Positions 1-64,000 of a stretch of DNA of 64,000 nucleotides are shown here, one piece after another (within the stretch, counting starts at the first letter, position 1; the number at the start of each line of letters is the position of its first letter). Where the stretch lies: the IMG/VR virus record IMGVR_UViG_3300027608_000021, positions 1-64,000 of that record; one strand, given 5' to 3'. Position numbers and translations under genes: made by a program. The stretch comes from a virus. The notes below the pieces were generated by a model. It saw nothing but the letters and a program-made list of their open reading frames with translations. It ran no database searches and had not been told where the DNA came from.

Positions 1-89
1 AAAGAAGTTTAACCTTATGGACGCAAAGATCCACAAGTTCGGAAAGAGCAAGAGGGTTCAGTGTCCCTTCTGTTCGGAATGGATTGAGT

Positions 90-476
90 ATGCTAAAGCC
101 GTACGATGAGGGCGAAGTCCTTCGTATTGACAGCATTGTATATTCTTTAGACGGCGACATTGACTACCTCAAGTTTCTGATTGCTGAGCAGCCATACATT
201 CGCAGCGCGATGTTGGCGACTAGCCCACCGACTGATCCAGATGAATGGACTGGTCGCTACCCTACTACCATCGGCAACGCGCTGCACTGCGACCTGATTG
301 AGTTGGAGGCGTGGATGGAGACGCTCTCCCCTAACGACCGATACATCCTTACTGAGTGGGCAAACCGCCAGAAGGCGAAGCCATACTTTGCAGCCGCTAA
401 GATCCGTCGCGTCAAGCACCTGATTGGGAAGTTCCCTCAGGCTCGTCGCGGACGAAAGAACCGAAATGCGAAATAA
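90..476 (+). CDS. hypothetical protein
   Basis: ORF conserved in second copy (57298-57681). Confidence 0.8.
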   Translation: MLKPYDEGEVLRIDSIVYSLDGDIDYLKFLIAEQPYIRSAMLATSPPTDPDEWTGRYPTTIGNALHCDLIELEAWMETLSPNDRYILTEWANRQKAKPYFAAAKIRRVKHLIGKFPQARRGRKNRNAK

Positions 477-669
477 CTTTGCAGGCGATGCCGCGTTGAA
501 GTTTATGTATGAGAAGTATTTGGAGGATCGTGAGAACACAGGCAAGAAAGTAAGTTTCCACAAATGGCTCAAGACACGAGGCATCCTCTCTCCAGACGCG
601 GAGCAGATGATTCGCCAGAATGAATTTCCTATGAGCGAAGATGGATTTGAAGGGGAGGAGAAAGCATAA
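466..669 (+). CDS. hypothetical protein
   Basis: ORF conserved in second copy; TAATG coupling to next gene. Confidence 0.75.
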   Translation: MRNNFAGDAALKFMYEKYLEDRENTGKKVSFHKWLKTRGILSPDAEQMIRQNEFPMSEDGFEGEEKA

Positions 670-1763
670 TGGCTAACAGCGGATTCTTTTGGAACCAAGA
701 GGTTGTCAAGAAACTTCTGACTCTGAACAAGGAGCAGTTCCTTAGTGAGTACCCAGAAGTTACGAAGCACGCCTATCGGCAACGATTGGCAGAGGAGTTG
801 AAGGGTATGAAAGACAAGGCGAAGGTTGCGGTAGTAGATGTTTCGCTGGCTCAGGTTCACCACGAGATTGCTCCTGTCACGCCAGTCAAGTACTCGTACA
901 TTGACAAGATCGGTAAGCCGATTGAGAAGCGTGGCGAGATCGTCGTTGCGGCTGGAGACTTCCAGTTCCCATTTGAGGATCCAGATGTATTCGCTGGCTT
1001 CCTCACATTCCTTGCCACCGAGAAGCCTGACCGCATTGTGCTGACTGGTGACATCCTTGACCTGACCAGCGTCTCCGCATTTGAGCGAGACCCTCGTCTT
1101 GGTCTGCCTGTGCAGGACGAGTTGAACCACGCCCACAAGCGTCTGGCTGAGATCCGTGCTGCTGCTGGTAAGAAGGCAAAGATCTTTTTCATCTACGGCA
1201 ACCACGAAGCGCGCTTCTCCAAGTGGCTCGCTCGTAAGGCTCCCGACCTTGTTGGGCTGCACGATGCCAACGGCGTAGAGATGCTCTCGCTGGCGAATCT
1301 CTTGCGACTTGATGCGCTGGATATTATTCCGTGCATTGACAATGCTGTCTCGTATAGCGGACCTGAGCATCTGCGTTCGTACTACAAGATCACCGAGGAT
1401 CTGATTGCGACGCACGGCACTTACTCTCGCACCGCTGGTGGCGCTTCGTCCATTATTCCTATTTGTGAAGCGGCGGGCGTTTCCGTTGTCGGCGGGCACG
1501 ATCATTCGCAGGGTATGGCGTTCCGAACAATGGGTGGATTCGCCGAACTTGAGGAGAAGCGGATGGTCGCCATCTCCACAGGGATGATGTGCCGACGCAC
1601 CGAACTGGGCTACCTCGCGCAGCATCAGGTTGCTCGCTGGGCTGCTGGCTTTGCGGTCATTGAGTTGTGGGGTGAGGGTGCTGGCGAATGGCAGCCTGAC
1701 TTCGCTTCGTGGACTGGCAACGCGCTGGTCTGGCGCGGCAAGCGATACGCGGGGAAGCCGTGA
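669..1763 (+). CDS. calcineurin-like metallophosphoesterase
   Basis: GD(FQ), GDILD, GNHE, THG and GHDH motifs. Confidence 0.9.
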   Translation: MANSGFFWNQEVVKKLLTLNKEQFLSEYPEVTKHAYRQRLAEELKGMKDKAKVAVVDVSLAQVHHEIAPVTPVKYSYIDKIGKPIEKRGEIVVAAGDFQFPFEDPDVFAGFLTFLATEKPDRIVLTGDILDLTSVSAFERDPRLGLPVQDELNHAHKRLAEIRAAAGKKAKIFFIYGNHEARFSKWLARKAPDLVGLHDANGVEMLSLANLLRLDALDIIPCIDNAVSYSGPEHLRSYYKITEDLIATHGTYSRTAGGASSIIPICEAAGVSVVGGHDHSQGMAFRTMGGFAELEEKRMVAISTGMMCRRTELGYLAQHQVARWAAGFAVIELWGEGAGEWQPDFASWTGNALVWRGKRYAGKP

Positions 1764-2320
1764 AAGCAGGTAAGCGTGATAGCGGAATGCTCCGCGATCC
1801 ATTTGGTAATCCGCTTGTGAAGCAGGAGTCCAAGTCCACCGACGAACAAAAGAAATCAAAGCGTGCACTCCTGCGCCGATCCAAAGACGCGGAGCGAGAG
1901 TTTGCTCGCTGGCTCACAGACAAGGATGGCTTTGATCCGAAGTACCGAAACCTTACATCGTCCACTGGTCGCATCGGGCAGATCACTGGTATTCAAGCAG
2001 ACATCCTTTCTATTCATTATATCGGTGAGGCGAAGAACGAGAAATTCCCGCTGAAGTGGCTACGCTACTGGCACAAGATTGTTAGCAAGGGTGCGGAGTG
2101 GAAGAAGGATTCAATTCTTATGATCCTCCCGCCCAACCGATCCGAGGTAGATGCAAGGCTACCAGCACTCCATATCATTACGCCAGAGCGACACGCTGAA
2201 CTGCTCCGCAAGGAGAAGTACTACGATGACCACGATGGTGATGCAGAGGCAAAGTTTATCCAGCCTATCAACCCTAACCCAGTTACTAAGATCGCAAAGG
2301 AGTTAAAGAATGGCAAGTAA
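1760..2320 (+). CDS. PD-(D/E)XK nuclease, Holliday-junction resolvase-like
   Basis: EREFA...ADI...GEAKN motif; GTGA overlap with upstream stop. Confidence 0.6.
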   Translation: MKAGKRDSGMLRDPFGNPLVKQESKSTDEQKKSKRALLRRSKDAEREFARWLTDKDGFDPKYRNLTSSTGRIGQITGIQADILSIHYIGEAKNEKFPLKWLRYWHKIVSKGAEWKKDSILMILPPNRSEVDARLPALHIITPERHAELLRKEKYYDDHDGDAEAKFIQPINPNPVTKIAKELKNGK

Positions 2321-2507
2321 GAAGCCAGCAAAGATCGCGGTGAAAGAGGCGAGGTCATCTCGCCCATTCCCACTAAAACTTTGCTACAAGTGCGGCAAGA
2401 CTATTGTAGCGGCGAAAGATTATCTGACGGTTCTGGTGATTAACCGAAACGATCAGAGTCGTTCTAGCCGCTATCAAGATTGCCACCGCGCTTGCATCAA
2501 GGTTTAG
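2310..2507 (+). CDS. small Zn-finger protein
   Basis: CxxC...HxxC; conserved in copy 2. Confidence 0.7.
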   Translation: MASKKPAKIAVKEARSSRPFPLKLCYKCGKTIVAAKDYLTVLVINRNDQSRSSRYQDCHRACIKV

Positions 2508-2995
2508 GCTCCACGCCCATCCAGTTGCGGGTGAGACGGGGCACCGCCGTACTCGTGACGACGCTTGTAGTTGTACTTGCGATGGTAAAACAAATGCTTG
2601 CACACAAGCGCAAGTGCGCGGCTCACATCATTGCGATCCCATCCCTCAATCATAATGCTGCCCTGCTCCGCTTGCGACGCTGGCAGGATGACGACATTCC
2701 CGACAAGGAATGACTGGACATCCAACTCGTGAAGGAGAGCGCTGGCATTACGATTGAGCGGACTGATATGCTCCCACAGAGCCTCAGGGTCGCCATAAAT
2801 ATTTATCCGCATCCCTTTGCTTGGGTCTACGATTTCAGGCAGCCAGACATTGCGGTATAGAATCCCAGCATCTGGCGCTGTGATTAGCCCCTTGATCGCG
2901 GTGATCCAGTCCTTGTGCGTTGCTTGCTGCTCCTCCGAGAACCGAGCCACCTCTGGCTCGCTCATTGCCCCCATATATATTCCGTACTTGCTCAT
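2504..2995 (-). CDS. hypothetical protein
   Basis: AGGAGG SD; conserved in copy 2 (59715-60206). Confidence 0.75.
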   Translation of the reverse strand: MSKYGIYMGAMSEPEVARFSEEQQATHKDWITAIKGLITAPDAGILYRNVWLPEIVDPSKGMRINIYGDPEALWEHISPLNRNASALLHELDVQSFLVGNVVILPASQAEQGSIMIEGWDRNDVSRALALVCKHLFYHRKYNYKRRHEYGGAPSHPQLDGRGA

Positions 2996-3005
2996 CTCTC
3001 CTCCT

Positions 3006-3260
3006 TTACTGATACATTCTTGCGGCGTTCTTGCTGTGATGCGATCCTTTTTCAAGCAAATCCTTTACTTCTTGGCTATTGCCGTCCTCAACGAACGCAA
3101 GGTATGCGTCCCCATAAGCGACAGCCGCCAGAAGCCAAGCGGTCACTGCCTTTCCGTTACCATTGTCTTGCTCAACTTTCGCCGACTCGTAGCACGCAGC
3201 CGCACGACGCTTGAGGAACTTTGGAAGTTTTTCGTTCTGTTCATCCATATACTTATCCAT
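3006..3260 (-). CDS. hypothetical protein, absent from copy 2
   Basis: AGGAGG SD, 84-aa ORF filling the gap between neighbours. Confidence 0.7.
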   Translation of the reverse strand: MDKYMDEQNEKLPKFLKRRAAACYESAKVEQDNGNGKAVTAWLLAAVAYGDAYLAFVEDGNSQEVKDLLEKGSHHSKNAARMYQ

Positions 3261-3271
3261 ATCTCCTCCTT

Positions 3272-5431
3272 TCATTCTCCGATTATCCCACGCTGGGTAA
3301 GTTTACGCAAGAGGCTCGCCATCTTGACTGGCAACTCCGACGGATCGGCGCAGTCAATGAACTCTGGGTACATCTTGCGATTGTCATCGTCCGCTCCGTA
3401 CGCACCGATGCCCACACCGATGACGATGCCGCCCTCCTTGCGGATTGACTCCACAAGATCCTTGACATTCTCAGCGACCGCTCCGTCTGTGAACTGGATG
3501 ACGACGCGCTTCTTAGCATCCACCGCCTTGAGCCGCTCCCACGCCACAGCCAGACCTTCAGCCGCTGGCGTACCGCCACCGCCCCAAGTCCACATATTAG
3601 TGAGAGCCTCGTGCGTCAGAGGATCGCTGAACTTCTTGACGATCCCGACTCGCCAGTCGGAGAATGCGTGCACCTCGTGCGGGATGCTGGAGCGCGAGAG
3701 CGCAGACGACATCAACGCAGACGCTTGCAGCGCATAGTAGAGCGGTGGAATAATCCCACGCCGACCATACATCTCCTTGCGAGCAGCCCCTAGATCAAGT
3801 TTATCTTTGTGCCCATTGGCGATCCAGTCCTGCGCTAGTCGCAGTACTGAACCCTCGTGCGTGTTGAGAGCCTCTGCAAAGTCCTTGAGATATTGTGTGT
3901 GAGCCGCGCCCTCTGTCATTGAACCACTAAGATCCACCGACAGAATGAATGCGCTTCCACCGCTGCGACCAGTATCTGGCTCGCGGAATATATCCATCTT
4001 GCCAAGCGCAGCCTGTGATGCACGGCGTACATCTAGACGACCAGTCCTCTCAAACGATCGGTGCTTACGCCCCGCCTTTGTCTGAGAGAATGTTCGCATC
4101 TGCAGAGCCAGCGCATTTGCATAGCCGCCGATACCAGCAACGAGATTTGCAGCCGCTGCTTTATCCTGCTTGACTGACTCCTCCGATGAGGCGTAGTACT
4201 CGTTGCGCTTTACTGGCACAACAGTCACCGATGCTCCGTCATAGCCGACCTTGCCGCTACCGATAGAGATCTTGACCCGACCATACTCATCACCGATGCT
4301 CTCAAGATCCAAGTCCAACTTGTTGAGCGGACTGGTACTACGATTGGTCGCTGGGCTAATGTTTGTCTGTGGGGCGTAGGTGGACTGCTCCACATTGTCG
4401 CTCCATAGAGTTGCCTCTGGCTTCAGCGCATCCAACTTCTTGACGAGGCTACGAGCACGGCGACGGATTGAATCGCTTGTCGCTCCACCCACCACCTTGT
4501 CGTTCTTGCCATCCGAGTTGATTTCCCTGCGTGAGTCGCTAACTTGCGTCTCGCCTCCCATACGCTGAGAAGCCTCACCCTCGTGGCGACGCTCATCCGC
4601 ATCGTAGGTTGTGCTTTCAGTCTCCATGACTTGCGCTGTGCTTGGATTGCCGCCCGACGCTACTCCTCGTGCAGACTGCCCATTTTGAGCATCCTGATTA
4701 GCGGCACTAGGAGCCTCGCGTCCGCTCTGGGGGTCACCAGATCCCACTCCCTGACCCTTCGTGCCTCCTCGTGGCTCCTGCCCCCCTCCACGACCACCCT
4801 CCATCTGGGGAGCAGCCTCTGGATTCGCCTTTGCCTTGCGACCACGGCTGGAGATCTGCTCAGCCACCTCGTCAAAGAGTGGGAACACCCGCTCTACGAT
4901 TGGCAGCAACTCCTCTGTTGTCTTAGCGGCTCGTGCTGCATCACGCAGACCTGAGTCGCGGAACTTCTTTGCCAACTCCCGCGCTCGCGGCTTGAGAATC
5001 TGTGAGTCGTATTCATATCCTGCCACCTCTAGATACAATGACTTGATTGCTTGAATGATCCACGCTTCACCCTGAACCTGAGGGATCGTCTGATCTACAA
5101 GGTTACGCTGGAACTGCACGCGCAGACCACGCTTCTTGTGGAATGACTTGCGCTCCATACGCCCATCCTCAAGAGAGTTTAGAATCATCATAGTACCTTC
5201 ATCCAAACGGCGACCAGCCGTAGGTGAAGTGCTCGTGATATGCAGAGCCTCGTGCGCTGCTAGATCCTGAGCGTATGGCGAACCGACTGGTAGACTGACC
5301 ACGCGCTGGGGAATGTGTGTGTTGGCTCCGTGCTCAATGTCACGGATGACAACTTGATCACCACTACTCCCAGCGAATGCGTCAATGTACTGAGCCAACT
5401 GGTTGCGATTGAAGCGGTACTTTTTAGGCAT
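3272..5431 (-). CDS. VWA-domain protein (CobT/NorD-like partner of MoxR ATPase)
   Basis: N-terminal HEALH and NSLEDGRME, low-complexity linker, MIDAS DLSGSM...GGTP...FTDG. Confidence 0.85.
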   Translation of the reverse strand: MPKKYRFNRNQLAQYIDAFAGSSGDQVVIRDIEHGANTHIPQRVVSLPVGSPYAQDLAAHEALHITSTSPTAGRRLDEGTMMILNSLEDGRMERKSFHKKRGLRVQFQRNLVDQTIPQVQGEAWIIQAIKSLYLEVAGYEYDSQILKPRARELAKKFRDSGLRDAARAAKTTEELLPIVERVFPLFDEVAEQISSRGRKAKANPEAAPQMEGGRGGGQEPRGGTKGQGVGSGDPQSGREAPSAANQDAQNGQSARGVASGGNPSTAQVMETESTTYDADERRHEGEASQRMGGETQVSDSRREINSDGKNDKVVGGATSDSIRRRARSLVKKLDALKPEATLWSDNVEQSTYAPQTNISPATNRSTSPLNKLDLDLESIGDEYGRVKISIGSGKVGYDGASVTVVPVKRNEYYASSEESVKQDKAAAANLVAGIGGYANALALQMRTFSQTKAGRKHRSFERTGRLDVRRASQAALGKMDIFREPDTGRSGGSAFILSVDLSGSMTEGAAHTQYLKDFAEALNTHEGSVLRLAQDWIANGHKDKLDLGAARKEMYGRRGIIPPLYYALQASALMSSALSRSSIPHEVHAFSDWRVGIVKKFSDPLTHEALTNMWTWGGGGTPAAEGLAVAWERLKAVDAKKRVVIQFTDGAVAENVKDLVESIRKEGGIVIGVGIGAYGADDDNRKMYPEFIDCADPSELPVKMASLLRKLTQRGIIGE

Positions 5432-6419
5432 TTGCCACCTCCTCTACAACAGGCTGGCTCTCATCGTCGCCAGCGAACGCATCCAAGAACAACTTGTGCA
5501 CGACAGGACGATCCTCGCCGTTGATCTTATTAGTGAACGCGATCTCTACTGCAGACATAATGCTGATGTCTGTTGAGAGCAGCGCGATGTCAATGGCGCG
5601 GCGGGTACTAGCCGTCACGAACATTGAGAGCGGCTGCTGCTTGACCTTCTGAGTCTCTGTGCCGTCATCGTTCTTGATTGTCTCAAGGACTGGCTCACCT
5701 AGACCAGCAGCACGGCGCACGCTGTTGAATACCTCAACGATCCGTGTTGCACGAGAATGCTTGATCTTGCCAGCACGAGAGACGACTGCCGCTTCCTTCT
5801 CAGGATTCTCTAGCCCAAGATACGACACCTCAGCCACAATGAAGCGGTCAAGGGTTGCCTCGTTGAGAATGCGAGCACCAGCGTACTGCCCACTATCGGC
5901 AGGGTTCGCCGTTGCCACCAACATAAACGCTGGATGCGGCTCAATGTACTCTGCACCATCTGGCTTCTCATAGATATTGAGTCGGTACTCCGTTGCCAAG
6001 AAATCGTGCAAGCGCATCAGCGTTCGCTCGTCGGCAGCGTTGATCTCGTCAAGAACAATGATCCCACCATTACGCAGAGCCGTAGGGAGCGCACCATCAC
6101 GCCACTCCACAGCGATGCCGCCATTACCAGATACAGGGATCGGCATACCAATCAACTGATCCGTCGTCGTGCCTTCAGCCAGCGAGACAACATAGACAGG
6201 CAGCCCCATCTTGTTGGCGAACCAACGGACAGCAGCATTCTTACCAGTCCCAGTATGCCCACTCAGCAGTACAGGACGCTTGTGCTTGAACCCAAGAGCG
6301 AGAGCCGTAGCCTCCTCGCCCTGAATCTCATAGTCCTCAGGCTTAGGGATTAGATGCTCCCCACCTGAAATCTGTGGCTTCTCCAACGAGATGCCGTGAA
6401 TCTGTACTTCATTTCCCAT
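5424..6419 (-). CDS. MoxR/CbbQ/CobS-family AAA+ ATPase
   Basis: Walker A GHTGTGKN, Walker B VLDEIN, ATANP, LNEATLDRF. Confidence 0.9.
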   Translation of the reverse strand: MGNEVQIHGISLEKPQISGGEHLIPKPEDYEIQGEEATALALGFKHKRPVLLSGHTGTGKNAAVRWFANKMGLPVYVVSLAEGTTTDQLIGMPIPVSGNGGIAVEWRDGALPTALRNGGIIVLDEINAADERTLMRLHDFLATEYRLNIYEKPDGAEYIEPHPAFMLVATANPADSGQYAGARILNEATLDRFIVAEVSYLGLENPEKEAAVVSRAGKIKHSRATRIVEVFNSVRRAAGLGEPVLETIKNDDGTETQKVKQQPLSMFVTASTRRAIDIALLSTDISIMSAVEIAFTNKINGEDRPVVHKLFLDAFAGDDESQPVVEEVANA

Positions 6420-6524
6420 ACTCCACCTCCTCCATACTGCGGGGCAGCCGAATGACTACCCTCCCAACATATACCCTGAACCCTAACAGACCTGATTTCC
6501 ATTTCCTCTTTACCTTTCCATTAC

Positions 6525-6837
6525 TAACGGCTGGTTTGTGGGGGGTGCACTCTTACTACAAAGTCCCCACCGACCAATCTTGAGGCTAATGAACCAAAGG
6601 TTCGCCCCAGCAGAAGTAGTCTGTGCATAGCATCTGCCACCTTGCTATTGGAATGACCCCCTTTGTTGGCGACCTTTCACCGAGAGCGGCGCATCTGGCT
6701 TATCTAGAATCCACCAGACACTATTGCTCAGGGTTACCACGAGTCCCCAGAGGCTCATCCCCAGACATAGAGAACCTTACGATCCTCTGGTGAGTGGGGT
6801 GTTCTAAGTCCCACTCACCAGAGATCCCATCAGCCCT
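6525..6837 (-). ncRNA. candidate large structured ncRNA (~310 nt)
   Basis: No credible ORF; conserved at 63460-63770 with compensatory and G-U-consistent changes in several stems; box promoter upstream. Confidence 0.7.
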
Positions 6838-6964
6838 ACCATATACCCTAAACCCTAACATACCTATTCGTTGCTACCATATACCCTAAACCCTAACACA
6901 CCGCTATGACCCTACAACCTAACACACCTGCGATCTGCGATTTATTCACAGATTATAAATATTT

Positions 6965-7162
6965 CTAAACCTTTAGTCCGTAACGCCTTAGATCTTTCTT
7001 TAGATTCTGCACGGCTCGCCCATCGCTAGGCGTGAACGACGAGAATACCTTTGCTCCAGTCGGAGAGACCCACGACAGGTGTGTGTTCTTTCTCTGCTCC
7101 ACGCGCCAGCCCTGAGCCACGGCAATATCAAACAAATCCCTGTAAACCTTTGGCACTCTCAT
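6965..7162 (-). CDS. HicA-like (dsRBD-fold) small protein
   Basis: GW-V...H...SPTG..V..S.TPSD.RA..N...LRR.G pattern of phage HicA-like proteins; conserved in copy 2. Confidence 0.6.
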   Translation of the reverse strand: MRVPKVYRDLFDIAVAQGWRVEQRKNTHLSWVSPTGAKVFSSFTPSDGRAVQNLKKDLRRYGLKV

Positions 7163-7299
7163 TTGATAGCCGCCCAAATGATCACACCAAAAGTAATGAT
7201 GGCGCAGACCAGAATCGTTCCGTCCTGCCGTGCTCGTGTAGTACGAGCCTCCCTCACATAATATGACTCAATGTTGCGTACCTTCTTGCGCGTCCTCAT
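7159..7299 (-). CDS. 46-aa membrane protein
   Basis: Read manually: MRTRKK...LVCAIITFGVIIWAAIK; GGAGG SD, ATGA overlaps at both ends. Confidence 0.6.
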   Translation of the reverse strand: MRTRKKVRNIESYYVREARTTRARQDGTILVCAIITFGVIIWAAIK

Positions 7300-7661
7300 T
7301 CCAAACCTCCTTGCTCAATGTCCAAGTAGCGGGACTTCTTGCCCACTACGAAATCTAGTTGTGTCTGCAACCGCTTTGCCTCATCTATCTTTAGACGGAT
7401 CGGCATCAAGTCATCAGCAAGATCACGATTGTCTTGTGGGCTTGAGACCCAGATCGTCACGAGTGCATCCTGCCCAAGAGCATTCTGCTCGTCAAAGTCT
7501 GCGTCCACCCAGAGCGAGACCTGACCTACCACACCAACGAACGGATCGCTGTGTGTCGGTACTTCCTCACCAAACGAGAACACATTCTTATCGTTCTCTT
7601 GTCGCTCAATCGTTGCGTGAACTGATTCCTGAATAACTAGCGGGAAATCCTTTGCATTCAT
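7296..7661 (-). CDS. hypothetical protein
   Basis: GGAGG SD; operon packing. Confidence 0.7.
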   Translation of the reverse strand: MNAKDFPLVIQESVHATIERQENDKNVFSFGEEVPTHSDPFVGVVGQVSLWVDADFDEQNALGQDALVTIWVSSPQDNRDLADDLMPIRLKIDEAKRLQTQLDFVVGKKSRYLDIEQGGLE

Positions 7662-7663
7662 AC

Positions 7664-8419
7664 TCAACCTCCGATGCTCATAAAGCCTTCGTCATTCCAA
7701 AGGCGCATTCCGTTGTCGTAATATTCCTTGCTGATCACTCGCTTAGGGTCGTCCTCCCAGAATGGATCAACCTCAATGGTCTCCCCATCTTGGACATCAG
7801 CCTCCCAATACCCTTCGTCCGTGCACTTGCCGCCGATAAAGGTGGACTCGCCGATGAATCCCATCCCCATCTCTGCAAACTTGATATGCACCACGAGATC
7901 AGGATACCTCTCAGACAGAGCCTGAACAATACGCATCGGTGGAGACCACGCCGTATCAAATGATACGAACGCAGATTTGTTGTGTGCCCTAGCATTCACA
8001 TCATCTCCGCTGACGCTCCACTTTGTTCCCCAGTTGGCGATATTCCAGTTCCACCAGAATAGTGGATGCTCTCCAACCTTGATGCCCAAGTGATCAGGAC
8101 AACGCTCTACAGCAGACCCGATCTCGCTGGCAAATGATCCGTCAATCTTGGCGTGATCCTTGATCGGTGGCTTGCCATTGACCAGCCACTCCCCATTAGG
8201 AGCCTCGCCGACATAGACAGGCACGCACTCGCAACCGACATAGCCGTGCTGCGATGGCTCACCACGATAGATTTTCTGATCGTCTGGATCAGATGGCGGT
8301 GGCACAATCTTAGCGAAGTCAAAGACGGAATGCTCCGACTTGATCCCCTCCATTACTTGAGCGATTCTGTCGCTGCTACCAGCCGTTATTGTGATCTCGT
8401 TGCCGCACCAGTTAGGCAT
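7664..8419 (-). CDS. DUF1281/YubB ferredoxin-like family protein
   Basis: MPNWC.N, WN..NWGTKW and FDTAWSPP signatures. Confidence 0.8.
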   Translation of the reverse strand: MPNWCGNEITITAGSSDRIAQVMEGIKSEHSVFDFAKIVPPPSDPDDQKIYRGEPSQHGYVGCECVPVYVGEAPNGEWLVNGKPPIKDHAKIDGSFASEIGSAVERCPDHLGIKVGEHPLFWWNWNIANWGTKWSVSGDDVNARAHNKSAFVSFDTAWSPPMRIVQALSERYPDLVVHIKFAEMGMGFIGESTFIGGKCTDEGYWEADVQDGETIEVDPFWEDDPKRVISKEYYDNGMRLWNDEGFMSIGG

Positions 8420-8616
8420 TAGAACCTCCCCTTATTGCTATAATGATTGCGAAGTGTCTGATCAACCTTGTCGCCGATCAGCAGGATTACACCAAGCAGA
8501 CCAAGACCAGCCAACCCTCCGACGATTACGCCGAAAGCGTTGTTGCCGTTCAGACCTGCGATGAAACCACCTCCGATAATAAACCCGAATGCTACTAGCG
8601 TGTCCTTCGTATCCAT
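8419..8616 (-). CDS. small two-TM membrane protein
   Basis: Gly-rich hydrophobic segments; box+SD upstream. Confidence 0.7.
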   Translation of the reverse strand: MDTKDTLVAFGFIIGGGFIAGLNGNNAFGVIVGGLAGLGLLGVILLIGDKVDQTLRNHYSNKGRF

Positions 8617-8683
8617 CTCAAACCTCCTTCTCTACTTGATGAGGGGACTTCCCTCACCATATACCCTAAACCCTAACATACCT

Positions 8684-9094
8684 CTATTCCCAAACATACT
8701 CTAAGTTCGTCGGCTCAGTCCAACCAAACTTGTAATAGTAGTCAGGGTCTTTACGGAGCAGATTGCTACGATGCGACTCGTGAAAGTCCTCGCGTCCTAA
8801 CCACGGCGGCACTACCATAGCCGTCTGGTAGTCGCGGTACGCCAGAATCTTGGCGAAGCAAGTGTCCTTGTACCCTCGCTCAATCCACTCAGTACAAATA
8901 CTCAAGCCGTAGACCACAAGGCAGTTCTCATACCCACGCCACATCTTTGCAGCGGGATGATTCACCCACCCCTTAGTCTCACCATTTAGAGCCTTGAGCA
9001 GTTGCAGCACCTCAACGCGCTGCTTGCCTAGTCTCTGTCGGTCAAGAACCTTCGCCGACTTTGTGAAATCGTTGTACGGCAGAAATGTTTGCAT
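8684..9094 (-). CDS. pyrimidine-dimer DNA glycosylase-like (DenV / MSMEG_6728 family)
   Basis: MQTFLPY, RLGKQRVE, NHPA..MWRGY, HRSNLLRKDP. Confidence 0.8.
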   Translation of the reverse strand: MQTFLPYNDFTKSAKVLDRQRLGKQRVEVLQLLKALNGETKGWVNHPAAKMWRGYENCLVVYGLSICTEWIERGYKDTCFAKILAYRDYQTAMVVPPWLGREDFHESHRSNLLRKDPDYYYKFGWTEPTNLEYVWE

Positions 9095-9510
9095 CAGTCC
9101 CACCACCAGATAACTTCATCGCCACGAATCTCAAACTCGTCCGCTCCAAGATTTGCACCTCGTAGCGCAGCGAGAGTCAGCGTCTTTGAGTCTCCGTCAG
9201 GCGTAGAGGCACACAGACCCTCAACGCTAAGCCGTGCGTCCTTGCGCCCTTGACCGACAACATACCCGATGAAGTGGACATCTAGTCCCTGCTCCATTAG
9301 TTTGCCAGCCTCAATCAGAAGCATCGGCAGACCAATAAAACTATTCCATCGTGTAATATCTGCCAACTCAGGCGCAGCCTCAATCGCAGCGATCAAATCG
9401 TCCACCGATACATTTGAGAACCTTCGCAGCCCACCACTCCAGTCGCCGTCAAAGTTCCCGACGAGCGCATCCTCAATACGAGAGACCGCCAAATCCTTAT
9501 CCTCAGACAT
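9094..9510 (-). CDS. hypothetical protein
   Basis: SD; C-terminal WWWD; coupled to next gene. Confidence 0.7.
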   Translation of the reverse strand: MSEDKDLAVSRIEDALVGNFDGDWSGGLRRFSNVSVDDLIAAIEAAPELADITRWNSFIGLPMLLIEAGKLMEQGLDVHFIGYVVGQGRKDARLSVEGLCASTPDGDSKTLTLAALRGANLGADEFEIRGDEVIWWWD

Positions 9511-9712
9511 TATCCACCTCCTCGTCTAAATCCTCAAACCCAGAGACCAGAGCCTCCCCGACAATCTGTCGTGGATCGGCATCGTAAACTACATTAGCCG
9601 CTCGGTCAATAACCTTGTCGTCCTCTTGTAGCACGATAACATCTAGCCCCTCAATATCTGTCGTTGCCTCAACGACTAGACCACCACGAATCTGAATCAC
9701 TACTACTGGCAT
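9503..9712 (-). CDS. hypothetical protein
   Basis: Box+SD upstream. Confidence 0.7.
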   Translation of the reverse strand: MPVVVIQIRGGLVVEATTDIEGLDVIVLQEDDKVIDRAANVVYDADPRQIVGEALVSGFEDLDEEVDNV

Positions 9713-9756
9713 CTTGTTCCCTCCTCTCTACTATATACCCTAGAACCTAACATACC

Positions 9757-10086
9757 TTATTGGTGCTGCTCTGGCAGACAAGCCGCGCAGTACGGAACAC
9801 CTATATCGGTATTCAGTTGCTTAGACGCTGGGTCGTACCAAATAATATCGTCCTCAACCACAATGCCGTCGCACTCTGAGCAGTTCTCTACATCGTCAAA
9901 CTTCTCAGCCCTGCGATCCTCGCAGCCCCGACAATAAACCAGCACCACGCCAGACCAGTTCTTGTTGCTGTAAAACCACTCGCCGTTGTTATCATTGGCT
10001 TGTAGCGACTCGCCGCATTGGTCGCACCTTGTTGGCTCCTCGTCCATCAAAATCTTTCTATTCATCTGATCACTCATCGCCGACAT
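9757..10086 (-). CDS. Cys-rich Zn-binding protein
   Basis: Four CxxC pairs; stop abuts box. Confidence 0.7.
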   Translation of the reverse strand: MSAMSDQMNRKILMDEEPTRCDQCGESLQANDNNGEWFYSNKNWSGVVLVYCRGCEDRRAEKFDDVENCSECDGIVVEDDIIWYDPASKQLNTDIGVPYCAACLPEQHQ

Positions 10087-10088
10087 AT

Positions 10089-10292
10089 CTACTCCTCGTC
10101 GTAGCCGTCAAACCACGACCCATATTGCTCTGTATGCTTCTTACCAGCCTCGCTGGTCGTCGTGCTGCTGCTCGTGTCGGGGTCGGAGCACCAATGCTGA
10201 ACCTGTTCCAGCGTCTTACCTGTTGCGAGCACCTTGCTAGGATGACCCGCAAAATAAGTCCGTACCACCTTGTAAGTCTTGTCGTCAGACAT
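10089..10292 (-). CDS. hypothetical protein
   Basis: SD; operon packing. Confidence 0.7.
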   Translation of the reverse strand: MSDDKTYKVVRTYFAGHPSKVLATGKTLEQVQHWCSDPDTSSSTTTSEAGKKHTEQYGSWFDGYDEE

Positions 10293-10506
10293 TTGCTCCC
10301 TCCTTCCCACCCGCTAGGGTCAGCCAGTCAATCTTACCTGCCCCGAACAGGATTGCCTTTGGGTCAATATTGTATGACTGAGCCACATACTGAGCCATAC
10401 CTTCCTCCGATCCGCAGTCGCTACAAATCATCGTCTTGTTGTCGTAGCGAGATAGTGCTCCCCTGATTGCGTCAAACTGCTTACCGCAGCCACCACACTC
10501 CTCCAT
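10285..10506 (-). CDS. small Zn-finger protein
   Basis: CxxC...ALSRYDN..ICSDCG; box+SD. Confidence 0.7.
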   Translation of the reverse strand: MEECGGCGKQFDAIRGALSRYDNKTMICSDCGSEEGMAQYVAQSYNIDPKAILFGAGKIDWLTLAGGKEGANV

Positions 10507-10563
10507 TACCGCACCTCCTTCTTTGCTATGCCTTCCTACCATATACCCTAAACCCTAACATAC

Positions 10564-10917
10564 CTATTTGTCTACACTCTTGACTGATCCGCATCGGTCG
10601 CATCGGTAAGTCTTGCCATCCCACTTGTTTGGTTCAGGCTCAACCTCTATGCCCTCCGTGCTCGTCGTCGTGAAGCCGTCGCTGTCTGGCGTGTTGCCAC
10701 ACTCGCAGACAAGGAAGTCCCCGACAAACTTGATCTCGTGCTCGTGGTGTTCGTAGGCTCGTCCTACCTGTACCACGCTGATCTCCTCGTCCCACCAGTC
10801 CTCAACCGCCATCTCTTGCGCTATGGCAAGAGCCTTCTTGCGCGCCTCGTCCGCGTTGTCCGCTTCTACTCTGATCTCAACCTCGCATACCTTGCGTACC
10901 TCTGTCTCAAAAATCAT
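10564..10917 (-). CDS. Zn-ribbon hypothetical protein
   Basis: CECGN...CDRCG; stop abuts box. Confidence 0.7.
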   Translation of the reverse strand: MIFETEVRKVCEVEIRVEADNADEARKKALAIAQEMAVEDWWDEEISVVQVGRAYEHHEHEIKFVGDFLVCECGNTPDSDGFTTTSTEGIEVEPEPNKWDGKTYRCDRCGSVKSVDK

Positions 10918-11189
10918 TACTGAACCTCCTCGTCAATAAATCCTTCCAGTCGGAAGTTGTCCACGATAATAAACGCTGGCACTTCTTTCCCATAGATGCG
11001 GTGATTCACCCCATCAGGGAGCGGGATGCCCTGCTCGTTGTCTCCGTTGCGTACCGCCTCAATCGCAGCCTTCGCCACGCTGATCATTGAGCGAGGCGGC
11101 GCGGGATAAATGTTGCTCGTCAGATGCCACTCCAACGCTACATCCTCGCTCGCTGCTCCGCGCATACCCATCAGTCCTGCGTATCCCAT
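10917..11189 (-). CDS. hypothetical protein
   Basis: Box+SD upstream. Confidence 0.75.
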   Translation of the reverse strand: MGYAGLMGMRGAASEDVALEWHLTSNIYPAPPRSMISVAKAAIEAVRNGDNEQGIPLPDGVNHRIYGKEVPAFIIVDNFRLEGFIDEEVQ

Positions 11190-11244
11190 CTCAGACCTCC
11201 TTCTTGCTATGCCTTCCTATCTTATACCCTAAACCCTAACATAC

Positions 11245-11577
11245 CTACTGGTCTCGCCACTCCCCGCCCTTGTCCTCCTCGTCCGCACCCTGCGGGATCA
11301 AGTCCGTGAACCCTGCGTTCGGGTCGTCGTGATTCGTGCTCACCGCATTGACGAACCTGAGACCGCACGAGTCGTCGTACCACTTTCTAATCGTGGTCAG
11401 CATCTCGTCAGCCGTCATCTCGCCAGCCGAAATGAGCGGGTTATACCCATAGCCCTTCATCTGTACCATCTGCTCGTCATCCAAGAGCACATAAATCTTG
11501 TGGCAAGTATCAAACGCGATCCCCTTCGCACCAAGTAGCGCGCCTTCTACCTTGCTCCACATCTCTGCTGTTGCCAT
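11245..11577 (-). CDS. hypothetical protein (single-gene cassette)
   Basis: Flanked by identical ~62-bp repeats. Confidence 0.8.
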   Translation of the reverse strand: MATAEMWSKVEGALLGAKGIAFDTCHKIYVLLDDEQMVQMKGYGYNPLISAGEMTADEMLTTIRKWYDDSCGLRFVNAVSTNHDDPNAGFTDLIPQGADEEDKGGEWRDQ

Positions 11578-11632
11578 CTCAGACCTCCTTCTTGCTATGC
11601 CTTCCTATCTTATACCCTAAACCCTAACATAC

Positions 11633-11935
11633 CTACCCTTCGTACCACTCCACATCTGAAAGTTCGCCGTCGTAGAGCATCTGCTCAACGCGAGCGAGAT
11701 CCATCCCTCGTACCACCTGAGCGAACGCCTCGTCGCAGTCCAAGCAGTAGAGTTCCTCAGCCGTAGTCTGGTCAGGAAATAGATCCTCGTGGAAATCCTG
11801 TGCCCAGAACGCTCGTCCCCCATCCTCCAAAGGTTTTAGGTTAGCGAGCACCTTCGCCGTGATCGTGATGCCACGAGCGTCAATCTCCGCATCCTTCGCC
11901 TCGTCGCAAGTGTGTCTGTACATACCTTCTGCCAT
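11633..11935 (-). CDS. hypothetical protein (single-gene cassette)
   Basis: Box+SD upstream, TAG fused to next box. Confidence 0.75.
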   Translation of the reverse strand: MAEGMYRHTCDEAKDAEIDARGITITAKVLANLKPLEDGGRAFWAQDFHEDLFPDQTTAEELYCLDCDEAFAQVVRGMDLARVEQMLYDGELSDVEWYEG

Positions 11936-11990
11936 AGAGCACCTCCTTCTTGCTATGCCTTCCTATCTTATACCCTAAACCCTAACATAC

Positions 11991-12248
11991 CTATCCTTCG
12001 TACCGCAAGATATTCTCAGCCGTGTGTGCTGCGAGTCGCTCGTGGTCGCCACACTCACAAGGAGCGCAGTTGAGGCAGTACACCTTCGCACCCTCAGGAA
12101 CCGCACTCTCGTAGTCCTCCCAATCCAGTACGCCCCACTCGTTCTCCCTGCGTGGTCGGCTGTCGCTGTAAACCCAGAACCCTGCTACCATCTCGTCAGG
12201 GTAGTAGACGATCACCTTACAATCTCTACAAGTCCTTGCCTCGTACAT
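11991..12248 (-). CDS. Cys-rich hypothetical protein (cassette)
   Basis: CxxC motifs; box+SD; TAG fused to next box. Confidence 0.75.
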   Translation of the reverse strand: MYEARTCRDCKVIVYYPDEMVAGFWVYSDSRPRRENEWGVLDWEDYESAVPEGAKVYCLNCAPCECGDHERLAAHTAENILRYEG

Positions 12249-12304
12249 CTCAGACCTCCTTCGCTATGCCTTCCTACCATATACCCTAAACCCTAACATA
12301 CCTG

Positions 12305-12721
12305 TTAGGCAAATACCAGTTCGCCGAACATCGCGTACTGAAAGATAATATCCGCACCTGTCGCGTCCACATCTATCTCCCCGCCGTATGCGTCAAACGA
12401 GATTGTGTGAGCGTACTTGCTACTGAGCACGGCACACACCGCCTTCTCCAAGTTCTCAATCGTGATCTCAAACCAGTCGTTGTTGTCCCTCGTAGGTTCG
12501 CCGTTGTCCTCGTCCTCCTTGATTCTGACGAGCACCTCGTCGCGTGGAATATCCCGAAGTTTGTCGTGATCAGGGTCGTCAAACTTAGCGTCGGGATTCA
12601 CATACCACCGCTTCCACTTGTAGTCAGTACACTCTGCCCAATACCCTGTACCGCCCTCAATCGCACCGACTACGATATTCACCGCGTCGTTCGGTTCCAG
12701 TACCACCTGTGTGATTTTCAT
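12305..12721 (-). CDS. conserved phage hypothetical protein (cassette)
   Basis: GG.GYWA...DA..AD.I.Q.A.FGE.VF pattern; box+SD. Confidence 0.75.
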   Translation of the reverse strand: MKITQVVLEPNDAVNIVVGAIEGGTGYWAECTDYKWKRWYVNPDAKFDDPDHDKLRDIPRDEVLVRIKEDEDNGEPTRDNNDWFEITIENLEKAVCAVLSSKYAHTISFDAYGGEIDVDATGADIIFQYAMFGELVFA

Positions 12722-12761
12722 ATGCCCTCCTTCCTATTCTATACCCTAAACCCTAACATAC

Positions 12762-13031
12762 CTACTTGCCCTGAGGGAACCGCTCCACGAGCCACTCGTA
12801 CGCCTTCTGAGCGTCCTCGTCCCCTGCTGCCATCGCGTTGCCCAGATGCCCTGCGATATTTATGACCGATCCCAATAGAGCACGAGCGTTGTCGCGCTCC
12901 TCACGGCTGACCTGACCCACGATATTCTCCCCAAAGAGAGCCGCCATCGTCGCGTACCCCTGCTTGTCGGGAGTCATATCTATGAACCCTGCGTTGCGCT
13001 CCTTGATTGCTGCGTCCTTCATAGCACCCAT
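12762..13031 (-). CDS. hypothetical protein (cassette)
   Basis: Box+SD; TAG fused to next box. Confidence 0.75.
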   Translation of the reverse strand: MGAMKDAAIKERNAGFIDMTPDKQGYATMAALFGENIVGQVSREERDNARALLGSVINIAGHLGNAMAAGDEDAQKAYEWLVERFPQGK

Positions 13032-13113
13032 ATCTCCACCTCCTTCTACTCTATACCCTAAACCCTAACATAGCGGTCGGGGGAGACCAGTCGCCTAATC
13101 TCCCCCGATACCC

Positions 13114-13530
13114 CTAGTCCATTCGTGATCGGAACCCTACACCCTTGTAGCCCTTGCTCGTGAGGTAGCGTGCCACCGCTCCTGCTGCCGCCTCCTTGCG
13201 AGAGAGAGACTGCCCGAATCCTGAGACCCAGAGATCTACCCCGCCACCATACGCCTTGTGAGCAGCAAAGATCCCGCCCCTAGCCCCTTCATAGTTCCTG
13301 AGGATCGCCTTGCCAAGAGCCGTATTGAGCGGCACATTGACCCACGCGAATCCACACGCTCCCCCTGAGACATCCCAGCGTTGCCCAGTCGCCGAATCTA
13401 CGACAACCATAGGATCGGGATTGTCTCCCAGTCCTGCGGCACAACCCTGAGCGATCGCCTCAATGAGATCCTGCTCAATGATGAGCCGCTGAGCCTTCGC
13501 CTCTCTGATCTTATCCTTCACATAACCCAT
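13114..13530 (-). CDS. conserved phage hypothetical protein (cassette)
   Basis: GACGFAWV...QS..RKEA.A.A pattern; GGAGG SD before ATG at 13530. Confidence 0.75.
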   Translation of the reverse strand: MGYVKDKIREAKAQRLIIEQDLIEAIAQGCAAGLGDNPDPMVVVDSATGQRWDVSGGACGFAWVNVPLNTALGKAILRNYEGARGGIFAAHKAYGGGVDLWVSGFGQSLSRKEAAAGAVARYLTSKGYKGVGFRSRMD

Positions 13531-13679
13531 ACCAGTACCTCCTACGCTATCGGGATCAGATTGTCTGACCCTCACCATATACCCTAAACCCTAACATACC
13601 TCTTTACCCTATAAATATTGTATAAATAATACCCTTATATACCCCTAAAAATCGCCCGAAATACCCTATTTATATCAAC

Positions 13680-13856
13680 TCACAGGGGAGTAGCCTTAGC
13701 CCTACGCGCTTCCACTCCCTGCTGTTGTACCTTCTTAGCGTGAGCCTTCCATAGTAGTTCCTGATGGAGTCGGATCGTACCCTTCCCAGTCATCAGGTGC
13801 TGAAATGAGCGTGATTCTACCTTCTTGTCTCTGTTGCTCTTGCTGTATTCCATCAT
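13680..13856 (-). CDS. 58-aa basic hypothetical protein (cassette)
   Basis: Read manually MMEYSKS...KATPL; box+GGAGG SD. Confidence 0.6.
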   Translation of the reverse strand: MMEYSKSNRDKKVESRSFQHLMTGKGTIRLHQELLWKAHAKKVQQQGVEARRAKATPL

Positions 13857-13998
13857 TACCTCCTACTCTATACCCTAGACCCTAACATAGCAGTCTAGGC
13901 TCAATAATCTAGGAGAGTCGCGCCGCGTGGTTATTTGTGCCACCTCGTGCCACTTCCCTCCACTATATACCCTAAACCCTAACATACCGCCTCGTGCC

Positions 13999-14012
13999 AG
14001 AACATCTGTTCT
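13999..14012. promoter_or_regulatory. LexA/SOS-type box AGAAC-ATCT-GTTCT
   Basis: GAAC-N4-GTTC palindrome. Confidence 0.55.
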
Positions 14013-14157
14013 ATTTGGTCTGACCCTAGAACCTAACACACCTGCGCGGATCGGGGTATTTGGATACTCCCCCCTTGTATCTGATGTGTGAGGATGTAGG
14101 GTCAGAGGAGAGAGGCACACGCTTTCCCACCCTGACCCTAGAACCTAACACATCCAA

Positions 14158-14173
14158 TAGAACAGGTGTTCTA
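14158..14173. promoter_or_regulatory. LexA/SOS-type box TAGAAC-AGGT-GTTCTA
   Basis: GAAC-N4-GTTC palindrome. Confidence 0.6.
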
Positions 14174-14268
14174 CTCCTACTGACCCTAAACCCTAACACA
14201 TCCCTACAAAGAAGGATAGGCAGAGCAGGGGTAGGAGACCCTCGCTCTGCCTAGTATCTAGTGTATCC

Positions 14269-14433
14269 CTAGTATCCTGCCTCTTTGAGGAAGTCTAGGA
14301 ACCTTGTGGTTGCCGCCGATTTTGTGTAGAAGTAATAGACCTGCTTCACATAGTCTCCCTGATCGGAGATGTATGTTAGTACCCAAGAACCATTGAGATT
14401 CTTGTATACGCTGATGTCTCTCTTGTATGCCAT
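14269..14433 (-). CDS. 54-aa hypothetical protein (cassette)
   Basis: Read manually MAYKRDISVY...KEAGY; box+SD, downstream hairpin 14217-14253. Confidence 0.65.
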   Translation of the reverse strand: MAYKRDISVYKNLNGSWVLTYISDQGDYVKQVYYFYTKSAATTRFLDFLKEAGY

Positions 14434-14480
14434 CTTGTATCTCCTCTCTCTCCTACTCTATACCCTAGATCCTAACAGAC

Positions 14481-14720
14481 CTAGAAAGCATCCCCGCAGC
14501 AGCAATCTGCCCAGTCTACGCTACCGACAGGGCAGGTTGCGAGGTGCTGCTCTTTGAGAGGGTATGAGGTGTCGTGCTCCTTATCAAAGCCCACCTTTGC
14601 CCCAAGCCAAGCGTAGTCCTCGTGCTCTTGTGCGAGTTTGGCAAACTTCTGCTGATCGTTAGCAGCAGCAGCCTTCTCTGCTTCCTCGCGGATCTGCTCC
14701 AACTTCTGCTCAATGGTCAT
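14481..14720 (-). CDS. hypothetical protein (cassette)
   Basis: GGAGG SD before ATG 14720; TAG fused to next box. Confidence 0.7.
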   Translation of the reverse strand: MTIEQKLEQIREEAEKAAAANDQQKFAKLAQEHEDYAWLGAKVGFDKEHDTSYPLKEQHLATCPVGSVDWADCCCGDAF

Positions 14721-14872
14721 CCTTGTGCCTCCTATCTTGTAGAGGGTATCTCCCTCAACATATACCCTAAACCCTAACATAGCCACTTGTACAGACTGAC
14801 CCTAAAACCTAACACATCTAGCCCCAATAGTTAGGGGCGGGGTGTCTTGCCGACCTTCCCCGCCCCTTGTTG

Positions 14873-15169
14873 TTAGGCTCGCGCTACGCCTTGCCGTACC
14901 ACGCTCTGATGGCGGCTGGTTGTGTGGCTGTACTTTTCCTCTGGCACTACCCACGCGCCGCGCTTTGTGTACCACGCGATCGGTGTGGCGTAAGAGTAGA
15001 CAACATATGCCAACTCTCCCGCCGTTGCGTCTGCTAGGTACAACTCTGCTGCCCTGCCGTAGATTTGCCCTGTACCGCTTGGGCTGCGGGTTGCCCAGAT
15101 GCTGTTGCCTCTAAACTCTGCCCGCTGTGCCACCTTACCGATGGCATCGTGCCGTGATGTGTATCCCAT
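14873..15169 (-). CDS. conserved phage hypothetical protein (cassette)
   Basis: VVYSY.TPIAW...YS.TTS.HQ pattern; box+SD; hairpin 14833-14867. Confidence 0.75.
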   Translation of the reverse strand: MGYTSRHDAIGKVAQRAEFRGNSIWATRSPSGTGQIYGRAAELYLADATAGELAYVVYSYATPIAWYTKRGAWVVPEEKYSHTTSRHQSVVRQGVARA

Positions 15170-15371
15170 TTGTTGCCTCCTACTTTGTGGAGAGATTGTC
15201 TCTCCCTACCATATACCCTAGACCCTAACATACCCGCCAGCCCCGCTATTGTCTGGCTCGTGCCTCTTGTACTTAGTCCATAGATCCTCCTTCTCTTTCT
15301 TTCCTACCATATACCCTAAATCCTAACAGAGCAACCTGCCCCTAAACCCTAACACATCTAATAGATAAAAG

Positions 15372-15592
15372 CAAGAGGAGCCAACCCCGTCGGGCTGGCT
15401 CCTCTTGATCGGGCTGATTCTGGCTCCCCCCGTCGGGATAACCCTCCTCGCCGCCCTACCGCTCCCAGATTTACAGAGTCTGTCCTAGCGGTCATCGCTC
15501 CACCTGCATCTCTTTACCCGCATTTATGGCTGCGGCAACTGATCGCTCGTCTAACGCCTCACCATTGGTTGAGAGTTCCTAGGATCTCTCTC
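15372..15592 (-). ncRNA. candidate small RNA cassette (no ORF)
   Basis: Between type-A box 15594 and terminator hairpin 15372-15406; several stems, no SD/ORF. Confidence 0.4.
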
Positions 15593-15767
15593 CCTACCAT
15601 ATACCCTAGATCCTAACAGACCTAGGCTCTATGATGGTTGAGAGGGATTTTATCCCCTCTCTTCCTACTATATACCCTAAACCCTAACATACCGAGATGA
15701 CCCTAGACCCTAACACACCAAAAATAGGCAGAGACTGGCAGCCCCTGCCAGCCCCTGCCCATCTCTG

Positions 15768-16106
15768 CTAGATCGTGATCGTCTCGCTCTTGCGGAAATC
15801 GTAGATCGCAATCTGCCGATTTTCTGCCCCTAGATTGAGCGCGTCCCTCTTGTTGCGTACGATTGTCGTCGGATCTAGATGGATGGTATCCCCATCAACC
15901 CACGCCCCTAGATGCCTCGTGCCAAATCTGTGCCAGATCAGGAACATCGCCTGACGGATCGCCGTCTCTGTTGCTGTAATCGGGAGACGGATCGCCGTCT
16001 CTGCTGTTGAGCCTACGGCATAGCCCCGCTTTAGCGAGACCGCTACCATCGTGCGGCTCCTGATTGTGGCTCCCCCATCCTTGAGGATCGTCTCTCTGAG
16101 TCCCAT
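15768..16106 (-). CDS. conserved phage hypothetical protein (cassette)
   Basis: GAW.D...LD...A..LG..N.Q.AIYD pattern; box+SD. Confidence 0.75.
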   Translation of the reverse strand: MGLRETILKDGGATIRSRTMVAVSLKRGYAVGSTAETAIRLPITATETAIRQAMFLIWHRFGTRHLGAWVDGDTIHLDPTTIVRNKRDALNLGAENRQIAIYDFRKSETITI

Positions 16107-16273
16107 ATCTTGTGCCTCCTACTATTGGAGAGGATCTCTCTCCTACCATATACCCTAAACCCTAACAGACCAACCTGCCCCTAAACCCTAACACACCTAA
16201 AAAAATACAAAGAAATAGTATCGGCGTGTTAGGGTGTAGGGTCAGGGGGGAGACCCAGCCTCCCCCCGCCCCG

Positions 16274-16447
16274 CTAGAATACCTGCTCTGGCAGATCGTA
16301 TTCTTTGTTTGCTGCGCGCATCTCGGCGTAGATCCGCTGCGCCTCGGCGTGATCCCCACGCGCTTCTGCTTCGCGCATCTTCTTGAGATACGGCGCTCGT
16401 GCCGCTGACCCCTCTTCCAGGAGTCTGATGTCGTCTCCTAGACTCAT
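16274..16447 (-). CDS. 57-aa helical hypothetical protein (cassette)
   Basis: Read manually MSLGDDIRLL...PEQVF; box+GGAGG SD. Confidence 0.65.
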   Translation of the reverse strand: MSLGDDIRLLEEGSAARAPYLKKMREAEARGDHAEAQRIYAEMRAANKEYDLPEQVF

Positions 16448-16634
16448 CTTCTACCTCCTACTTTACCAGGGCTGTTGCCCCTACCATATACCCTAAACCC
16501 TAACATACCGCCCTGACCCTAGACCCTAACACACCGCATATTCAGAAAAACGAAAAGAGGCTGACCCTAGACCCTAACACATCGCTTATTCAGAAAAACG
16601 GAAAGAGGGGAGCGACCCCCCTTCCCGTCTCTCT

Positions 16635-16829
16635 TTAGTACCAGCCCTTGATGGATTCTCCTCGTGCGATCTTTGCCTTTGCCACCCCTAGTTTGAGTGC
16701 CGCCAGAGTCTGCTCTGGATTTGCGAGGATTGCGATTGCGATCTGCTTTGCGATCTTTTCGTTGCTTTGTGCGAGTTCTACGACTGCGAGGATTGCTTGC
16801 TTCTCCTCGGTGCTGAATACTCCGTTCAT
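16635..16829 (-). CDS. hypothetical protein (cassette)
   Basis: Box+SD. Confidence 0.7.
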   Translation of the reverse strand: MNGVFSTEEKQAILAVVELAQSNEKIAKQIAIAILANPEQTLAALKLGVAKAKIARGESIKGWY

Positions 16830-16901
16830 TTGACCCTCCTACTTTTTGCCTTCTTGTGAGGGAGCGACCCTCTACCTTATTCCCTCAACCCTAACATACC
16901 G

Positions 16902-16919
16902 ATAGAACAGATGTTCTAT
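16902..16919. promoter_or_regulatory. LexA/SOS-type box ATAGAAC-AGAT-GTTCTAT
   Basis: 7-bp arms; sits between type B and type A boxes. Confidence 0.6.
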
Positions 16920-17053
16920 AGACTCTGCCCCTAAACCCTAACACACCGAAAGAAAAGAGCCGCCAGAACCCTGACCCTAGACCCTAACACATCGCATAAA
17001 TAAAAAGAAAAGGGAGCAGCAGGGGGGGGTGATCCCCTGCCGCTCCCTTGTTG

Positions 17054-17296
17054 TTAGGCTGCGATTTTCTTGAGAATCAGCCTCTTGGCTCCGAAATCGT
17101 ACCAGCCGTCGCCTCGTGCTTGATCATTTACCAAGAGCCGCCCTGCGATAATCAGAGCCTTGCTCTTGTACTCACCCGCTGCCGCTGCTGCTGCCACTCT
17201 GAGCACCTGCTCTGATGGAGCCGCATTTGTGAGAGCCCTGCCGTGTCGGGCACTCTTGCCAAACCCAGCCCATCGCTTCATCCCCCAGACTTTCAT
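17054..17296 (-). CDS. hypothetical protein (cassette)
   Basis: Box+SD; hairpin 17010-17048. Confidence 0.7.
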   Translation of the reverse strand: MKVWGMKRWAGFGKSARHGRALTNAAPSEQVLRVAAAAAAGEYKSKALIIAGRLLVNDQARGDGWYDFGAKRLILKKIAA

Positions 17297-17465
17297 CCTG
17301 TACCTCCTACCTTGTGGAGTCTCTTGTTGAGCCTCCTACCATATACCCTAAATCCTAACAGAGCAACCCGACCCTAAACCCTAACACACCTGACCTGACC
17401 CTAGAACCTAACACACCGCCCAAATAAAAAAGGGGAGAGAGTCCCTTGACCCTCTCCCCTGATTC

Positions 17466-17660
17466 TTATAGTGCGCGGTTGTCGGTGCTCCAAGCGAGCC
17501 GTGCGATCTCTTGAGAGATTGCCGAGAGTTCAGCCTCTAGAGCCTCTCGCTCGTTTCGCTCTTTTGTCTCTGCTGCGATCCTTCGCTTTGTCTGCTCTAG
17601 CGTGTTTCTTGACGATGCTAGCCGATTCTTGAGATCCTGAATCGTCTCAAAGTGCTTCAT
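17466..17660 (-). CDS. coiled-coil hypothetical protein (cassette)
   Basis: Box+SD; hairpin 17430-17460 plus T-run. Confidence 0.7.
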   Translation of the reverse strand: MKHFETIQDLKNRLASSRNTLEQTKRRIAAETKERNEREALEAELSAISQEIARLAWSTDNRAL

Positions 17661-17763
17661 CTCTTGATCCTCCTACTATCTGGAGAGCGTCTGCTCTCCT
17701 ACCTTATACCCTAAACCCTAACAGAGCGACCTGACCCTAAACCCTAACACACCGAATAAGAGC

Positions 17764-17809
17764 AAAAAAAAAGAGAGACCAGAGCAGCCTCGCCGCTCTG
17801 GTCTCTCTC
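17764..17809 (-). terminator. intrinsic terminator after sigma-like gene
   Basis: AGAGAGACCAGAGC/GCTCTGGTCTCTCT stem followed by T-run on minus strand. Confidence 0.8.
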
Positions 17810-17828
17810 TGCCGTAGCAGCCTCGCTG

Positions 17829-18473
17829 CTAGTCTCGGCTGCTGTGTGGATCGCGTCCCTCCGTGCGGCGCATCGCACGGCTGACTGCCATATGGATCGC
17901 CTCTACGCTGAAGGTCTCTCCCTGCTCAGCGAGTAGAGCCTGAATCTTTTTGGCGTAGCCGTAATGCTTGCCGCCTACCTGCTGAAGCAGCACGAGCACG
18001 CGCTGATCGTTCAGCGAGCCTCGCTCAGCGTTAGCCGCGCCTTGCGCTGCTTTCTCTGAGCCGTGAGCACGGGCCGCCGAAGCGATCCGCGCCGCTGCTA
18101 CCTGCTCGCCAAGCGTACCCTCAGCGATCCAGATCTCAGCCTGAGCACGCTGCTCAGCCGTGAGGCTATTGAGATAGGCTCGCTCATCCTTGACGATGAC
18201 CTCGCCAATCGTGAGCCCATCCTCGCTGCCGATCTTGGCGGAGAGATACGCGAACCCGATCTCTCGCTGCTTGCCGCCATCGGTGATGCGCTCAGCCCTA
18301 AGAGCAGCCCGCGCCGCTCTAATCGCTGAAGCAGGATCTAGAGCAGGATTCTCAAGAGCCAAGAGCGCAGCCTCTTGGATCAGATCCTCCTGAGAGGCTC
18401 CGCCGTTGAGCCCTCCGAAATATTTCGCAGCCTCTACCTTGAGGCTCTTGAGCAAATCCTGAGCGTCTCTCAT
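17829..18473 (-). CDS. divergent sigma-70-family-like transcription factor
   Basis: AAKY...EDLIQEA.L (region 2), LSAKIGSEDGLTIGEVI (region 3.2-like), LNSLTAEQR (4.1-like), C-terminal HTH-like helix pair. Confidence 0.6.
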   Translation of the reverse strand: MRDAQDLLKSLKVEAAKYFGGLNGGASQEDLIQEAALLALENPALDPASAIRAARAALRAERITDGGKQREIGFAYLSAKIGSEDGLTIGEVIVKDERAYLNSLTAEQRAQAEIWIAEGTLGEQVAAARIASAARAHGSEKAAQGAANAERGSLNDQRVLVLLQQVGGKHYGYAKKIQALLAEQGETFSVEAIHMAVSRAMRRTEGRDPHSSRD

Positions 18474-19070
18474 GATTTCTCTCCTTCTCCCCTAATAGAG
18501 CGGCGGGGAGCCGCGCCGAATCGCTTCCGCTTTTCGGTAAGTAGATCATATAACAGCCACAAAAAAATCACACGGGGGGGAGTATCCGCCAAATAGAACA
18601 GAAAATGAGCACGAAATAGAACAGATTCAGCCTATACCCCCCCCCAGTATGCCCCTTCGCACCGCTCCACAGCAGAAGCGTGGGCACCCATTTAGTACCT
18701 AGAGGAAATATACACAGAATCTCAAATATTATATAAGTACAAACTTATACTGTCACACACCATCTGCCTCGTATGCCGAGGCTCTGTCTTTGCAAGACCG
18801 TGCACAAAGACGCAAAAATAAAAAAACGCCAGAACCTAATCTAACCCAGGCTAACCCATGGGTGCTACTCTCTCGAACGCTCTCTGGAACCCTGTGACCT
18901 CCCTCCTCCTCAAAAGAAAATAGAGAGGGCTTGTGATTAATATATAAGTTTAACTATTATATGAGACCAAAATACCCATAAAAAGCGCGTATAGAGTGAA
19001 GGGTTAAAGTCACTACAGTTGACTAATCTAACCCAGTAAATCCAGCCAGTAGTCTAGTGGGAGTAGAGTT

Positions 19071-19541
19071 ATGAGGCATCCAGATTGGTTTTCGACCTTA
19101 CCATTCAGTGTGGTATGTGAGAAAGGCATGACAAAGGATTACCTCAAGCGATACAAGGCGGCTCTGCTTATATTAGCGAGGGCGGTCACAAACGAAAAAA
19201 TTTTGCTTCGCAAAGTCAGGCTGCATTACCACGAAGACCAGTACTGCGCGGACGCGGGGTTCGCCGAGGACTGGGACCACAAGATCACGCTATGCTCTGC
19301 CGACATTGATACGGCACTCCACGAGCTAGCCCACGTCGCCACGCACTCCGAGCATTCGAAGCGTTGGGCAAAGTTGCTATTCCGACTGCACAAGAAGTAC
19401 ATGTCACCAATCCAGTGCCAACGCTGGGACTTGCGGGTTGCCCGCGACTACCCCACCGCAGCACGGTACTATAAGCGGCGCTACAAGCGGGAACCAAGCC
19501 CGTTTACCAAGCGCCAGAAACAAGAGACACCAGATGTCTGA
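19071..19541 (+). CDS. HExxH zincin-like protein
   Basis: LHELAH...H...W motif; start could be 19128. Confidence 0.6.
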   Translation: MRHPDWFSTLPFSVVCEKGMTKDYLKRYKAALLILARAVTNEKILLRKVRLHYHEDQYCADAGFAEDWDHKITLCSADIDTALHELAHVATHSEHSKRWAKLLFRLHKKYMSPIQCQRWDLRVARDYPTAARYYKRRYKREPSPFTKRQKQETPDV

Positions 19542-20091
19542 TGAGACGATCGTTTCAAAAACCCAGGGTCAGCTCCGTCGTGGGCGACCATCTGGGGCAC
19601 GAAATAAGCCAAAGCTTGATACCCACCAGCTCAACGAGCTGAAGGACAAGATTGGCAGGTTCCTCCCGCAGGCAGACTGGAACTACCTCGCAGGCGTGCT
19701 CGAGGGTACGGATAAGCCAATTCTTGAAAAAGATTTGGACATCTTCCTAACCCTCCAGCTTAAAGCCCTCTTGCCACAACTGGCGCAAGAGATTGAGGGT
19801 GGACAGCTGACAAAGGAGGCGACACAGCGCTCGAGCACCATCAAAGAACTTCTCGCGTTGCGATTCCAAATGGAAAAGCATGAGAAGGGCGAAGATACGC
19901 CGAATGCCGTGACGTTTATACAAAATGTCTTTGAATCCCGTGGAATTGATCAAGCCCGTCTCGCAACTCTCGCAGGAGGATTTGGCGGGTCTATTGAAGG
20001 TATCTCCCGCCCTGTACCTAGAACTGCTGACGCAGACGAAGGGACAGCCGACGATACTGGAACCCTACCAAGTGAACTTCCTGAACGATAG
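19534..20091 (+). CDS. putative terminase small subunit
   Basis: GRPSGARNK N-terminus; directly upstream of TerL. Confidence 0.65.
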   Translation: MSDETIVSKTQGQLRRGRPSGARNKPKLDTHQLNELKDKIGRFLPQADWNYLAGVLEGTDKPILEKDLDIFLTLQLKALLPQLAQEIEGGQLTKEATQRSSTIKELLALRFQMEKHEKGEDTPNAVTFIQNVFESRGIDQARLATLAGGFGGSIEGISRPVPRTADADEGTADDTGTLPSELPER

Positions 20092-21346
20092 GAGTAAATT
20101 CCGACTCGTTGCTAAGTCACGACAGATTGGCTTCTCCTACATCATTTCTGGAGAAGGACTTCATAACATCTCTACCTCTGCTGGCAAGAAGGTCAACTAC
20201 GTTTCCATCAATCAGAAGGAAGCGTCGGACAAGATCAGCTACGCCAAGCAGTTCTACTACTCTATCCCAGAGCAGTCTGGATTCAGGGCTCCCGTCTACA
20301 CGTCGGCAGAGTTTGAGTTCAGCCTGCACAACCACCCTAATACTTCATACATGATTAGCCAGCCCGCATCTGCTGCGGTCCGTGGTGGCGAGAAAGATGT
20401 CTACTTCGATGAGTTCGCGTTTATTCGTGATGCTCGCAAGTTGTACGACGCTGCCATCCCTGCGACCACACGAGGCAATGGGCGACTGACCGTTGTATCT
20501 ACACCTCTCGGACAAAGCGGTCTCTTCTTTGAGATGGCGAACGATCGGTCTCGCTACCCAGAATACTCAGTGCACATTGTGCCCTGGTGGGAATGCTCTA
20601 TCATGTCCATCGATCCGTCCGAGAGTACGGCGCTTGCGCCAGACTTCGATACCGACCAGCGCGTTAAGCGTTGGGGCACGGAATCGATTAAGTCAATTTA
20701 CAATAACATGGGTCTCGACGCGTTCCAGCAGGAGTACGAGTGCTCCTTCGCGGATGAGTCGGTCAACTTTTACCCATGGGGTTTGATTGTTAACTGTGTA
20801 GACGACGAACTAAATCAGAAGGATTACGATCCTGCCCTCAACTACGTCATAGGCATTGACATTGCTAAGAAGATTGACAAGACCGTAGTAACGGTTGCAA
20901 CTGTCGATGAAGATACTGGCAACATTACAATCCACAAGACATTTGAGACACAGGATGATTATAGCAAACAAGTTGAATTCTTTAACAAGCTTATTGCAGA
21001 CATTAAGCCTAACCGAGTTACCGTTGATGCTACTGGCGTTGGCGGTGTTATTGCGGAACAGCTAGTCCAAAAGCATGGTGGGATCATTGAGGCTGTGACC
21101 TTTACGAACTCCAACAAAGAACGCTGGGCAACCACGTTCAAAGGTGACATGCAGATGGGCAAGATCCGTTTTCCACGGAAGCGAGAACTTCTTGCAGAGA
21201 TCCACGCGATTGAGCGCAAGAAGACTGAGGCTGGGAACTACCAGTTTAAGGCACGCTCTGATGCGCACGACGACTATTTCTGGTCGGCGATGCTCGCAAT
21301 CTACGGCATGGGTCGCAAGGCTCCTGCTATCAACTTCGCATGGTAA
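19925..21346 (+). CDS. terL: terminase large subunit
   Basis: LEPYQ, KSRQIGFS (Walker A), VYFDEFAF (Walker B), STP.G, GIDIA and HDD nuclease motifs. Confidence 0.95.
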   Translation: MSLNPVELIKPVSQLSQEDLAGLLKVSPALYLELLTQTKGQPTILEPYQVNFLNDRSKFRLVAKSRQIGFSYIISGEGLHNISTSAGKKVNYVSINQKEASDKISYAKQFYYSIPEQSGFRAPVYTSAEFEFSLHNHPNTSYMISQPASAAVRGGEKDVYFDEFAFIRDARKLYDAAIPATTRGNGRLTVVSTPLGQSGLFFEMANDRSRYPEYSVHIVPWWECSIMSIDPSESTALAPDFDTDQRVKRWGTESIKSIYNNMGLDAFQQEYECSFADESVNFYPWGLIVNCVDDELNQKDYDPALNYVIGIDIAKKIDKTVVTVATVDEDTGNITIHKTFETQDDYSKQVEFFNKLIADIKPNRVTVDATGVGGVIAEQLVQKHGGIIEAVTFTNSNKERWATTFKGDMQMGKIRFPRKRELLAEIHAIERKKTEAGNYQFKARSDAHDDYFWSAMLAIYGMGRKAPAINFAW

Positions 21347-21463
21347 TTAGTCATAGGAATAACATCCCATGACGGGCTGCTACTAAGCATTGCAAAGATG
21401 CAGGGTAACGGTCGAGCGCGTGGCTCCCCCCGTCCTCATCCCTAATAGAACAGAAGGTGCAAG

Positions 21464-21673
21464 ATGCCGAATTCGGTGAAGTGCGCGCACTGCGGCTCAC
21501 TCTTCGGTATCGAAGGTGAGGACGGAGTACTGCGGATTAAGTTTAAGGATCTCTATCGAGAGATTGAAGGTCGAGTCAGCGGTCCATGTCGCAAGTGTGC
21601 AATGACTGTTGTATGGCCCAATGAAGATGTAATCCTCATTGCAAAGAAGACGAAGGAGGAAAGCCGTGGCTAA
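21464..21673 (+). CDS. Zn-ribbon protein (Mu Com-like)
   Basis: CAHC...CRKC. Confidence 0.55.
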   Translation: MPNSVKCAHCGSLFGIEGEDGVLRIKFKDLYREIEGRVSGPCRKCAMTVVWPNEDVILIAKKTKEESRG

Positions 21674-22961
21674 CATCGAGCGAATCCCCGTAACTCGTTC
21701 AACAACTCCACCTCGCATTGAGGGGAGCCAAAGCCGTGAGACACCATTTAAGTCTCACTCAACGTACACGCGAATGTACAAGCAGCACCCAATTGTCCGT
21801 GCTGTTATTGACAAGATTTCGCGTACTGCAGTAGCAACTGGCTATCAACTTGTTTCAGTTGATTCAGCTGAAGATCTTAATGATGCTAATGCAAAGAAAA
21901 TTGATCTGACTTTCCGTCGGTCAAAAATCATTTCTCTGCTTCGCCAGACCTACCAAGATCTTTTGATCTATGGTGATGCGTTCTGGTATATCCTCCCAGC
22001 GCGTGATGGCGTTCCTTTTCGATTCTATCGAATTGCGCCACAGCAAGTTAACTTGGTTATTGATACTGAAACTCGTGAAGTAACAAGCTACATTACTCGT
22101 GATCCAAAGAATGGACGCGAAGTTCAGTACAATCCAGACGAGTTCTTGCACTTTAAGATCGCCGACCCTGACAACGACTTTTATGGGCTAAGCCCACTTG
22201 AGTCTCTTGGTTCAACGGTTGCGCAGGATCTATTTGCGCAAACCTACAACGAAGCGTTCTTTGCCAACTCAGCCCAGACAGGCATTGTCTTCAATATGAA
22301 GAATGCCTCGAAGGAAGAAGTTGAGCGCAACCGAGAGTTCCTTAAGAAGGAATACACGTCTGCTGCAAATGCACATAAACCGCTCTTGCTTGAAGGCGAC
22401 GTAGAAGTCAGCAAGTCCGTTTCTTCTCCTGCAGAGATGCAGTTTATTGAAGGACGACGACAGTTGACTATGGAGATCCTTGCGGTCTTTGATCTGCCGT
22501 ACACCAAGCTCGGCGGAAGCTCTGAAAGCGCTAACCGATCCCAGAGCTCTGAAAACGATAAGACGTATCGTACTGAGACAATTCAACCGTTGCAATCAAT
22601 TGTTGAAGAGATCATTAACGAGAACCTGCTACTCACAACCTTTGGTATTGACGACGTGCTTTTTGAGCACAAGGAAGTTGATACTCGAGACGAAGAGACG
22701 CAGATGAAGTTGTATATTGATGGAATGACACACGGGATCTACGATCTCAACTACATCCGAAACCTTATTGGCGTTGCGCCAACTGAGGGCGGAGACGTTG
22801 CATTCTTCCAGACTTCGACTGGCTTGGTTCCAGTTTCTGAGGCGCTTGCTCCACGAGCAACCACACCTCAGGTAACAGAACAGCCTGGAGAAATATCAGC
22901 TCCACTTGATACAAACAATCCGACCCCTGCAATTGGAGGCACAGATGGAGAACCAGCCTGA
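21666..22961 (+). CDS. portal protein (HK97 family)
   Basis: LLIYGDAF, YGLSPL, FFANSA, position after TerL. Confidence 0.9.
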   Translation: MANIERIPVTRSTTPPRIEGSQSRETPFKSHSTYTRMYKQHPIVRAVIDKISRTAVATGYQLVSVDSAEDLNDANAKKIDLTFRRSKIISLLRQTYQDLLIYGDAFWYILPARDGVPFRFYRIAPQQVNLVIDTETREVTSYITRDPKNGREVQYNPDEFLHFKIADPDNDFYGLSPLESLGSTVAQDLFAQTYNEAFFANSAQTGIVFNMKNASKEEVERNREFLKKEYTSAANAHKPLLLEGDVEVSKSVSSPAEMQFIEGRRQLTMEILAVFDLPYTKLGGSSESANRSQSSENDKTYRTETIQPLQSIVEEIINENLLLTTFGIDDVLFEHKEVDTRDEETQMKLYIDGMTHGIYDLNYIRNLIGVAPTEGGDVAFFQTSTGLVPVSEALAPRATTPQVTEQPGEISAPLDTNNPTPAIGGTDGEPA

Positions 22962-24774
22962 CCTCCAGCGAGCAGATTCCTACAGTCCTCCAGAGGGCGT
23001 TCGTGCAGCTGCAAGGCGTGCATTGAAGTGGATCGAAGAGGGTAAGGCTGGAGACGGCTTTACTGACGTAGGTCGAAAGCGCGCAGCTGATCTTGCTCGA
23101 GGGGCTTCAATGTCACTTGAGACGATCAACCGAATGAAATCGTTCTTTGCTCGTCATGAAGTTGACAAGAAGGCTACTGGTTTCAGCTCAGGTGAAGAGG
23201 GTTATCCCTCACCAGGTCGAGTGGCTTGGGATGCTTGGGGTGGAGATCCTGGAAAGTCTTGGGCAAATAGTATTGCTACAGAGAAATCTGAAGGCAATGA
23301 AGAGCGCGCAATTCTTGGTGAGGTAACAGAGGGCAGTTTTGTCAGCTGGAACTCACCTACTGGTGTTGCAAACGGTCGCGTAGAGCACGTAATGCCTAAC
23401 GGCGTTTACGGTTTGCCAGATTCTAACTTTGCACTTCAGGCTACGCCAGAAGATCCAGCATTGGGCATAAGAATTTATGTACCAGCTGGTGGAGGCTGGG
23501 TTGAGACTGAAGCAATGATCGGAAAGAAACTTTCCGAAGTCACAAAGATCTCGCCGCTCTACACACCTAGGCAACGATCTGAGGAGCAAATAATGACAAC
23601 TAACAGCTGGAAGATCACTATCCCAGTCGATCGTGCCGAAGAGCAGGATGGCGGGCTGTTCCTCTATGGACAGGCATCAGGTCCCGAGCGAGATTCTCAT
23701 GGGACTGAGATGGACCCCACTGCGATTCAGGACTTCGCGGATCAGATTGTATCTCGCGTATCTGATAGTGATCCACTACCTTACTTAGACCATCACATGA
23801 AAGATGGTGTCCTCCGCGAACTTGGAGAAGTTGTGGATGGATCTGTTTCTAGCGACTATAGGTTGAACATCAAAGTTCGCCTACACCCAGATAACCCTGC
23901 AGCGGCGTATCTACATAGCCGAATTAAGCAAGGTAAAAAGTATGGGATGTCGATCGCTGGAGATGGTGTCCAGTACCGCATGATTGATGACCCCTCCTCT
24001 GGAGAAAAGGTTATCCGATTCCTCAAGATTAAGTTGAAGGAAATTAGTAACACGACGCGCCCCTCGTGGGTACCGTCGTTCGGCACTGTACTCGCTCGCT
24101 CTATTGAGGGCGAGGAGATTGGAGAAAATATGGCAGAAGAGCTCGTTAAGAGCGACGCAACCGAAGTGGTTGATAACGTCGTAGCAAATGAGTCTGCGGA
24201 ACCCGTTGCCGCTCAGGTGACCGAGCAGACCGAAACCCCCGTCGTTGACGTACCTGTTGCTGACGCTGCACCTGCAGCTGAAGTGGCTCCCGCTGTGGAG
24301 GCTGCGCCTGTTGAGGCTGCTGCTCCCGATGAGGAGAACGGTGAAGTCGAGCGTGCACGTATCGCCAAGCGCGATGCGCAAAAGCTCGTCGATGCGTTCA
24401 ATGCGCTAAAGGGGCATCTCGAGACGCTCGGGGTATTTGAGCCCGACGCACCGCAGACTGCAGAAGAGGCACCAGTCGCTAAGACTGAAGATGCTACTGC
24501 AGATGAGAATGTGGACTTTAATGGAGTTTCGGTTCGCCGCGACCTCGTTGAGGCTATTACCGCCTTTGTCACCTCTAAGGTTGACGAGAGCACGGCAGTC
24601 CTCCGCGAGACAGTCGAGAAGCAGGCTGAATACATCAAGAAGCTCGAAGAGCTTCCTGCTGGCAAGTTGCCTGCTGCCGTTGTCCGCGAAAAGTTTGAGA
24701 CTGGACTTCCAGACCTCGGCTCAATGAGCAATGAGGATAAGTTGAAGTACGCTCTCGGTAATATCTACAAGTAA
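22945..24774 (+). CDS. prohead protease/scaffold multidomain protein
   Basis: N-terminal AWDAWGG domain, protease (RDSHG..M, HH, GMSIAG, EIS), Ala/Glu/Pro-rich scaffold. Confidence 0.8.
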   Translation: MENQPDLQRADSYSPPEGVRAAARRALKWIEEGKAGDGFTDVGRKRAADLARGASMSLETINRMKSFFARHEVDKKATGFSSGEEGYPSPGRVAWDAWGGDPGKSWANSIATEKSEGNEERAILGEVTEGSFVSWNSPTGVANGRVEHVMPNGVYGLPDSNFALQATPEDPALGIRIYVPAGGGWVETEAMIGKKLSEVTKISPLYTPRQRSEEQIMTTNSWKITIPVDRAEEQDGGLFLYGQASGPERDSHGTEMDPTAIQDFADQIVSRVSDSDPLPYLDHHMKDGVLRELGEVVDGSVSSDYRLNIKVRLHPDNPAAAYLHSRIKQGKKYGMSIAGDGVQYRMIDDPSSGEKVIRFLKIKLKEISNTTRPSWVPSFGTVLARSIEGEEIGENMAEELVKSDATEVVDNVVANESAEPVAAQVTEQTETPVVDVPVADAAPAAEVAPAVEAAPVEAAAPDEENGEVERARIAKRDAQKLVDAFNALKGHLETLGVFEPDAPQTAEEAPVAKTEDATADENVDFNGVSVRRDLVEAITAFVTSKVDESTAVLRETVEKQAEYIKKLEELPAGKLPAAVVREKFETGLPDLGSMSNEDKLKYALGNIYK

Positions 24775-24795
24775 TAATAATTAAGGAGACTTTCA

Positions 24796-25671
24796 ATGGC
24801 TGACATTGAGCGAGCTCTTAGCACGTCCGTCGCATCTACTGGTGCATACCTCCTCCCAGAGGTAGTCGATCCAGTAATCCGCGATTACGTTGCCAAGGCT
24901 ACACCTGTTCTTAGCGTTGTAACGCGTGTAAACTGGCCTACACAGACCTATTACATCCGCAAGCGAAGCGGGCTTCCTACGGCTGCATTCAGCACCGATG
25001 GTGGTTCACTTCCAAGCGCTTCAAGCTCGACCTACGCTAAGGTCGCAAAGACCGTCAAGTACCTGTACACCCGTGGAGAAGTCACTGGTCCGCTTATTGC
25101 GGCTGCTGGTGGTGTTGTCAACGCGTTGCAGGAAGAGATTCGCGTCCACTCGGGCGTGATTGCTGAGCGACTCGCTACGGCGATTTGCACAGGCGACGGA
25201 ACCGAAGATACCAACTCTGGTATCATCGGCATCAAGCATCAGATCAATACTTCGACCCCTGGCGATGAGGGTGGTACGACGGACGCTTCGGCTGCCGCTC
25301 TCACCCTTGCCATGTTGGACAAGGCTCTTGACGACACGAAGGGCGAGGCTGACGTTATCATGACGAGCCGCGCAGTTCGACGCAAGATCAGTGCCCTTCT
25401 TCAGGGTCAGCAGCGCTTCCTCGACCGAGTTGAGGTTGGCGCTGGCTTCCGCGTTCTTTCGTACGACGGCGTGCCGATCGTTACGGATGACCACTACGAG
25501 GAGAACGAGATTCTCGTCTTCCGACGTGCTGACGCGAAGCTTATCGTGAACCAGGACTTCACGATGGAAATGCTTGCTAAGACCAAGGACGCTGAAGACT
25601 TCTACATCAAGGGGTACTTCGGTTTCGCTCTTGAGGGTCGCCCTGTGCGCCTCAAGAACTTCACGATCTAA
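24796..25671 (+). CDS. major capsid protein (HK97 fold)
   Basis: GAYLLPE, GDG...GI, YDGVPIV; follows scaffold. Confidence 0.9.
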   Translation: MADIERALSTSVASTGAYLLPEVVDPVIRDYVAKATPVLSVVTRVNWPTQTYYIRKRSGLPTAAFSTDGGSLPSASSSTYAKVAKTVKYLYTRGEVTGPLIAAAGGVVNALQEEIRVHSGVIAERLATAICTGDGTEDTNSGIIGIKHQINTSTPGDEGGTTDASAAALTLAMLDKALDDTKGEADVIMTSRAVRRKISALLQGQQRFLDRVEVGAGFRVLSYDGVPIVTDDHYEENEILVFRRADAKLIVNQDFTMEMLAKTKDAEDFYIKGYFGFALEGRPVRLKNFTI

Positions 25672-25695
25672 TTTTTTAGCGTGAACTAGGTGATG

Positions 25696-25725
25696 CTAGG
25701 GGGGTGGAGAAATCCATCCCCCTAC
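25696..25725 (+). terminator. stem-loop after capsid gene
   Basis: TAGGGGGGTGGA-GAAA-TCCATCCCCCTA. Confidence 0.5.
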
Positions 25726-25747
25726 CACACCACACAGAAGGAGGCAC

Positions 25748-25987
25748 ATGATGCCAAAGGCTAAGAAAGCTAGTATTGAGTTTATTACAGAAGATCTCGA
25801 CAAGAGTCCAGCACAGGACCGAGAAGGTTTCATCAAGATGCTTTCACCAGAAAACTGGGAAAAAGTAAATTGCCTTGAAACGTTCTATGACGGAGAGGTC
25901 GAAGTAGTAGATGGGGTCGCCTACATTCCAGCTGAAAATACCCATTGGGTTAATCGGATGCGAATGAATGGGTATGAAGTAGCATGA
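25748..25987 (+). CDS. hypothetical protein
   Basis: AGGAGG SD; ATGA coupling. Confidence 0.75.
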   Translation: MMPKAKKASIEFITEDLDKSPAQDREGFIKMLSPENWEKVNCLETFYDGEVEVVDGVAYIPAENTHWVNRMRMNGYEVA

Positions 25988-27165
25988 AGATCCTCATGAT
26001 CGGTGATTCACCGTTTGTTAAAACTGGTTTTGGAATCGTCAACTCAGTCGCTGTAGAGCACTTGAAGTCTGTCGGTCATCAGCTGGTGGTCATTGGAGGT
26101 CAAGATACGCAGAAGCGTGATCTTGGAAAAGGACATCACTACTATCCAATTGAGTCAATTCAAAAAGACGCAATCGGATGGAAGAACGTTTCAATCACGC
26201 TGAAGAAGCACAAGATTGATGCGGTACATATCATCGCAGATCCAGCAACAGTAGTTATGTGGCTACTCCGCAGGGATCTAATCAAGCTCCCGATTACGGT
26301 ATACATGCCGATTGAAGGTGCTCCGATGAACTACAACTGGGTTCAGGTGCTTCAACAGACACCGAACTTGAAGATTATTACTTGCTCTCAATATGGCGTG
26401 GATGAACTCAAGCGAAATGGACTTGATTCAACAATGGCATATCATGGAGTATCAGATGACTTCTATCAGTATGAGCCAGAACACCGACGCTTCCTTCGGG
26501 AGTCCGTTGGTTGGGACGACAAGTTTGTCGTTATGAATGTTGCTCAAAATGTTGAGCGTAAGCAGTGGCCTCGGCTATTCGAGGCGATTAAGATTGTAGC
26601 TTATAAGCACCCGCAAGTGGTGCTCTACGCGCACACCGTGCCGTTTGATAACTACCATCTTGGTGGACACGATCTCCCTCAGCTTGCTCACCAACTCGAA
26701 ATTGTGGATAACGTGCTCTTCTCTGGAAAGCACGCAAAGCACAATGACGCAGTTGCACTTACTTCCCATAACTATCCTGGTCTTGTTGATCTCTACAACA
26801 TGGCTGACTGCTTTGTCCTGCCTTCGCAGGTGGAGGGATTTGGTCTCCCACTTGTTGAGGCAATGGCATGTGGTCTCCCTGTTGCACACACAAACTACGG
26901 CGCTGGAGCTGAAGTTGTTGGTGAAGCTGGAGTACTGATCGAGCCGCACGACTGGGTAGTCAATAAGAGTCACAGCCGATACGCGAATCTCAGCCCAGAG
27001 TCAATTGCGGCAGAGATTGAAAAAATGTTCGTAAGCCCTTCGTTGCGAGAGCAGCTTCGAGCCAAAGGAACACAGCGTGCAAAGCAGTTCTCATGGGAAG
27101 GCTACCGAACAGCGTTGTGGAGGGCATTTAATGGCGAAGTTAAGACCCTTTCTAAAAACAACTAA
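25984..27165 (+). CDS. glycosyltransferase, GT4 / GT-B fold
   Basis: MKILMIGDSP..TGFG, RK, EGFGLPLVEAMACG. Confidence 0.9.
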   Translation: MKILMIGDSPFVKTGFGIVNSVAVEHLKSVGHQLVVIGGQDTQKRDLGKGHHYYPIESIQKDAIGWKNVSITLKKHKIDAVHIIADPATVVMWLLRRDLIKLPITVYMPIEGAPMNYNWVQVLQQTPNLKIITCSQYGVDELKRNGLDSTMAYHGVSDDFYQYEPEHRRFLRESVGWDDKFVVMNVAQNVERKQWPRLFEAIKIVAYKHPQVVLYAHTVPFDNYHLGGHDLPQLAHQLEIVDNVLFSGKHAKHNDAVALTSHNYPGLVDLYNMADCFVLPSQVEGFGLPLVEAMACGLPVAHTNYGAGAEVVGEAGVLIEPHDWVVNKSHSRYANLSPESIAAEIEKMFVSPSLREQLRAKGTQRAKQFSWEGYRTALWRAFNGEVKTLSKNN

Positions 27166-27337
27166 TAGGCGAAGACTTACTCGTAAGTTTGCCATTAACA
27201 AAAAGTTCTCTATCTCACCAAGGCGAAGGATTGCCTTCAAGCGACGAAGACTGCGTTTGATTACTATAGCGCGACTTGCCGCTGCAAAGATGATTCCTGC
27301 TTCGTTTCGTAACAAGAAAAAGAGAAAAGTAAACTAA
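27131..27337 (+). CDS. 68-aa extremely basic (R/K-rich) protein
   Basis: MAKLRPF...RNKKKRKVN fills gap before adaptor gene. Confidence 0.5.
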   Translation: MAKLRPFLKTTNRRRLTRKFAINKKFSISPRRRIAFKRRRLRLITIARLAAAKMIPASFRNKKKRKVN

Positions 27338-27346
27338 GGAGGCACA

Positions 27347-27913
27347 ATGGCGAGGAAGTACATTACCGCTACAGAGTTCAAAGATAAGCCTCTAGGTATT
27401 GCTCTTCGCCAGTACTCCAGTGATCAGCTAGACTCTTTGATTGAAATTGCAACCGAACAGGTTGAAACATTCTGCGAACGAGTATTTGAACAGGCAACGT
27501 ACACAGAGACGTTCGTTGGCGATGGGTCTTCGACCTACTTGACGCTTCAGTACCCGTTGAGCTCAGTGACTTCAATCTCTGAAACAACGATTGCAACTAC
27601 CCCAGTTACAACGACAATTACCCCTAGCACACTAGTTCGGACAACAGAGTCAGATAAGTTTGGTAAAGTTCTTCTTGGACCTGCCAGTGAAACAACCTTG
27701 TTCTCTCCAACGTCCAAGTACACTATTGTGTATACGGCTGGGTATGCCACACTTCCGCCCGCTATTAAGCATGCCACTGCGCTCTTTATGAGCGAGTTGG
27801 TAAAGCCTGACTATGGTGGAGCTCAAGATACCACGCCAGAGATCATCCCTCTCAGCAGCCAACAGATTGCCGACTTGCTCAGCATCTACCGCCGCCGAAG
27901 GATTGGTGTTTAA
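27347..27913 (+). CDS. head-tail adaptor
   Basis: YIT..E...FCERVF...YTAGY..LP.AIK.A pattern. Confidence 0.75.
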   Translation: MARKYITATEFKDKPLGIALRQYSSDQLDSLIEIATEQVETFCERVFEQATYTETFVGDGSSTYLTLQYPLSSVTSISETTIATTPVTTTITPSTLVRTTESDKFGKVLLGPASETTLFSPTSKYTIVYTAGYATLPPAIKHATALFMSELVKPDYGGAQDTTPEIIPLSSQQIADLLSIYRRRRIGV

Positions 27914-28674
27914 TGGCTTATACTCGTGGTCAAAACGTACCAGCATTTGGAATTCAACTAAAGCCTACTGTTGTAAGTGATAGGATGCGCAGATTTTTTG
28001 GCGTATCCATAGAACGAGAAGTTATCAAGTATAACAAGGGTAAACACCTTAACGACTTTAAAGAAAATTTAAAGCTTTGGTCGTATGGTTCTTTTGAAGA
28101 TCTTTCAAGGTACGTTGGTTTAAAAGTTCAAGATTCTATTATAAATAGTAAAGATGCTACAACTGGTGCAAAGTTTAAACCACTTGCAAGAAAAACGATT
28201 GCAGCCCGTGCAATGATGAAAGGTAAACACGCAAAAAACAATGTTCCATTGGCACTCACTGGGAAACTTTATGAGGTAGCTACTGGTCGTAGGATCAGGA
28301 ATGCTGGTGGAAATGCTTCTAGCGGGAACGTCCAGAAAGACGGAATTCGCTTGCAGCAAAGGGTTAATTACCAGCCTGGAGAAGCTCAGGCTGTTGGTTC
28401 ATTCTACTGGCAGCTTAGTGGTCCTAAGGTTCGGCACTTGTATGGGTATTCACAAGTCTTTAACAACGTCCGTAAAGGCGGTAAAAATAAAGGCAAGTCA
28501 ATGCCATTTGAAGCTAAGGTACCAGCTAGACCATTTATTCCTAAGTTTACAAACAGTTTCTTTAAGATCTGGAAAGCTCAAATAGACAAAGAGTTTAGGA
28601 AAGTTATTAACGCTTCTGTTCAAGGCTCTAAGCCAATCGTAAAGAGCTACGGGTACGTTGACAAATTCAAATAG
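27913..28674 (+). CDS. neck/virion morphogenesis protein (Mu gpG-like)
   Basis: FKPLA..T, L..TG.L, VPARPF. Confidence 0.6.
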   Translation: MAYTRGQNVPAFGIQLKPTVVSDRMRRFFGVSIEREVIKYNKGKHLNDFKENLKLWSYGSFEDLSRYVGLKVQDSIINSKDATTGAKFKPLARKTIAARAMMKGKHAKNNVPLALTGKLYEVATGRRIRNAGGNASSGNVQKDGIRLQQRVNYQPGEAQAVGSFYWQLSGPKVRHLYGYSQVFNNVRKGGKNKGKSMPFEAKVPARPFIPKFTNSFFKIWKAQIDKEFRKVINASVQGSKPIVKSYGYVDKFK

Positions 28675-28683
28675 GAGACACCC

Positions 28684-29154
28684 GTGGAAGAAATTATTGA
28701 CCGTCTTATTGAAGAGATCAGAACATTGACGAGCTTGACTCGCGCCGACGGTGGTCTCGCAGATGTCCTAGAAGTAAAGTCAGTCTATTTTGGAGATCCT
28801 GGCATCATCCCACAAAGCCTTATGCCTTGTGTGATGGTTGAGCCAATTGCTGAGTCTCCAAATGGAGAGACAACCTCTTATGACAAGAGGTTTATGGAGA
28901 TCAACATCCTTTTGATGCTTGATGCTCGAGAGTACTTTGAAGTGGACGCTGAAGAGGCAATGGGAGATCGTAAACTCGTCCAGTCTGCCGCGCTGGTCTC
29001 CCGATATTTTAGGTCTCAGGACAAGCGACAGCTTGGCGGACTAGTCAATGACATCATGGTGAATGATACCACCTATGATATTCAAGATCGTGGTAACGCG
29101 ATCGTCAAAACAGCAAGGGTCAACCTTCAAATCATGAAGGCGTTTACCCGCTAA
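28684..29154 (+). CDS. putative tail terminator
   Basis: Position, size, SD. Confidence 0.55.
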   Translation: MEEIIDRLIEEIRTLTSLTRADGGLADVLEVKSVYFGDPGIIPQSLMPCVMVEPIAESPNGETTSYDKRFMEINILLMLDAREYFEVDAEEAMGDRKLVQSAALVSRYFRSQDKRQLGGLVNDIMVNDTTYDIQDRGNAIVKTARVNLQIMKAFTR

Positions 29155-29165
29155 GGAGAAAATAC

Positions 29166-30173
29166 ATGGCTAACAACATTGGCGTTGGCGCTCTAGGGTA
29201 TATCGCCTACGGCAAGGAAACAACCGAGGGTACATTCGTTACCGCAGGTAAGTTCCTCGCTGCCAACAACTTTAACTTCGACGACACAAACGAATACCTC
29301 AGCCCGATGACAATTCGCGGTACTAAGGATATGACTCTTGCCATGCCTGCTCCGTTCAACGTGACGGGTACGCTTGAGATGCCTCTTGTTCCAGACGACA
29401 TCGAACTGCTTCTTAAGTCTGCGTTCTCGGCTTCTACGGTTACGACCGCTGGCGCATCGAGCAGCTATTCACACGTCTTCACTCCTGGTGCTATCTCTCC
29501 AACGTTTACGTTTGAGGGTTACACGGGTGGTAGCGACGGTCTTACTACCGACGGCTTGATTCGCCAGTACGGTGGTGTTCGCGTGAACACGCTTGAGCTC
29601 CGCGCATCCTTCGGTGAAATCGTAACTGCTTCATTCGGTCTTGACGGTTCAACCCGCCAGACGAAGCCGCTTTCTGGTGGAAACCTTGATCCGCTCAGCC
29701 CAGTCTACGCAAGCACGTCACTGCAGCCATTCCACTTTAATGGTGCGAAGGTTCAGTTCGACGGTACTGATAAGGCAACCGTGAAGGATCTTACCTTCTC
29801 GATTAATAACAATGTGGAGCACATCGGTACCCTCCGCCAGACTCGTAACTTCAGCCGTGTTGCCTCTGGTGCACGAGAAATTACGATGTCGATGTCCATG
29901 GACTTCCAGGACACAAGCGACTACCAGGCTCTCCTCGACGAGGACGAGTTTGGCGTAACGCTGGTATTCCGTGGCTCGCTGGTTGGCGGCTCGGTATACA
30001 ACCAGCTTACTGTTGACCTTCCACGCGTGAAGTTCCGACGAGTCGGTGTGCCGATCTCTGCTGGCGACTTCATTACGCAGGATGTTGAGTGCACGGTCCT
30101 TAAGCCGAACGCATCAGACATTGCTACGGTAACGCTGGTCAACGGCAAGAGCGCTGCTCTCGCTGGTCTTTGA
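29166..30173 (+). CDS. major tail tube protein
   Basis: YGKETTEGT, HVFTP, G.RVN.L, FSINNN; position. Confidence 0.8.
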   Translation: MANNIGVGALGYIAYGKETTEGTFVTAGKFLAANNFNFDDTNEYLSPMTIRGTKDMTLAMPAPFNVTGTLEMPLVPDDIELLLKSAFSASTVTTAGASSSYSHVFTPGAISPTFTFEGYTGGSDGLTTDGLIRQYGGVRVNTLELRASFGEIVTASFGLDGSTRQTKPLSGGNLDPLSPVYASTSLQPFHFNGAKVQFDGTDKATVKDLTFSINNNVEHIGTLRQTRNFSRVASGAREITMSMSMDFQDTSDYQALLDEDEFGVTLVFRGSLVGGSVYNQLTVDLPRVKFRRVGVPISAGDFITQDVECTVLKPNASDIATVTLVNGKSAALAGL

Positions 30174-30209
30174 TCTGATATAGTATAAGAAAGAGGAGTT
30201 AAGACTTCC

Positions 30210-30584
30210 ATGACTGAAAATACTTCAAAGTTCCTTCGTCCTGTTGATAAGACGTTGACGAAGCGATACGAACACGACTCTGGCGACTGGATTGAACTTC
30301 GTCAGAATCTTTCAAAGCGTGAGGTTAATGCGATCCTTCGGGTCATGCCAACTGATGTTGCTGACAGTACGAAGGAAAAGAGCGGGGCTGAAATGGTAGA
30401 CGTTCTTACGTCTGTCGCAGAGACCCTGTTCACAAACCTGGTTGTCGGCTGGTCAGTCGATGACTCCCCGAAGGTAGAGACCTACCTTTCCCTTCCAAGT
30501 GATGCTGCTAACTGGGTTGATAAGATCCTGTTTGAGCACTTCAACGGTCAGTCACTAAGTGGTGACGAAGCGGGAAAGCAGTAG
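30210..30584 (+). CDS. tail assembly chaperone G
   Basis: Between tube and tape measure; ends with GGGAAAG slippery site. Confidence 0.8.
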   Translation: MTENTSKFLRPVDKTLTKRYEHDSGDWIELRQNLSKREVNAILRVMPTDVADSTKEKSGAEMVDVLTSVAETLFTNLVVGWSVDDSPKVETYLSLPSDAANWVDKILFEHFNGQSLSGDEAGKQ

Positions 30585-30880
30585 ACCTCGCTAAGGCGGC
30601 GGCGGAAGGATACACAAGAGGAAACATTTTCCAAAAGTATCCACGTTTAGCTGAGGCGTACGCCCTATTTGATCAATGCCGAGTACGGCAACTAGTAGTT
30701 CATGAAGTACCGAAGCCTGGAGGCAAACAAACGGAGATCCGAATGGTCTATGTACCAGTCGGATACTCCTTCTTGCCATACCAGGGAGGACTGCTCGATC
30801 AGCCTGCTTATATTGTTGATGCCTTTTCCCAGTTTATGCATGGGGAACGTATAGCATCCAATAAATCGCTGACGAAGTAG
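30572..30880 (+). CDS. tail assembly chaperone GT extension via -1 frameshift
   Basis: G GGA AAG at 30572-30578; -1 frame open to TAG 30880 with LPYQGGLLDQP motif. Confidence 0.8.
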   Translation, partial: GKAVDLAKAAAEGYTRGNIFQKYPRLAEAYALFDQCRVRQLVVHEVPKPGGKQTEIRMVYVPVGYSFLPYQGGLLDQPAYIVDAFSQFMHGERIASNKSLTK

Positions 30881-30885
30881 CCACT

Positions 30886-30928
30886 AGATGCCCACACAGG
30901 CTCCCCCTGTGTGGGCATCTTTTTATTT
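30886..30928 (+). terminator. intrinsic terminator before tape measure
   Basis: 15-bp perfect stem AGATGCCCACACAGG/CCTGTGTGGGCATCT plus TTTTATTT. Confidence 0.75.
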
Positions 30929-30941
30929 CTCTGGAGGTGAA

Positions 30942-33900
30942 ATGGCAGACGTAAAATTTAATGCGCGAGTAGAAGCGGATCTAAGTCCTCTTTCCCAGGC
31001 AGCATCTAATATGGCTGGGATCTTTGCAAAATTCGCCCCAAAGGATCTGAAGAAGCAGTATGAAGAACTTGGTCGATTTATTGGTAAAGCTCTTGATCCA
31101 CAACAGGGTCTAAAGAACGTACCAATTTCTGGTCGAGTAAAGATTGGATCCGAAATTGCCAAGGGTATGGGTGAGGCGGAAAAAACCGTCAACAGTCTCG
31201 CAAGAAGCCTTGGTGGTAAACTCGGCAAAGAGTTCGAGTCTGTTAATACTACTGTAAACAAGGTCAAGAGAACTACAAAAGACCTTGAGGCTAAAGCCCT
31301 TGAAAGAACGCTGCGGAATTCTGCTAATGAAGTTCCAAAGATTAGCACCGCGCTCTTCAAGGTTAACGGAGCATGGCGACAGATTTCTGCAGATGCAGAA
31401 GGATATCGAAAGAAGCTTAAAGATCAGGCTGTTCAGGTAGGAGAAATCCGCCAAAGAGTGTCAGATCTTCGCAAGGAATACGATCTTCGTGTTCCTCTTG
31501 CGACTAATGCAGCTGGCGTTAAAAAGCTTGGTGAAACCCAGGCACGTCTTAAGCGAGCAGAAGCCGAGCTCACTAAAGTTGTTACCAAGTATGGTGCTGA
31601 ACAGAAAGCTCAAGAGAGCGAACGGAACCGCATCCTTGGAACAATTAATAATACACTTAGTACTGGTCTTTCTACCCTTAAACTAACAAAGGCAGAAGAG
31701 GCTAAGCTAACAACAAGCGAGAAACTTCGTCTTGTTACGCAGAAACAAATTACTGAAGAGCAGAAGCGTCAGACGCAAATTGCAACTGAACAAGCTCGAA
31801 TTGACCAAGCTCGTAGGCAAGCATATGCCTTAACGATCGCTGGCGGTCAGCTCAAGAACTACGGCGATCAGCTACAAGTTCTTGGTAGAGAGTCATCTCA
31901 GGCATTTGGAGACGTTGAGTTCCAGGTCCTTCGCGCCGCAGCTGCAACAAGCGGTTCTAGGGACATGGTTGTTGAAATGACCGAAGAGTCGAAGCGACTC
32001 TCTGAGCAAATGGGTTATTTCAAGTCCGAAGAAATTGCCAGGGGCATGTACTTCTTTGCATCAACAACTGGTTCTGCGGTCAATAGCGTTGAAGAGCTGA
32101 GCATAATGATGGGCCAACTTACGCCTATTATGCAAGCTGCAGCTATTACGCAAAGCGACATGGAAACAACGATTAAGGGTGTCTACGGAATCCTTAACCA
32201 GTTCAGTCGACCTATGGAAGATGCAGCATCAGTAACTGAGATGCTGTACTACGCAGCCCAAAAGACTGCAGCAGAGCTTCCAGACTTCGTTGAATCTTTG
32301 AAGATGCTTGGTCCTGTGGCAGCACAGGCTGGGGTAAGCTTTGAAGATACGCTGAAAGCGCTTGCAATCCTTGCAGACAACGGAATTCGTGGAACGATGG
32401 CTGGACGCGCTGTTCGCCAAATGTTCCTTCAATTAAACGACCCAGCAGCAAGAGCAACCAAGGCACTGGATGGTGCAGTAAAATCGCAACTTGGATTGAA
32501 CAAGAGCTTTAAGCAGCTTGTGTTCCCTAAGGGCGAATTTATCGGTATGGCTGGTTACATTCGCACGCTTGCGAAAGTAACTGCAAACATGAACGATGAG
32601 CAAAAAGGTAACATCATTGGTGTTATCGCAACTGCTGCAGAGGTTCCAGCACTTACAAAACTTATTGAAGCTGAAACCGAAGCAATGAAGCGTGGTACCA
32701 GTGCCATTAGTGATAACACTAAGGGTGTTGGAGACGCAACAAGAGCTCGTGAACTATTCGCACAATCAGTAGATCTTGTTGGGCAGTCAACAAAGGCTTC
32801 CCTCGGCAGGATCGATAACGCAATTCAAAATATTAAAGCAACGCTTGGTGCCGCACTAGCGCCAGCAATTGAAGAACTATCATTCCGAATAGCAGATATT
32901 GCTAAAAGGTTTGACGATTTTGCAAAAGCAAACCCAGAGTTGCTAAAGACTTTAGCAACACTTACTGTACTTTCAGGAGTTGTGATGACAGCTGGAGGAG
33001 CAATCCTCGGTCTTGTCGGAGCTATCTTGCTTGTTGTACGAGTAGCATTTTCAGAGATTAGGCTGCTTGTTGGTGGACTTTCTAAGATTGGTCCAGCAGC
33101 AGCTGGTGCAGCCACAGCAGCAGAGGGAATGACAGCTGTTGCAGGTGGTGCAGTCAACGCACTTCGCGCAATTAATCCTTTTACTGCTACGTTTAAGTTC
33201 CTTAGTAAGCTTGTTACAGGACTAGGTAATAAGATTAAAGCTCCGTTTGTTGCACTAAGCGGAGGAGCAAAAGCTTCTACTGGCATTATGGCTGGTTTGG
33301 GCAAGACGTTAAGTGGTTTCCTTGGTGGAATTACCAAGTTCGCACGGTTTATTTCTATTACATGGCAAGCATTCCTAACGATTGCTGCTGGTATTTTTGT
33401 CGGGTTCTTCCAGGCAATTAGTGGTGGTAAGAAAGAGACTGACGCACTTTCAGGCGCGGTGAGTGTCCTTGGAGAAGTGTTCAAGTTTGTTAGCGGTGTC
33501 CTTGATGTCCTTACAGCTGGCTTTGGCTTGCTGTTTGAGGCTGCGAGATTTGTAGGAATTCAGCTGGGAAAGATCTTTGGACCAGATGGTCCTCTTGGAT
33601 TCCTTCCAGGTCTTATCGGAACAGTGTTTGGTGGAATTGGCGATCTCCTTGGTGGAATCGGTAATGCAATCAATACTGTTACAGCTGAGTTTAAGAAACT
33701 AAACGACGACTCTCTTGATCCTAATAAGGAAAAACTTAAAGAAATTGAACTACAGATTGCTTCTTTAACGGAGCAGTCTTCCAGGTTCTACGGATCTGCA
33801 GCAGAAGATAATGCTGCCAGGATTAAGCAGCTACAAAATGAAAAGAAGTATCTTGAAGATCTAATCAGCTCTACGTCTAGAACTGCTTTGGAGCAAGAGA

Positions 33901-35609
33901 AGAGAATCTCTCAAGCTAAAGAGATTCAGACACAGATTGATGTCCTTACTGCGTCGATTAAGAGTCTTCGTGGTGAAGAAAAGAAAGCCGCAGAAGCTAG
34001 GATTAGCGCTCTTAACCTTGAGCGCGGTAAGTTGCTTGCAATCGTTGAAGCAACTCGCTTGGCAAACGCAGAGCGAACGTATTTCCTGGGAGGAAACCAG
34101 GACATCGTTGCAGCCAGAGAACGAGCAAATCAAAATCTGCTCGGTGGTGGTGGTGGCGGTGGAGGTGCTGGCGGAGGCGGAGGCAGTGGCGAGCAAAAGA
34201 CAGCACGAGAGAAGGCTCTCGAGCTGGCTCAGCAAGCTGCAAGTCTTGCCGAAGCACTCTACAAGATCGAAGGAATTAATCTTAAGGAACTGATTAGGAA
34301 GACCATGGGCAAAGTGGCGGAAGCCATGAAGCTTGCGATTAATCTAACTGCTCCTTACGCTAAGGCGTTTAAGACAGCCACTCTCGAGAAGGTAGGAAAT
34401 TTTGCTGGTGCTGTAGGAAGCGTTGCTTCCGCAGTTGGCGGCATGGTTGATGCAGCTGAAAAGCTGGCTACCTACAAATCTCCAAGTGCGGCTAACCTAA
34501 AAAAGATTATCTCAGATATGTCTGTCGCAATGAAGTACATGATTGCTGAGGCGAAGAAGTTTGCTGGCAGTCAGGTGATTGCGGTTGAGGCATATTCTGC
34601 TGGCGCTCAAGCAGTTGTTGGATCTATTGCAGCTGCTGTTGATGCATTTAACTCGATGGCAACTGGTGTCTATCAACCGCCTGAGCGTGTGCTTAGGCAA
34701 GTTGCTGAAGACATTAGCAAAGCAGTGCAGGCTTTCGTAAGTAAGCTTAGCTCTGCGCCGACACAGCCAATGCTAGACAAAGCAAAGGCATTCGCTGAGG
34801 CAGCAAACGCTGTTCTTGGCACTATCGGTAGTGCTATCGGCTCGTTTAAAGATCTACGAAACTACGTCAAGCCGCTTGCAAGTGATCTTCAGGCGGTTGT
34901 GAACACCATTGAAACTGCTGTTCGACAGATGCTTGTTTCGATGGGTCGGTTCTCGCTGAACAAAGATCAATGGGAAGTTGTCAACACGTTCGCAAATGTA
35001 GCTAAGGCGATTGCTGATGCAGTCGGTGGAACTTACGATGCGTTTGTAAAGCAGATGGACTTCGTTGATCAGTTCAGGGAAGAAATTGATTACGATAAGG
35101 TCTTTGGTTGGATTGAAGACGGTATCCGCAAGATGGCAGATATCGCTTCTTCTATGCCAGTTGGAATGATTGCAATGGCAAGAGATGCCGCAGACGCTGC
35201 TAAGGCTATCGCCGAAGCGCTTGAAGCATTCTTTAACCTAGCAGTCAATACTGGTGGAGACCCAGCATTACTTGCTGACTCACTCCAAGGAGCTGTAAAT
35301 TCAGTACTATCAATCATTGAAGCGTTTGCAACGACAAGTCAAATTGTCGGAGCACACTTTGTTGATAGTCTGATTGTGGGAATGCAGTCCCGTGAGTCTG
35401 CACTCGCAGCTGAGGCTAATCGGTTGACTCAGATTATGAGTGGGGCTGGAACGTCGATTACTCGACAGAACAACAACACCATGACAATCAACCATGTGGT
35501 CACTGACCCGAACGGCGTTCTCAAGAATGCTTCGGCTCAGGAAGTAGCAAGCCTGCTGAGCGGGGATGTATTTATTAACAACCTCGTTCACAGCATCAAA
35601 ACGCAGTAA
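30942..35609 (+). CDS. tape measure protein (TP901-type core)
   Basis: ~1555 aa helical; LADNGIRGTMAG motif; TM-like stretches. Confidence 0.92.
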   Translation: MADVKFNARVEADLSPLSQAASNMAGIFAKFAPKDLKKQYEELGRFIGKALDPQQGLKNVPISGRVKIGSEIAKGMGEAEKTVNSLARSLGGKLGKEFESVNTTVNKVKRTTKDLEAKALERTLRNSANEVPKISTALFKVNGAWRQISADAEGYRKKLKDQAVQVGEIRQRVSDLRKEYDLRVPLATNAAGVKKLGETQARLKRAEAELTKVVTKYGAEQKAQESERNRILGTINNTLSTGLSTLKLTKAEEAKLTTSEKLRLVTQKQITEEQKRQTQIATEQARIDQARRQAYALTIAGGQLKNYGDQLQVLGRESSQAFGDVEFQVLRAAAATSGSRDMVVEMTEESKRLSEQMGYFKSEEIARGMYFFASTTGSAVNSVEELSIMMGQLTPIMQAAAITQSDMETTIKGVYGILNQFSRPMEDAASVTEMLYYAAQKTAAELPDFVESLKMLGPVAAQAGVSFEDTLKALAILADNGIRGTMAGRAVRQMFLQLNDPAARATKALDGAVKSQLGLNKSFKQLVFPKGEFIGMAGYIRTLAKVTANMNDEQKGNIIGVIATAAEVPALTKLIEAETEAMKRGTSAISDNTKGVGDATRARELFAQSVDLVGQSTKASLGRIDNAIQNIKATLGAALAPAIEELSFRIADIAKRFDDFAKANPELLKTLATLTVLSGVVMTAGGAILGLVGAILLVVRVAFSEIRLLVGGLSKIGPAAAGAATAAEGMTAVAGGAVNALRAINPFTATFKFLSKLVTGLGNKIKAPFVALSGGAKASTGIMAGLGKTLSGFLGGITKFARFISITWQAFLTIAAGIFVGFFQAISGGKKETDALSGAVSVLGEVFKFVSGVLDVLTAGFGLLFEAARFVGIQLGKIFGPDGPLGFLPGLIGTVFGGIGDLLGGIGNAINTVTAEFKKLNDDSLDPNKEKLKEIELQIASLTEQSSRFYGSAAEDNAARIKQLQNEKKYLEDLISSTSRTALEQEKRISQAKEIQTQIDVLTASIKSLRGEEKKAAEARISALNLERGKLLAIVEATRLANAERTYFLGGNQDIVAARERANQNLLGGGGGGGGAGGGGGSGEQKTAREKALELAQQAASLAEALYKIEGINLKELIRKTMGKVAEAMKLAINLTAPYAKAFKTATLEKVGNFAGAVGSVASAVGGMVDAAEKLATYKSPSAANLKKIISDMSVAMKYMIAEAKKFAGSQVIAVEAYSAGAQAVVGSIAAAVDAFNSMATGVYQPPERVLRQVAEDISKAVQAFVSKLSSAPTQPMLDKAKAFAEAANAVLGTIGSAIGSFKDLRNYVKPLASDLQAVVNTIETAVRQMLVSMGRFSLNKDQWEVVNTFANVAKAIADAVGGTYDAFVKQMDFVDQFREEIDYDKVFGWIEDGIRKMADIASSMPVGMIAMARDAADAAKAIAEALEAFFNLAVNTGGDPALLADSLQGAVNSVLSIIEAFATTSQIVGAHFVDSLIVGMQSRESALAAEANRLTQIMSGAGTSITRQNNNTMTINHVVTDPNGVLKNASAQEVASLLSGDVFINNLVHSIKTQ

Positions 35610-35654
35610 TATACGGGGGAGGGGCTTTGGCTCCTCCCCCTAATGGGGGTAGCA

Positions 35655-38615
35655 ATGCCAGGTCCTTACAGTTGCTCAGAAGACGCAACCGCGATTAATA
35701 ATCCAAATGGGTCTGGTTATACTTCAGACTGGAATGCCAATGGCGTAATGTCTCCTATTGGGGTCAACACTAATGGCACAATCCTTTTCCGAGCGCGAAT
35801 GCAATTCACTGGATTTTCAGCTACTGGAATCCAAAGCATTACCAATGCTAAGCTAAAGCTTTATTACTATCATAGTGGCACCTCTTCAAATAACGCTGGA
35901 AACTCTGGCACTAGCACAAATCGTATCGTGCAAGTATACTTGGCAAACAGTACAAACAGTATTGTGGACACTGGTGGTGGAACTCCATTTCCAGCTTCTG
36001 GCTGGACAAGCAAAAGTGGATACAACTGGGAAACGCAATTTGCCAACGGAACATACTATTCTGGAATCTCTGCTACAGAGACAATTAGCGGAGTAACTTC
36101 TAACGGAACACTCGTAGAAGTTGACGTTACAAATCTTATGCAGTACCTTATCAGCAATCCAGGATTTACTTTCCGAGGATTTTTGCTGAAGCTTGACGCT
36201 GAAGGATCGAGCAATACAAACTCTTTTGTTCAATTCTACTCTAGGAACTCTTCATTTCCTCCAGTTCTTGAAACCACAGAAGTAACAAACACTGCTCCGA
36301 ATGCACCGACAGGTCTTTCACCTACTGGTGGGGCTGTTGTTACATCTAAGGTTCTTAGCGGAACGCTAAGTGACCCTGATGCTTCGGATTCACTCTCAGC
36401 AGTACAAGTTCAAATTGCAAGTGATTCTGGATTTACATCAATCGTTTACGATTCTGGAACAGTATCAGATACTGGAACTACATTTTCAGTAACCCATAAC
36501 GCTTCTTTGACCTACAACACAACTTATTATTGGCGAGCTCGAACAAAAGATCTTGCTGGTCTTTGGGGTCCGTATTCTTCTGGTGATACTTTCAGGCAGA
36601 ATACAAAGCCAAACACACCAAGTGGTCTTACGCCTACTGGCGGAGTTCTTGTTCCAAGCCTTACACCGACGTTTAGCGGTCAAGGATCAGATCCTGACCC
36701 AGGCGACTCACTTGCTACGGCAAGAATCCTAGTATACCGTACCAGTGATAACACGCTGATGTGGGATAGTGGAGACTTTGCTTCTGGAGTTGCTTCGTTC
36801 ACTAAGCAGTACGGAAATGGTGGAACTGTTTACTTTAACTTGAGCTACGGCACATCGTACTACTGGAATGCAACAGTTAAAGACACAAACAGTGCTTCTT
36901 CATCGACATCCTCGTCATCTACATTTGTAACAGATATCGCTGGTGTTACAGACATGACACCTAACATTACGAATGGTACGACTGGTTGGGTTAAGACGCT
37001 AACTCCATCTTTTAACTTTGTAACTCCAGCAAATATGAATCAGTATACGTTAAAATTCTATGATACAAATAATACTCTTATTAGTACAATTGGACCAACT
37101 GCGGTAAGCCCAGTAGCCACAACTCTGGCAACTGCTTACACCTACAGCGGGTCCCCAGCGCTAGAGTATGGCACAAGATATCAATGGACTGTAACCTGGA
37201 GGGATACAAGCAATGTAACCCAGCCAGAATCTGTAAAAGCTGCGTTTTGGATCAATGCTGCACCAGTTGCAAATAATGTTAGTCCGAGCAATAATCAGGC
37301 AGTTACATCAATTAACCCTGTTATTCAAACAGCTTTTGCTGATCAGGATCTTGCAAACGGATTTGAAGATTCCCCAACAGCTCTGTCAATCGAAGTAAGT
37401 CGAGCAAGCGATAGCGTTGTTATGTATACCATGACTAAAACCGCATCTTTGGAAAGTGGTGTTAACTCACTGTTTCAAGGCGCTTCTGGTGTAACTACTA
37501 CTGCTGGGGCTGGCGGCACTACACTTACTAAGAATGTTCAGTATCGTTACCGAAGCCAGTACACGGACAACTCTGGTGCTTCAAACGCACAAGGTTCCTA
37601 TACTGACTATGTGTTTTTTAAGCCAACAGACGGTCCTACAATTTCTTCCCTTGCGGTGGATGCAAGTGACCTAACAACTGGAAAAATCAATAACGCGGTT
37701 CCTCTTCTAAGTTACACATATACTGCGGCGTTTGGTAAGGCTCAAAAGAGCCGACGCTTGAGGATTATTGAAACAAGTTCTGGCAATTCTGTGCGGTACG
37801 ACAGTGGGTTTATTCTTACTGCGGATGCATCATTTGATTCGCCAGCTGATATCATCCTTAACAACGCTACCTATAAGTTCGAAGTAACAGTACAGGATAG
37901 CGACGACATCGAGTCCTCTACGATTTCTGTAACTTACGTTGCCTTGTGGAATGCACCAGCAGTTATTACTGGGCTTAGCATTGAGCAGGGCAACGGAACT
38001 TTAAAGTTGACATGGGACCAGTCATCTGATGCATCTTTCACAAAGTACAATGTGTACCGTCGAGACTACGGTAGCTCTGTACCTTATGAATTCATTACAA
38101 GCATTCAAGATATTGGAACAGTAAACTACACAGACTTCTCTGCTGGAATTGGTGCAAGGTATGAGTATAAAGTTACTCAGACTTCTACTCCAGTAGGCTC
38201 CAATCCAGTTGATTCCGATATCGATGCGACGACCCTTACGGTTGGAGCCTCAATCTACGACAACTGGTTTATTGTCTATGACGGCAATGAGGCGCTTGGA
38301 GTTGAGCTTTATGTTGACTCCGAGGACCGAACTAATCCATATCAAGAAGAGATCTTTGAACCGTTTGGTCGATCCAAAAAGGTTGTGGTCCGATATGGTC
38401 AGTATGGTGTAGAGGGAAACATTTCAGCATACATTCCTAACGATGAGGTCGAGGTTAAGCTATCAAAGATCAAGCAGCTTTTTGAGCTGAGTGTTCCTCT
38501 TTACCTAAAAACACCATTTGGTGATGTATACAAGGTTTATTTTAGCACTCCATCCTACCAGTACGCAACTGGTGGAACTGTAAAAATTTCAGTAGGATAT
38601 ATTGAGGTTGACTAA
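35655..38615 (+). CDS. minor tail protein with Ig/FN3-like repeats
   Basis: S/T-rich; repeated NTAPNAPT..LSP, SDPD..D, YYWRAR. Confidence 0.75.
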   Translation: MPGPYSCSEDATAINNPNGSGYTSDWNANGVMSPIGVNTNGTILFRARMQFTGFSATGIQSITNAKLKLYYYHSGTSSNNAGNSGTSTNRIVQVYLANSTNSIVDTGGGTPFPASGWTSKSGYNWETQFANGTYYSGISATETISGVTSNGTLVEVDVTNLMQYLISNPGFTFRGFLLKLDAEGSSNTNSFVQFYSRNSSFPPVLETTEVTNTAPNAPTGLSPTGGAVVTSKVLSGTLSDPDASDSLSAVQVQIASDSGFTSIVYDSGTVSDTGTTFSVTHNASLTYNTTYYWRARTKDLAGLWGPYSSGDTFRQNTKPNTPSGLTPTGGVLVPSLTPTFSGQGSDPDPGDSLATARILVYRTSDNTLMWDSGDFASGVASFTKQYGNGGTVYFNLSYGTSYYWNATVKDTNSASSSTSSSSTFVTDIAGVTDMTPNITNGTTGWVKTLTPSFNFVTPANMNQYTLKFYDTNNTLISTIGPTAVSPVATTLATAYTYSGSPALEYGTRYQWTVTWRDTSNVTQPESVKAAFWINAAPVANNVSPSNNQAVTSINPVIQTAFADQDLANGFEDSPTALSIEVSRASDSVVMYTMTKTASLESGVNSLFQGASGVTTTAGAGGTTLTKNVQYRYRSQYTDNSGASNAQGSYTDYVFFKPTDGPTISSLAVDASDLTTGKINNAVPLLSYTYTAAFGKAQKSRRLRIIETSSGNSVRYDSGFILTADASFDSPADIILNNATYKFEVTVQDSDDIESSTISVTYVALWNAPAVITGLSIEQGNGTLKLTWDQSSDASFTKYNVYRRDYGSSVPYEFITSIQDIGTVNYTDFSAGIGARYEYKVTQTSTPVGSNPVDSDIDATTLTVGASIYDNWFIVYDGNEALGVELYVDSEDRTNPYQEEIFEPFGRSKKVVVRYGQYGVEGNISAYIPNDEVEVKLSKIKQLFELSVPLYLKTPFGDVYKVYFSTPSYQYATGGTVKISVGYIEVD

Positions 38616-39820
38616 TGTATAGTGGTATCCCGAATCTCAACGAATTCAAAGAAGCGCTGCTTGCGCCAATCCGAGACGTTAAGATTCGGGTTACTGCTTT
38701 AAATAGCAGTCTGGTGCCAATTCAGGAGGTTACCGCCTCCACAATTGAAGGAACAGTATACGTCGATACGTCGAGGGCAACACGGCGAACGTGTCAGCTC
38801 CGACTCATTGATAAGAACGGCGAGTACACGCCAAAAGATTCTAGCTCAGTCTTCTACTGGGACAAACTGATCAAGATTGAGTATGGACTGAAGATCGATG
38901 GTGAGTACACATATGTACCCCTAGGTGTCTTTACGATTGACCGATCTGAGATAATTGCAGAGAACGGCGCAGCTGTTATCAACATTGATGGCAGCGACCA
39001 GTGGGATTCGTTCTCTATGGCAACTTTCACCAGCAATAGTGGATGGGCAAGCGGAACTTCTATTAACCAGATTATCTCCGATACAGCAAGCCTGTGTGGA
39101 TTACCTTTGACAAGAATTACCCTTGACCCACTAGGAAGTCGAAGTGCGACCGAAAAGCAAGTCAACGTAACCTGGAAGTATTTTATTGGCGATAATATCG
39201 GTCAGAAGCTAAAAGACTGGGCTCAGGACTGGTCAATCGATATCTACTTTGATGTCAATGGCAACCTTGTCACCCATGACATGACCCTGCCACCATACAC
39301 TGGTACCTCCAACAGCGCACCAGATGCATCATTCGCAGTTGGTGACAATGCTATTATGCTTGGTATCCAAAAGGCTCAATCATCTCACACAATCTTTAAC
39401 CACATTGTAGTTACTGGAGATACCTCCGATGGTACAGCAGCGGTTCGCGGCGAGTATATTGAAGGTACTGGTACAAATGTCAACACTTCACCGCTGAAGA
39501 GGACCTACAACGGTCGAGTAGGAACTGGTCTTACAATTCAAGAACTTGGATCAAAGATTCTTGTAATTCGAACTACTACGCTTAAAACTTCTCAGCAGTG
39601 CCTCGACCGAGCAAAAGTTGAGCTGTCTAAGAATCTTGTCGTTGAGGAAACGATTCAGTTGCCGACCATTGTAAACCCTTTATTTGAAGGTCACGATGTT
39701 ATTGAGATTACTGAGCAGAACACTGGTCTCCAGCAGCAGAAATATACACTAGATTCTTTTGATATTCCAATGCGCTCTAGCCGACAAGTTCTGAACGTCA
39801 AGAAGATGAGGGCACTCTAA
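38615..39820 (+). CDS. minor tail/hub protein
   Basis: RRTCQL, VPLGVF, YFDVNG, FNHIVVTG. Confidence 0.75.
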   Translation: MYSGIPNLNEFKEALLAPIRDVKIRVTALNSSLVPIQEVTASTIEGTVYVDTSRATRRTCQLRLIDKNGEYTPKDSSSVFYWDKLIKIEYGLKIDGEYTYVPLGVFTIDRSEIIAENGAAVINIDGSDQWDSFSMATFTSNSGWASGTSINQIISDTASLCGLPLTRITLDPLGSRSATEKQVNVTWKYFIGDNIGQKLKDWAQDWSIDIYFDVNGNLVTHDMTLPPYTGTSNSAPDASFAVGDNAIMLGIQKAQSSHTIFNHIVVTGDTSDGTAAVRGEYIEGTGTNVNTSPLKRTYNGRVGTGLTIQELGSKILVIRTTTLKTSQQCLDRAKVELSKNLVVEETIQLPTIVNPLFEGHDVIEITEQNTGLQQQKYTLDSFDIPMRSSRQVLNVKKMRAL

Positions 39821-40875
39821 TGGCAGATATTGGCGATAAGTCGTTTACCACAGACATGATTCAGCTGATCAAAGATGCTGTTAAAGCAGAGCTTGGCACA
39901 AATGCATTTATTAACCGCTATCTTGCAGAAGTTACCGTAGTTAACTCTACAACCTCTGAGATTACTGTAAAACTATCTGGATCAGACGTAGCAACTGATG
40001 GATTCCGCTCAAGAGGGTTGCAACTACCATCTGTTGGAGATCAAGTAATTGCATGCGTAGATGGTCAAGACCGCTGGATTGAATCGGTGGTTCGCCCAGC
40101 AACAAGTACACCATATCTGCAAATCTCCTCTGGTGCTATTACTGGAGTCGCTGGAGCACCAACTGGCTCTGTTCTTGGGTGGCTCACTGGAACGGCTCCT
40201 ACGGGCTGGCTTTTCTGCGATGGCACTTCATACGCATATGACACCTACCCAGCCTTAGGAGCGCTCCTAGGGGGGTCTGCGGGGGGAAATTTCAACGTCC
40301 CAGACATGAGGGATCGATTTCTCGGGTCTTTGGCTGCTGTCGGCACATGGTCCAATACCACAGGGGCAATTGGACCAAATAGCACGATTACAAATAGCCG
40401 TGCACATACACATTCAACATCTCACAGCCATAACCACAATCATACATTCAGTGGATCGTCTCATACCCATGGAGCTGGAACATATAATCCAACTGCAACA
40501 ACAATTGGAGCACTAGCAACCACTCAAGCTGGATTGCATAGCCACACAGCGCCGATAGTAACTGAATCAAGCGGTTCACCATCCTCAACGGTTAACAGGG
40601 ACTCTGGAGGAACTGCGGCTGCAACTGCATCGTCGACGCATACACACAGTTATACCGCTGGCGCATGGACAACTACAACTGCAACTTCTCATGACCATGA
40701 TGTAACAGTTCCTTCTCACGACCACGGATTTAACGGAGATAGTGGAGGAGCTACACCATCAGGAACAATCGGTTCTGATAGCACAGTAGACACAACTGAT
40801 ACTGGCGCAGCAACGTATAGCGGATCTGACATTTCACCGAAAGCAACAAGACTAAACTTTATTATTAAAACCTAA
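39820..40875 (+). CDS. tail fibre/spike with collar domain and HxH metal-binding repeats
   Basis: APTGWLFCDG, FNVPDMRDRF, multiple HTH/HSH, LNFIIK. Confidence 0.8.
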   Translation: MADIGDKSFTTDMIQLIKDAVKAELGTNAFINRYLAEVTVVNSTTSEITVKLSGSDVATDGFRSRGLQLPSVGDQVIACVDGQDRWIESVVRPATSTPYLQISSGAITGVAGAPTGSVLGWLTGTAPTGWLFCDGTSYAYDTYPALGALLGGSAGGNFNVPDMRDRFLGSLAAVGTWSNTTGAIGPNSTITNSRAHTHSTSHSHNHNHTFSGSSHTHGAGTYNPTATTIGALATTQAGLHSHTAPIVTESSGSPSSTVNRDSGGTAAATASSTHTHSYTAGAWTTTTATSHDHDVTVPSHDHGFNGDSGGATPSGTIGSDSTVDTTDTGAATYSGSDISPKATRLNFIIKT

Positions 40876-40884
40876 GGAGGGCTT

Positions 40885-41238
40885 ATGCCTGCTGGAAAGC
40901 ATGACATTATTATCGAGCAAGGGGCTACCTTTCGACGGGTTATTACCTGGAAGGACTCGGCTGGAGCCGCAATTAATCTTACTGGCTATACTGCCAAGAT
41001 GCAAGTACGAGAGCGTGTCCGTGATACGGACGTTGTGCTTGAGTGCAGCACTGCAAATGGTCGGATTACGCTTGGAGGTAATCTTGGAACAATTACCATT
41101 GTTGCACAAGATGAAATTACAGCAACTCTCAGCGAGATGCCAAAGGCTGTCTATGACCTTGAACTTACCTCGGCTGGCGGAGAAGTTACACGCCTGCTTC
41201 GCGGGTACGCACAGATCGTTCCAGAGGTGACAAGATGA
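40885..41238 (+). CDS. baseplate/fibre-associated protein
   Basis: IEQGATF, INLTGYTAKMQVR, YDLEL. Confidence 0.7.
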   Translation: MPAGKHDIIIEQGATFRRVITWKDSAGAAINLTGYTAKMQVRERVRDTDVVLECSTANGRITLGGNLGTITIVAQDEITATLSEMPKAVYDLELTSAGGEVTRLLRGYAQIVPEVTR

Positions 41239-41576
41239 CAGATATTGTAAACATTGAGAGCCCGAACACGGTTGTAGAAATAGATGAAACGAACCTAGAA
41301 GTAACGATGGCTGCAGCAGGACCGCAAGGTCCATCTGGCGCTGCTGGAGCTCAAGGACCTGCAGGTGCTGCTGGAGCATCACACTCTACATATGTACATA
41401 ACCAGAATGTACCCGCAAGTTTTTGGGACATCACCCACAATCTTGTTTCATACCCTTCAGTATCGGTTATTGATAGTACGGGCGGTTTCGTCGTTGGCGA
41501 TATCAGCTACGTGTCGAATAACCGTCTAACAATCACTTTCTCTGGGTCTTTCTCAGGGCAAGCATTTTTGAATTAA
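41235..41576 (+). CDS. collagen-like fibre-associated protein
   Basis: GPQGPSGAAG repeats; W.ITHNL..YPSV. Confidence 0.7.
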   Translation: MTDIVNIESPNTVVEIDETNLEVTMAAAGPQGPSGAAGAQGPAGAAGASHSTYVHNQNVPASFWDITHNLVSYPSVSVIDSTGGFVVGDISYVSNNRLTITFSGSFSGQAFLN

Positions 41577-41585
41577 GGAGATACC

Positions 41586-42938
41586 ATGGCTACAAAGTTT
41601 CTTGCTAATATTAACCTAAGTCAGAACGAACTCCAGAACGCTCGAGTCCAGAACCTGACAACGACACAGATCAACGCGATCTCTGCTCCAGTTGAGGGTC
41701 AGATTGCTTATGATACGACGCTTGATGTACTGAAGTATTATAACGGTACTGCTTGGACCGCACTTTCTAGTGGTGCTGGAACCGTCACTGCCGTTACTGG
41801 TACTGGCGCAATCTCATCGACTGGCGGAACAACCCCAGCGATCAGCATTGCCGACGCAACAACCAGCGTCAAGGGCGCTGTGCAACTCAGCGATTCTACG
41901 AGCACGACGAGCAGCATCCTTGCTGCAACCCCTACTGCGGTAAAGGCTGCGTACGACGCGGCTGCTGCTAAGGTAGCCAGCGTTACTGCTGGGTCTGCGC
42001 GAGTAACGATCGGCGGAACTGCAACTGCACCTACGGTGGATGTTGCTGCTGCTACAACCAGTGTTGCTGGTATCGTTGCACTCTCTGACTCAACCAGCAC
42101 GACGAGCAGCGTACTTGCTGCTACGCCAACTGCTGTAAAGGCTGCGTATGACCTCGCCGCTGGTAAGGCAAACACTTCCGACAAACTGAGCGTCTTTGCT
42201 GCGACCACCTCTGCCGAACTTGCTGGTGTCATCTCTGATGAGACTGGTACTGGCGCGCTGGTCTTTGCAAACACTCCTACCCTCGTTACGCCAAACATTG
42301 GCGTAGCGACTGGTACGAGCCTTGTGCTTTCTGGCGACCTGACGGTCAACGGAACCACGACGACCGTAAACTCCACAACCGTAACGGTTGACGACAAGAA
42401 CCTTGAACTTGGTTCTGTTGCAAGCCCAACGGATGCTGGTGCTGACGGCGGAGGTATTACCCTCAAGGGTACGACTGATAAGACAATTTCCTGGGTAGAT
42501 GCTACGGATGCATGGACTCTCTCTGAGCATGCAGACCTTGCTGCTGCCAAGGAATACAAGATCGCTGGAGCAAGCGTGCTCAGCGCATCGACTCTTGGAA
42601 GCGGCGTAACTGGCTCAAGCCTTACGTCGGTTGGAACGATTGCCACAGGCGTGTGGAATGGTACTGACATCGCTGTCGCAGACGGCGGTACTGGTTCTGG
42701 CACGGCTGCTGGTGCTAAGACGAACCTTGGCTTTATGACCCGCTACGCGGTCACGGCAACGTGGACCGCTGGCGAAAACAAGACCATTACGCACGCCCTT
42801 GGAACCAAGGATGTGACGTTTAGCGTCTACGATTCTTCAGATAACTACGTCATTGCTGACGTTGTTACTGCAACTACAAATACTATTACGGTAATGTGCA
42901 GCGTTGCTGGCGATTACCGAGTAGTAGTAATCGGCTGA
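41586..42938 (+). CDS. tail fibre protein
   Basis: Two ATTSVxGxVxLSDSTSTTSS.LAATPTAVKAAYD fibre repeats. Confidence 0.8.
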   Translation: MATKFLANINLSQNELQNARVQNLTTTQINAISAPVEGQIAYDTTLDVLKYYNGTAWTALSSGAGTVTAVTGTGAISSTGGTTPAISIADATTSVKGAVQLSDSTSTTSSILAATPTAVKAAYDAAAAKVASVTAGSARVTIGGTATAPTVDVAAATTSVAGIVALSDSTSTTSSVLAATPTAVKAAYDLAAGKANTSDKLSVFAATTSAELAGVISDETGTGALVFANTPTLVTPNIGVATGTSLVLSGDLTVNGTTTTVNSTTVTVDDKNLELGSVASPTDAGADGGGITLKGTTDKTISWVDATDAWTLSEHADLAAAKEYKIAGASVLSASTLGSGVTGSSLTSVGTIATGVWNGTDIAVADGGTGSGTAAGAKTNLGFMTRYAVTATWTAGENKTITHALGTKDVTFSVYDSSDNYVIADVVTATTNTITVMCSVAGDYRVVVIG

Positions 42939-42956
42939 TAACCGAAGGAGGTTTAC

Positions 42957-43538
42957 ATGCCTAAGTTTACTGCGTCATTAAATCTCCCGAAGTACGCCAC
43001 GGCTCCAGCGAGTCCTGTGGACGGAGACGTTTACTACAACACGACTGACAACAAGGTCTACTCACGCATCAATGGTGCGTGGGTAGACCTTGCTGCTTCT
43101 GGTGGTGGTGGTGGTGGTAATGCCGTGTACTATCAGACAACTGCTCCAGCAACTGGAAATGATGGGGACATCTGGATTGACTCTGATACATTTACCGTAG
43201 AGGCTAGCGGAGCAAACGGAGTTAACGCTTACAATGTTCCGATCACAACACAAGCAACTGCAAGGGATATTGCCCTAACAGATCTTGGAAAAATGATTGA
43301 GTCAACTTCTGCAACTGCAGTAACAATTACAGTTCGTTCAGATGGTGTCGTCCCTGGTTTTATTGCTGGTGATCAGATTATGATTCTTCAGTCTGGGGCT
43401 GGGCAGGTTACAATTGCTGGTAACGGTGCAACTATTAACGGCACACCTGGTTTGAAATTGAGGACCCAGTGGTCTTCAGCAACGCTTATTAAGCGAGACG
43501 CAAACACTTGGGTACTTATTGGGGATACAACGCCATGA
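42957..43538 (+). CDS. fibre/adaptor protein (paralog of 44589-45080)
   Basis: Q.GAGQ.TI...GTPGLKLRTQWS...W.L.GD. Confidence 0.75.
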   Translation: MPKFTASLNLPKYATAPASPVDGDVYYNTTDNKVYSRINGAWVDLAASGGGGGGNAVYYQTTAPATGNDGDIWIDSDTFTVEASGANGVNAYNVPITTQATARDIALTDLGKMIESTSATAVTITVRSDGVVPGFIAGDQIMILQSGAGQVTIAGNGATINGTPGLKLRTQWSSATLIKRDANTWVLIGDTTP

Positions 43539-44560
43539 TTTCCGCAACCTCTTCAATGACTCAAAGTATTCAGACAGGTTTTCCCGCTATTGCCGTTTCG
43601 CATAACACTACCCCATTCATTGCCGCCTACCCTTGGACTGGTGCGTTTGGAACCAAGGTTGCCAACCCAGCAACGCTGCCTGGAAGCAATGGGCAAGGAG
43701 TCACGTTTACCCCATCAGGTAGCCATATTGCCATATCGTACGGCACAAGTCCATACATTTCCGTCTACCCTTGGCGGGGGTTGTTTGGAACAAAGGTTGC
43801 AAACGCAGCAACACTGGTTGCAGGCAGCGGTTTCAGCGTAGCCTTCACTCCGTCAGGCGACCATATCGCTGTAGCGCATAGCACCACCCCATTCATCTCC
43901 GTTTACCCTTGGACAGGAGATTTTGGGACCAAGGTTGCTAATCCAGCAACGCTGCCTGCAGCCACTGGCAACGGCGTAGCCTTCACCGCATCAGGTAGTT
44001 ATATTGCCACGGCGGAATTTAACTCCCCATATGTCGGTGTCTACCCTTGGAATGGATCGTTTGGGACAAGGGTTGGCAATCCTGCAACGCTGCCTGCGGG
44101 CACTGGTCGCTCCGTAGCCTTCACCCCATCAGGTGATTATATTGCCGTTGGGCATAACACCACCCCATACATTTCCGCTTACCCTTGGACTGGTGCGTTT
44201 GGGACAAAGGTTGCTGATCCAGGAACCCTGCCTGCAAGCACTGGCAACGGCGTAGCCTTCACCCCGTCAGGTAGTTATATTGCCGTTGCGCACGCCACCA
44301 CCCCATACATTGCCGCCTACCCTTGGACTGGTGCGTTTGGAACCAAGGTTGCCAACCCAGCAACTACTCCTTCAAGCACTGGCAGCGGCGTAGCCTTCAC
44401 CTCGTCAGGCGACCATATCGCCGTAGCCCACACAGGCACTCCGTTCATCGCCGTCTATCCTTGGACAGGAGCATTTGGGACGAAGGTTGCTAATCCAGCC
44501 GTGTCACCTGCACAGGCTGGGTACAACGTAGCCTTCAAGGCAAGTACGGGAAAGCAATAA
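43535..44560 (+). CDS. beta-propeller repeat protein, putative receptor-binding 1
   Basis: ~7 x 44-aa repeats VAFTPSG.YIAV.H...P.I..YPWTGAFGTKVANPATLP. Confidence 0.8.
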   Translation: MISATSSMTQSIQTGFPAIAVSHNTTPFIAAYPWTGAFGTKVANPATLPGSNGQGVTFTPSGSHIAISYGTSPYISVYPWRGLFGTKVANAATLVAGSGFSVAFTPSGDHIAVAHSTTPFISVYPWTGDFGTKVANPATLPAATGNGVAFTASGSYIATAEFNSPYVGVYPWNGSFGTRVGNPATLPAGTGRSVAFTPSGDYIAVGHNTTPYISAYPWTGAFGTKVADPGTLPASTGNGVAFTPSGSYIAVAHATTPYIAAYPWTGAFGTKVANPATTPSSTGSGVAFTSSGDHIAVAHTGTPFIAVYPWTGAFGTKVANPAVSPAQAGYNVAFKASTGKQ

Positions 44561-44588
44561 AGTAGAATGAAAAAAATTTGGAGGTTAC

Positions 44589-45080
44589 ATGGGAAATAAG
44601 ATGTATGTTAGGAGCGCTGGTTCATGGGTAGAAACAACTGCTGGTTCTGCAGTTACTACTTCTGCGTCTATTCCTTCTAGCCCAGTTACTGGACAAACAT
44701 ATTTTAATACTACTGAAGATGTTCTATATGTTTACGATGGATCAGCTTGGTATCCTGCGGCAAATAAAGATTTGAATATTGAACAAAGGACCAGTTCTCA
44801 GGTGCTTGCGCTTGCAGACAAAAATCTTCTTATTGAAATGAACGTCGCAACTGGAAATACGGTTTCAATCCCAACTGATGCGTCTGTTTCTTTTCCAATT
44901 GGAACACAAATTAATATCTCCCAACTTGGTATTGGTCAAACAACTATTCAGGCAGTAACTTCAGGAACTACTACCGTTGTCGGATCTCCAGGTCTTAAAC
45001 TTCGTGCGCAGTATTCGTTTGTAACGTGTATTAAGCGCGCTGCAAACTTCTGGATTGTAGTTGGAGATACAGCAGCATGA
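44589..45080 (+). CDS. fibre/adaptor protein (paralog of 42957-43538)
   Basis: Q.G.GQTTI...GSPGLKLRAQYS...W..VGD. Confidence 0.75.
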   Translation: MGNKMYVRSAGSWVETTAGSAVTTSASIPSSPVTGQTYFNTTEDVLYVYDGSAWYPAANKDLNIEQRTSSQVLALADKNLLIEMNVATGNTVSIPTDASVSFPIGTQINISQLGIGQTTIQAVTSGTTTVVGSPGLKLRAQYSFVTCIKRAANFWIVVGDTAA

Positions 45081-46096
45081 TTCCTGGAGTTGTTGCACAG
45101 AATATTCAAACAGGATTTCCGTCTATCGTCATCGGTAATTCAACGAGCACATTTATTCACGCCTATCCTTGGGCGGGTGGGTTTAAAACAAAGGTTGCTG
45201 ATCCAGAAACCATGCCTGCTGGTGAGATTAGTGGCATAGCATTCACGCCATCTGGTAGTCATATCGCCGTATCACACACAGGCTCTCCATTTGTTTCCTC
45301 CTACCTTTGGCGTGGTGCATTCGGAACCAAGGTTTCCGATCCATCAACCCTTCCTGCGGGGGATGGGCGAGGCGTAGCCTTCACCCCATCAGGTGATAAC
45401 ATCGCCGTTGCGTACAACGGCTCACCAGGAGTTTCGGTGTATCCTTGGACTGGAGCTTTTGGAACCAAGGTTGCCAACCCAGCAATACTGCCTGGAGTTA
45501 CAAACAGCGTGACCTTCACCGCATCAGGTAGTTATATTGCCACGGCGGAATTTAGCTCTTCATATATCGGTGTCTACCCTTGGAATGGATCGTGGGGGAC
45601 AAGGGTTGCTAATCCAGCAACGCTGCCTGTAAGCATTGGTAACGATGTAGCATTCACGCCATCTGGTAGTCATATCGCCCTTGCGCATAACTCCACCCCA
45701 TTTATTGCCGTTTACCCATTTGCTGGGACGTTTGGAACCAAGGTTGCTAATCCTGCAACGCTGCCTGTGGGCAATGGGCGAGGCGTAGCCTTCACCCCGT
45801 CAGGTAGTTATATTGCCGTTGCGAGCCAAACCACCCCATTCATCTCCGTTTATCCCTGGACTGGTGCGTTTGGAACCAAGGTTGCTAATCCAGCGTCGGG
45901 GATTCCAAGCAGTGGGCAAAAGGTGCAGTTTGACTACTCTGGTAGTTATATTGCCATTGCGCACGACTCCAGCCCATTTGTTTCCGTTTACCCTTGGACG
46001 GGAACATTCGGGACAAAGGTTGCCAACCCAACAGTACTTCCAGGTGGCACTACGGGGAAAAACGTAACCTTTAAGGGAAACACTGGTAAGTTATAG
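45077..46096 (+). CDS. beta-propeller repeat protein, putative receptor-binding 2
   Basis: Same 44-aa repeat; paralog of 43535-44560. Confidence 0.8.
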   Translation: MIPGVVAQNIQTGFPSIVIGNSTSTFIHAYPWAGGFKTKVADPETMPAGEISGIAFTPSGSHIAVSHTGSPFVSSYLWRGAFGTKVSDPSTLPAGDGRGVAFTPSGDNIAVAYNGSPGVSVYPWTGAFGTKVANPAILPGVTNSVTFTASGSYIATAEFSSSYIGVYPWNGSWGTRVANPATLPVSIGNDVAFTPSGSHIALAHNSTPFIAVYPFAGTFGTKVANPATLPVGNGRGVAFTPSGSYIAVASQTTPFISVYPWTGAFGTKVANPASGIPSSGQKVQFDYSGSYIAIAHDSSPFVSVYPWTGTFGTKVANPTVLPGGTTGKNVTFKGNTGKL

Positions 46097-46161
46097 TGTA
46101 TAATTAACCCACCAAAAAACTTTTGGTGGGTAATATAGTGCCGAAAGGCAAGGAGTATATC

Positions 46162-46545
46162 GTGATTGTTACAGACGAGAAGAAGATCCAAGACCTCGCA
46201 GACAACGTAGTCATGCGAACGCACGAAGTGTATCAGTACGATCTGAACATTTCTAATTATCAGACAATTCTATCCGCAAGCGACGGCTCTTACCCAGCAC
46301 ACCTTCGCGCCTTGATTAACCTTTCGGACGATCAGGCTGTTGAGCAGTGTCCGATTGGAGATCTCGCAGAACTTGCAGAGCTCCAGCAGTATACTCGAGT
46401 CTCAAAGCTTATCCGCTCAGAGATCGTAGAGCGAACAAAGACAAACAGCATCTTGAGCGTAATCGCCGCACAACTTCACACACTTCTTCCTTCAACCGAA
46501 GATTACGATGCTGCTATTGATGCTGCAGTCGCCCGAAGGGGATAA
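46162..46545 (+). CDS. hypothetical protein
   Basis: AGGAG SD before GTG. Confidence 0.65.
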   Translation: MIVTDEKKIQDLADNVVMRTHEVYQYDLNISNYQTILSASDGSYPAHLRALINLSDDQAVEQCPIGDLAELAELQQYTRVSKLIRSEIVERTKTNSILSVIAAQLHTLLPSTEDYDAAIDAAVARRG

Positions 46546-46567
46546 TCAAAGTAATTAGGAGTACCCT

Positions 46568-46753
46568 ATGACTAAAGGTCAAGCAGATCTTATCCTTGAA
46601 CGGCTTGACCGAATTGAGGGTGATCTCACACTGATCAAACTAGAGATGGCTGAAACACGAGGCGCATATCGGCTTGCTAAGTTTGTGATTGCCCTTCTGG
46701 GCGTAAGCGGACTAGGCGGCGTTACCGCGTGGCTCGCAGGGCAGGGCAAATAA
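46568..46753 (+). CDS. coiled-coil plus TM protein (holin-like)
   Basis: LERLDRIE coil then C-terminal TM. Confidence 0.6.
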   Translation: MTKGQADLILERLDRIEGDLTLIKLEMAETRGAYRLAKFVIALLGVSGLGGVTAWLAGQGK

Positions 46754-47001
46754 TGACAACAGAAGTAATTTGGTGGGTGACCTACCACGATAACTACCCT
46801 GGAAGAGAAGGCATGATGCATGGATACTTTGCCAATGCAGATTGTGGAACCAGCGAACTAAGGAATGCTCCTATTGAACTTCATCCAGCAAGTGGATGTC
46901 TAATTGACCATGAGTCAAGAATTGCAGAAGTAGAAATTCCACAATGGATTAAGACTGATTTAGAGCGAAACCACTGGGAAAAAGAAAACAACAACTCGTA
47001 A
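46753..47001 (+). CDS. hypothetical protein
   Basis: TAATG coupling. Confidence 0.55.
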   Translation: MTTEVIWWVTYHDNYPGREGMMHGYFANADCGTSELRNAPIELHPASGCLIDHESRIAEVEIPQWIKTDLERNHWEKENNNS

Positions 47002-47022
47002 ACATACCCTGAGGAGGTGCGT

Positions 47023-48213
47023 ATGAACCGACTCAGAGTTACTATAGTAACCACGATTATCTTCACCGCCGCGTTTACTGCGGCACTATTCTCCGCCACC
47101 CCAGTCAAGGGACTGGAAGATGCGGATACCTGGGATCAGCAGGTTGATGCCAATGGCACAATCACGCTGGAAGAAGGCTCTGTCGTAATCAACGGGTCGA
47201 ACAATCCGTTGACAGGGCAGCCTTGGCAGAATACTTCAACGCAAATCACCACCGACTCTTCGGTCGGTGAGACAGTCGTTTTTGACTGGTCTTATTTCAC
47301 AACAGACGGCTCGTTTTATGACAAGCCTCAGGTTGCCTGGAACGGCGAGTGGTATAACCTCGTTGAAGGAAATGCTCAAGCAGGAAGCGGAACAATTACT
47401 GGATATATCACCGCTGGTGGTATTTTCGGGTTTAGAGTTCTGTCTACCGACTCCTGCTGTGGCGTAGGGACGCTTACGATTACGAATACTTCTTGGATTG
47501 TCGGACTTCCGCCAACTCCAGAGCCGACTCCTGAACCAACCCCAGAACCAACCCCGACTCCTGAGCCGACACCAGAGCCAACGCCTGAGCCGACACCGAC
47601 TCCTGAGCCTACGCCTGAGCCCACGCCAGAGCCAACACTGCCACCAACTCCTGAGCCCACGCCTGAGCCAGAACCAGAGCCGACTGTAGAGCCGACTCCT
47701 GAGCCAGAGCCAGAGCCAGAGCCAACGGCAGAACCAAGCGAGGAGCCGTCAATTGAACCAGAACCAGAGCCAGAGCCGTCTACCGAACCCGAACCGTCGC
47801 CCGAAGAAACAGAGGAGCCTGAAGAGTCTCCTGTGGTATCTCCTGATCCCACTGATGTACCTGATCCTAAACCCGAATCCGATTTGCCAGATCTAGGCGA
47901 AGTAGGAGAAGCGGTTGAGGCTGTGGCAGAGGCTATCGGAGAAACATTTGAAGCTATCGGAGAAACATTCGGAGAGGCTTTAGAAACGGTGGTAAATCTT
48001 GGCGCTGACCTTTCCGAAGAGGAGAGGCAAGAAGTCCAAGCGCCAATTGTATCAGCGATTATCGTAACGCAAGTCGCTCAAGCGGCTGTCTCGATGGCTA
48101 TTGCTGCACGACCAACACCTCCAAGCGCACCAACCCCAACGCCTTCAGGCGGTGGCGGAGCGCCTGTCGGTGATGCAAAAAGTAGTGGATCAACGAAGAG
48201 GAGCCGTCAATGA
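47023..48213 (+). CDS. secreted/membrane protein with PT/PE-rich stalk
   Basis: Signal peptide, beta-rich domain, (PTPE)n linker ~47510-47830, hydrophobic C-terminal helix. Confidence 0.75.
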
Positions 48214-48380
48214 TTAAGAAGATCATTAATGAAATCGTAGCAACTGGCTGGACTGTTTTTGGTCTTGCTATTGCATGGGCAGTTCTGCCCGATGGAGCAA
48301 CCCGCGACTTTGTTGGCGCGACTTTGTTGTTCCTGACACTAATCTGGGGTCTTACGATGCCCCTTCGCATCAAGGAATAG
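48210..48380 (+). CDS. 56-aa two-TM protein
   Basis: Read manually [10 protein letters not shown]...PLRIKE; ATGA overlap. Confidence 0.65.
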
Positions 48381-48389
48381 GAGAGACTC

Positions 48390-49004
48390 ATGAAGTTTAA
48401 GGTCAAGTCACAACTCGACCACGTTGAAAAGGGCGGCATTCTTGACGACTGCGGTCCTTCTAGTGCCGCTGCCGCTGTTGCTTGGGCAACCAAGTACAAG
48501 TTGGACCCAAGTGCTGGAGACGGCATCAAGGCGAAGGAGCGCGCTACTGGCTTCGTCGAGAAGCAGGGCGTATCCGACAACGGTTCGTCTCTCGGCGACC
48601 TCGTTAAGACGGTCAAGCAACTTGGTGCAACCGCCCGACCTGCAAAGTCTTGGGACGATGTTGTCGCATCTGCCGCTCGCGGTGCTGCGCTAATCGTCTG
48701 GGTACAGCAGGCTGTTGGATATCCAGATGTGGAGATCTCGCAGTGGCACAAGAAGTGGGAGACCTACTGGAAGAAGGCTGGACCATCACACATCAAGGAA
48801 GGCTACGGTCATATGACTGCGGCTTGCTTTGATGCGGTGGAAGGCTGGCAGTGGGCATGCCCGACTCGCTCAGGCAAGGGCAAGGAACAGTTTGCCGTGA
48901 AGGTGACGGAAGCGCAGTTGAAGGCTATCGCAGACTCCAAGAGGGTCTCTGGCAAGGACAAGGCTCTTCCTCACAAGCACGTCGTCATTGTAGAAGTAAA
49001 GTAG
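48390..49004 (+). CDS. papain-like (C39-type) cysteine peptidase, putative lysin
   Basis: SQL...DCGPSSAA and GH motifs; precedes holin. Confidence 0.6.
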   Translation: MKFKVKSQLDHVEKGGILDDCGPSSAAAAVAWATKYKLDPSAGDGIKAKERATGFVEKQGVSDNGSSLGDLVKTVKQLGATARPAKSWDDVVASAARGAALIVWVQQAVGYPDVEISQWHKKWETYWKKAGPSHIKEGYGHMTAACFDAVEGWQWACPTRSGKGKEQFAVKVTEAQLKAIADSKRVSGKDKALPHKHVVIVEVK

Positions 49005-49013
49005 GAGTATTGA

Positions 49014-49307
49014 ATGTATCAGGACATTAAGAACGGTATTCGCTGGGTAATTGATAACACTGGCGTTGATGAGGCTCTGATTGAGTTCTTCCGAACATTT
49101 ATCACGGTATCAATCTCAGTTGCGCTCGGACTTGGCATCCCGCTCCTTGACATTTCTGGCGGAGACTTCCGAACAGTTTTGTCGGCTGGTCTTGCTTCAG
49201 GACTTCAGGTTCTTATCAAGTTCCTAGATCCTAAGAACACACAGTTCGGGATCAAGGAGAAGAGCAAGGACGAATCGGTGGACGACACCAAGCAGTTCCA
49301 GATCTAA
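49014..49307 (+). CDS. putative holin
   Basis: Two TMs, FLDPKN..FG tail. Confidence 0.65.
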   Translation: MYQDIKNGIRWVIDNTGVDEALIEFFRTFITVSISVALGLGIPLLDISGGDFRTVLSAGLASGLQVLIKFLDPKNTQFGIKEKSKDESVDDTKQFQI

Positions 49308-49328
49308 TCTAAACGAAACTCGCCCCTC

Positions 49329-49982
49329 TCAGGCTTCGTGCTTGAGGGGGGCAGTTTTGTGTTTCCTGTAGATAAAGAAGCGACCGACCCAATCTGTCCC
49401 GCCAAACGCCTCGTCCATTGCTGCTTCGCTGCGTTGGATTGGCAGCAACTCTGGGTGTAGTTCTGCGATCTTCTTCTCCCACCACTCACGGGTACGCATC
49501 GTCACATGGGTAGCGTCCACATCATCGTGCGCGGAAGCACCGTCAGAGAGGGCGATCCGCATCCAGAGTTCTCCGCTGTCCTTGAGGACTCGCAGCATTT
49601 CGCTGAGGATTCCTGGAATCTTGTCCTCGTCAATGTGCTCAAAGAACTCCCATGAGGCAACAACATCAAACATCCCTGTGGTATACGGCAAGCCATCAGC
49701 GGCATCTGCGCAGACGAGCGCACCTTTTGCAAATGGGGCACAGTTCTTTACAGCGTATTCGCTGATGTCTATGCCGAGCGCCTCGTGTCCACGAACGTTG
49801 GCATGGTGCACGAACCATCCCTTTGCTGCGCCCACATCAAGGATAGTCAATCCACGGTTGGCGTGGGGATACTCAATCTGCTCAACGATAGGAACCCAGC
49901 GTGGGTCATCGGAGTAGTTGAGGTAGTTGGAGCCTTCGGCTCGCTCAAAGTACCCTTCGCCGTATCGTGGGTCGTGAGTCAT
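49329..49982 (-). CDS. class I SAM-dependent methyltransferase
   Basis: ILDVGAAKG, GIDIS, FDVV...FEHI, RVLK. Confidence 0.85.
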   Translation of the reverse strand: MTHDPRYGEGYFERAEGSNYLNYSDDPRWVPIVEQIEYPHANRGLTILDVGAAKGWFVHHANVRGHEALGIDISEYAVKNCAPFAKGALVCADAADGLPYTTGMFDVVASWEFFEHIDEDKIPGILSEMLRVLKDSGELWMRIALSDGASAHDDVDATHVTMRTREWWEKKIAELHPELLPIQRSEAAMDEAFGGTDWVGRFFIYRKHKTAPLKHEA

Positions 49983-50164
49983 TCTTCCCTTCTCCGATCT
50001 TTCTTTGCCCATCCTTCGCCCTTGTACCTAACTGCAGGTACAGAGAAAATGCGCTTCATTTTTGTGTTGTCATCTGGGCAACGGACTTCTTTTACGACGC
50101 TCATTGAATGCTCCTGCTCTATGATCAGGTCGCACTTCTTGCAGATGTATTCGTATGTTGGCAT
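49979..50164 (-). CDS. FmdB-family Zn-ribbon protein
   Basis: MPTYEY.C..C...CP...M.RIFS.P...KG.GW. Confidence 0.8.
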   Translation of the reverse strand: MPTYEYICKKCDLIIEQEHSMSVVKEVRCPDDNTKMKRIFSVPAVRYKGEGWAKKDRRREE

Positions 50165-50165
50165 A

Positions 50166-50327
50166 TTATTTTATATTAATTAGAGCGGCCAATGTTACAA
50201 TATGAATAACCAGAGCGGTGTTCCTCGCAGCCAAAGATTCTCCTTCCTTGTGCTGCATGTATGCCCTAGCAAAGCCGATGCTCTGGAATAGCCAAATAAT
50301 AACTAGCCATGCATACCAAAAATTCAT
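50166..50327 (-). CDS. 53-aa membrane protein
   Basis: Read manually MNFWYAWLVIIW...ALINIK; ATGA overlap. Confidence 0.55.
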   Translation of the reverse strand: MNFWYAWLVIIWLFQSIGFARAYMQHKEGESLAARNTALVIHIVTLAALINIK

Positions 50328-50836
50328 CGTGGATCCTCCATCTTATCTAGAATCGCAAGGGTAATCTTCATAACCCCACGACTCTTTGGGACACCCAGTG
50401 CGTCCCAGACTGCTGGAGCAAGGTCAATGAGACGCTCGTCTCCCTTTGCCTTACGTCCCTTGCACTCGCAGTAATCCACCACCCAGACTAGCACGCTGCG
50501 CTCTGTCAGGAGAGAAGTGACGAGGACTGGATATGGCTTCATTGCAAACCTAAAGTTGTGATGAAGCCTCAACTCTGGTCCTGCCGCCCCGTAGAACTCG
50601 TACGGACCCTTGTCCTGATTGCGTGCTGGACCCCCCTGTTCTCGCGTGTACCAAGCATTGTTCTTAGAAGCATCATAGTGCGTAGCAAGACCTTTGAGCA
50701 TCACAATATCCTTAATGGTGACCTCTGGAGTTGGAGTAGGTTCTGGAGTCGGTGCTGGAGCAAGCGGTCTCGGTAGCGTATTGGAAAACGCCACTACGAA
50801 GATCGCCGTCAGCAGCGAACTCAGTAAGAACCTCAT
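50324..50836 (-). CDS. RlpA-like double-psi beta-barrel protein with N-terminal TM
   Basis: G.ATHY, AA, V.VVD.C.C, RLIDLAPAVW.ALG. Confidence 0.7.
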   Translation of the reverse strand: MRFLLSSLLTAIFVVAFSNTLPRPLAPAPTPEPTPTPEVTIKDIVMLKGLATHYDASKNNAWYTREQGGPARNQDKGPYEFYGAAGPELRLHHNFRFAMKPYPVLVTSLLTERSVLVWVVDYCECKGRKAKGDERLIDLAPAVWDALGVPKSRGVMKITLAILDKMEDPR

Positions 50837-51192
50837 TAGTCGCTGAACCCTTGCCACGAAGGAGTGTCAATCTTATCTACAAATACTGGCATACATGCAC
50901 CATCCTTTGCTGCATATGCCCCAGCAACATTGAAGTCAAAGTACTCCTCTGCCTCCAATCGGAAGTCCCGATCCGCCCCGTCAAAGGGGAACGAGTCTTT
51001 TGCACTCTCGCGGAACTCTTGCTCAAGCATATCTATGATCTTATCACGGTCGTAGATTGCCACATTCTGGTGACCGTGGCTTGCCGTAAAGTGGCTCCCA
51101 AAGCCGATCAGAGCATCACGGAATTGATCCATGATAACTGTACCAGCATACTGCTCGTGCAGTTCTTTCTCTCGCTCAGTCTGCTCAGTCAT
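50836..51192 (-). CDS. conserved phage hypothetical protein
   Basis: ALIG...VAIYD..KII...EAEEYFDFNV.GAY. Confidence 0.7.
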   Translation of the reverse strand: MTEQTEREKELHEQYAGTVIMDQFRDALIGFGSHFTASHGHQNVAIYDRDKIIDMLEQEFRESAKDSFPFDGADRDFRLEAEEYFDFNVAGAYAAKDGACMPVFVDKIDTPSWQGFSD

Positions 51193-51193
51193 G

Positions 51194-51646
51194 CTAGAAC
51201 TCCCTGCGCTTGTATCGCGGAGCCTGCTCGTCCTCTCCATAAAGATCCTCAATGGAGATGTTCAGGATCTCAAGCAAGGCTGGGATCATGTTAGAGCGGG
51301 GCGTAGTTCGCCCATGCTCCCACAAACTCAACGCTGCCTGAGTGATCCCAAGAGAATCTGCAACCTGCTTCTGCGATACATTTGCTGTCTTTCGGTACCT
51401 TCGGATATTGTTTCCGATCGTCGTAGCTGTTTGAGCAACGTCAAGGGATCGGACCCGATACTGCGGCGTTTCGTACCCCTTGACCTGATCTGTGTTTACA
51501 ACGACTGGATCTTTTGACCCTGCAATGCGAACGACATAGTAGTCCACAGAAGCGCCATCTTCGGTGGTTGCAGTCATGCGCTCCTTGAGTATCTCCGCCC
51601 TAACGGAAACGATCTTCCCGCTCTTAAATGAAAAGTCTACGGACAT
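51194..51646 (-). CDS. XRE-family HTH regulator
   Basis: IG.NIRRYR...SQ..VA..LGITQ.ALS.WE.G.T.P. Confidence 0.85.
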   Translation of the reverse strand: MSVDFSFKSGKIVSVRAEILKERMTATTEDGASVDYYVVRIAGSKDPVVVNTDQVKGYETPQYRVRSLDVAQTATTIGNNIRRYRKTANVSQKQVADSLGITQAALSLWEHGRTTPRSNMIPALLEILNISIEDLYGEDEQAPRYKRREF

Positions 51647-51663
51647 CTAGTGCCTCTCTTTCT

Positions 51664-52290
51664 CTACCGACGAAATGTGTGCGTCTCTGGGTATCCATCC
51701 ACTTCCGTTGTTGGAGTTGGTCGGATGCCCTTAGCGTACCTGAAAATCTGTTCCATTGCTTCTTCTTGCGCGACATAGTTCTTGTGCCCCTCTGCCTCAA
51801 CGGACAGTGCCCACACGAAATCAATCGGGTCTACCTTACCAAGAGAATCCCAGTCCTTTGAAAAGCCTAGGCAATACTGCTTGGTGATATGACCATCGTA
51901 TGTCTTGCCGTTAATGTAACTGCGCTTTGAATCCCTGACCTTGATGTATCCATTGAAGACAACGTTCACGAAGTCTTTCACGAACATCTGTTCTCCGTCC
52001 GCTTCTCTCGCGGCTTTATGCAGATCCGCTATCGTCGCCTTCCCGCTCGTCACCCTCGTCCGAATACGAGATGCCATATCCGAGAGATAAGCCAAGCGCT
52101 TCTTCTGTTCGTCGGTAAGCGGCATCAAGATCTTCAAATCGCCCAACAGTCGTCGGACTTCCGCAAGTGACGCGGGGACACCATGCCCATGATCCATTGC
52201 CACTACTCTTGGCAAGGACGTAGGTGTTGTCTCCGCAGACCGAACAAGTGGGACCGTCACCGAGTTGCCGAACTTTAAGTTTTCGCTCAT
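51664..52290 (-). CDS. hypothetical protein
   Basis: 208-aa ORF in operon. Confidence 0.7.
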   Translation of the reverse strand: MSENLKFGNSVTVPLVRSAETTPTSLPRVVAMDHGHGVPASLAEVRRLLGDLKILMPLTDEQKKRLAYLSDMASRIRTRVTSGKATIADLHKAAREADGEQMFVKDFVNVVFNGYIKVRDSKRSYINGKTYDGHITKQYCLGFSKDWDSLGKVDPIDFVWALSVEAEGHKNYVAQEEAMEQIFRYAKGIRPTPTTEVDGYPETHTFRR

Positions 52291-52529
52291 TCTTCACAAT
52301 CTCCATCGCAATCCTCGTTACTGCAGTTGTTCGTGCATTCCCATGCGCAATCTACTTCTAGATTCCAATCACAGGCTACACAATCACATTGCCTAACTTT
52401 GACGACTGGCTGCTCGTCCAAATCCTCCGCTGGGGATTCCTTGGACGAGCGTCGCCCTTCATCTTCCTCAGCAACGACAGCAATAATTACTTGCTCATCG
52501 TCTAGGCTGAGTTCAGACCAATCAGTCAC
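52287..52529 (-). CDS. acidic Cys-rich small protein
   Basis: Overlap coupling on both sides. Confidence 0.55.
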   Translation of the reverse strand: MTDWSELSLDDEQVIIAVVAEEDEGRRSSKESPAEDLDEQPVVKVRQCDCVACDWNLEVDCAWECTNNCSNEDCDGDCEE

Positions 52530-53094
52530 CGTTTACCAGAGAAGCGACAGCCGCAGCATACGCTGGGTCAATCGTCGGTGCGGTGTTTGTTGGAGACTGG
52601 CTAATCTCCGCAGATGCTCCGCTTCGGCGACCGCCAAGTGGCTTAATCGCAACGACACGGTTCTTCTGCTTGCCGTCATTCTTTCCGAGGTAGACAATCA
52701 GCGAGAGGCGAACCTCACGACCGACCAACTCCTCCGTGTCTCCCGACGGAATCTTGGAGTTAAGATCCGCAATGCCATTTGCTGCGAGGAAGAACTGGCG
52801 AGCAATGCTTGCCGTGCCGTCCTGCTTGAACCCCATGCGGCTTGGATCAACGTCCTTCCAGATCCAGCGTGACTCAACCTTGTTGCCGTCAATGTCCTCA
52901 ATCGGAGCACCGTCAGCGAATGAAAGAATGTCAAACTTAATAGTGAAGACATCAATGATCTTCCCCTCAAAGTTTGGCTTAGCCTGCTGCTTGATCTCAA
53001 TGATCTTGGCACGATAGTCTTCGTTTCCTGGAAGTGCCTTTCGGTCTTCCACTCCACTAAACTCGTCTGCCCCAGGAACTGAATAGTTAGCCAT
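52522..53094 (-). CDS. putative OB-fold ssDNA-binding protein (DUF669-like)
   Basis: LP...Y.AKI..I, LVGREV.L, KNRV..IKP. Confidence 0.55.
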   Translation of the reverse strand: MANYSVPGADEFSGVEDRKALPGNEDYRAKIIEIKQQAKPNFEGKIIDVFTIKFDILSFADGAPIEDIDGNKVESRWIWKDVDPSRMGFKQDGTASIARQFFLAANGIADLNSKIPSGDTEELVGREVRLSLIVYLGKNDGKQKNRVVAIKPLGGRRSGASAEISQSPTNTAPTIDPAYAAAVASLVNGD

Positions 53095-53155
53095 TCTAAC
53101 TTACCTGCCTTTCTTTTCTCTCTCTATCTATCTTACCTGTTATTCAGGTCAGCCC

Positions 53156-53184
53156 AGTATAAGGGATAACAAATCCGCTGTCAA
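53156..53184 (-). promoter_or_regulatory. near-consensus sigma-70 promoter TTGACA-17-TATACT
   Basis: Read directly on minus strand upstream of 53094. Confidence 0.75.
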
Positions 53185-53299
53185 CACACTCTACAATTTT
53201 ACTTATATAAACCACCCCTTCCACAAGTTATAAGTATAACATATCCACAACCAGTGTGGTACAGTGCCTCCGTCAAGCAATACAGCGATAGGAGGTTCT

Positions 53300-54232
53300 A
53301 TGCCAGTAATCGGGTTCATATCGTCGGACGGTACATCAGATCAGCCAGAAGGTCAAGGGCACTGCTCATTTGAGTTTGCCCTCCAACTGGCTAAGGATCG
53401 TCATGGGGCGTTTCCTTATCCGTACCCACTCCTCAAAGGAATCGTAGACTCCGTTCAGAATCGGGGCGACTACATCAGCGCGACTTCCGTGCTGCACTGT
53501 CTCCGCGCTGACTACATGAAGCGGAAGGAAAACTACTACTCCACGGTGGAGTCAATGTATCCGTCGTTCCGTGGGACGCTGTTCCATGGGCTGCTGGAAA
53601 AGAACGCGCCAGACAATGCGCGGATTGAAGAAAAACTTAAGCGAACCTACAAAGGCATTGAGATCGGTGGAACATTTGACTCGGTGCTTTGCTTCCCTGA
53701 CGATGCGGACAAGAAATATATTATTCAGGACTGGAAGACGACGGAAAATTTGCCGAAGTACGACAGCCCATACTCGTCGCACATCGTCCAAGTAAACCTC
53801 TATCGCTGGCTGCTTGGGTTCAAGCCTGAAGATGTCGTGATGGAAGTTCATTACTTCTCCATGAAGGGTCATAAGGTCTGCCAACTTAAAGACGGCACAG
53901 GCATTGCTCGTGGCGGACGATCTCCAGTCAACCAGCATTGGTCTGACGAAAAGGTGGAGTCGTACCTAGACGACCGACTGATCAAACTCAAAGCCTCAAT
54001 GGTCGCTGGGATGCCAATGCCATACAACATGGTTGGAGAGGACGAGAAGTGGGAGTGCGAGTACTGCCCAGTTCGGCAGAAGTGCGCAACACTTGCTCGC
54101 AGCGAGGAAGAGGCAACTTGGCGCAAGCGCGCTGGCTTGCCACCGACTGGTGCTGAGGGCGAAGATTCAGTAGCGTGGGTAGAACTCATCAAGGGCGTAG
54201 AGGCTCGCATCTCTAAGGCTGGTGCAAAGTGA
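53300..54232 (+). CDS. Cas4/RecB-like PD-(D/E)XK exonuclease
   Basis: SAT...C.R, RGT.FH, G.FD, DWKT, Q...Y, CEYCP...C. Confidence 0.85.
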   Translation: MPVIGFISSDGTSDQPEGQGHCSFEFALQLAKDRHGAFPYPYPLLKGIVDSVQNRGDYISATSVLHCLRADYMKRKENYYSTVESMYPSFRGTLFHGLLEKNAPDNARIEEKLKRTYKGIEIGGTFDSVLCFPDDADKKYIIQDWKTTENLPKYDSPYSSHIVQVNLYRWLLGFKPEDVVMEVHYFSMKGHKVCQLKDGTGIARGGRSPVNQHWSDEKVESYLDDRLIKLKASMVAGMPMPYNMVGEDEKWECEYCPVRQKCATLARSEEEATWRKRAGLPPTGAEGEDSVAWVELIKGVEARISKAGAK

Positions 54233-55584
54233 ACGCCACTGCTGCAGTAGGCACCACGCCGCACAGCAAGGAGGCAGAGGCTTCCTTCCTCGCGTCGTGT
54301 CTCATTGACGAGAACGCGATAGAGATTGGTCTGGACTTGGACATGAAGCCAGAGGACTTCTTCTCGCCAGCGCACGCTGACATTTGGAAGGTGATGACCA
54401 GCCTGAAGAACAACCGCAAGGTCGTTGATATGGTCACGGTCTCCGATGCCTTGCAAGGATGCGCGAGCATTGAGTTTCCTGCGACATTCATCACGGACTT
54501 GAGCCGAGCCAACGCTGGGCTTTCGTACAACGCAAAGGATTACGCGCAGATCGTCCGAGATAAAGCGAGCCGACGCGCTCTGCTCACTGCCACCCAGCAA
54601 ATCGCTGGGCTGGCGTACGACGAGAGCCGTCATGTGGATGTGATCTTTGATCAGGCTGACGCGACATTCCGTCGGGTCACCGCAAAGGTCGTGGACACTG
54701 GTGTAGACCCAAGCCCTGCTGCGGTCATTGAGCGCATGGAGCAAACCAAGTCCAGCGGAGTCCCAGTGAAGTTCCCGCGACTCAACCAGATTACTGGCGG
54801 TCTCGTGAAGGGTCATCTCTGGGTCGTCGGTGGCTTCTCGTCCACAGGTAAGAGCGCATTCGCGGTCAATCTGCTGGACGATGTTGCTCGTGCTGGACAG
54901 GCTTCGGTGATGTTCTCCACGGAGATGAGCGCGGAGCAGTACATGCACCGTATGATCTCCCTGACGAGCCAGATCCCGCAGCGCGTGCTGAAGAACGGCG
55001 CGATGACGCTGGAAGAAAGCACGCAATACAAACTGGCGACTGACTTCTGGAAGTCCAAGAAGGTCATGATCTACGATAGCCTCTACACGGTCACCAAGAT
55101 CCGACGCGCTGCCAAGCGCATCAAGGAACAGCAGGGGCTGGATGTCGTCTTTGTGGACTTCATTCAGAACCTGTCGGAGACTGGCGATGAGGTCAAGGAC
55201 GCTCGCCTTGCCGCGATCCAACTGCAAGCGATGGCGAAGGAACTGGATGTCTGCGTCGTTGCGCTGAGCCAGATCTCCAACGCCCAAGCGATGCAGCAGA
55301 ACGAGACTGGTGCGATGGGTAACTACTACGCCTTCAAGGGCAGCGGGGCGATCAAGGATGCCGCCGATGTTGCCATCATGCTTGACCGCGACCGCGTGAA
55401 CAAGCCTGATGTTCTCTGGGTGAATGTCGTCAAGAACCGACACGACTCCATTGACCGAATGGCTGCGTGGTTTGATCTCTCCACTGGTACAATCCGAACC
55501 ATGAGCATTGACGAACAACTTGCGGCTGATCCAAACAGCGGTCGCCGCTCCAAGCAAAAGGAGAGCAGCGATGAAGTTTCCTGA
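54229..55584 (+). CDS. dnaB: DnaB-like replicative helicase
   Basis: PHS.EAE, GFSSTGKS, FSTEMS, VDFIQ, LSQ, GSGAI..AAD, KNRH. Confidence 0.92.
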   Translation: MNATAAVGTTPHSKEAEASFLASCLIDENAIEIGLDLDMKPEDFFSPAHADIWKVMTSLKNNRKVVDMVTVSDALQGCASIEFPATFITDLSRANAGLSYNAKDYAQIVRDKASRRALLTATQQIAGLAYDESRHVDVIFDQADATFRRVTAKVVDTGVDPSPAAVIERMEQTKSSGVPVKFPRLNQITGGLVKGHLWVVGGFSSTGKSAFAVNLLDDVARAGQASVMFSTEMSAEQYMHRMISLTSQIPQRVLKNGAMTLEESTQYKLATDFWKSKKVMIYDSLYTVTKIRRAAKRIKEQQGLDVVFVDFIQNLSETGDEVKDARLAAIQLQAMAKELDVCVVALSQISNAQAMQQNETGAMGNYYAFKGSGAIKDAADVAIMLDRDRVNKPDVLWVNVVKNRHDSIDRMAAWFDLSTGTIRTMSIDEQLAADPNSGRRSKQKESSDEVS

Positions 55585-55816
55585 AGGCGTAACCGTAGAG
55601 CAGGTGTTCACTGAGAACTCTGGAGACTTGACATCAGAAGCACGGCGAGCCATTGACGAGTTGGTGAACAAGGACATCCTGATCACGCTAAAGGGAAGGG
55701 TAAAGTTCGTCGGTAGCCGAGTACTTACCTTCCAAGCGACAGATGCATACGACAAGGTGGATACCATCGGAGTCAGGGCAAGCGATATCGTGGGGCTGGA
55801 GTTCCCAAATGAGTAA
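55571..55816 (+). CDS. hypothetical protein
   Basis: SD, operon packing. Confidence 0.6.
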   Translation: MKFPEGVTVEQVFTENSGDLTSEARRAIDELVNKDILITLKGRVKFVGSRVLTFQATDAYDKVDTIGVRASDIVGLEFPNE

Positions 55817-56195
55817 CCAGATAACGCAGAGCGAGCAGGAACTGCTGGCTCATGTCCTGCAAATGCTTGGAACAGGTCAGGCAACAACACAGAATCTTGA
55901 CGACTACTTAATTGGATACGCCGTGCTAGGGCGTATTGTAGCCATTGCACAGGGTGAGTCAGAGCGGTCGGAGCAGGAGCGAAAGATCGCATGGGCACGC
56001 GCATTTGCTGACGCAAAGTCATCACCAGAAAAGACGAGTGACAAACTCGCCGAAGTGAAAGCAGACCTCGTGGTAGAGAGCCTACGGCTCAAGGAAATAA
56101 ATGCCCGTGAGCGACTGACCAACCTTCGCAATACTTGGCAAGCGGTGGAGCAAGCCATCAACGCCATCAAGTTCTTGGGAAGGAACGGTGCGTAG
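55809..56195 (+). CDS. coiled-coil protein (UvsY-like?)
   Basis: All-helical composition; replication operon. Confidence 0.55.
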   Translation: MSNQITQSEQELLAHVLQMLGTGQATTQNLDDYLIGYAVLGRIVAIAQGESERSEQERKIAWARAFADAKSSPEKTSDKLAEVKADLVVESLRLKEINARERLTNLRNTWQAVEQAINAIKFLGRNGA

Positions 56196-56591
56196 GTGAA
56201 AGACCCATTCCGAAAGCCGCCAGTAAACGCTGGGTCTGGGGTGGTGTGCGTAGACTTTGACGGCACGCTATTTCCATACCGACCGCTATACGAACTGAAC
56301 CCACCAATCAACGGCGCGGTTGAGGCGGTGCGCTGGATGAAGGCACAGGGGTACAGGATCGTGATCTTTACCTCTCGCTGCTCTACAACTTGGTGCGAGC
56401 AGTCAGGAGAGAGCCTCTCCGCAAACCTCATCTGGGTCATTGACCGACTCATTGAGAATGGTATTCCATACGACGACATCACGGCAGAGAAAATCCCAGC
56501 AGAGTTTTATATTGACGACCGAGCGATTGAGTTCCGAGGAGATTGGAACGAAGTCCTAGAGCGAATGAAGTCAGAACGGAGGGTGCATTGA
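56196..56591 (+). CDS. HAD-superfamily phosphatase-like protein
   Basis: VDFDGTL, IFTSR, K..A..YIDDRA. Confidence 0.8.
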   Translation: MKDPFRKPPVNAGSGVVCVDFDGTLFPYRPLYELNPPINGAVEAVRWMKAQGYRIVIFTSRCSTTWCEQSGESLSANLIWVIDRLIENGIPYDDITAEKIPAEFYIDDRAIEFRGDWNEVLERMKSERRVH

Positions 56592-57202
56592 AAAACATCG
56601 GTATCGCTGGCAAGTTCGCTGTCGGCAAGACGAGTGTTGCGAACATTCTAGAAGCCAACCACGGGTATGTGAGGATGTCCATTGCGTCCTCGCTCAAGCA
56701 GTTTGTCAACGAAATGTACGCCCGAGATGTGTATGGCACGGACGAGGGCGCGACCCTGCAGAAGTCCGACTCCATTACGGTGAACACTCCAGACGGCAGA
56801 CGAATGGTGACGGTTCGCCAGTTGCTGCAGGACATTGGCAATCAAATGAAACTGATTGACCAAGACATTTGGCTGCGTGGTGTTCGGCATCAGGTACTCC
56901 TTTGGAATGAAATGGGGAAGTCGGTTGTCATTGACGATGTTCGTTTCCCGCGAGAAGCAGAGTACCTCAAGAACATTGGCTTCATAAATGTCCGACTCAC
57001 CGCGAGCGAGGATACTCGCCTTGAGAGGTACTTCAGGACATACGGCATCAACCCGAGCCGACAAGAGATCAACGACAAAAGCGAGACGCTCGTGGATTCT
57101 ATCATCCCTGACTATGACCTAGATGGTGAACGCTCCGCAGAGGAGTTGGCTGATGTTCTTGCAGCCATCGCTGTGGAGCATACATATGATCTACTGTACT
57201 AG
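56588..57202 (+). CDS. deoxynucleoside monophosphate kinase
   Basis: GK.AVGKT, RQLLQ.IG, IDDVRF..E, SE. Confidence 0.8.
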   Translation: MKNIGIAGKFAVGKTSVANILEANHGYVRMSIASSLKQFVNEMYARDVYGTDEGATLQKSDSITVNTPDGRRMVTVRQLLQDIGNQMKLIDQDIWLRGVRHQVLLWNEMGKSVVIDDVRFPREAEYLKNIGFINVRLTASEDTRLERYFRTYGINPSRQEINDKSETLVDSIIPDYDLDGERSAEELADVLAAIAVEHTYDLLY

Positions 57203-57314
57203 GTGCAGAAAGAAGTTTAATGGCATGGAAGCCGCAATGAGAAAGTTTGGAAAGAGCAAGAAGGTTCAATGCCCCTTCTGTTCGGAATGGATTGAGTATG
57301 CTAAAGCCGTTTGA
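57186..57314 (+). CDS. 42-aa Zn-finger protein
   Basis: CTRC...CPFC; homolog truncated at window start (1-~106). Confidence 0.6.
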   Translation: MIYCTRCRKKFNGMEAAMRKFGKSKKVQCPFCSEWIEYAKAV

Positions 57315-57681
57315 CGAGGGAGAAGTCATTCGCATTGAAAGCATTGTGTTCTCCTTAGATGGCGACATTGACTACATCAAGTTTCTGATCGCCGAACAAC
57401 CCTACATAAGAAGTGCGATGCTTGCAACTAGCCCACCTAGCGACCCAGAGGAATGGACTGGGCGTTATCCAACCACCATTGGGAACGCCCTTCATTGTGA
57501 CCTCGTTGAGTTGGAGGCTTGGCTTGAGACTCTCTCCCAGATTGACCGAGAGATTCTTACTGAATGGGCGAACCGCCAGAAGGCGAAGCCCTACTTTGCT
57601 GCTGCCAAGATCAGGCGCGTGAAGCACCTGATTGGTAAGTTCCCACAGGCGAGCCGTCGCCGAAGGAGCGGCAGTGCGTAA
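57298..57681 (+). CDS. hypothetical protein (copy 2 of 90-476)
   Basis: Near-identical protein. Confidence 0.8.
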   Translation: MLKPFDEGEVIRIESIVFSLDGDIDYIKFLIAEQPYIRSAMLATSPPSDPEEWTGRYPTTIGNALHCDLVELEAWLETLSQIDREILTEWANRQKAKPYFAAAKIRRVKHLIGKFPQASRRRRSGSA

Positions 57682-57877
57682 TAACTTTGCAGGAGACCAA
57701 GCACTCAAGTTTTTGTACGAGAAGTATTTGGAGGATCGTGAGAAGTCAGGCAAGAAAGTCAGTTTCCATAAATGGTTGAAGGCACGAGGCATCCTCTCTC
57801 CCGATGCGGAGCAGATGATTCGCCAGAACGAAGTGTCACTATCAGAAGAAGGATATGAAAATGAGGAGAAATCATAA
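57674..57877 (+). CDS. hypothetical protein (copy 2 of 466-669)
   Basis: Homologous protein. Confidence 0.75.
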   Translation: MRNNFAGDQALKFLYEKYLEDREKSGKKVSFHKWLKARGILSPDAEQMIRQNEVSLSEEGYENEEKS

Positions 57878-58971
57878 TGCCGAACAGTGGATTCTTTTGG
57901 ACTCAGGAGATGATAAAGAAACTTCTGACCGTTACCAAAGAGCAGTTCTTGGGTGACCATCCAGAAGTTACTAAGCACGCCTATCGTCAGCGATTGGCAG
58001 AGGAGTTGAAAACGATGAAAGACAAGGCGAAGGTAGCGGTCGTAGATGTGCCGCTTGTCCAAGTGCACCACGAGATTGCGCCTGTGACCCCAGTCAAGTA
58101 CTCGTACATTGACAAGATTGGTAAGCCGATTGAGAAGCGTGGCGAGATTGTGGTCGCGGCTGGTGACTTCCAGTTCCCCTTTGAGGATCCAGAAGTCTTT
58201 GCTGCGTTCTTGACTTTCATTGCTACCGAGAAGCCAGAACGCATCGTGCTGACTGGCGACATCCTTGACCTGACTAGCGTCTCCGCATTTGAGCGAGACC
58301 CTCGTCTTGGGCTTCCTGTTCAGGATGAGTTGAATCACGCGCATAAGCGACTAGCCGAGATCCGCGCAGCGGCTGGCAAGAAGGCTAAGATTCTGTTCAT
58401 CTACGGAAACCACGAAGCGCGCTTCTCCAAGTGGCTGTCCCGCAAGGCTCCCGATCTTGTTGGACTTCACGATGCGAATGGTGTTGAGATGCTTTCGCTC
58501 GCCAACCTCTTGAGGCTGGATGCTTTGGACATCACTCCTTGCATCTCCGATGGTGTTGCCTACAGTGGTCCTGAGCACCTGCGTTCGTACTATAAAATCA
58601 CCGAGGACTTGATTGCCACACACGGAACTTACTCGCGTACTGCTGGTGGTGCTGCGTCCATTATTCCGATTTGTGAGGCTGCGGGCGTTTCCGTTGTCGG
58701 CGGGCACGATCATTCGCAAGGGATGGCGTTCCGCACTGTCGGTGGTTTCGCCGAACTGGAGGAGAAGCGAATGGTCGCCATCTCCACTGGTATGATGTGC
58801 CGCCGTACCGAACTGGGATACCTCGCCCAGCACCAAGTCGCTCGCTGGGCTGCTGGCTTCGCGGTCATTGAACTGTGGGGCGACAAGGCTGGTGAGTGGC
58901 AGCCCGACTTCGCGTCTTGGACTGGCACTGCTCTGGTCTGGCGCGGCAAGCGATATGCGGGGAAGCCGTGA
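57877..58971 (+). CDS. metallophosphoesterase (copy 2)
   Basis: Same motifs as 669-1763. Confidence 0.9.
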   Translation: MPNSGFFWTQEMIKKLLTVTKEQFLGDHPEVTKHAYRQRLAEELKTMKDKAKVAVVDVPLVQVHHEIAPVTPVKYSYIDKIGKPIEKRGEIVVAAGDFQFPFEDPEVFAAFLTFIATEKPERIVLTGDILDLTSVSAFERDPRLGLPVQDELNHAHKRLAEIRAAAGKKAKILFIYGNHEARFSKWLSRKAPDLVGLHDANGVEMLSLANLLRLDALDITPCISDGVAYSGPEHLRSYYKITEDLIATHGTYSRTAGGAASIIPICEAAGVSVVGGHDHSQGMAFRTVGGFAELEEKRMVAISTGMMCRRTELGYLAQHQVARWAAGFAVIELWGDKAGEWQPDFASWTGTALVWRGKRYAGKP

Positions 58972-59531
58972 AGTCTCGCGGACGAGATAGCGGTATGTTG
59001 CGTGATCCATTCGGTAAGCCGCTTGTGAAAACCGAATCACAATCCACCCCCGAACAAAAGAAATCCAAGCGTGCGCTGCTTCGCCGATCCAAAGATGTGG
59101 AGCGGGAGTTTGCGCGCTGGCTTACTAGTGAGGACGGCTTTGATGAGAAGTACCGAAACCTCACTTCGTCCACTGGTCGTATCGGTCAGATCACTGGTAT
59201 TCAAGCAGACATCCTTTCTGTTCACTATTTGGGTGAAGCGAAGAATGAGAAATTTCCACTGAAGTGGCTACGATATTGGCACAAGATTGTCCAAAAATCT
59301 ACGGAGTGGAGGAAGGATCCAATCCTTCTGATCCTCCCTCCTAACCGAGCCGAAGTAGATCCGAAACTACCTGCGCTCCACATCATTACGCCTGAGCGTC
59401 ACGCAGAACTTCTCCGCAAAGAGAAGTACTACGACGAACACGATGGTGATGCGGAAGCAAAGTTCATCCAGCCAATCAACCCTAACCCAGTTACCAAGAT
59501 TGTAAAGGAGATAAAGAATGGCGGGAAGTAA
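58968..59531 (+). CDS. PD-(D/E)XK resolvase-like nuclease (copy 2)
   Basis: Homolog of 1760-2320. Confidence 0.6.
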   Translation: MKSRGRDSGMLRDPFGKPLVKTESQSTPEQKKSKRALLRRSKDVEREFARWLTSEDGFDEKYRNLTSSTGRIGQITGIQADILSVHYLGEAKNEKFPLKWLRYWHKIVQKSTEWRKDPILLILPPNRAEVDPKLPALHIITPERHAELLRKEKYYDEHDGDAEAKFIQPINPNPVTKIVKEIKNGGK

Positions 59532-59718
59532 GAAGCCAGCCAAGATCGCGGTCAAGGGAAACTCCGCGAGTAAGGCGTTCCCAATCAAACTCTGTGCAAA
59601 GTGCAACAAGACCATCACCGCTGCGAAGGATTATGTCCCGCTTCAAGAGATGTCGTGGGATAATAATCGCTTCTCGCGTAGGCAACTTGATTGTCACCGA
59701 GCGTGCATCAAGATCTAG
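59518..59718 (+). CDS. small Zn-finger protein (copy 2)
   Basis: Homolog of 2310-2507. Confidence 0.7.
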   Translation: MAGSKKPAKIAVKGNSASKAFPIKLCAKCNKTITAAKDYVPLQEMSWDNNRFSRRQLDCHRACIKI

Positions 59719-60206
59719 GCTCCTCGCCCATCAAGTTGTGGGTGAGACGGCGCACCGCCGTACTCGTGGCGACGCTTGTAGTTGTACTTGCGTTGGTAAA
59801 ACAAATGCTTGTTCACCATCTCAAGTGCGCGGCTCGCATCGCTGCGATCCCATCCCTCAACCATAATGCTGCCCTGCTCCGCTTGCGACGCTGGCAAGAC
59901 CAAGACACTCCCGACAAGGAATGACTTGACATCCAGTTCGTCAAGGAGTGCGGTGGCATTGCGGTTGAGTTGATTGATCGGCTCCCACAGAGCCTCAGGG
60001 TCGCCGTAAATAGTTACGAGCATCCCCTTGCTGGGGTCTACAATCTCTGGCAGCCAGATGTCGCGGAATAGAATCCCAGCATCAGGGGCGGTGATCAACT
60101 TCTTGATGGTACTGATCCACGCCTTATGACTGAGCGTCTGCTCGTCAGAGAACCGCACGATCTCTGGCTCGCTGGTTGCACCAATAAACAATCCGTACTT
60201 ACTCAT
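59715..60206 (-). CDS. hypothetical protein (copy 2)
   Basis: Homolog of 2504-2995. Confidence 0.75.
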   Translation of the reverse strand: MSKYGLFIGATSEPEIVRFSDEQTLSHKAWISTIKKLITAPDAGILFRDIWLPEIVDPSKGMLVTIYGDPEALWEPINQLNRNATALLDELDVKSFLVGSVLVLPASQAEQGSIMVEGWDRSDASRALEMVNKHLFYQRKYNYKRRHEYGGAPSHPQLDGRGA

Positions 60207-60220
60207 CTCTCCTCCTTCCA

Positions 60221-62404
60221 CTATCCGATCATCCCACGCTGGGTAAGTTTGCGCAAGAGGCTCGCCATCTTAGTAGGCAACTCCGATGGATCATTGCAGT
60301 CAATGAACTCCTGATACAGGCGACGATTGTCCTCGTCTGCACCATAGACTCCGATGCCTACACCGATCACGATGCCGCCCTCGCGCTTGATGTCATTGAC
60401 TAGATCCTTGACATTCTCTGCAACCGCTCCGTCCGTGAACTGGATGACCACTCGCCTCTTGGCATCCACGCCCTTGAGCCGCTCCCACGCCATAGCCAGA
60501 CCTTCTGCCGCTGGCGTACCGCCACCACCCCACATCCACATATTGGCGAGGGTTTCGTGCGTTAGCGGATCATTGAACCGCTTAGCGATACCTACGCGCC
60601 AGTCAGAGAATGTGTGTACCTCGTGAGGAATGTTAGAGCGCGACAGCGCGCTAGACATTAGAGCCGTGGACTGGATTGCATAGTAGAGCGGCGGGATAAT
60701 CCCACGGCGACCATACATTTCTTTGCGCGCTGCGTCCATATCAAGTGTGCTCTTGTGACCATTGTTGATCCAGTCCTGCGCGAGCCTGAACACTGATGCC
60801 TCGTGGCTAATAACTTGCTCAGCAAAATCCTTCAGCATATTGGTGTGAGCCGCGCCCTCCGTCATTGAGCCGCTGAGATCCACCGACAGAACAAACGCGC
60901 TGCCGCCGTTGCGACCAGTGTGAGGCTCGCGGAATATATCCAACTTACCCAGCGTACCCTGCGATGCGCGGCGTGTATCCAACTTACCGCTGCGTGCAAA
61001 CTGCCGACTCTTGCGACCAGCATTTGTCTGAGAGAATGTCCGCATCTGCATTGCCAGCGCATTTGCGTATCCACCAACCTGTGCCACCATATTCGCAGCA
61101 CCAGCCTTATCCTGCTTGACGATCTCCTCTGATGACTCGTAATACTCTGACCGCCCAACAGCGACAACATTCACATACTTGCCGTCATAACCGACCTTAC
61201 CGCTACCGATTGAAACCTTGACGCGACCGTGCTCATCCGTGCCGCTCTTGAGATCCCAGTCCAACTTGTTGATCGGGCTATTCGTAGCGAGCGGCGTAGC
61301 AGCGACATTGGTCTGCGGCGCGAAGTAAGTGGACTGCTCCACATTGTCGCTCCACAGCGTTGCCTCTGGCTTGAGTGCGTTCAACTTCTTGGCGAGTGAG
61401 CGAGCACGGCGGCGAATAGAATCGCTCGTCGCACCACCGATTACCTTGTCGTTCTTGCCGTCTCCGTTGATTTCGCCGTGTGATTGGTTGACTTGCGACT
61501 GAACTCCCATACGGCTCGCAGCCTCCTGCTCGTGCCGACGCTCATCCGCATCGTAGGTCGTGCTTTCGGTCTCGCTTACTTGACCTGTGCTTGGATTGCT
61601 GCCAAGCCCTCCCGCTCCTGCGGATGGTGTCTGCCCACTTTCGGGTCTAGGAGAGGCGTTCTGGCTGGGGGAGCCGTCAGACCCCACCCCCTGAGACTGC
61701 GCCCCGCTCCGTGGCTCCTGCCCCCCTGTACGAAGGTTAGGATTGCCCCACGGGGCGTTTCTGGCTTGCTCAACTGGGCTGATTTGTGGCTGTGCAGCAG
61801 CCTTTGCTTTCCGACCACGGCTGGCGATCTGATCTGCGACTTCATCAAAGAGAGGGAACACCCGCTCTACGATTGGCAGCAACTCCTCCGTTGTCTTTGC
61901 AGCACGAGCCGCATCACGCAGACCAGCGGCGCGAAACTTCTTGACAAACTCACGCGCTCGTGGCTTGAGATTCTGTTCATCATATTCATATCCTGCTACC
62001 TCTAGATACATTGACTTGATTGCCTGAATGATCCACGCTTCGCCCTTGATTTGTGGCATCGTCTGATCCACAAGGTTGCGCTGGAACTGCACGCGCAGAC
62101 CACGCTTCTTGTGGAACGAGCGTCGCTCCATACGCCCATCCTCAAGAGAGTTGAGCAGCATCATAGTACCCTCGTCCAAATAGCGAGCCGCTGTTGGCGA
62201 AGTGCTTGTGATGTGCAGAGCCTCGTGCGCTGCCAAGTCTTGCGCGAATGGCGACCCGACTGGCAGACTCACGACGCGCTGAGGAATGTGTGTGTTGGCT
62301 CCGTGCTCAATGTCACGGATCGCAACTGACTCGCCCTTGTTGCCAGCAAAAGCGTCAATGTACGCAGCCAACTGGGTGCGATTGAAGCGATACTTCTTAG
62401 GCAT
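60221..62404 (-). CDS. VWA-domain protein (copy 2)
   Basis: Homolog of 3272-5431; linker diverged. Confidence 0.85.
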   Translation of the reverse strand: MPKKYRFNRTQLAAYIDAFAGNKGESVAIRDIEHGANTHIPQRVVSLPVGSPFAQDLAAHEALHITSTSPTAARYLDEGTMMLLNSLEDGRMERRSFHKKRGLRVQFQRNLVDQTMPQIKGEAWIIQAIKSMYLEVAGYEYDEQNLKPRAREFVKKFRAAGLRDAARAAKTTEELLPIVERVFPLFDEVADQIASRGRKAKAAAQPQISPVEQARNAPWGNPNLRTGGQEPRSGAQSQGVGSDGSPSQNASPRPESGQTPSAGAGGLGSNPSTGQVSETESTTYDADERRHEQEAASRMGVQSQVNQSHGEINGDGKNDKVIGGATSDSIRRRARSLAKKLNALKPEATLWSDNVEQSTYFAPQTNVAATPLATNSPINKLDWDLKSGTDEHGRVKVSIGSGKVGYDGKYVNVVAVGRSEYYESSEEIVKQDKAGAANMVAQVGGYANALAMQMRTFSQTNAGRKSRQFARSGKLDTRRASQGTLGKLDIFREPHTGRNGGSAFVLSVDLSGSMTEGAAHTNMLKDFAEQVISHEASVFRLAQDWINNGHKSTLDMDAARKEMYGRRGIIPPLYYAIQSTALMSSALSRSNIPHEVHTFSDWRVGIAKRFNDPLTHETLANMWMWGGGGTPAAEGLAMAWERLKGVDAKRRVVIQFTDGAVAENVKDLVNDIKREGGIVIGVGIGVYGADEDNRRLYQEFIDCNDPSELPTKMASLLRKLTQRGMIG

Positions 62405-63389
62405 TAGCCACCTCCTCAACTACAGGCTGGTTCTCATCGTCACCAGCGAACGCATCCAAGAACAACTTGTGCACGACAGGACGATCCTCGCCGTTGATCT
62501 TATTGGTGAACGCAATCTCCACCGCAGCCATAATGCTGATCTCCGTTGAGAGCAGCGCAATGTCAATCGCACGGCGTGTACTTGCAGTCACGAACATTGA
62601 GAGCGGCTGTTGCGTAACCTTCTGGGTCTCTGTGCCATCCTCATTCTTGATGGTCTCCAGTACAGGCTCGCCAAGACCAGCCGCACGGCGCACGCTGTTG
62701 AATACCTCAACGATGCGAGTCGCACGAGAGTGCTTGATCTTTCCAGCCCGAGCGATGACCGCTGCTTCCTTCTCAGGATTCTCTAGCCCGAGATACGCAA
62801 CCTCTGCCACAATGAAGCGGTCAAGAGTTGCCTCGTTGAGAATGCGAGCACCAGCGTACTGACCGCTGTCTGCAGGGTTCGCTGTAGCCACCAACATAAA
62901 TGCTGGATGCGGCTCAATGAACTCTGCACCATCTGGCTTCTCATAGATATTGAGTCGGTACTCTGTTGCCAAGAAATCGTGCAGTCGCATTAGCGTCCGC
63001 TCGTCGGCAGCGTTGATCTCGTCCAACACGAGGATGCCACCCTGACGCAAAGCATTAGGCAGCGCGCCATCACGCCACTCCACAGCGATGCCGTTCTTAC
63101 CAGATACAGGGATCGGCATACCAATCAACTGATCCGTCGTCGTGCCTTCAGCCAGCGAGACAACATAGACAGGCAGCCCCAACTGATGCGCGAACCAACG
63201 CACAGCAGCGTTCTTGCCAGTACCAGTATGCCCACTCAGCAACACAGGTCGCTTGTGCTTGAACCCTAGAGCGAGAGCCGTAGCCTCCTCACCCTGAACC
63301 TCGTAATCCTCCGCAGCAGGGATCAAATGCTCCCCACCTGAAACCTTTGGCTTCTCCAACGAGATGCCCTGAATCTGAACTTCTGCCAT
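62397..63389 (-). CDS. MoxR-family AAA+ ATPase (copy 2)
   Basis: Homolog of 5424-6419. Confidence 0.9.
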   Translation of the reverse strand: MAEVQIQGISLEKPKVSGGEHLIPAAEDYEVQGEEATALALGFKHKRPVLLSGHTGTGKNAAVRWFAHQLGLPVYVVSLAEGTTTDQLIGMPIPVSGKNGIAVEWRDGALPNALRQGGILVLDEINAADERTLMRLHDFLATEYRLNIYEKPDGAEFIEPHPAFMLVATANPADSGQYAGARILNEATLDRFIVAEVAYLGLENPEKEAAVIARAGKIKHSRATRIVEVFNSVRRAAGLGEPVLETIKNEDGTETQKVTQQPLSMFVTASTRRAIDIALLSTEISIMAAVEIAFTNKINGEDRPVVHKLFLDAFAGDDENQPVVEEVANA

Positions 63390-63410
63390 ACTACCTCCTT
63401 CATTGCTACA

Positions 63411-63442
63411 CCTTCCTATCCTCTAGCCGAAACCATTTCATA
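63411..63442 (-). promoter_or_regulatory. variant box TGAAATGGTTTCGGCTAGAGGATAG
   Basis: Occupies position orthologous to box at 6468. Confidence 0.7.
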
Positions 63443-63459
63443 GATCTCCATCCTTACTT

Positions 63460-63770
63460 GTTGCTGGTTTGTGAGGGGTGCACTCTTACTACAAAGTCCT
63501 CACCGACCAATCTTGAGGCATATGAACCAAAGGTTCGCCTCAGCAGAAGTGTGTCCGTTAGTAGCGTCTGCCACCTCGCTATTGGTGCGACCCCTTTTAT
63601 TGGAGACCTTTCACCGAGAGCGGCGCATCTGGCTTATCTAGAATCCACCAGATACTATTGCTCAGGGTTACCACGAGTCCCAAAAGGATCGCACCCAGAC
63701 AGAGAACCTTACGATTCTCTGGCGAGTGGGGTGTTCTAAGTCCCACTCACCAGAGACCATATTGTCTCCT
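63460..63770 (-). ncRNA. candidate structured ncRNA (copy 2)
   Basis: Homolog of 6525-6837 with compensatory changes. Confidence 0.7.
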
Positions 63771-63796
63771 ACCCTCTAGCCGAAAGTGTTTCACAT
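63767..63796 (-). promoter_or_regulatory. variant box TGAAACACTTTCGGCTAGAGGGTAG
   Basis: Orthologous to box at 6837. Confidence 0.7.
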
Positions 63797-63827
63797 ATCC
63801 CTTTCGGTAAAGAGATTATAAATATTT

Positions 63828-64000
63828 CTAAATGTTTAGTCCGTATCTGCGAAGATCTCGCTTGAGATTCTGCACGGCTCGCCCATCGCTAGGCGTGAAC
63901 GACGAGAACACCTTCACGCCAGTCGGGGAGACCCACGACAGATGCGTGTTCTTTCTCTGCTCCACGCGCCAGCCCTGAGCCACCGCGATCTCAAACAAAT
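63828..64000 (-). CDS. HicA-like protein (copy 2, start outside window)
   Basis: Homolog of 6965-7162. Confidence 0.6.
   Translation of the reverse strand, partial: LFEIAVAQGWRVEQRKNTHLSWVSPTGVKVFSSFTPSDGRAVQNLKRDLRRYGLNI

Follow-up and report, generated by a model that had tools for sequence, protein, structure and literature searches.

A 64,000-nt stretch (the window; positions 1 to 64,000 of the 83,149-bp virus record IMGVR_UViG_3300027608_000021) contains two noncoding stretches (i.e., 6842-6488 and 63775-63433, minus strand) in which every reading frame carries stops in all six homologs examined. Each stretch lies between a small gene and a two-gene operon encoding a MoxR-type AAA+ ATPase and a VWA protein. 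The MoxR protein matches Pfam AAA_5 (8e-20) and phrog_249, and its best NCBIfam match is CobS (TIGR01650; 4e-21), although the score is below the equivalog cutoff (75.6 against 558.6 bits). The VWA protein (719 aa in the first operon and 732 aa in the second) has only VWA/VWA_CoxE matches in Pfam for the 719-aa form, no PDB sequence relative, and no recognized RNA-binding domain, while the Atlas places it among phage CobT_C/VWA clusters. The features of the two loci (copies A and B) are as follows.

3272-5431 (minus): 719-aa VWA protein, CobT-like, with a basic disordered linker (pI 8.8).
5424-6419 (minus): MoxR-type AAA+ ATPase, CobS-like.
6443-6460 (minus): small leader hairpin before the moxR Shine-Dalgarno sequence (GGUAG...CUGCC).
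6467-6487 (minus): box copy between the RNA and moxR.
6529-6780 (minus): copy A, RNA species of about 252 nt (helices 1 to 10), with its 5' end at about 6780 and its 3' end at about 6529.
6609-6614 (minus): predicted pseudoknot 3' strand, UCUGCU, 12 nt after hairpin 6.
6633-6638 (minus): predicted pseudoknot 5' strand, GGCAGA, in the 10-nt loop of hairpin 6.
6675-6741 (minus): invariant internal loop, CGUGGUAA (6734-6741) opposite GAAA (6675-6678), enclosing helices 4 and 5.
6785-6823 (minus): 14-bp 5' hairpin of the primary transcript.
6835-6897 (minus): two tandem copies of the unit-heading box of strain A (cores at 6839-6859 and 6877-6897), directly 5' of the RNA and probably a promoter.
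60221-63389 (minus): copy B, moxR (62397-63389) and vwa (60221-62419).
63414-63432 (minus): copy B, box between the RNA and moxR.
63462-63716 (minus): copy B, RNA core.
63717-63785 (minus): copy B, 5' hairpin and the box of strain B (core at 63767-63785).

The sequence-only reading had described a noncoding RNA of about 310 nt present in two copies. The two copies are orthologous loci of two related genomes of about 57 kb and not paralogs of one genome; the reading of two copies in one phage is wrong. Record positions 1-27885 and 57209-83149 are colinear in 15 blocks (67 to 86% identity) at an offset of about 55 to 57 kb. Contigs of the closest MoxR relatives are 57 to 58 kb long, and one of them (G001; 57,186 bp, with direct terminal repeats) carries exactly one copy of the RNA. 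The record therefore represents about 1.45 genome lengths of two related strains joined by assembly. The genome is that of a siphovirus with terminase, portal, and tape-measure genes, and it is far from any cultured phage. Between A and B, the RNA core (88% identity) is no better conserved than moxR (89% at the nucleotide level), but it is better conserved than vwa (77%) and than the spacers and boxes, which are not alignable.

It was also noted from the sequence alone that each copy has its own box upstream. This is right, but the boxes are genome-wide unit headers that are not private to the RNA. The box of strain A (core GTTAGGGTTTAGGGTATATGG) occurs 29 times at five or fewer mismatches, with 28 copies on the minus strand, and all lie between 6467 and 17722. 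The box of strain B (TTTCGGCTAGAGGGTAGGA) occurs 18 times between 63414 and 73003, all on the minus strand. Nearly every copy is followed by a short hairpin, a Shine-Dalgarno sequence, and a start codon, and the leader hairpin before moxR covaries among the loci (GGTAG/CTACC in locus L009; GGCAG/CTGCC in loci L013 and L062; L numbers denote the collected loci). Related phages (L009/L013, L008, and L010) have yet other boxes. The boxes of strains A and B share their 3' end (TA-N-A-N-GGTAGGAG) and differ upstream, a pattern expected of promoters read by a strain-specific factor. A gene at the head of the array (17829-18473; 214 aa) gave an Atlas lead to clusters carrying Sigma70_r4 or r2 (score, 0.92), whereas Pfam, PHROGs, NCBIfam, and PDB gave no match. 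Other neighboring proteins (including those of 573, 718, and 70 aa, the last encoded upstream at 6965-7177) had no Pfam, NCBIfam, or PDB match, and PHROGs gave only families of unknown function, for the 70-aa protein among others.

The compensatory changes noted between the two copies are present in the sequence. GTGGGG/CCCCAC becomes GTGAGG/CCTCAC (pair 219:245 of alignment A5, GC to AU), and TAGCA/TGCTA becomes TAGCG/CGCTA (pair 142:153), while the single changes give G-U only on the minus strand (pairs 179:203 and 66:92, and pair 27:53 of alignment A3). We extended the comparison to six sequences (A, B, L006 [nearly identical to A], L013, L009, and L062), which gave a consensus of 79 pairs in 10 helices over a 257-column core. 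In this consensus, 96.4% of the cells are paired, and 19 pairs have changes on both sides. Controls in which the partner was slid by 1 to 3 columns gave 3 to 5 such pairs and 36 to 48% pairing, and none of 500 shuffles reached the observed values. Covariation is concentrated in the long closing stem (helix 2; 8 of 11 pairs) and in hairpin 6 (5 of 6 pairs), whereas helices 4, 5, and 7 to 10 are almost invariant in sequence and therefore uninformative. Five G-U pairs are invariant and several more are partial; on the plus strand they would be A-C, so the minus strand is the RNA strand, as had been proposed. Single-sequence folds agree (z scores of -3.7 and -6.4 on the minus strand against -2.8 on the plus strand). 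The 14-bp 5' hairpin is real, with 3 of 14 pairs compensatory in L013, but it is missing, together with about 20 further bases, in L009 and L062, in which the RNA core begins within a few bases of the box.

The fold has a long closing stem (helices 1 to 3) around a conserved asymmetric internal loop and helices 4 and 5, followed by hairpin 6 and a nearly invariant 3' domain (helices 7 to 10). A covariance model of the core scored 296.8 bits for copy A and 288.1 bits for copy B. Run without filters over 14 other MoxR loci (74,780 nt), its best hit was L008 2105-2309, which is weak (12.9 bits; rough E value of 0.013, or 0.005 in a smaller search) but lies exactly in the box-flanked noncoding stretch upstream of the L008 moxR ortholog (MoxR 68% identical). 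L008 keeps helices 2 to 4 and 6 and the internal loop (CGCGGUAG opposite CGAAAA), and it carries a 112-nt insert where the sequence described here has 42 nt. With L008 added, 23 pairs are compensatory and 96.2% of 502 cells pair, although that alignment is fitted to the model and so leans toward it.

Of the two loop complementarities suggested as pseudoknots from the sequence alone, GCAGA/UCUGC is supported. In the six close sequences, the last 6 nt of the 10-nt loop of hairpin 6 (GGCAGA) are complementary to UCUGCU, 12 nt downstream. In L008 the loop is again 10 nt, the linker is again 12 nt, and the pairing is GUCUA with UAGAC; 3 of the 6 pseudoknot pairs change on both sides, and 97% of the cells pair. 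A descriptor scan then found the same motif (i.e., a hairpin with a 10-nt loop, AGKUR plus 5 nt, whose last 5 to 6 nt pair 11 to 13 nt downstream, 5' of a moxR ortholog) in L010 (MoxR 53% identical), with a 7-bp stem, the loop AGGUGCACAU, and CACAU pairing with AUGUG 13 nt downstream. Shuffled sequence gave 0.175 hits per 7,160 nt even with a looser 4-bp stem. All five pseudoknot positions thus differ among three lineages while staying complementary, and the first five loop bases stay AGKUR. However, the L008 and L010 pseudoknots were found after we had looked for them, and since MAFFT placed L010 out of register, its pseudoknot was read from the descriptor scan and not counted on an alignment. 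The motif was not found in L011, L064, L051, or L069. Both sides of the second proposed loop pairing (AGAAC/GUUCU) are invariant and hence uninformative.

The known distribution of the RNA is narrow. A blastn search of 50,697 phage records under distant settings found no homolog, and an exact 20-mer search of viral contigs found 1 locus. Searches of viral contigs with the MoxR protein or alignment gave 2 and 8 loci, of which only 2 are close. Among 56 loci from metagenome contigs, L006, L009, and L013 carry the RNA, L007 is cut off before it, L008 and L010 are distant forms, and L011 and L012 remain unresolved. Genome contigs gave nothing with the MoxR alignment or with an RNA pattern. A degenerate junction pattern in viral contigs gave six stretches, five of which are chance (covariance model scores of 8.6 bits or less), and an nhmmer search with alignment A3 of all 69 loci found only the known copies. 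L011 (MoxR 51% identical) has a 790-nt structured stretch upstream (z score of -9.2) that ends in a strong terminator before the operon, but homology could not be shown. Comparisons of L008, L010, and L011 by blastn and MAFFT gave only short colinear words, and words shared between the sequence described here and L011 or L010 (e.g., around UCUGCUGGGG and UAAGAGUG) could not be shown to be significant.

No known RNA family fits. None of the 4227 Rfam 15 models matched at gathering score in the 64-kb window. On the 801-nt region 6300-7100, only three junk hairpin hits appeared at E values up to 10 (16 to 20 bits against cutoffs of 34 to 83), and seven homologous loci gave nothing at E values up to 0.1; the only Rfam match elsewhere was a tRNA in the unrelated locus L043. 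ARAGORN found no tRNA or tmRNA gene in the window. The fold, which is multibranched with 10 helices and a pseudoknot, is not the rod-like duplex of 6S RNA. In literature searches, limited to result listings and without supplements, no phage RNA linked to MoxR/VWA or CobS/CobT was found. We conclude that this is the gene of a structured noncoding RNA of a new family not in Rfam.

The RNA is present in lake metatranscriptomes. Of 24 public runs, 14 DNA runs hold 65 to 93% of the sampled words of 6300-7200, while six metatranscriptome runs hold only 19 to 31%, about the share that the RNA makes up. In four RNA runs from four studies (X15 to X18), all four have a contig over the core: 6559-6776 in X15 (depth of 24, against 15 for moxR), 6529-6780 in X16 (depth of 22, flanks 0), 6544-6775 in X17 (depth of 333, flanks 5 to 10), and 6544-6779 in X18 (depth of 381 to 382, flanks 5 to 18). 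The core is about 20 to 80 times deeper than the flanks in two runs but only 1.6 times the depth of moxR in X15. Positions 6461-6511 are empty in all four runs; this stretch and 7226-7327, which also lacks RNA contigs, serve only as an internal sign that the libraries are not DNA dominated. Adapter letters directly abut 6780 (X16) and 6544 (X17), so fragments end there. The species is therefore about 235 to 252 nt, starts 5 nt after the 5' hairpin, and excludes that hairpin, although contig depth is a poor measure and contigs show neither strand nor true ends. In X16, another contig (6770-6920; depth of 17.5) crosses the hairpin and both boxes, indicating that longer precursors or read-through transcripts exist. 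The four variant positions in the RNA contigs are structure neutral (three unpaired columns and one GC-to-GU change). The presence of the RNA in many lake data sets shows that this phage group is ecologically common.

We infer that the box is a promoter for a phage factor, that transcription runs on into moxR-vwa, and that the RNA is released by cleavage after the 5' hairpin and by trimming to the base of helix 9. No sigma-70 promoter or intrinsic terminator was found around the RNA (6300-7300). Our best, still tentative, suggestion is that the RNA then acts with the adjoining CobS-like MoxR/CobT-like VWA pair, either as a bound partner (scaffold, cofactor, or client) or as a regulator. The homologous RNA lies at the same place in L008 although the gene upstream is different (a Cys-rich protein) and ends in a terminator, and the hairpin-pseudoknot signature recurs upstream of moxR in L010. 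The distant MoxR loci L041 and L051 have unstructured upstream stretches (z scores of about -1) that hold small ORFs. Furthermore, the VWA proteins of the RNA-bearing loci are basic (pI 8.7 to 9.3), while five distant CobT-like relatives without such an RNA are acidic (pI 4.5 to 5.6); this contrast is not phylogenetically independent, and L011 is intermediate (pI 6.3). The functional link rests on synteny among related phages, which shared ancestry alone could explain, and only five distinct close sequences plus two distant ones were available. In addition, a box with its own leader hairpin and Shine-Dalgarno sequence separates the RNA from moxR, so the two may be independent units. A more specific form, in which the RNA, the ATPase, and the VWA protein constitute one ribonucleoprotein machine (i.e., a phage AAA+/MIDAS remodeler that needs, or acts on, a dedicated structured RNA), is possible but somewhat less likely; it would give the widespread but unexplained phage CobS/CobT genes an RNA-linked function. 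The RNA offers a handle on what these very common gene pairs do and on whether AAA+/VWA remodelers outside the Ro60 and midasin paradigms work with RNA.

The suggested mode of action is most like that of a Y RNA beside bacterial Ro60 (Rsr), in which a structured RNA appears to be encoded next to, and co-oriented with, a protein having a C-terminal VWA/MIDAS domain (PMC7824862). The RNA gene described here is likewise adjacent to that of a VWA protein. However, the protein has no TROVE domain and is paired with a MoxR ATPase, no Y RNA model matches, and the 3' domain forms its own hairpins so that the two ends do not pair. The phi29 packaging RNA, a phage-encoded structured RNA that probably works as part of an ATPase machine, is a second analogy, but no pRNA model matches, and the terminase (19925-21346) and portal lie 13 kb away (at positions 19.9 to 23 kb) on the other strand. 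ROOL and GOLLD are also intricately folded phage-borne RNAs of unknown function; they are larger, are not tied to MoxR-VWA genes, and gave no model match.

Among the alternatives, an independent early phage RNA for host takeover or counterdefense (e.g., a stable decoy or sponge for a host protein, nuclease, or defense sensor), with the position next to moxR being only inherited gene order, is less likely than the suggested link but survives best. The RNA lies in an array of small early-type units, both it and moxR have their own boxes, and it is far deeper than neighboring mRNAs in two runs. Its 3' domain is almost invariant (14 of 91 columns vary, against 57 of 148 in domain 1), which suggests a sequence-specific partner, and no antisense target was found in the phage genome (best E value, 0.25). 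Nevertheless, it has no similarity to any host RNA or known decoy in our searches, no target can be named because the host is unknown, and the RNA-moxR adjacency persists in L008 and L010 despite their different upstream contexts.

A cis-acting leader of the moxR-vwa operon (i.e., a riboswitch-like sensor or a processing and stability element whose cleaved-off form is the abundant species) is somewhat less likely still. The RNA is always 5' of moxR and co-oriented with it, with no terminator between, and a conserved 5' core (domain 1 plus the pseudoknot, as an aptamer) with a variable 3' part (as an expression platform) across the sequence described here, L008, and L010 is a riboswitch-like pattern. 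However, neither the cobalamin family nor any other riboswitch family matched, even at E values up to 10, and there is no terminator or Shine-Dalgarno-sequestering helix. A 40-nt variable spacer, a full box, and a separate leader hairpin lie between the RNA and the moxR Shine-Dalgarno sequence, and the RNA-to-moxR depth ratio ranges from 1.6 to about 76 across runs.

A self-cleaving ribozyme that frees itself from the 5' hairpin and leader, with the fold 3' of the cut as in HDV-like or glmS ribozymes, is very unlikely. Contig ends in four runs cluster at 6775-6780, with an adapter abutting 6780, which is 5 nt 3' of the hairpin base and not inside a long duplex, and the core is compact and pseudoknotted, but no self-cleaving ribozyme family matches, L009 and L062 start at the box with no leader to remove, and a host endonuclease explains the end equally well. 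Finally, a DNA-level element (e.g., a replication origin or a protein-binding array) or chance structure in a conserved spacer is highly improbable, even though the sequences are few and all from related phages, given the compensatory changes with G-U pairs on one strand only, the pseudoknot kept through three sequences, and the discrete RNA species in four runs.

The 83-kb record is about 1.45 genome lengths, and in it two related ~57-kb strains (67-86% identical, colinear) are joined head to tail (positions 1-27885 of the window against 57209-83149 of the record, the latter lying partly beyond the window). Anything seen twice in this window is a pair of orthologs. The two strains carry 28 and 18 co-oriented copies, respectively, of a strain-specific box of 25 to 30 nt (6467-17722 [strand A] and 63414-64000, the latter continuing to 73003 in the record), each of which heads a small unit (i.e., box, hairpin, Shine-Dalgarno sequence, and start codon). 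The boxes of the two strains differ in their upstream half and share TA-N-A-N-GGTAGGAG, and many boxes are preceded by a partial box ending in TCAGG after a T-run. In L009, a locus carrying a homolog of the structured RNA, three tandem inverted copies of the first half of that locus's own box (CTTACACACTTCC-type words) are present upstream of the box of the RNA (about positions 1005-1140); the box region therefore forms a long inverted repeat there. The following features of the window accompany the box array or lie near the RNA:

6965-7177, minus strand: conserved 70-aa protein directly upstream of the RNA
8684-9106, minus strand: pyrimidine-dimer DNA glycosylase
about 15570-15680, minus strand: stretch matched by a 109-nt RNA contig
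17829-18473, minus strand: 214-aa protein heading the box array, with no box of its own

The 109-nt RNA contig exhibited the highest depth of all (839 and 44.5 in the metatranscriptome runs X18 and X16, respectively). The stretch that it matches starts near the 3' edge of the box at 15668-15688 and contains a hairpin, the whole next box (15597-15617), and a second hairpin. The inner box can pair with the sequence before it. This stretch may represent a second small abundant RNA or an attenuator. The Atlas neighbors of the 214-aa protein include clusters with Sigma70_r4 (51% of members) and Sigma70_r2 (69%) at a score of 0.92, although no Pfam, PHROG, NCBIfam, or PDB match was found.

The CobT-like VWA proteins of the RNA-bearing phages (3272-5431 and 60221-62419 in the window; 3450-5600 in L008, a more distant locus) have a long, disordered, basic linker (pI of the middle part, 9.1 to 9.4, with RGG-like runs in strain A), while distant CobT-like proteins have a strongly acidic linker (4.1 to 5.2). 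In L011, another moxR-vwa locus, two ORF-poor stretches of about 800 nt each (1-985 and 1420-2210) begin just after a 31-nt direct repeat (52-82 and 1469-1499; 97% identical). The second stretch folds with a z-score of -9.2, is rich in GNRA-type loops, and ends in a long terminator before a small ORF plus moxR-vwa. These stretches may be large RNAs of another family.

The 70-aa protein appears HicA-like on visual inspection, but it matches only PHROGs of unknown function (phrog_2089, 7e-10). The pyrimidine-dimer DNA glycosylase (Pfam Pyr_excise, 3e-25) lies among the small early units.
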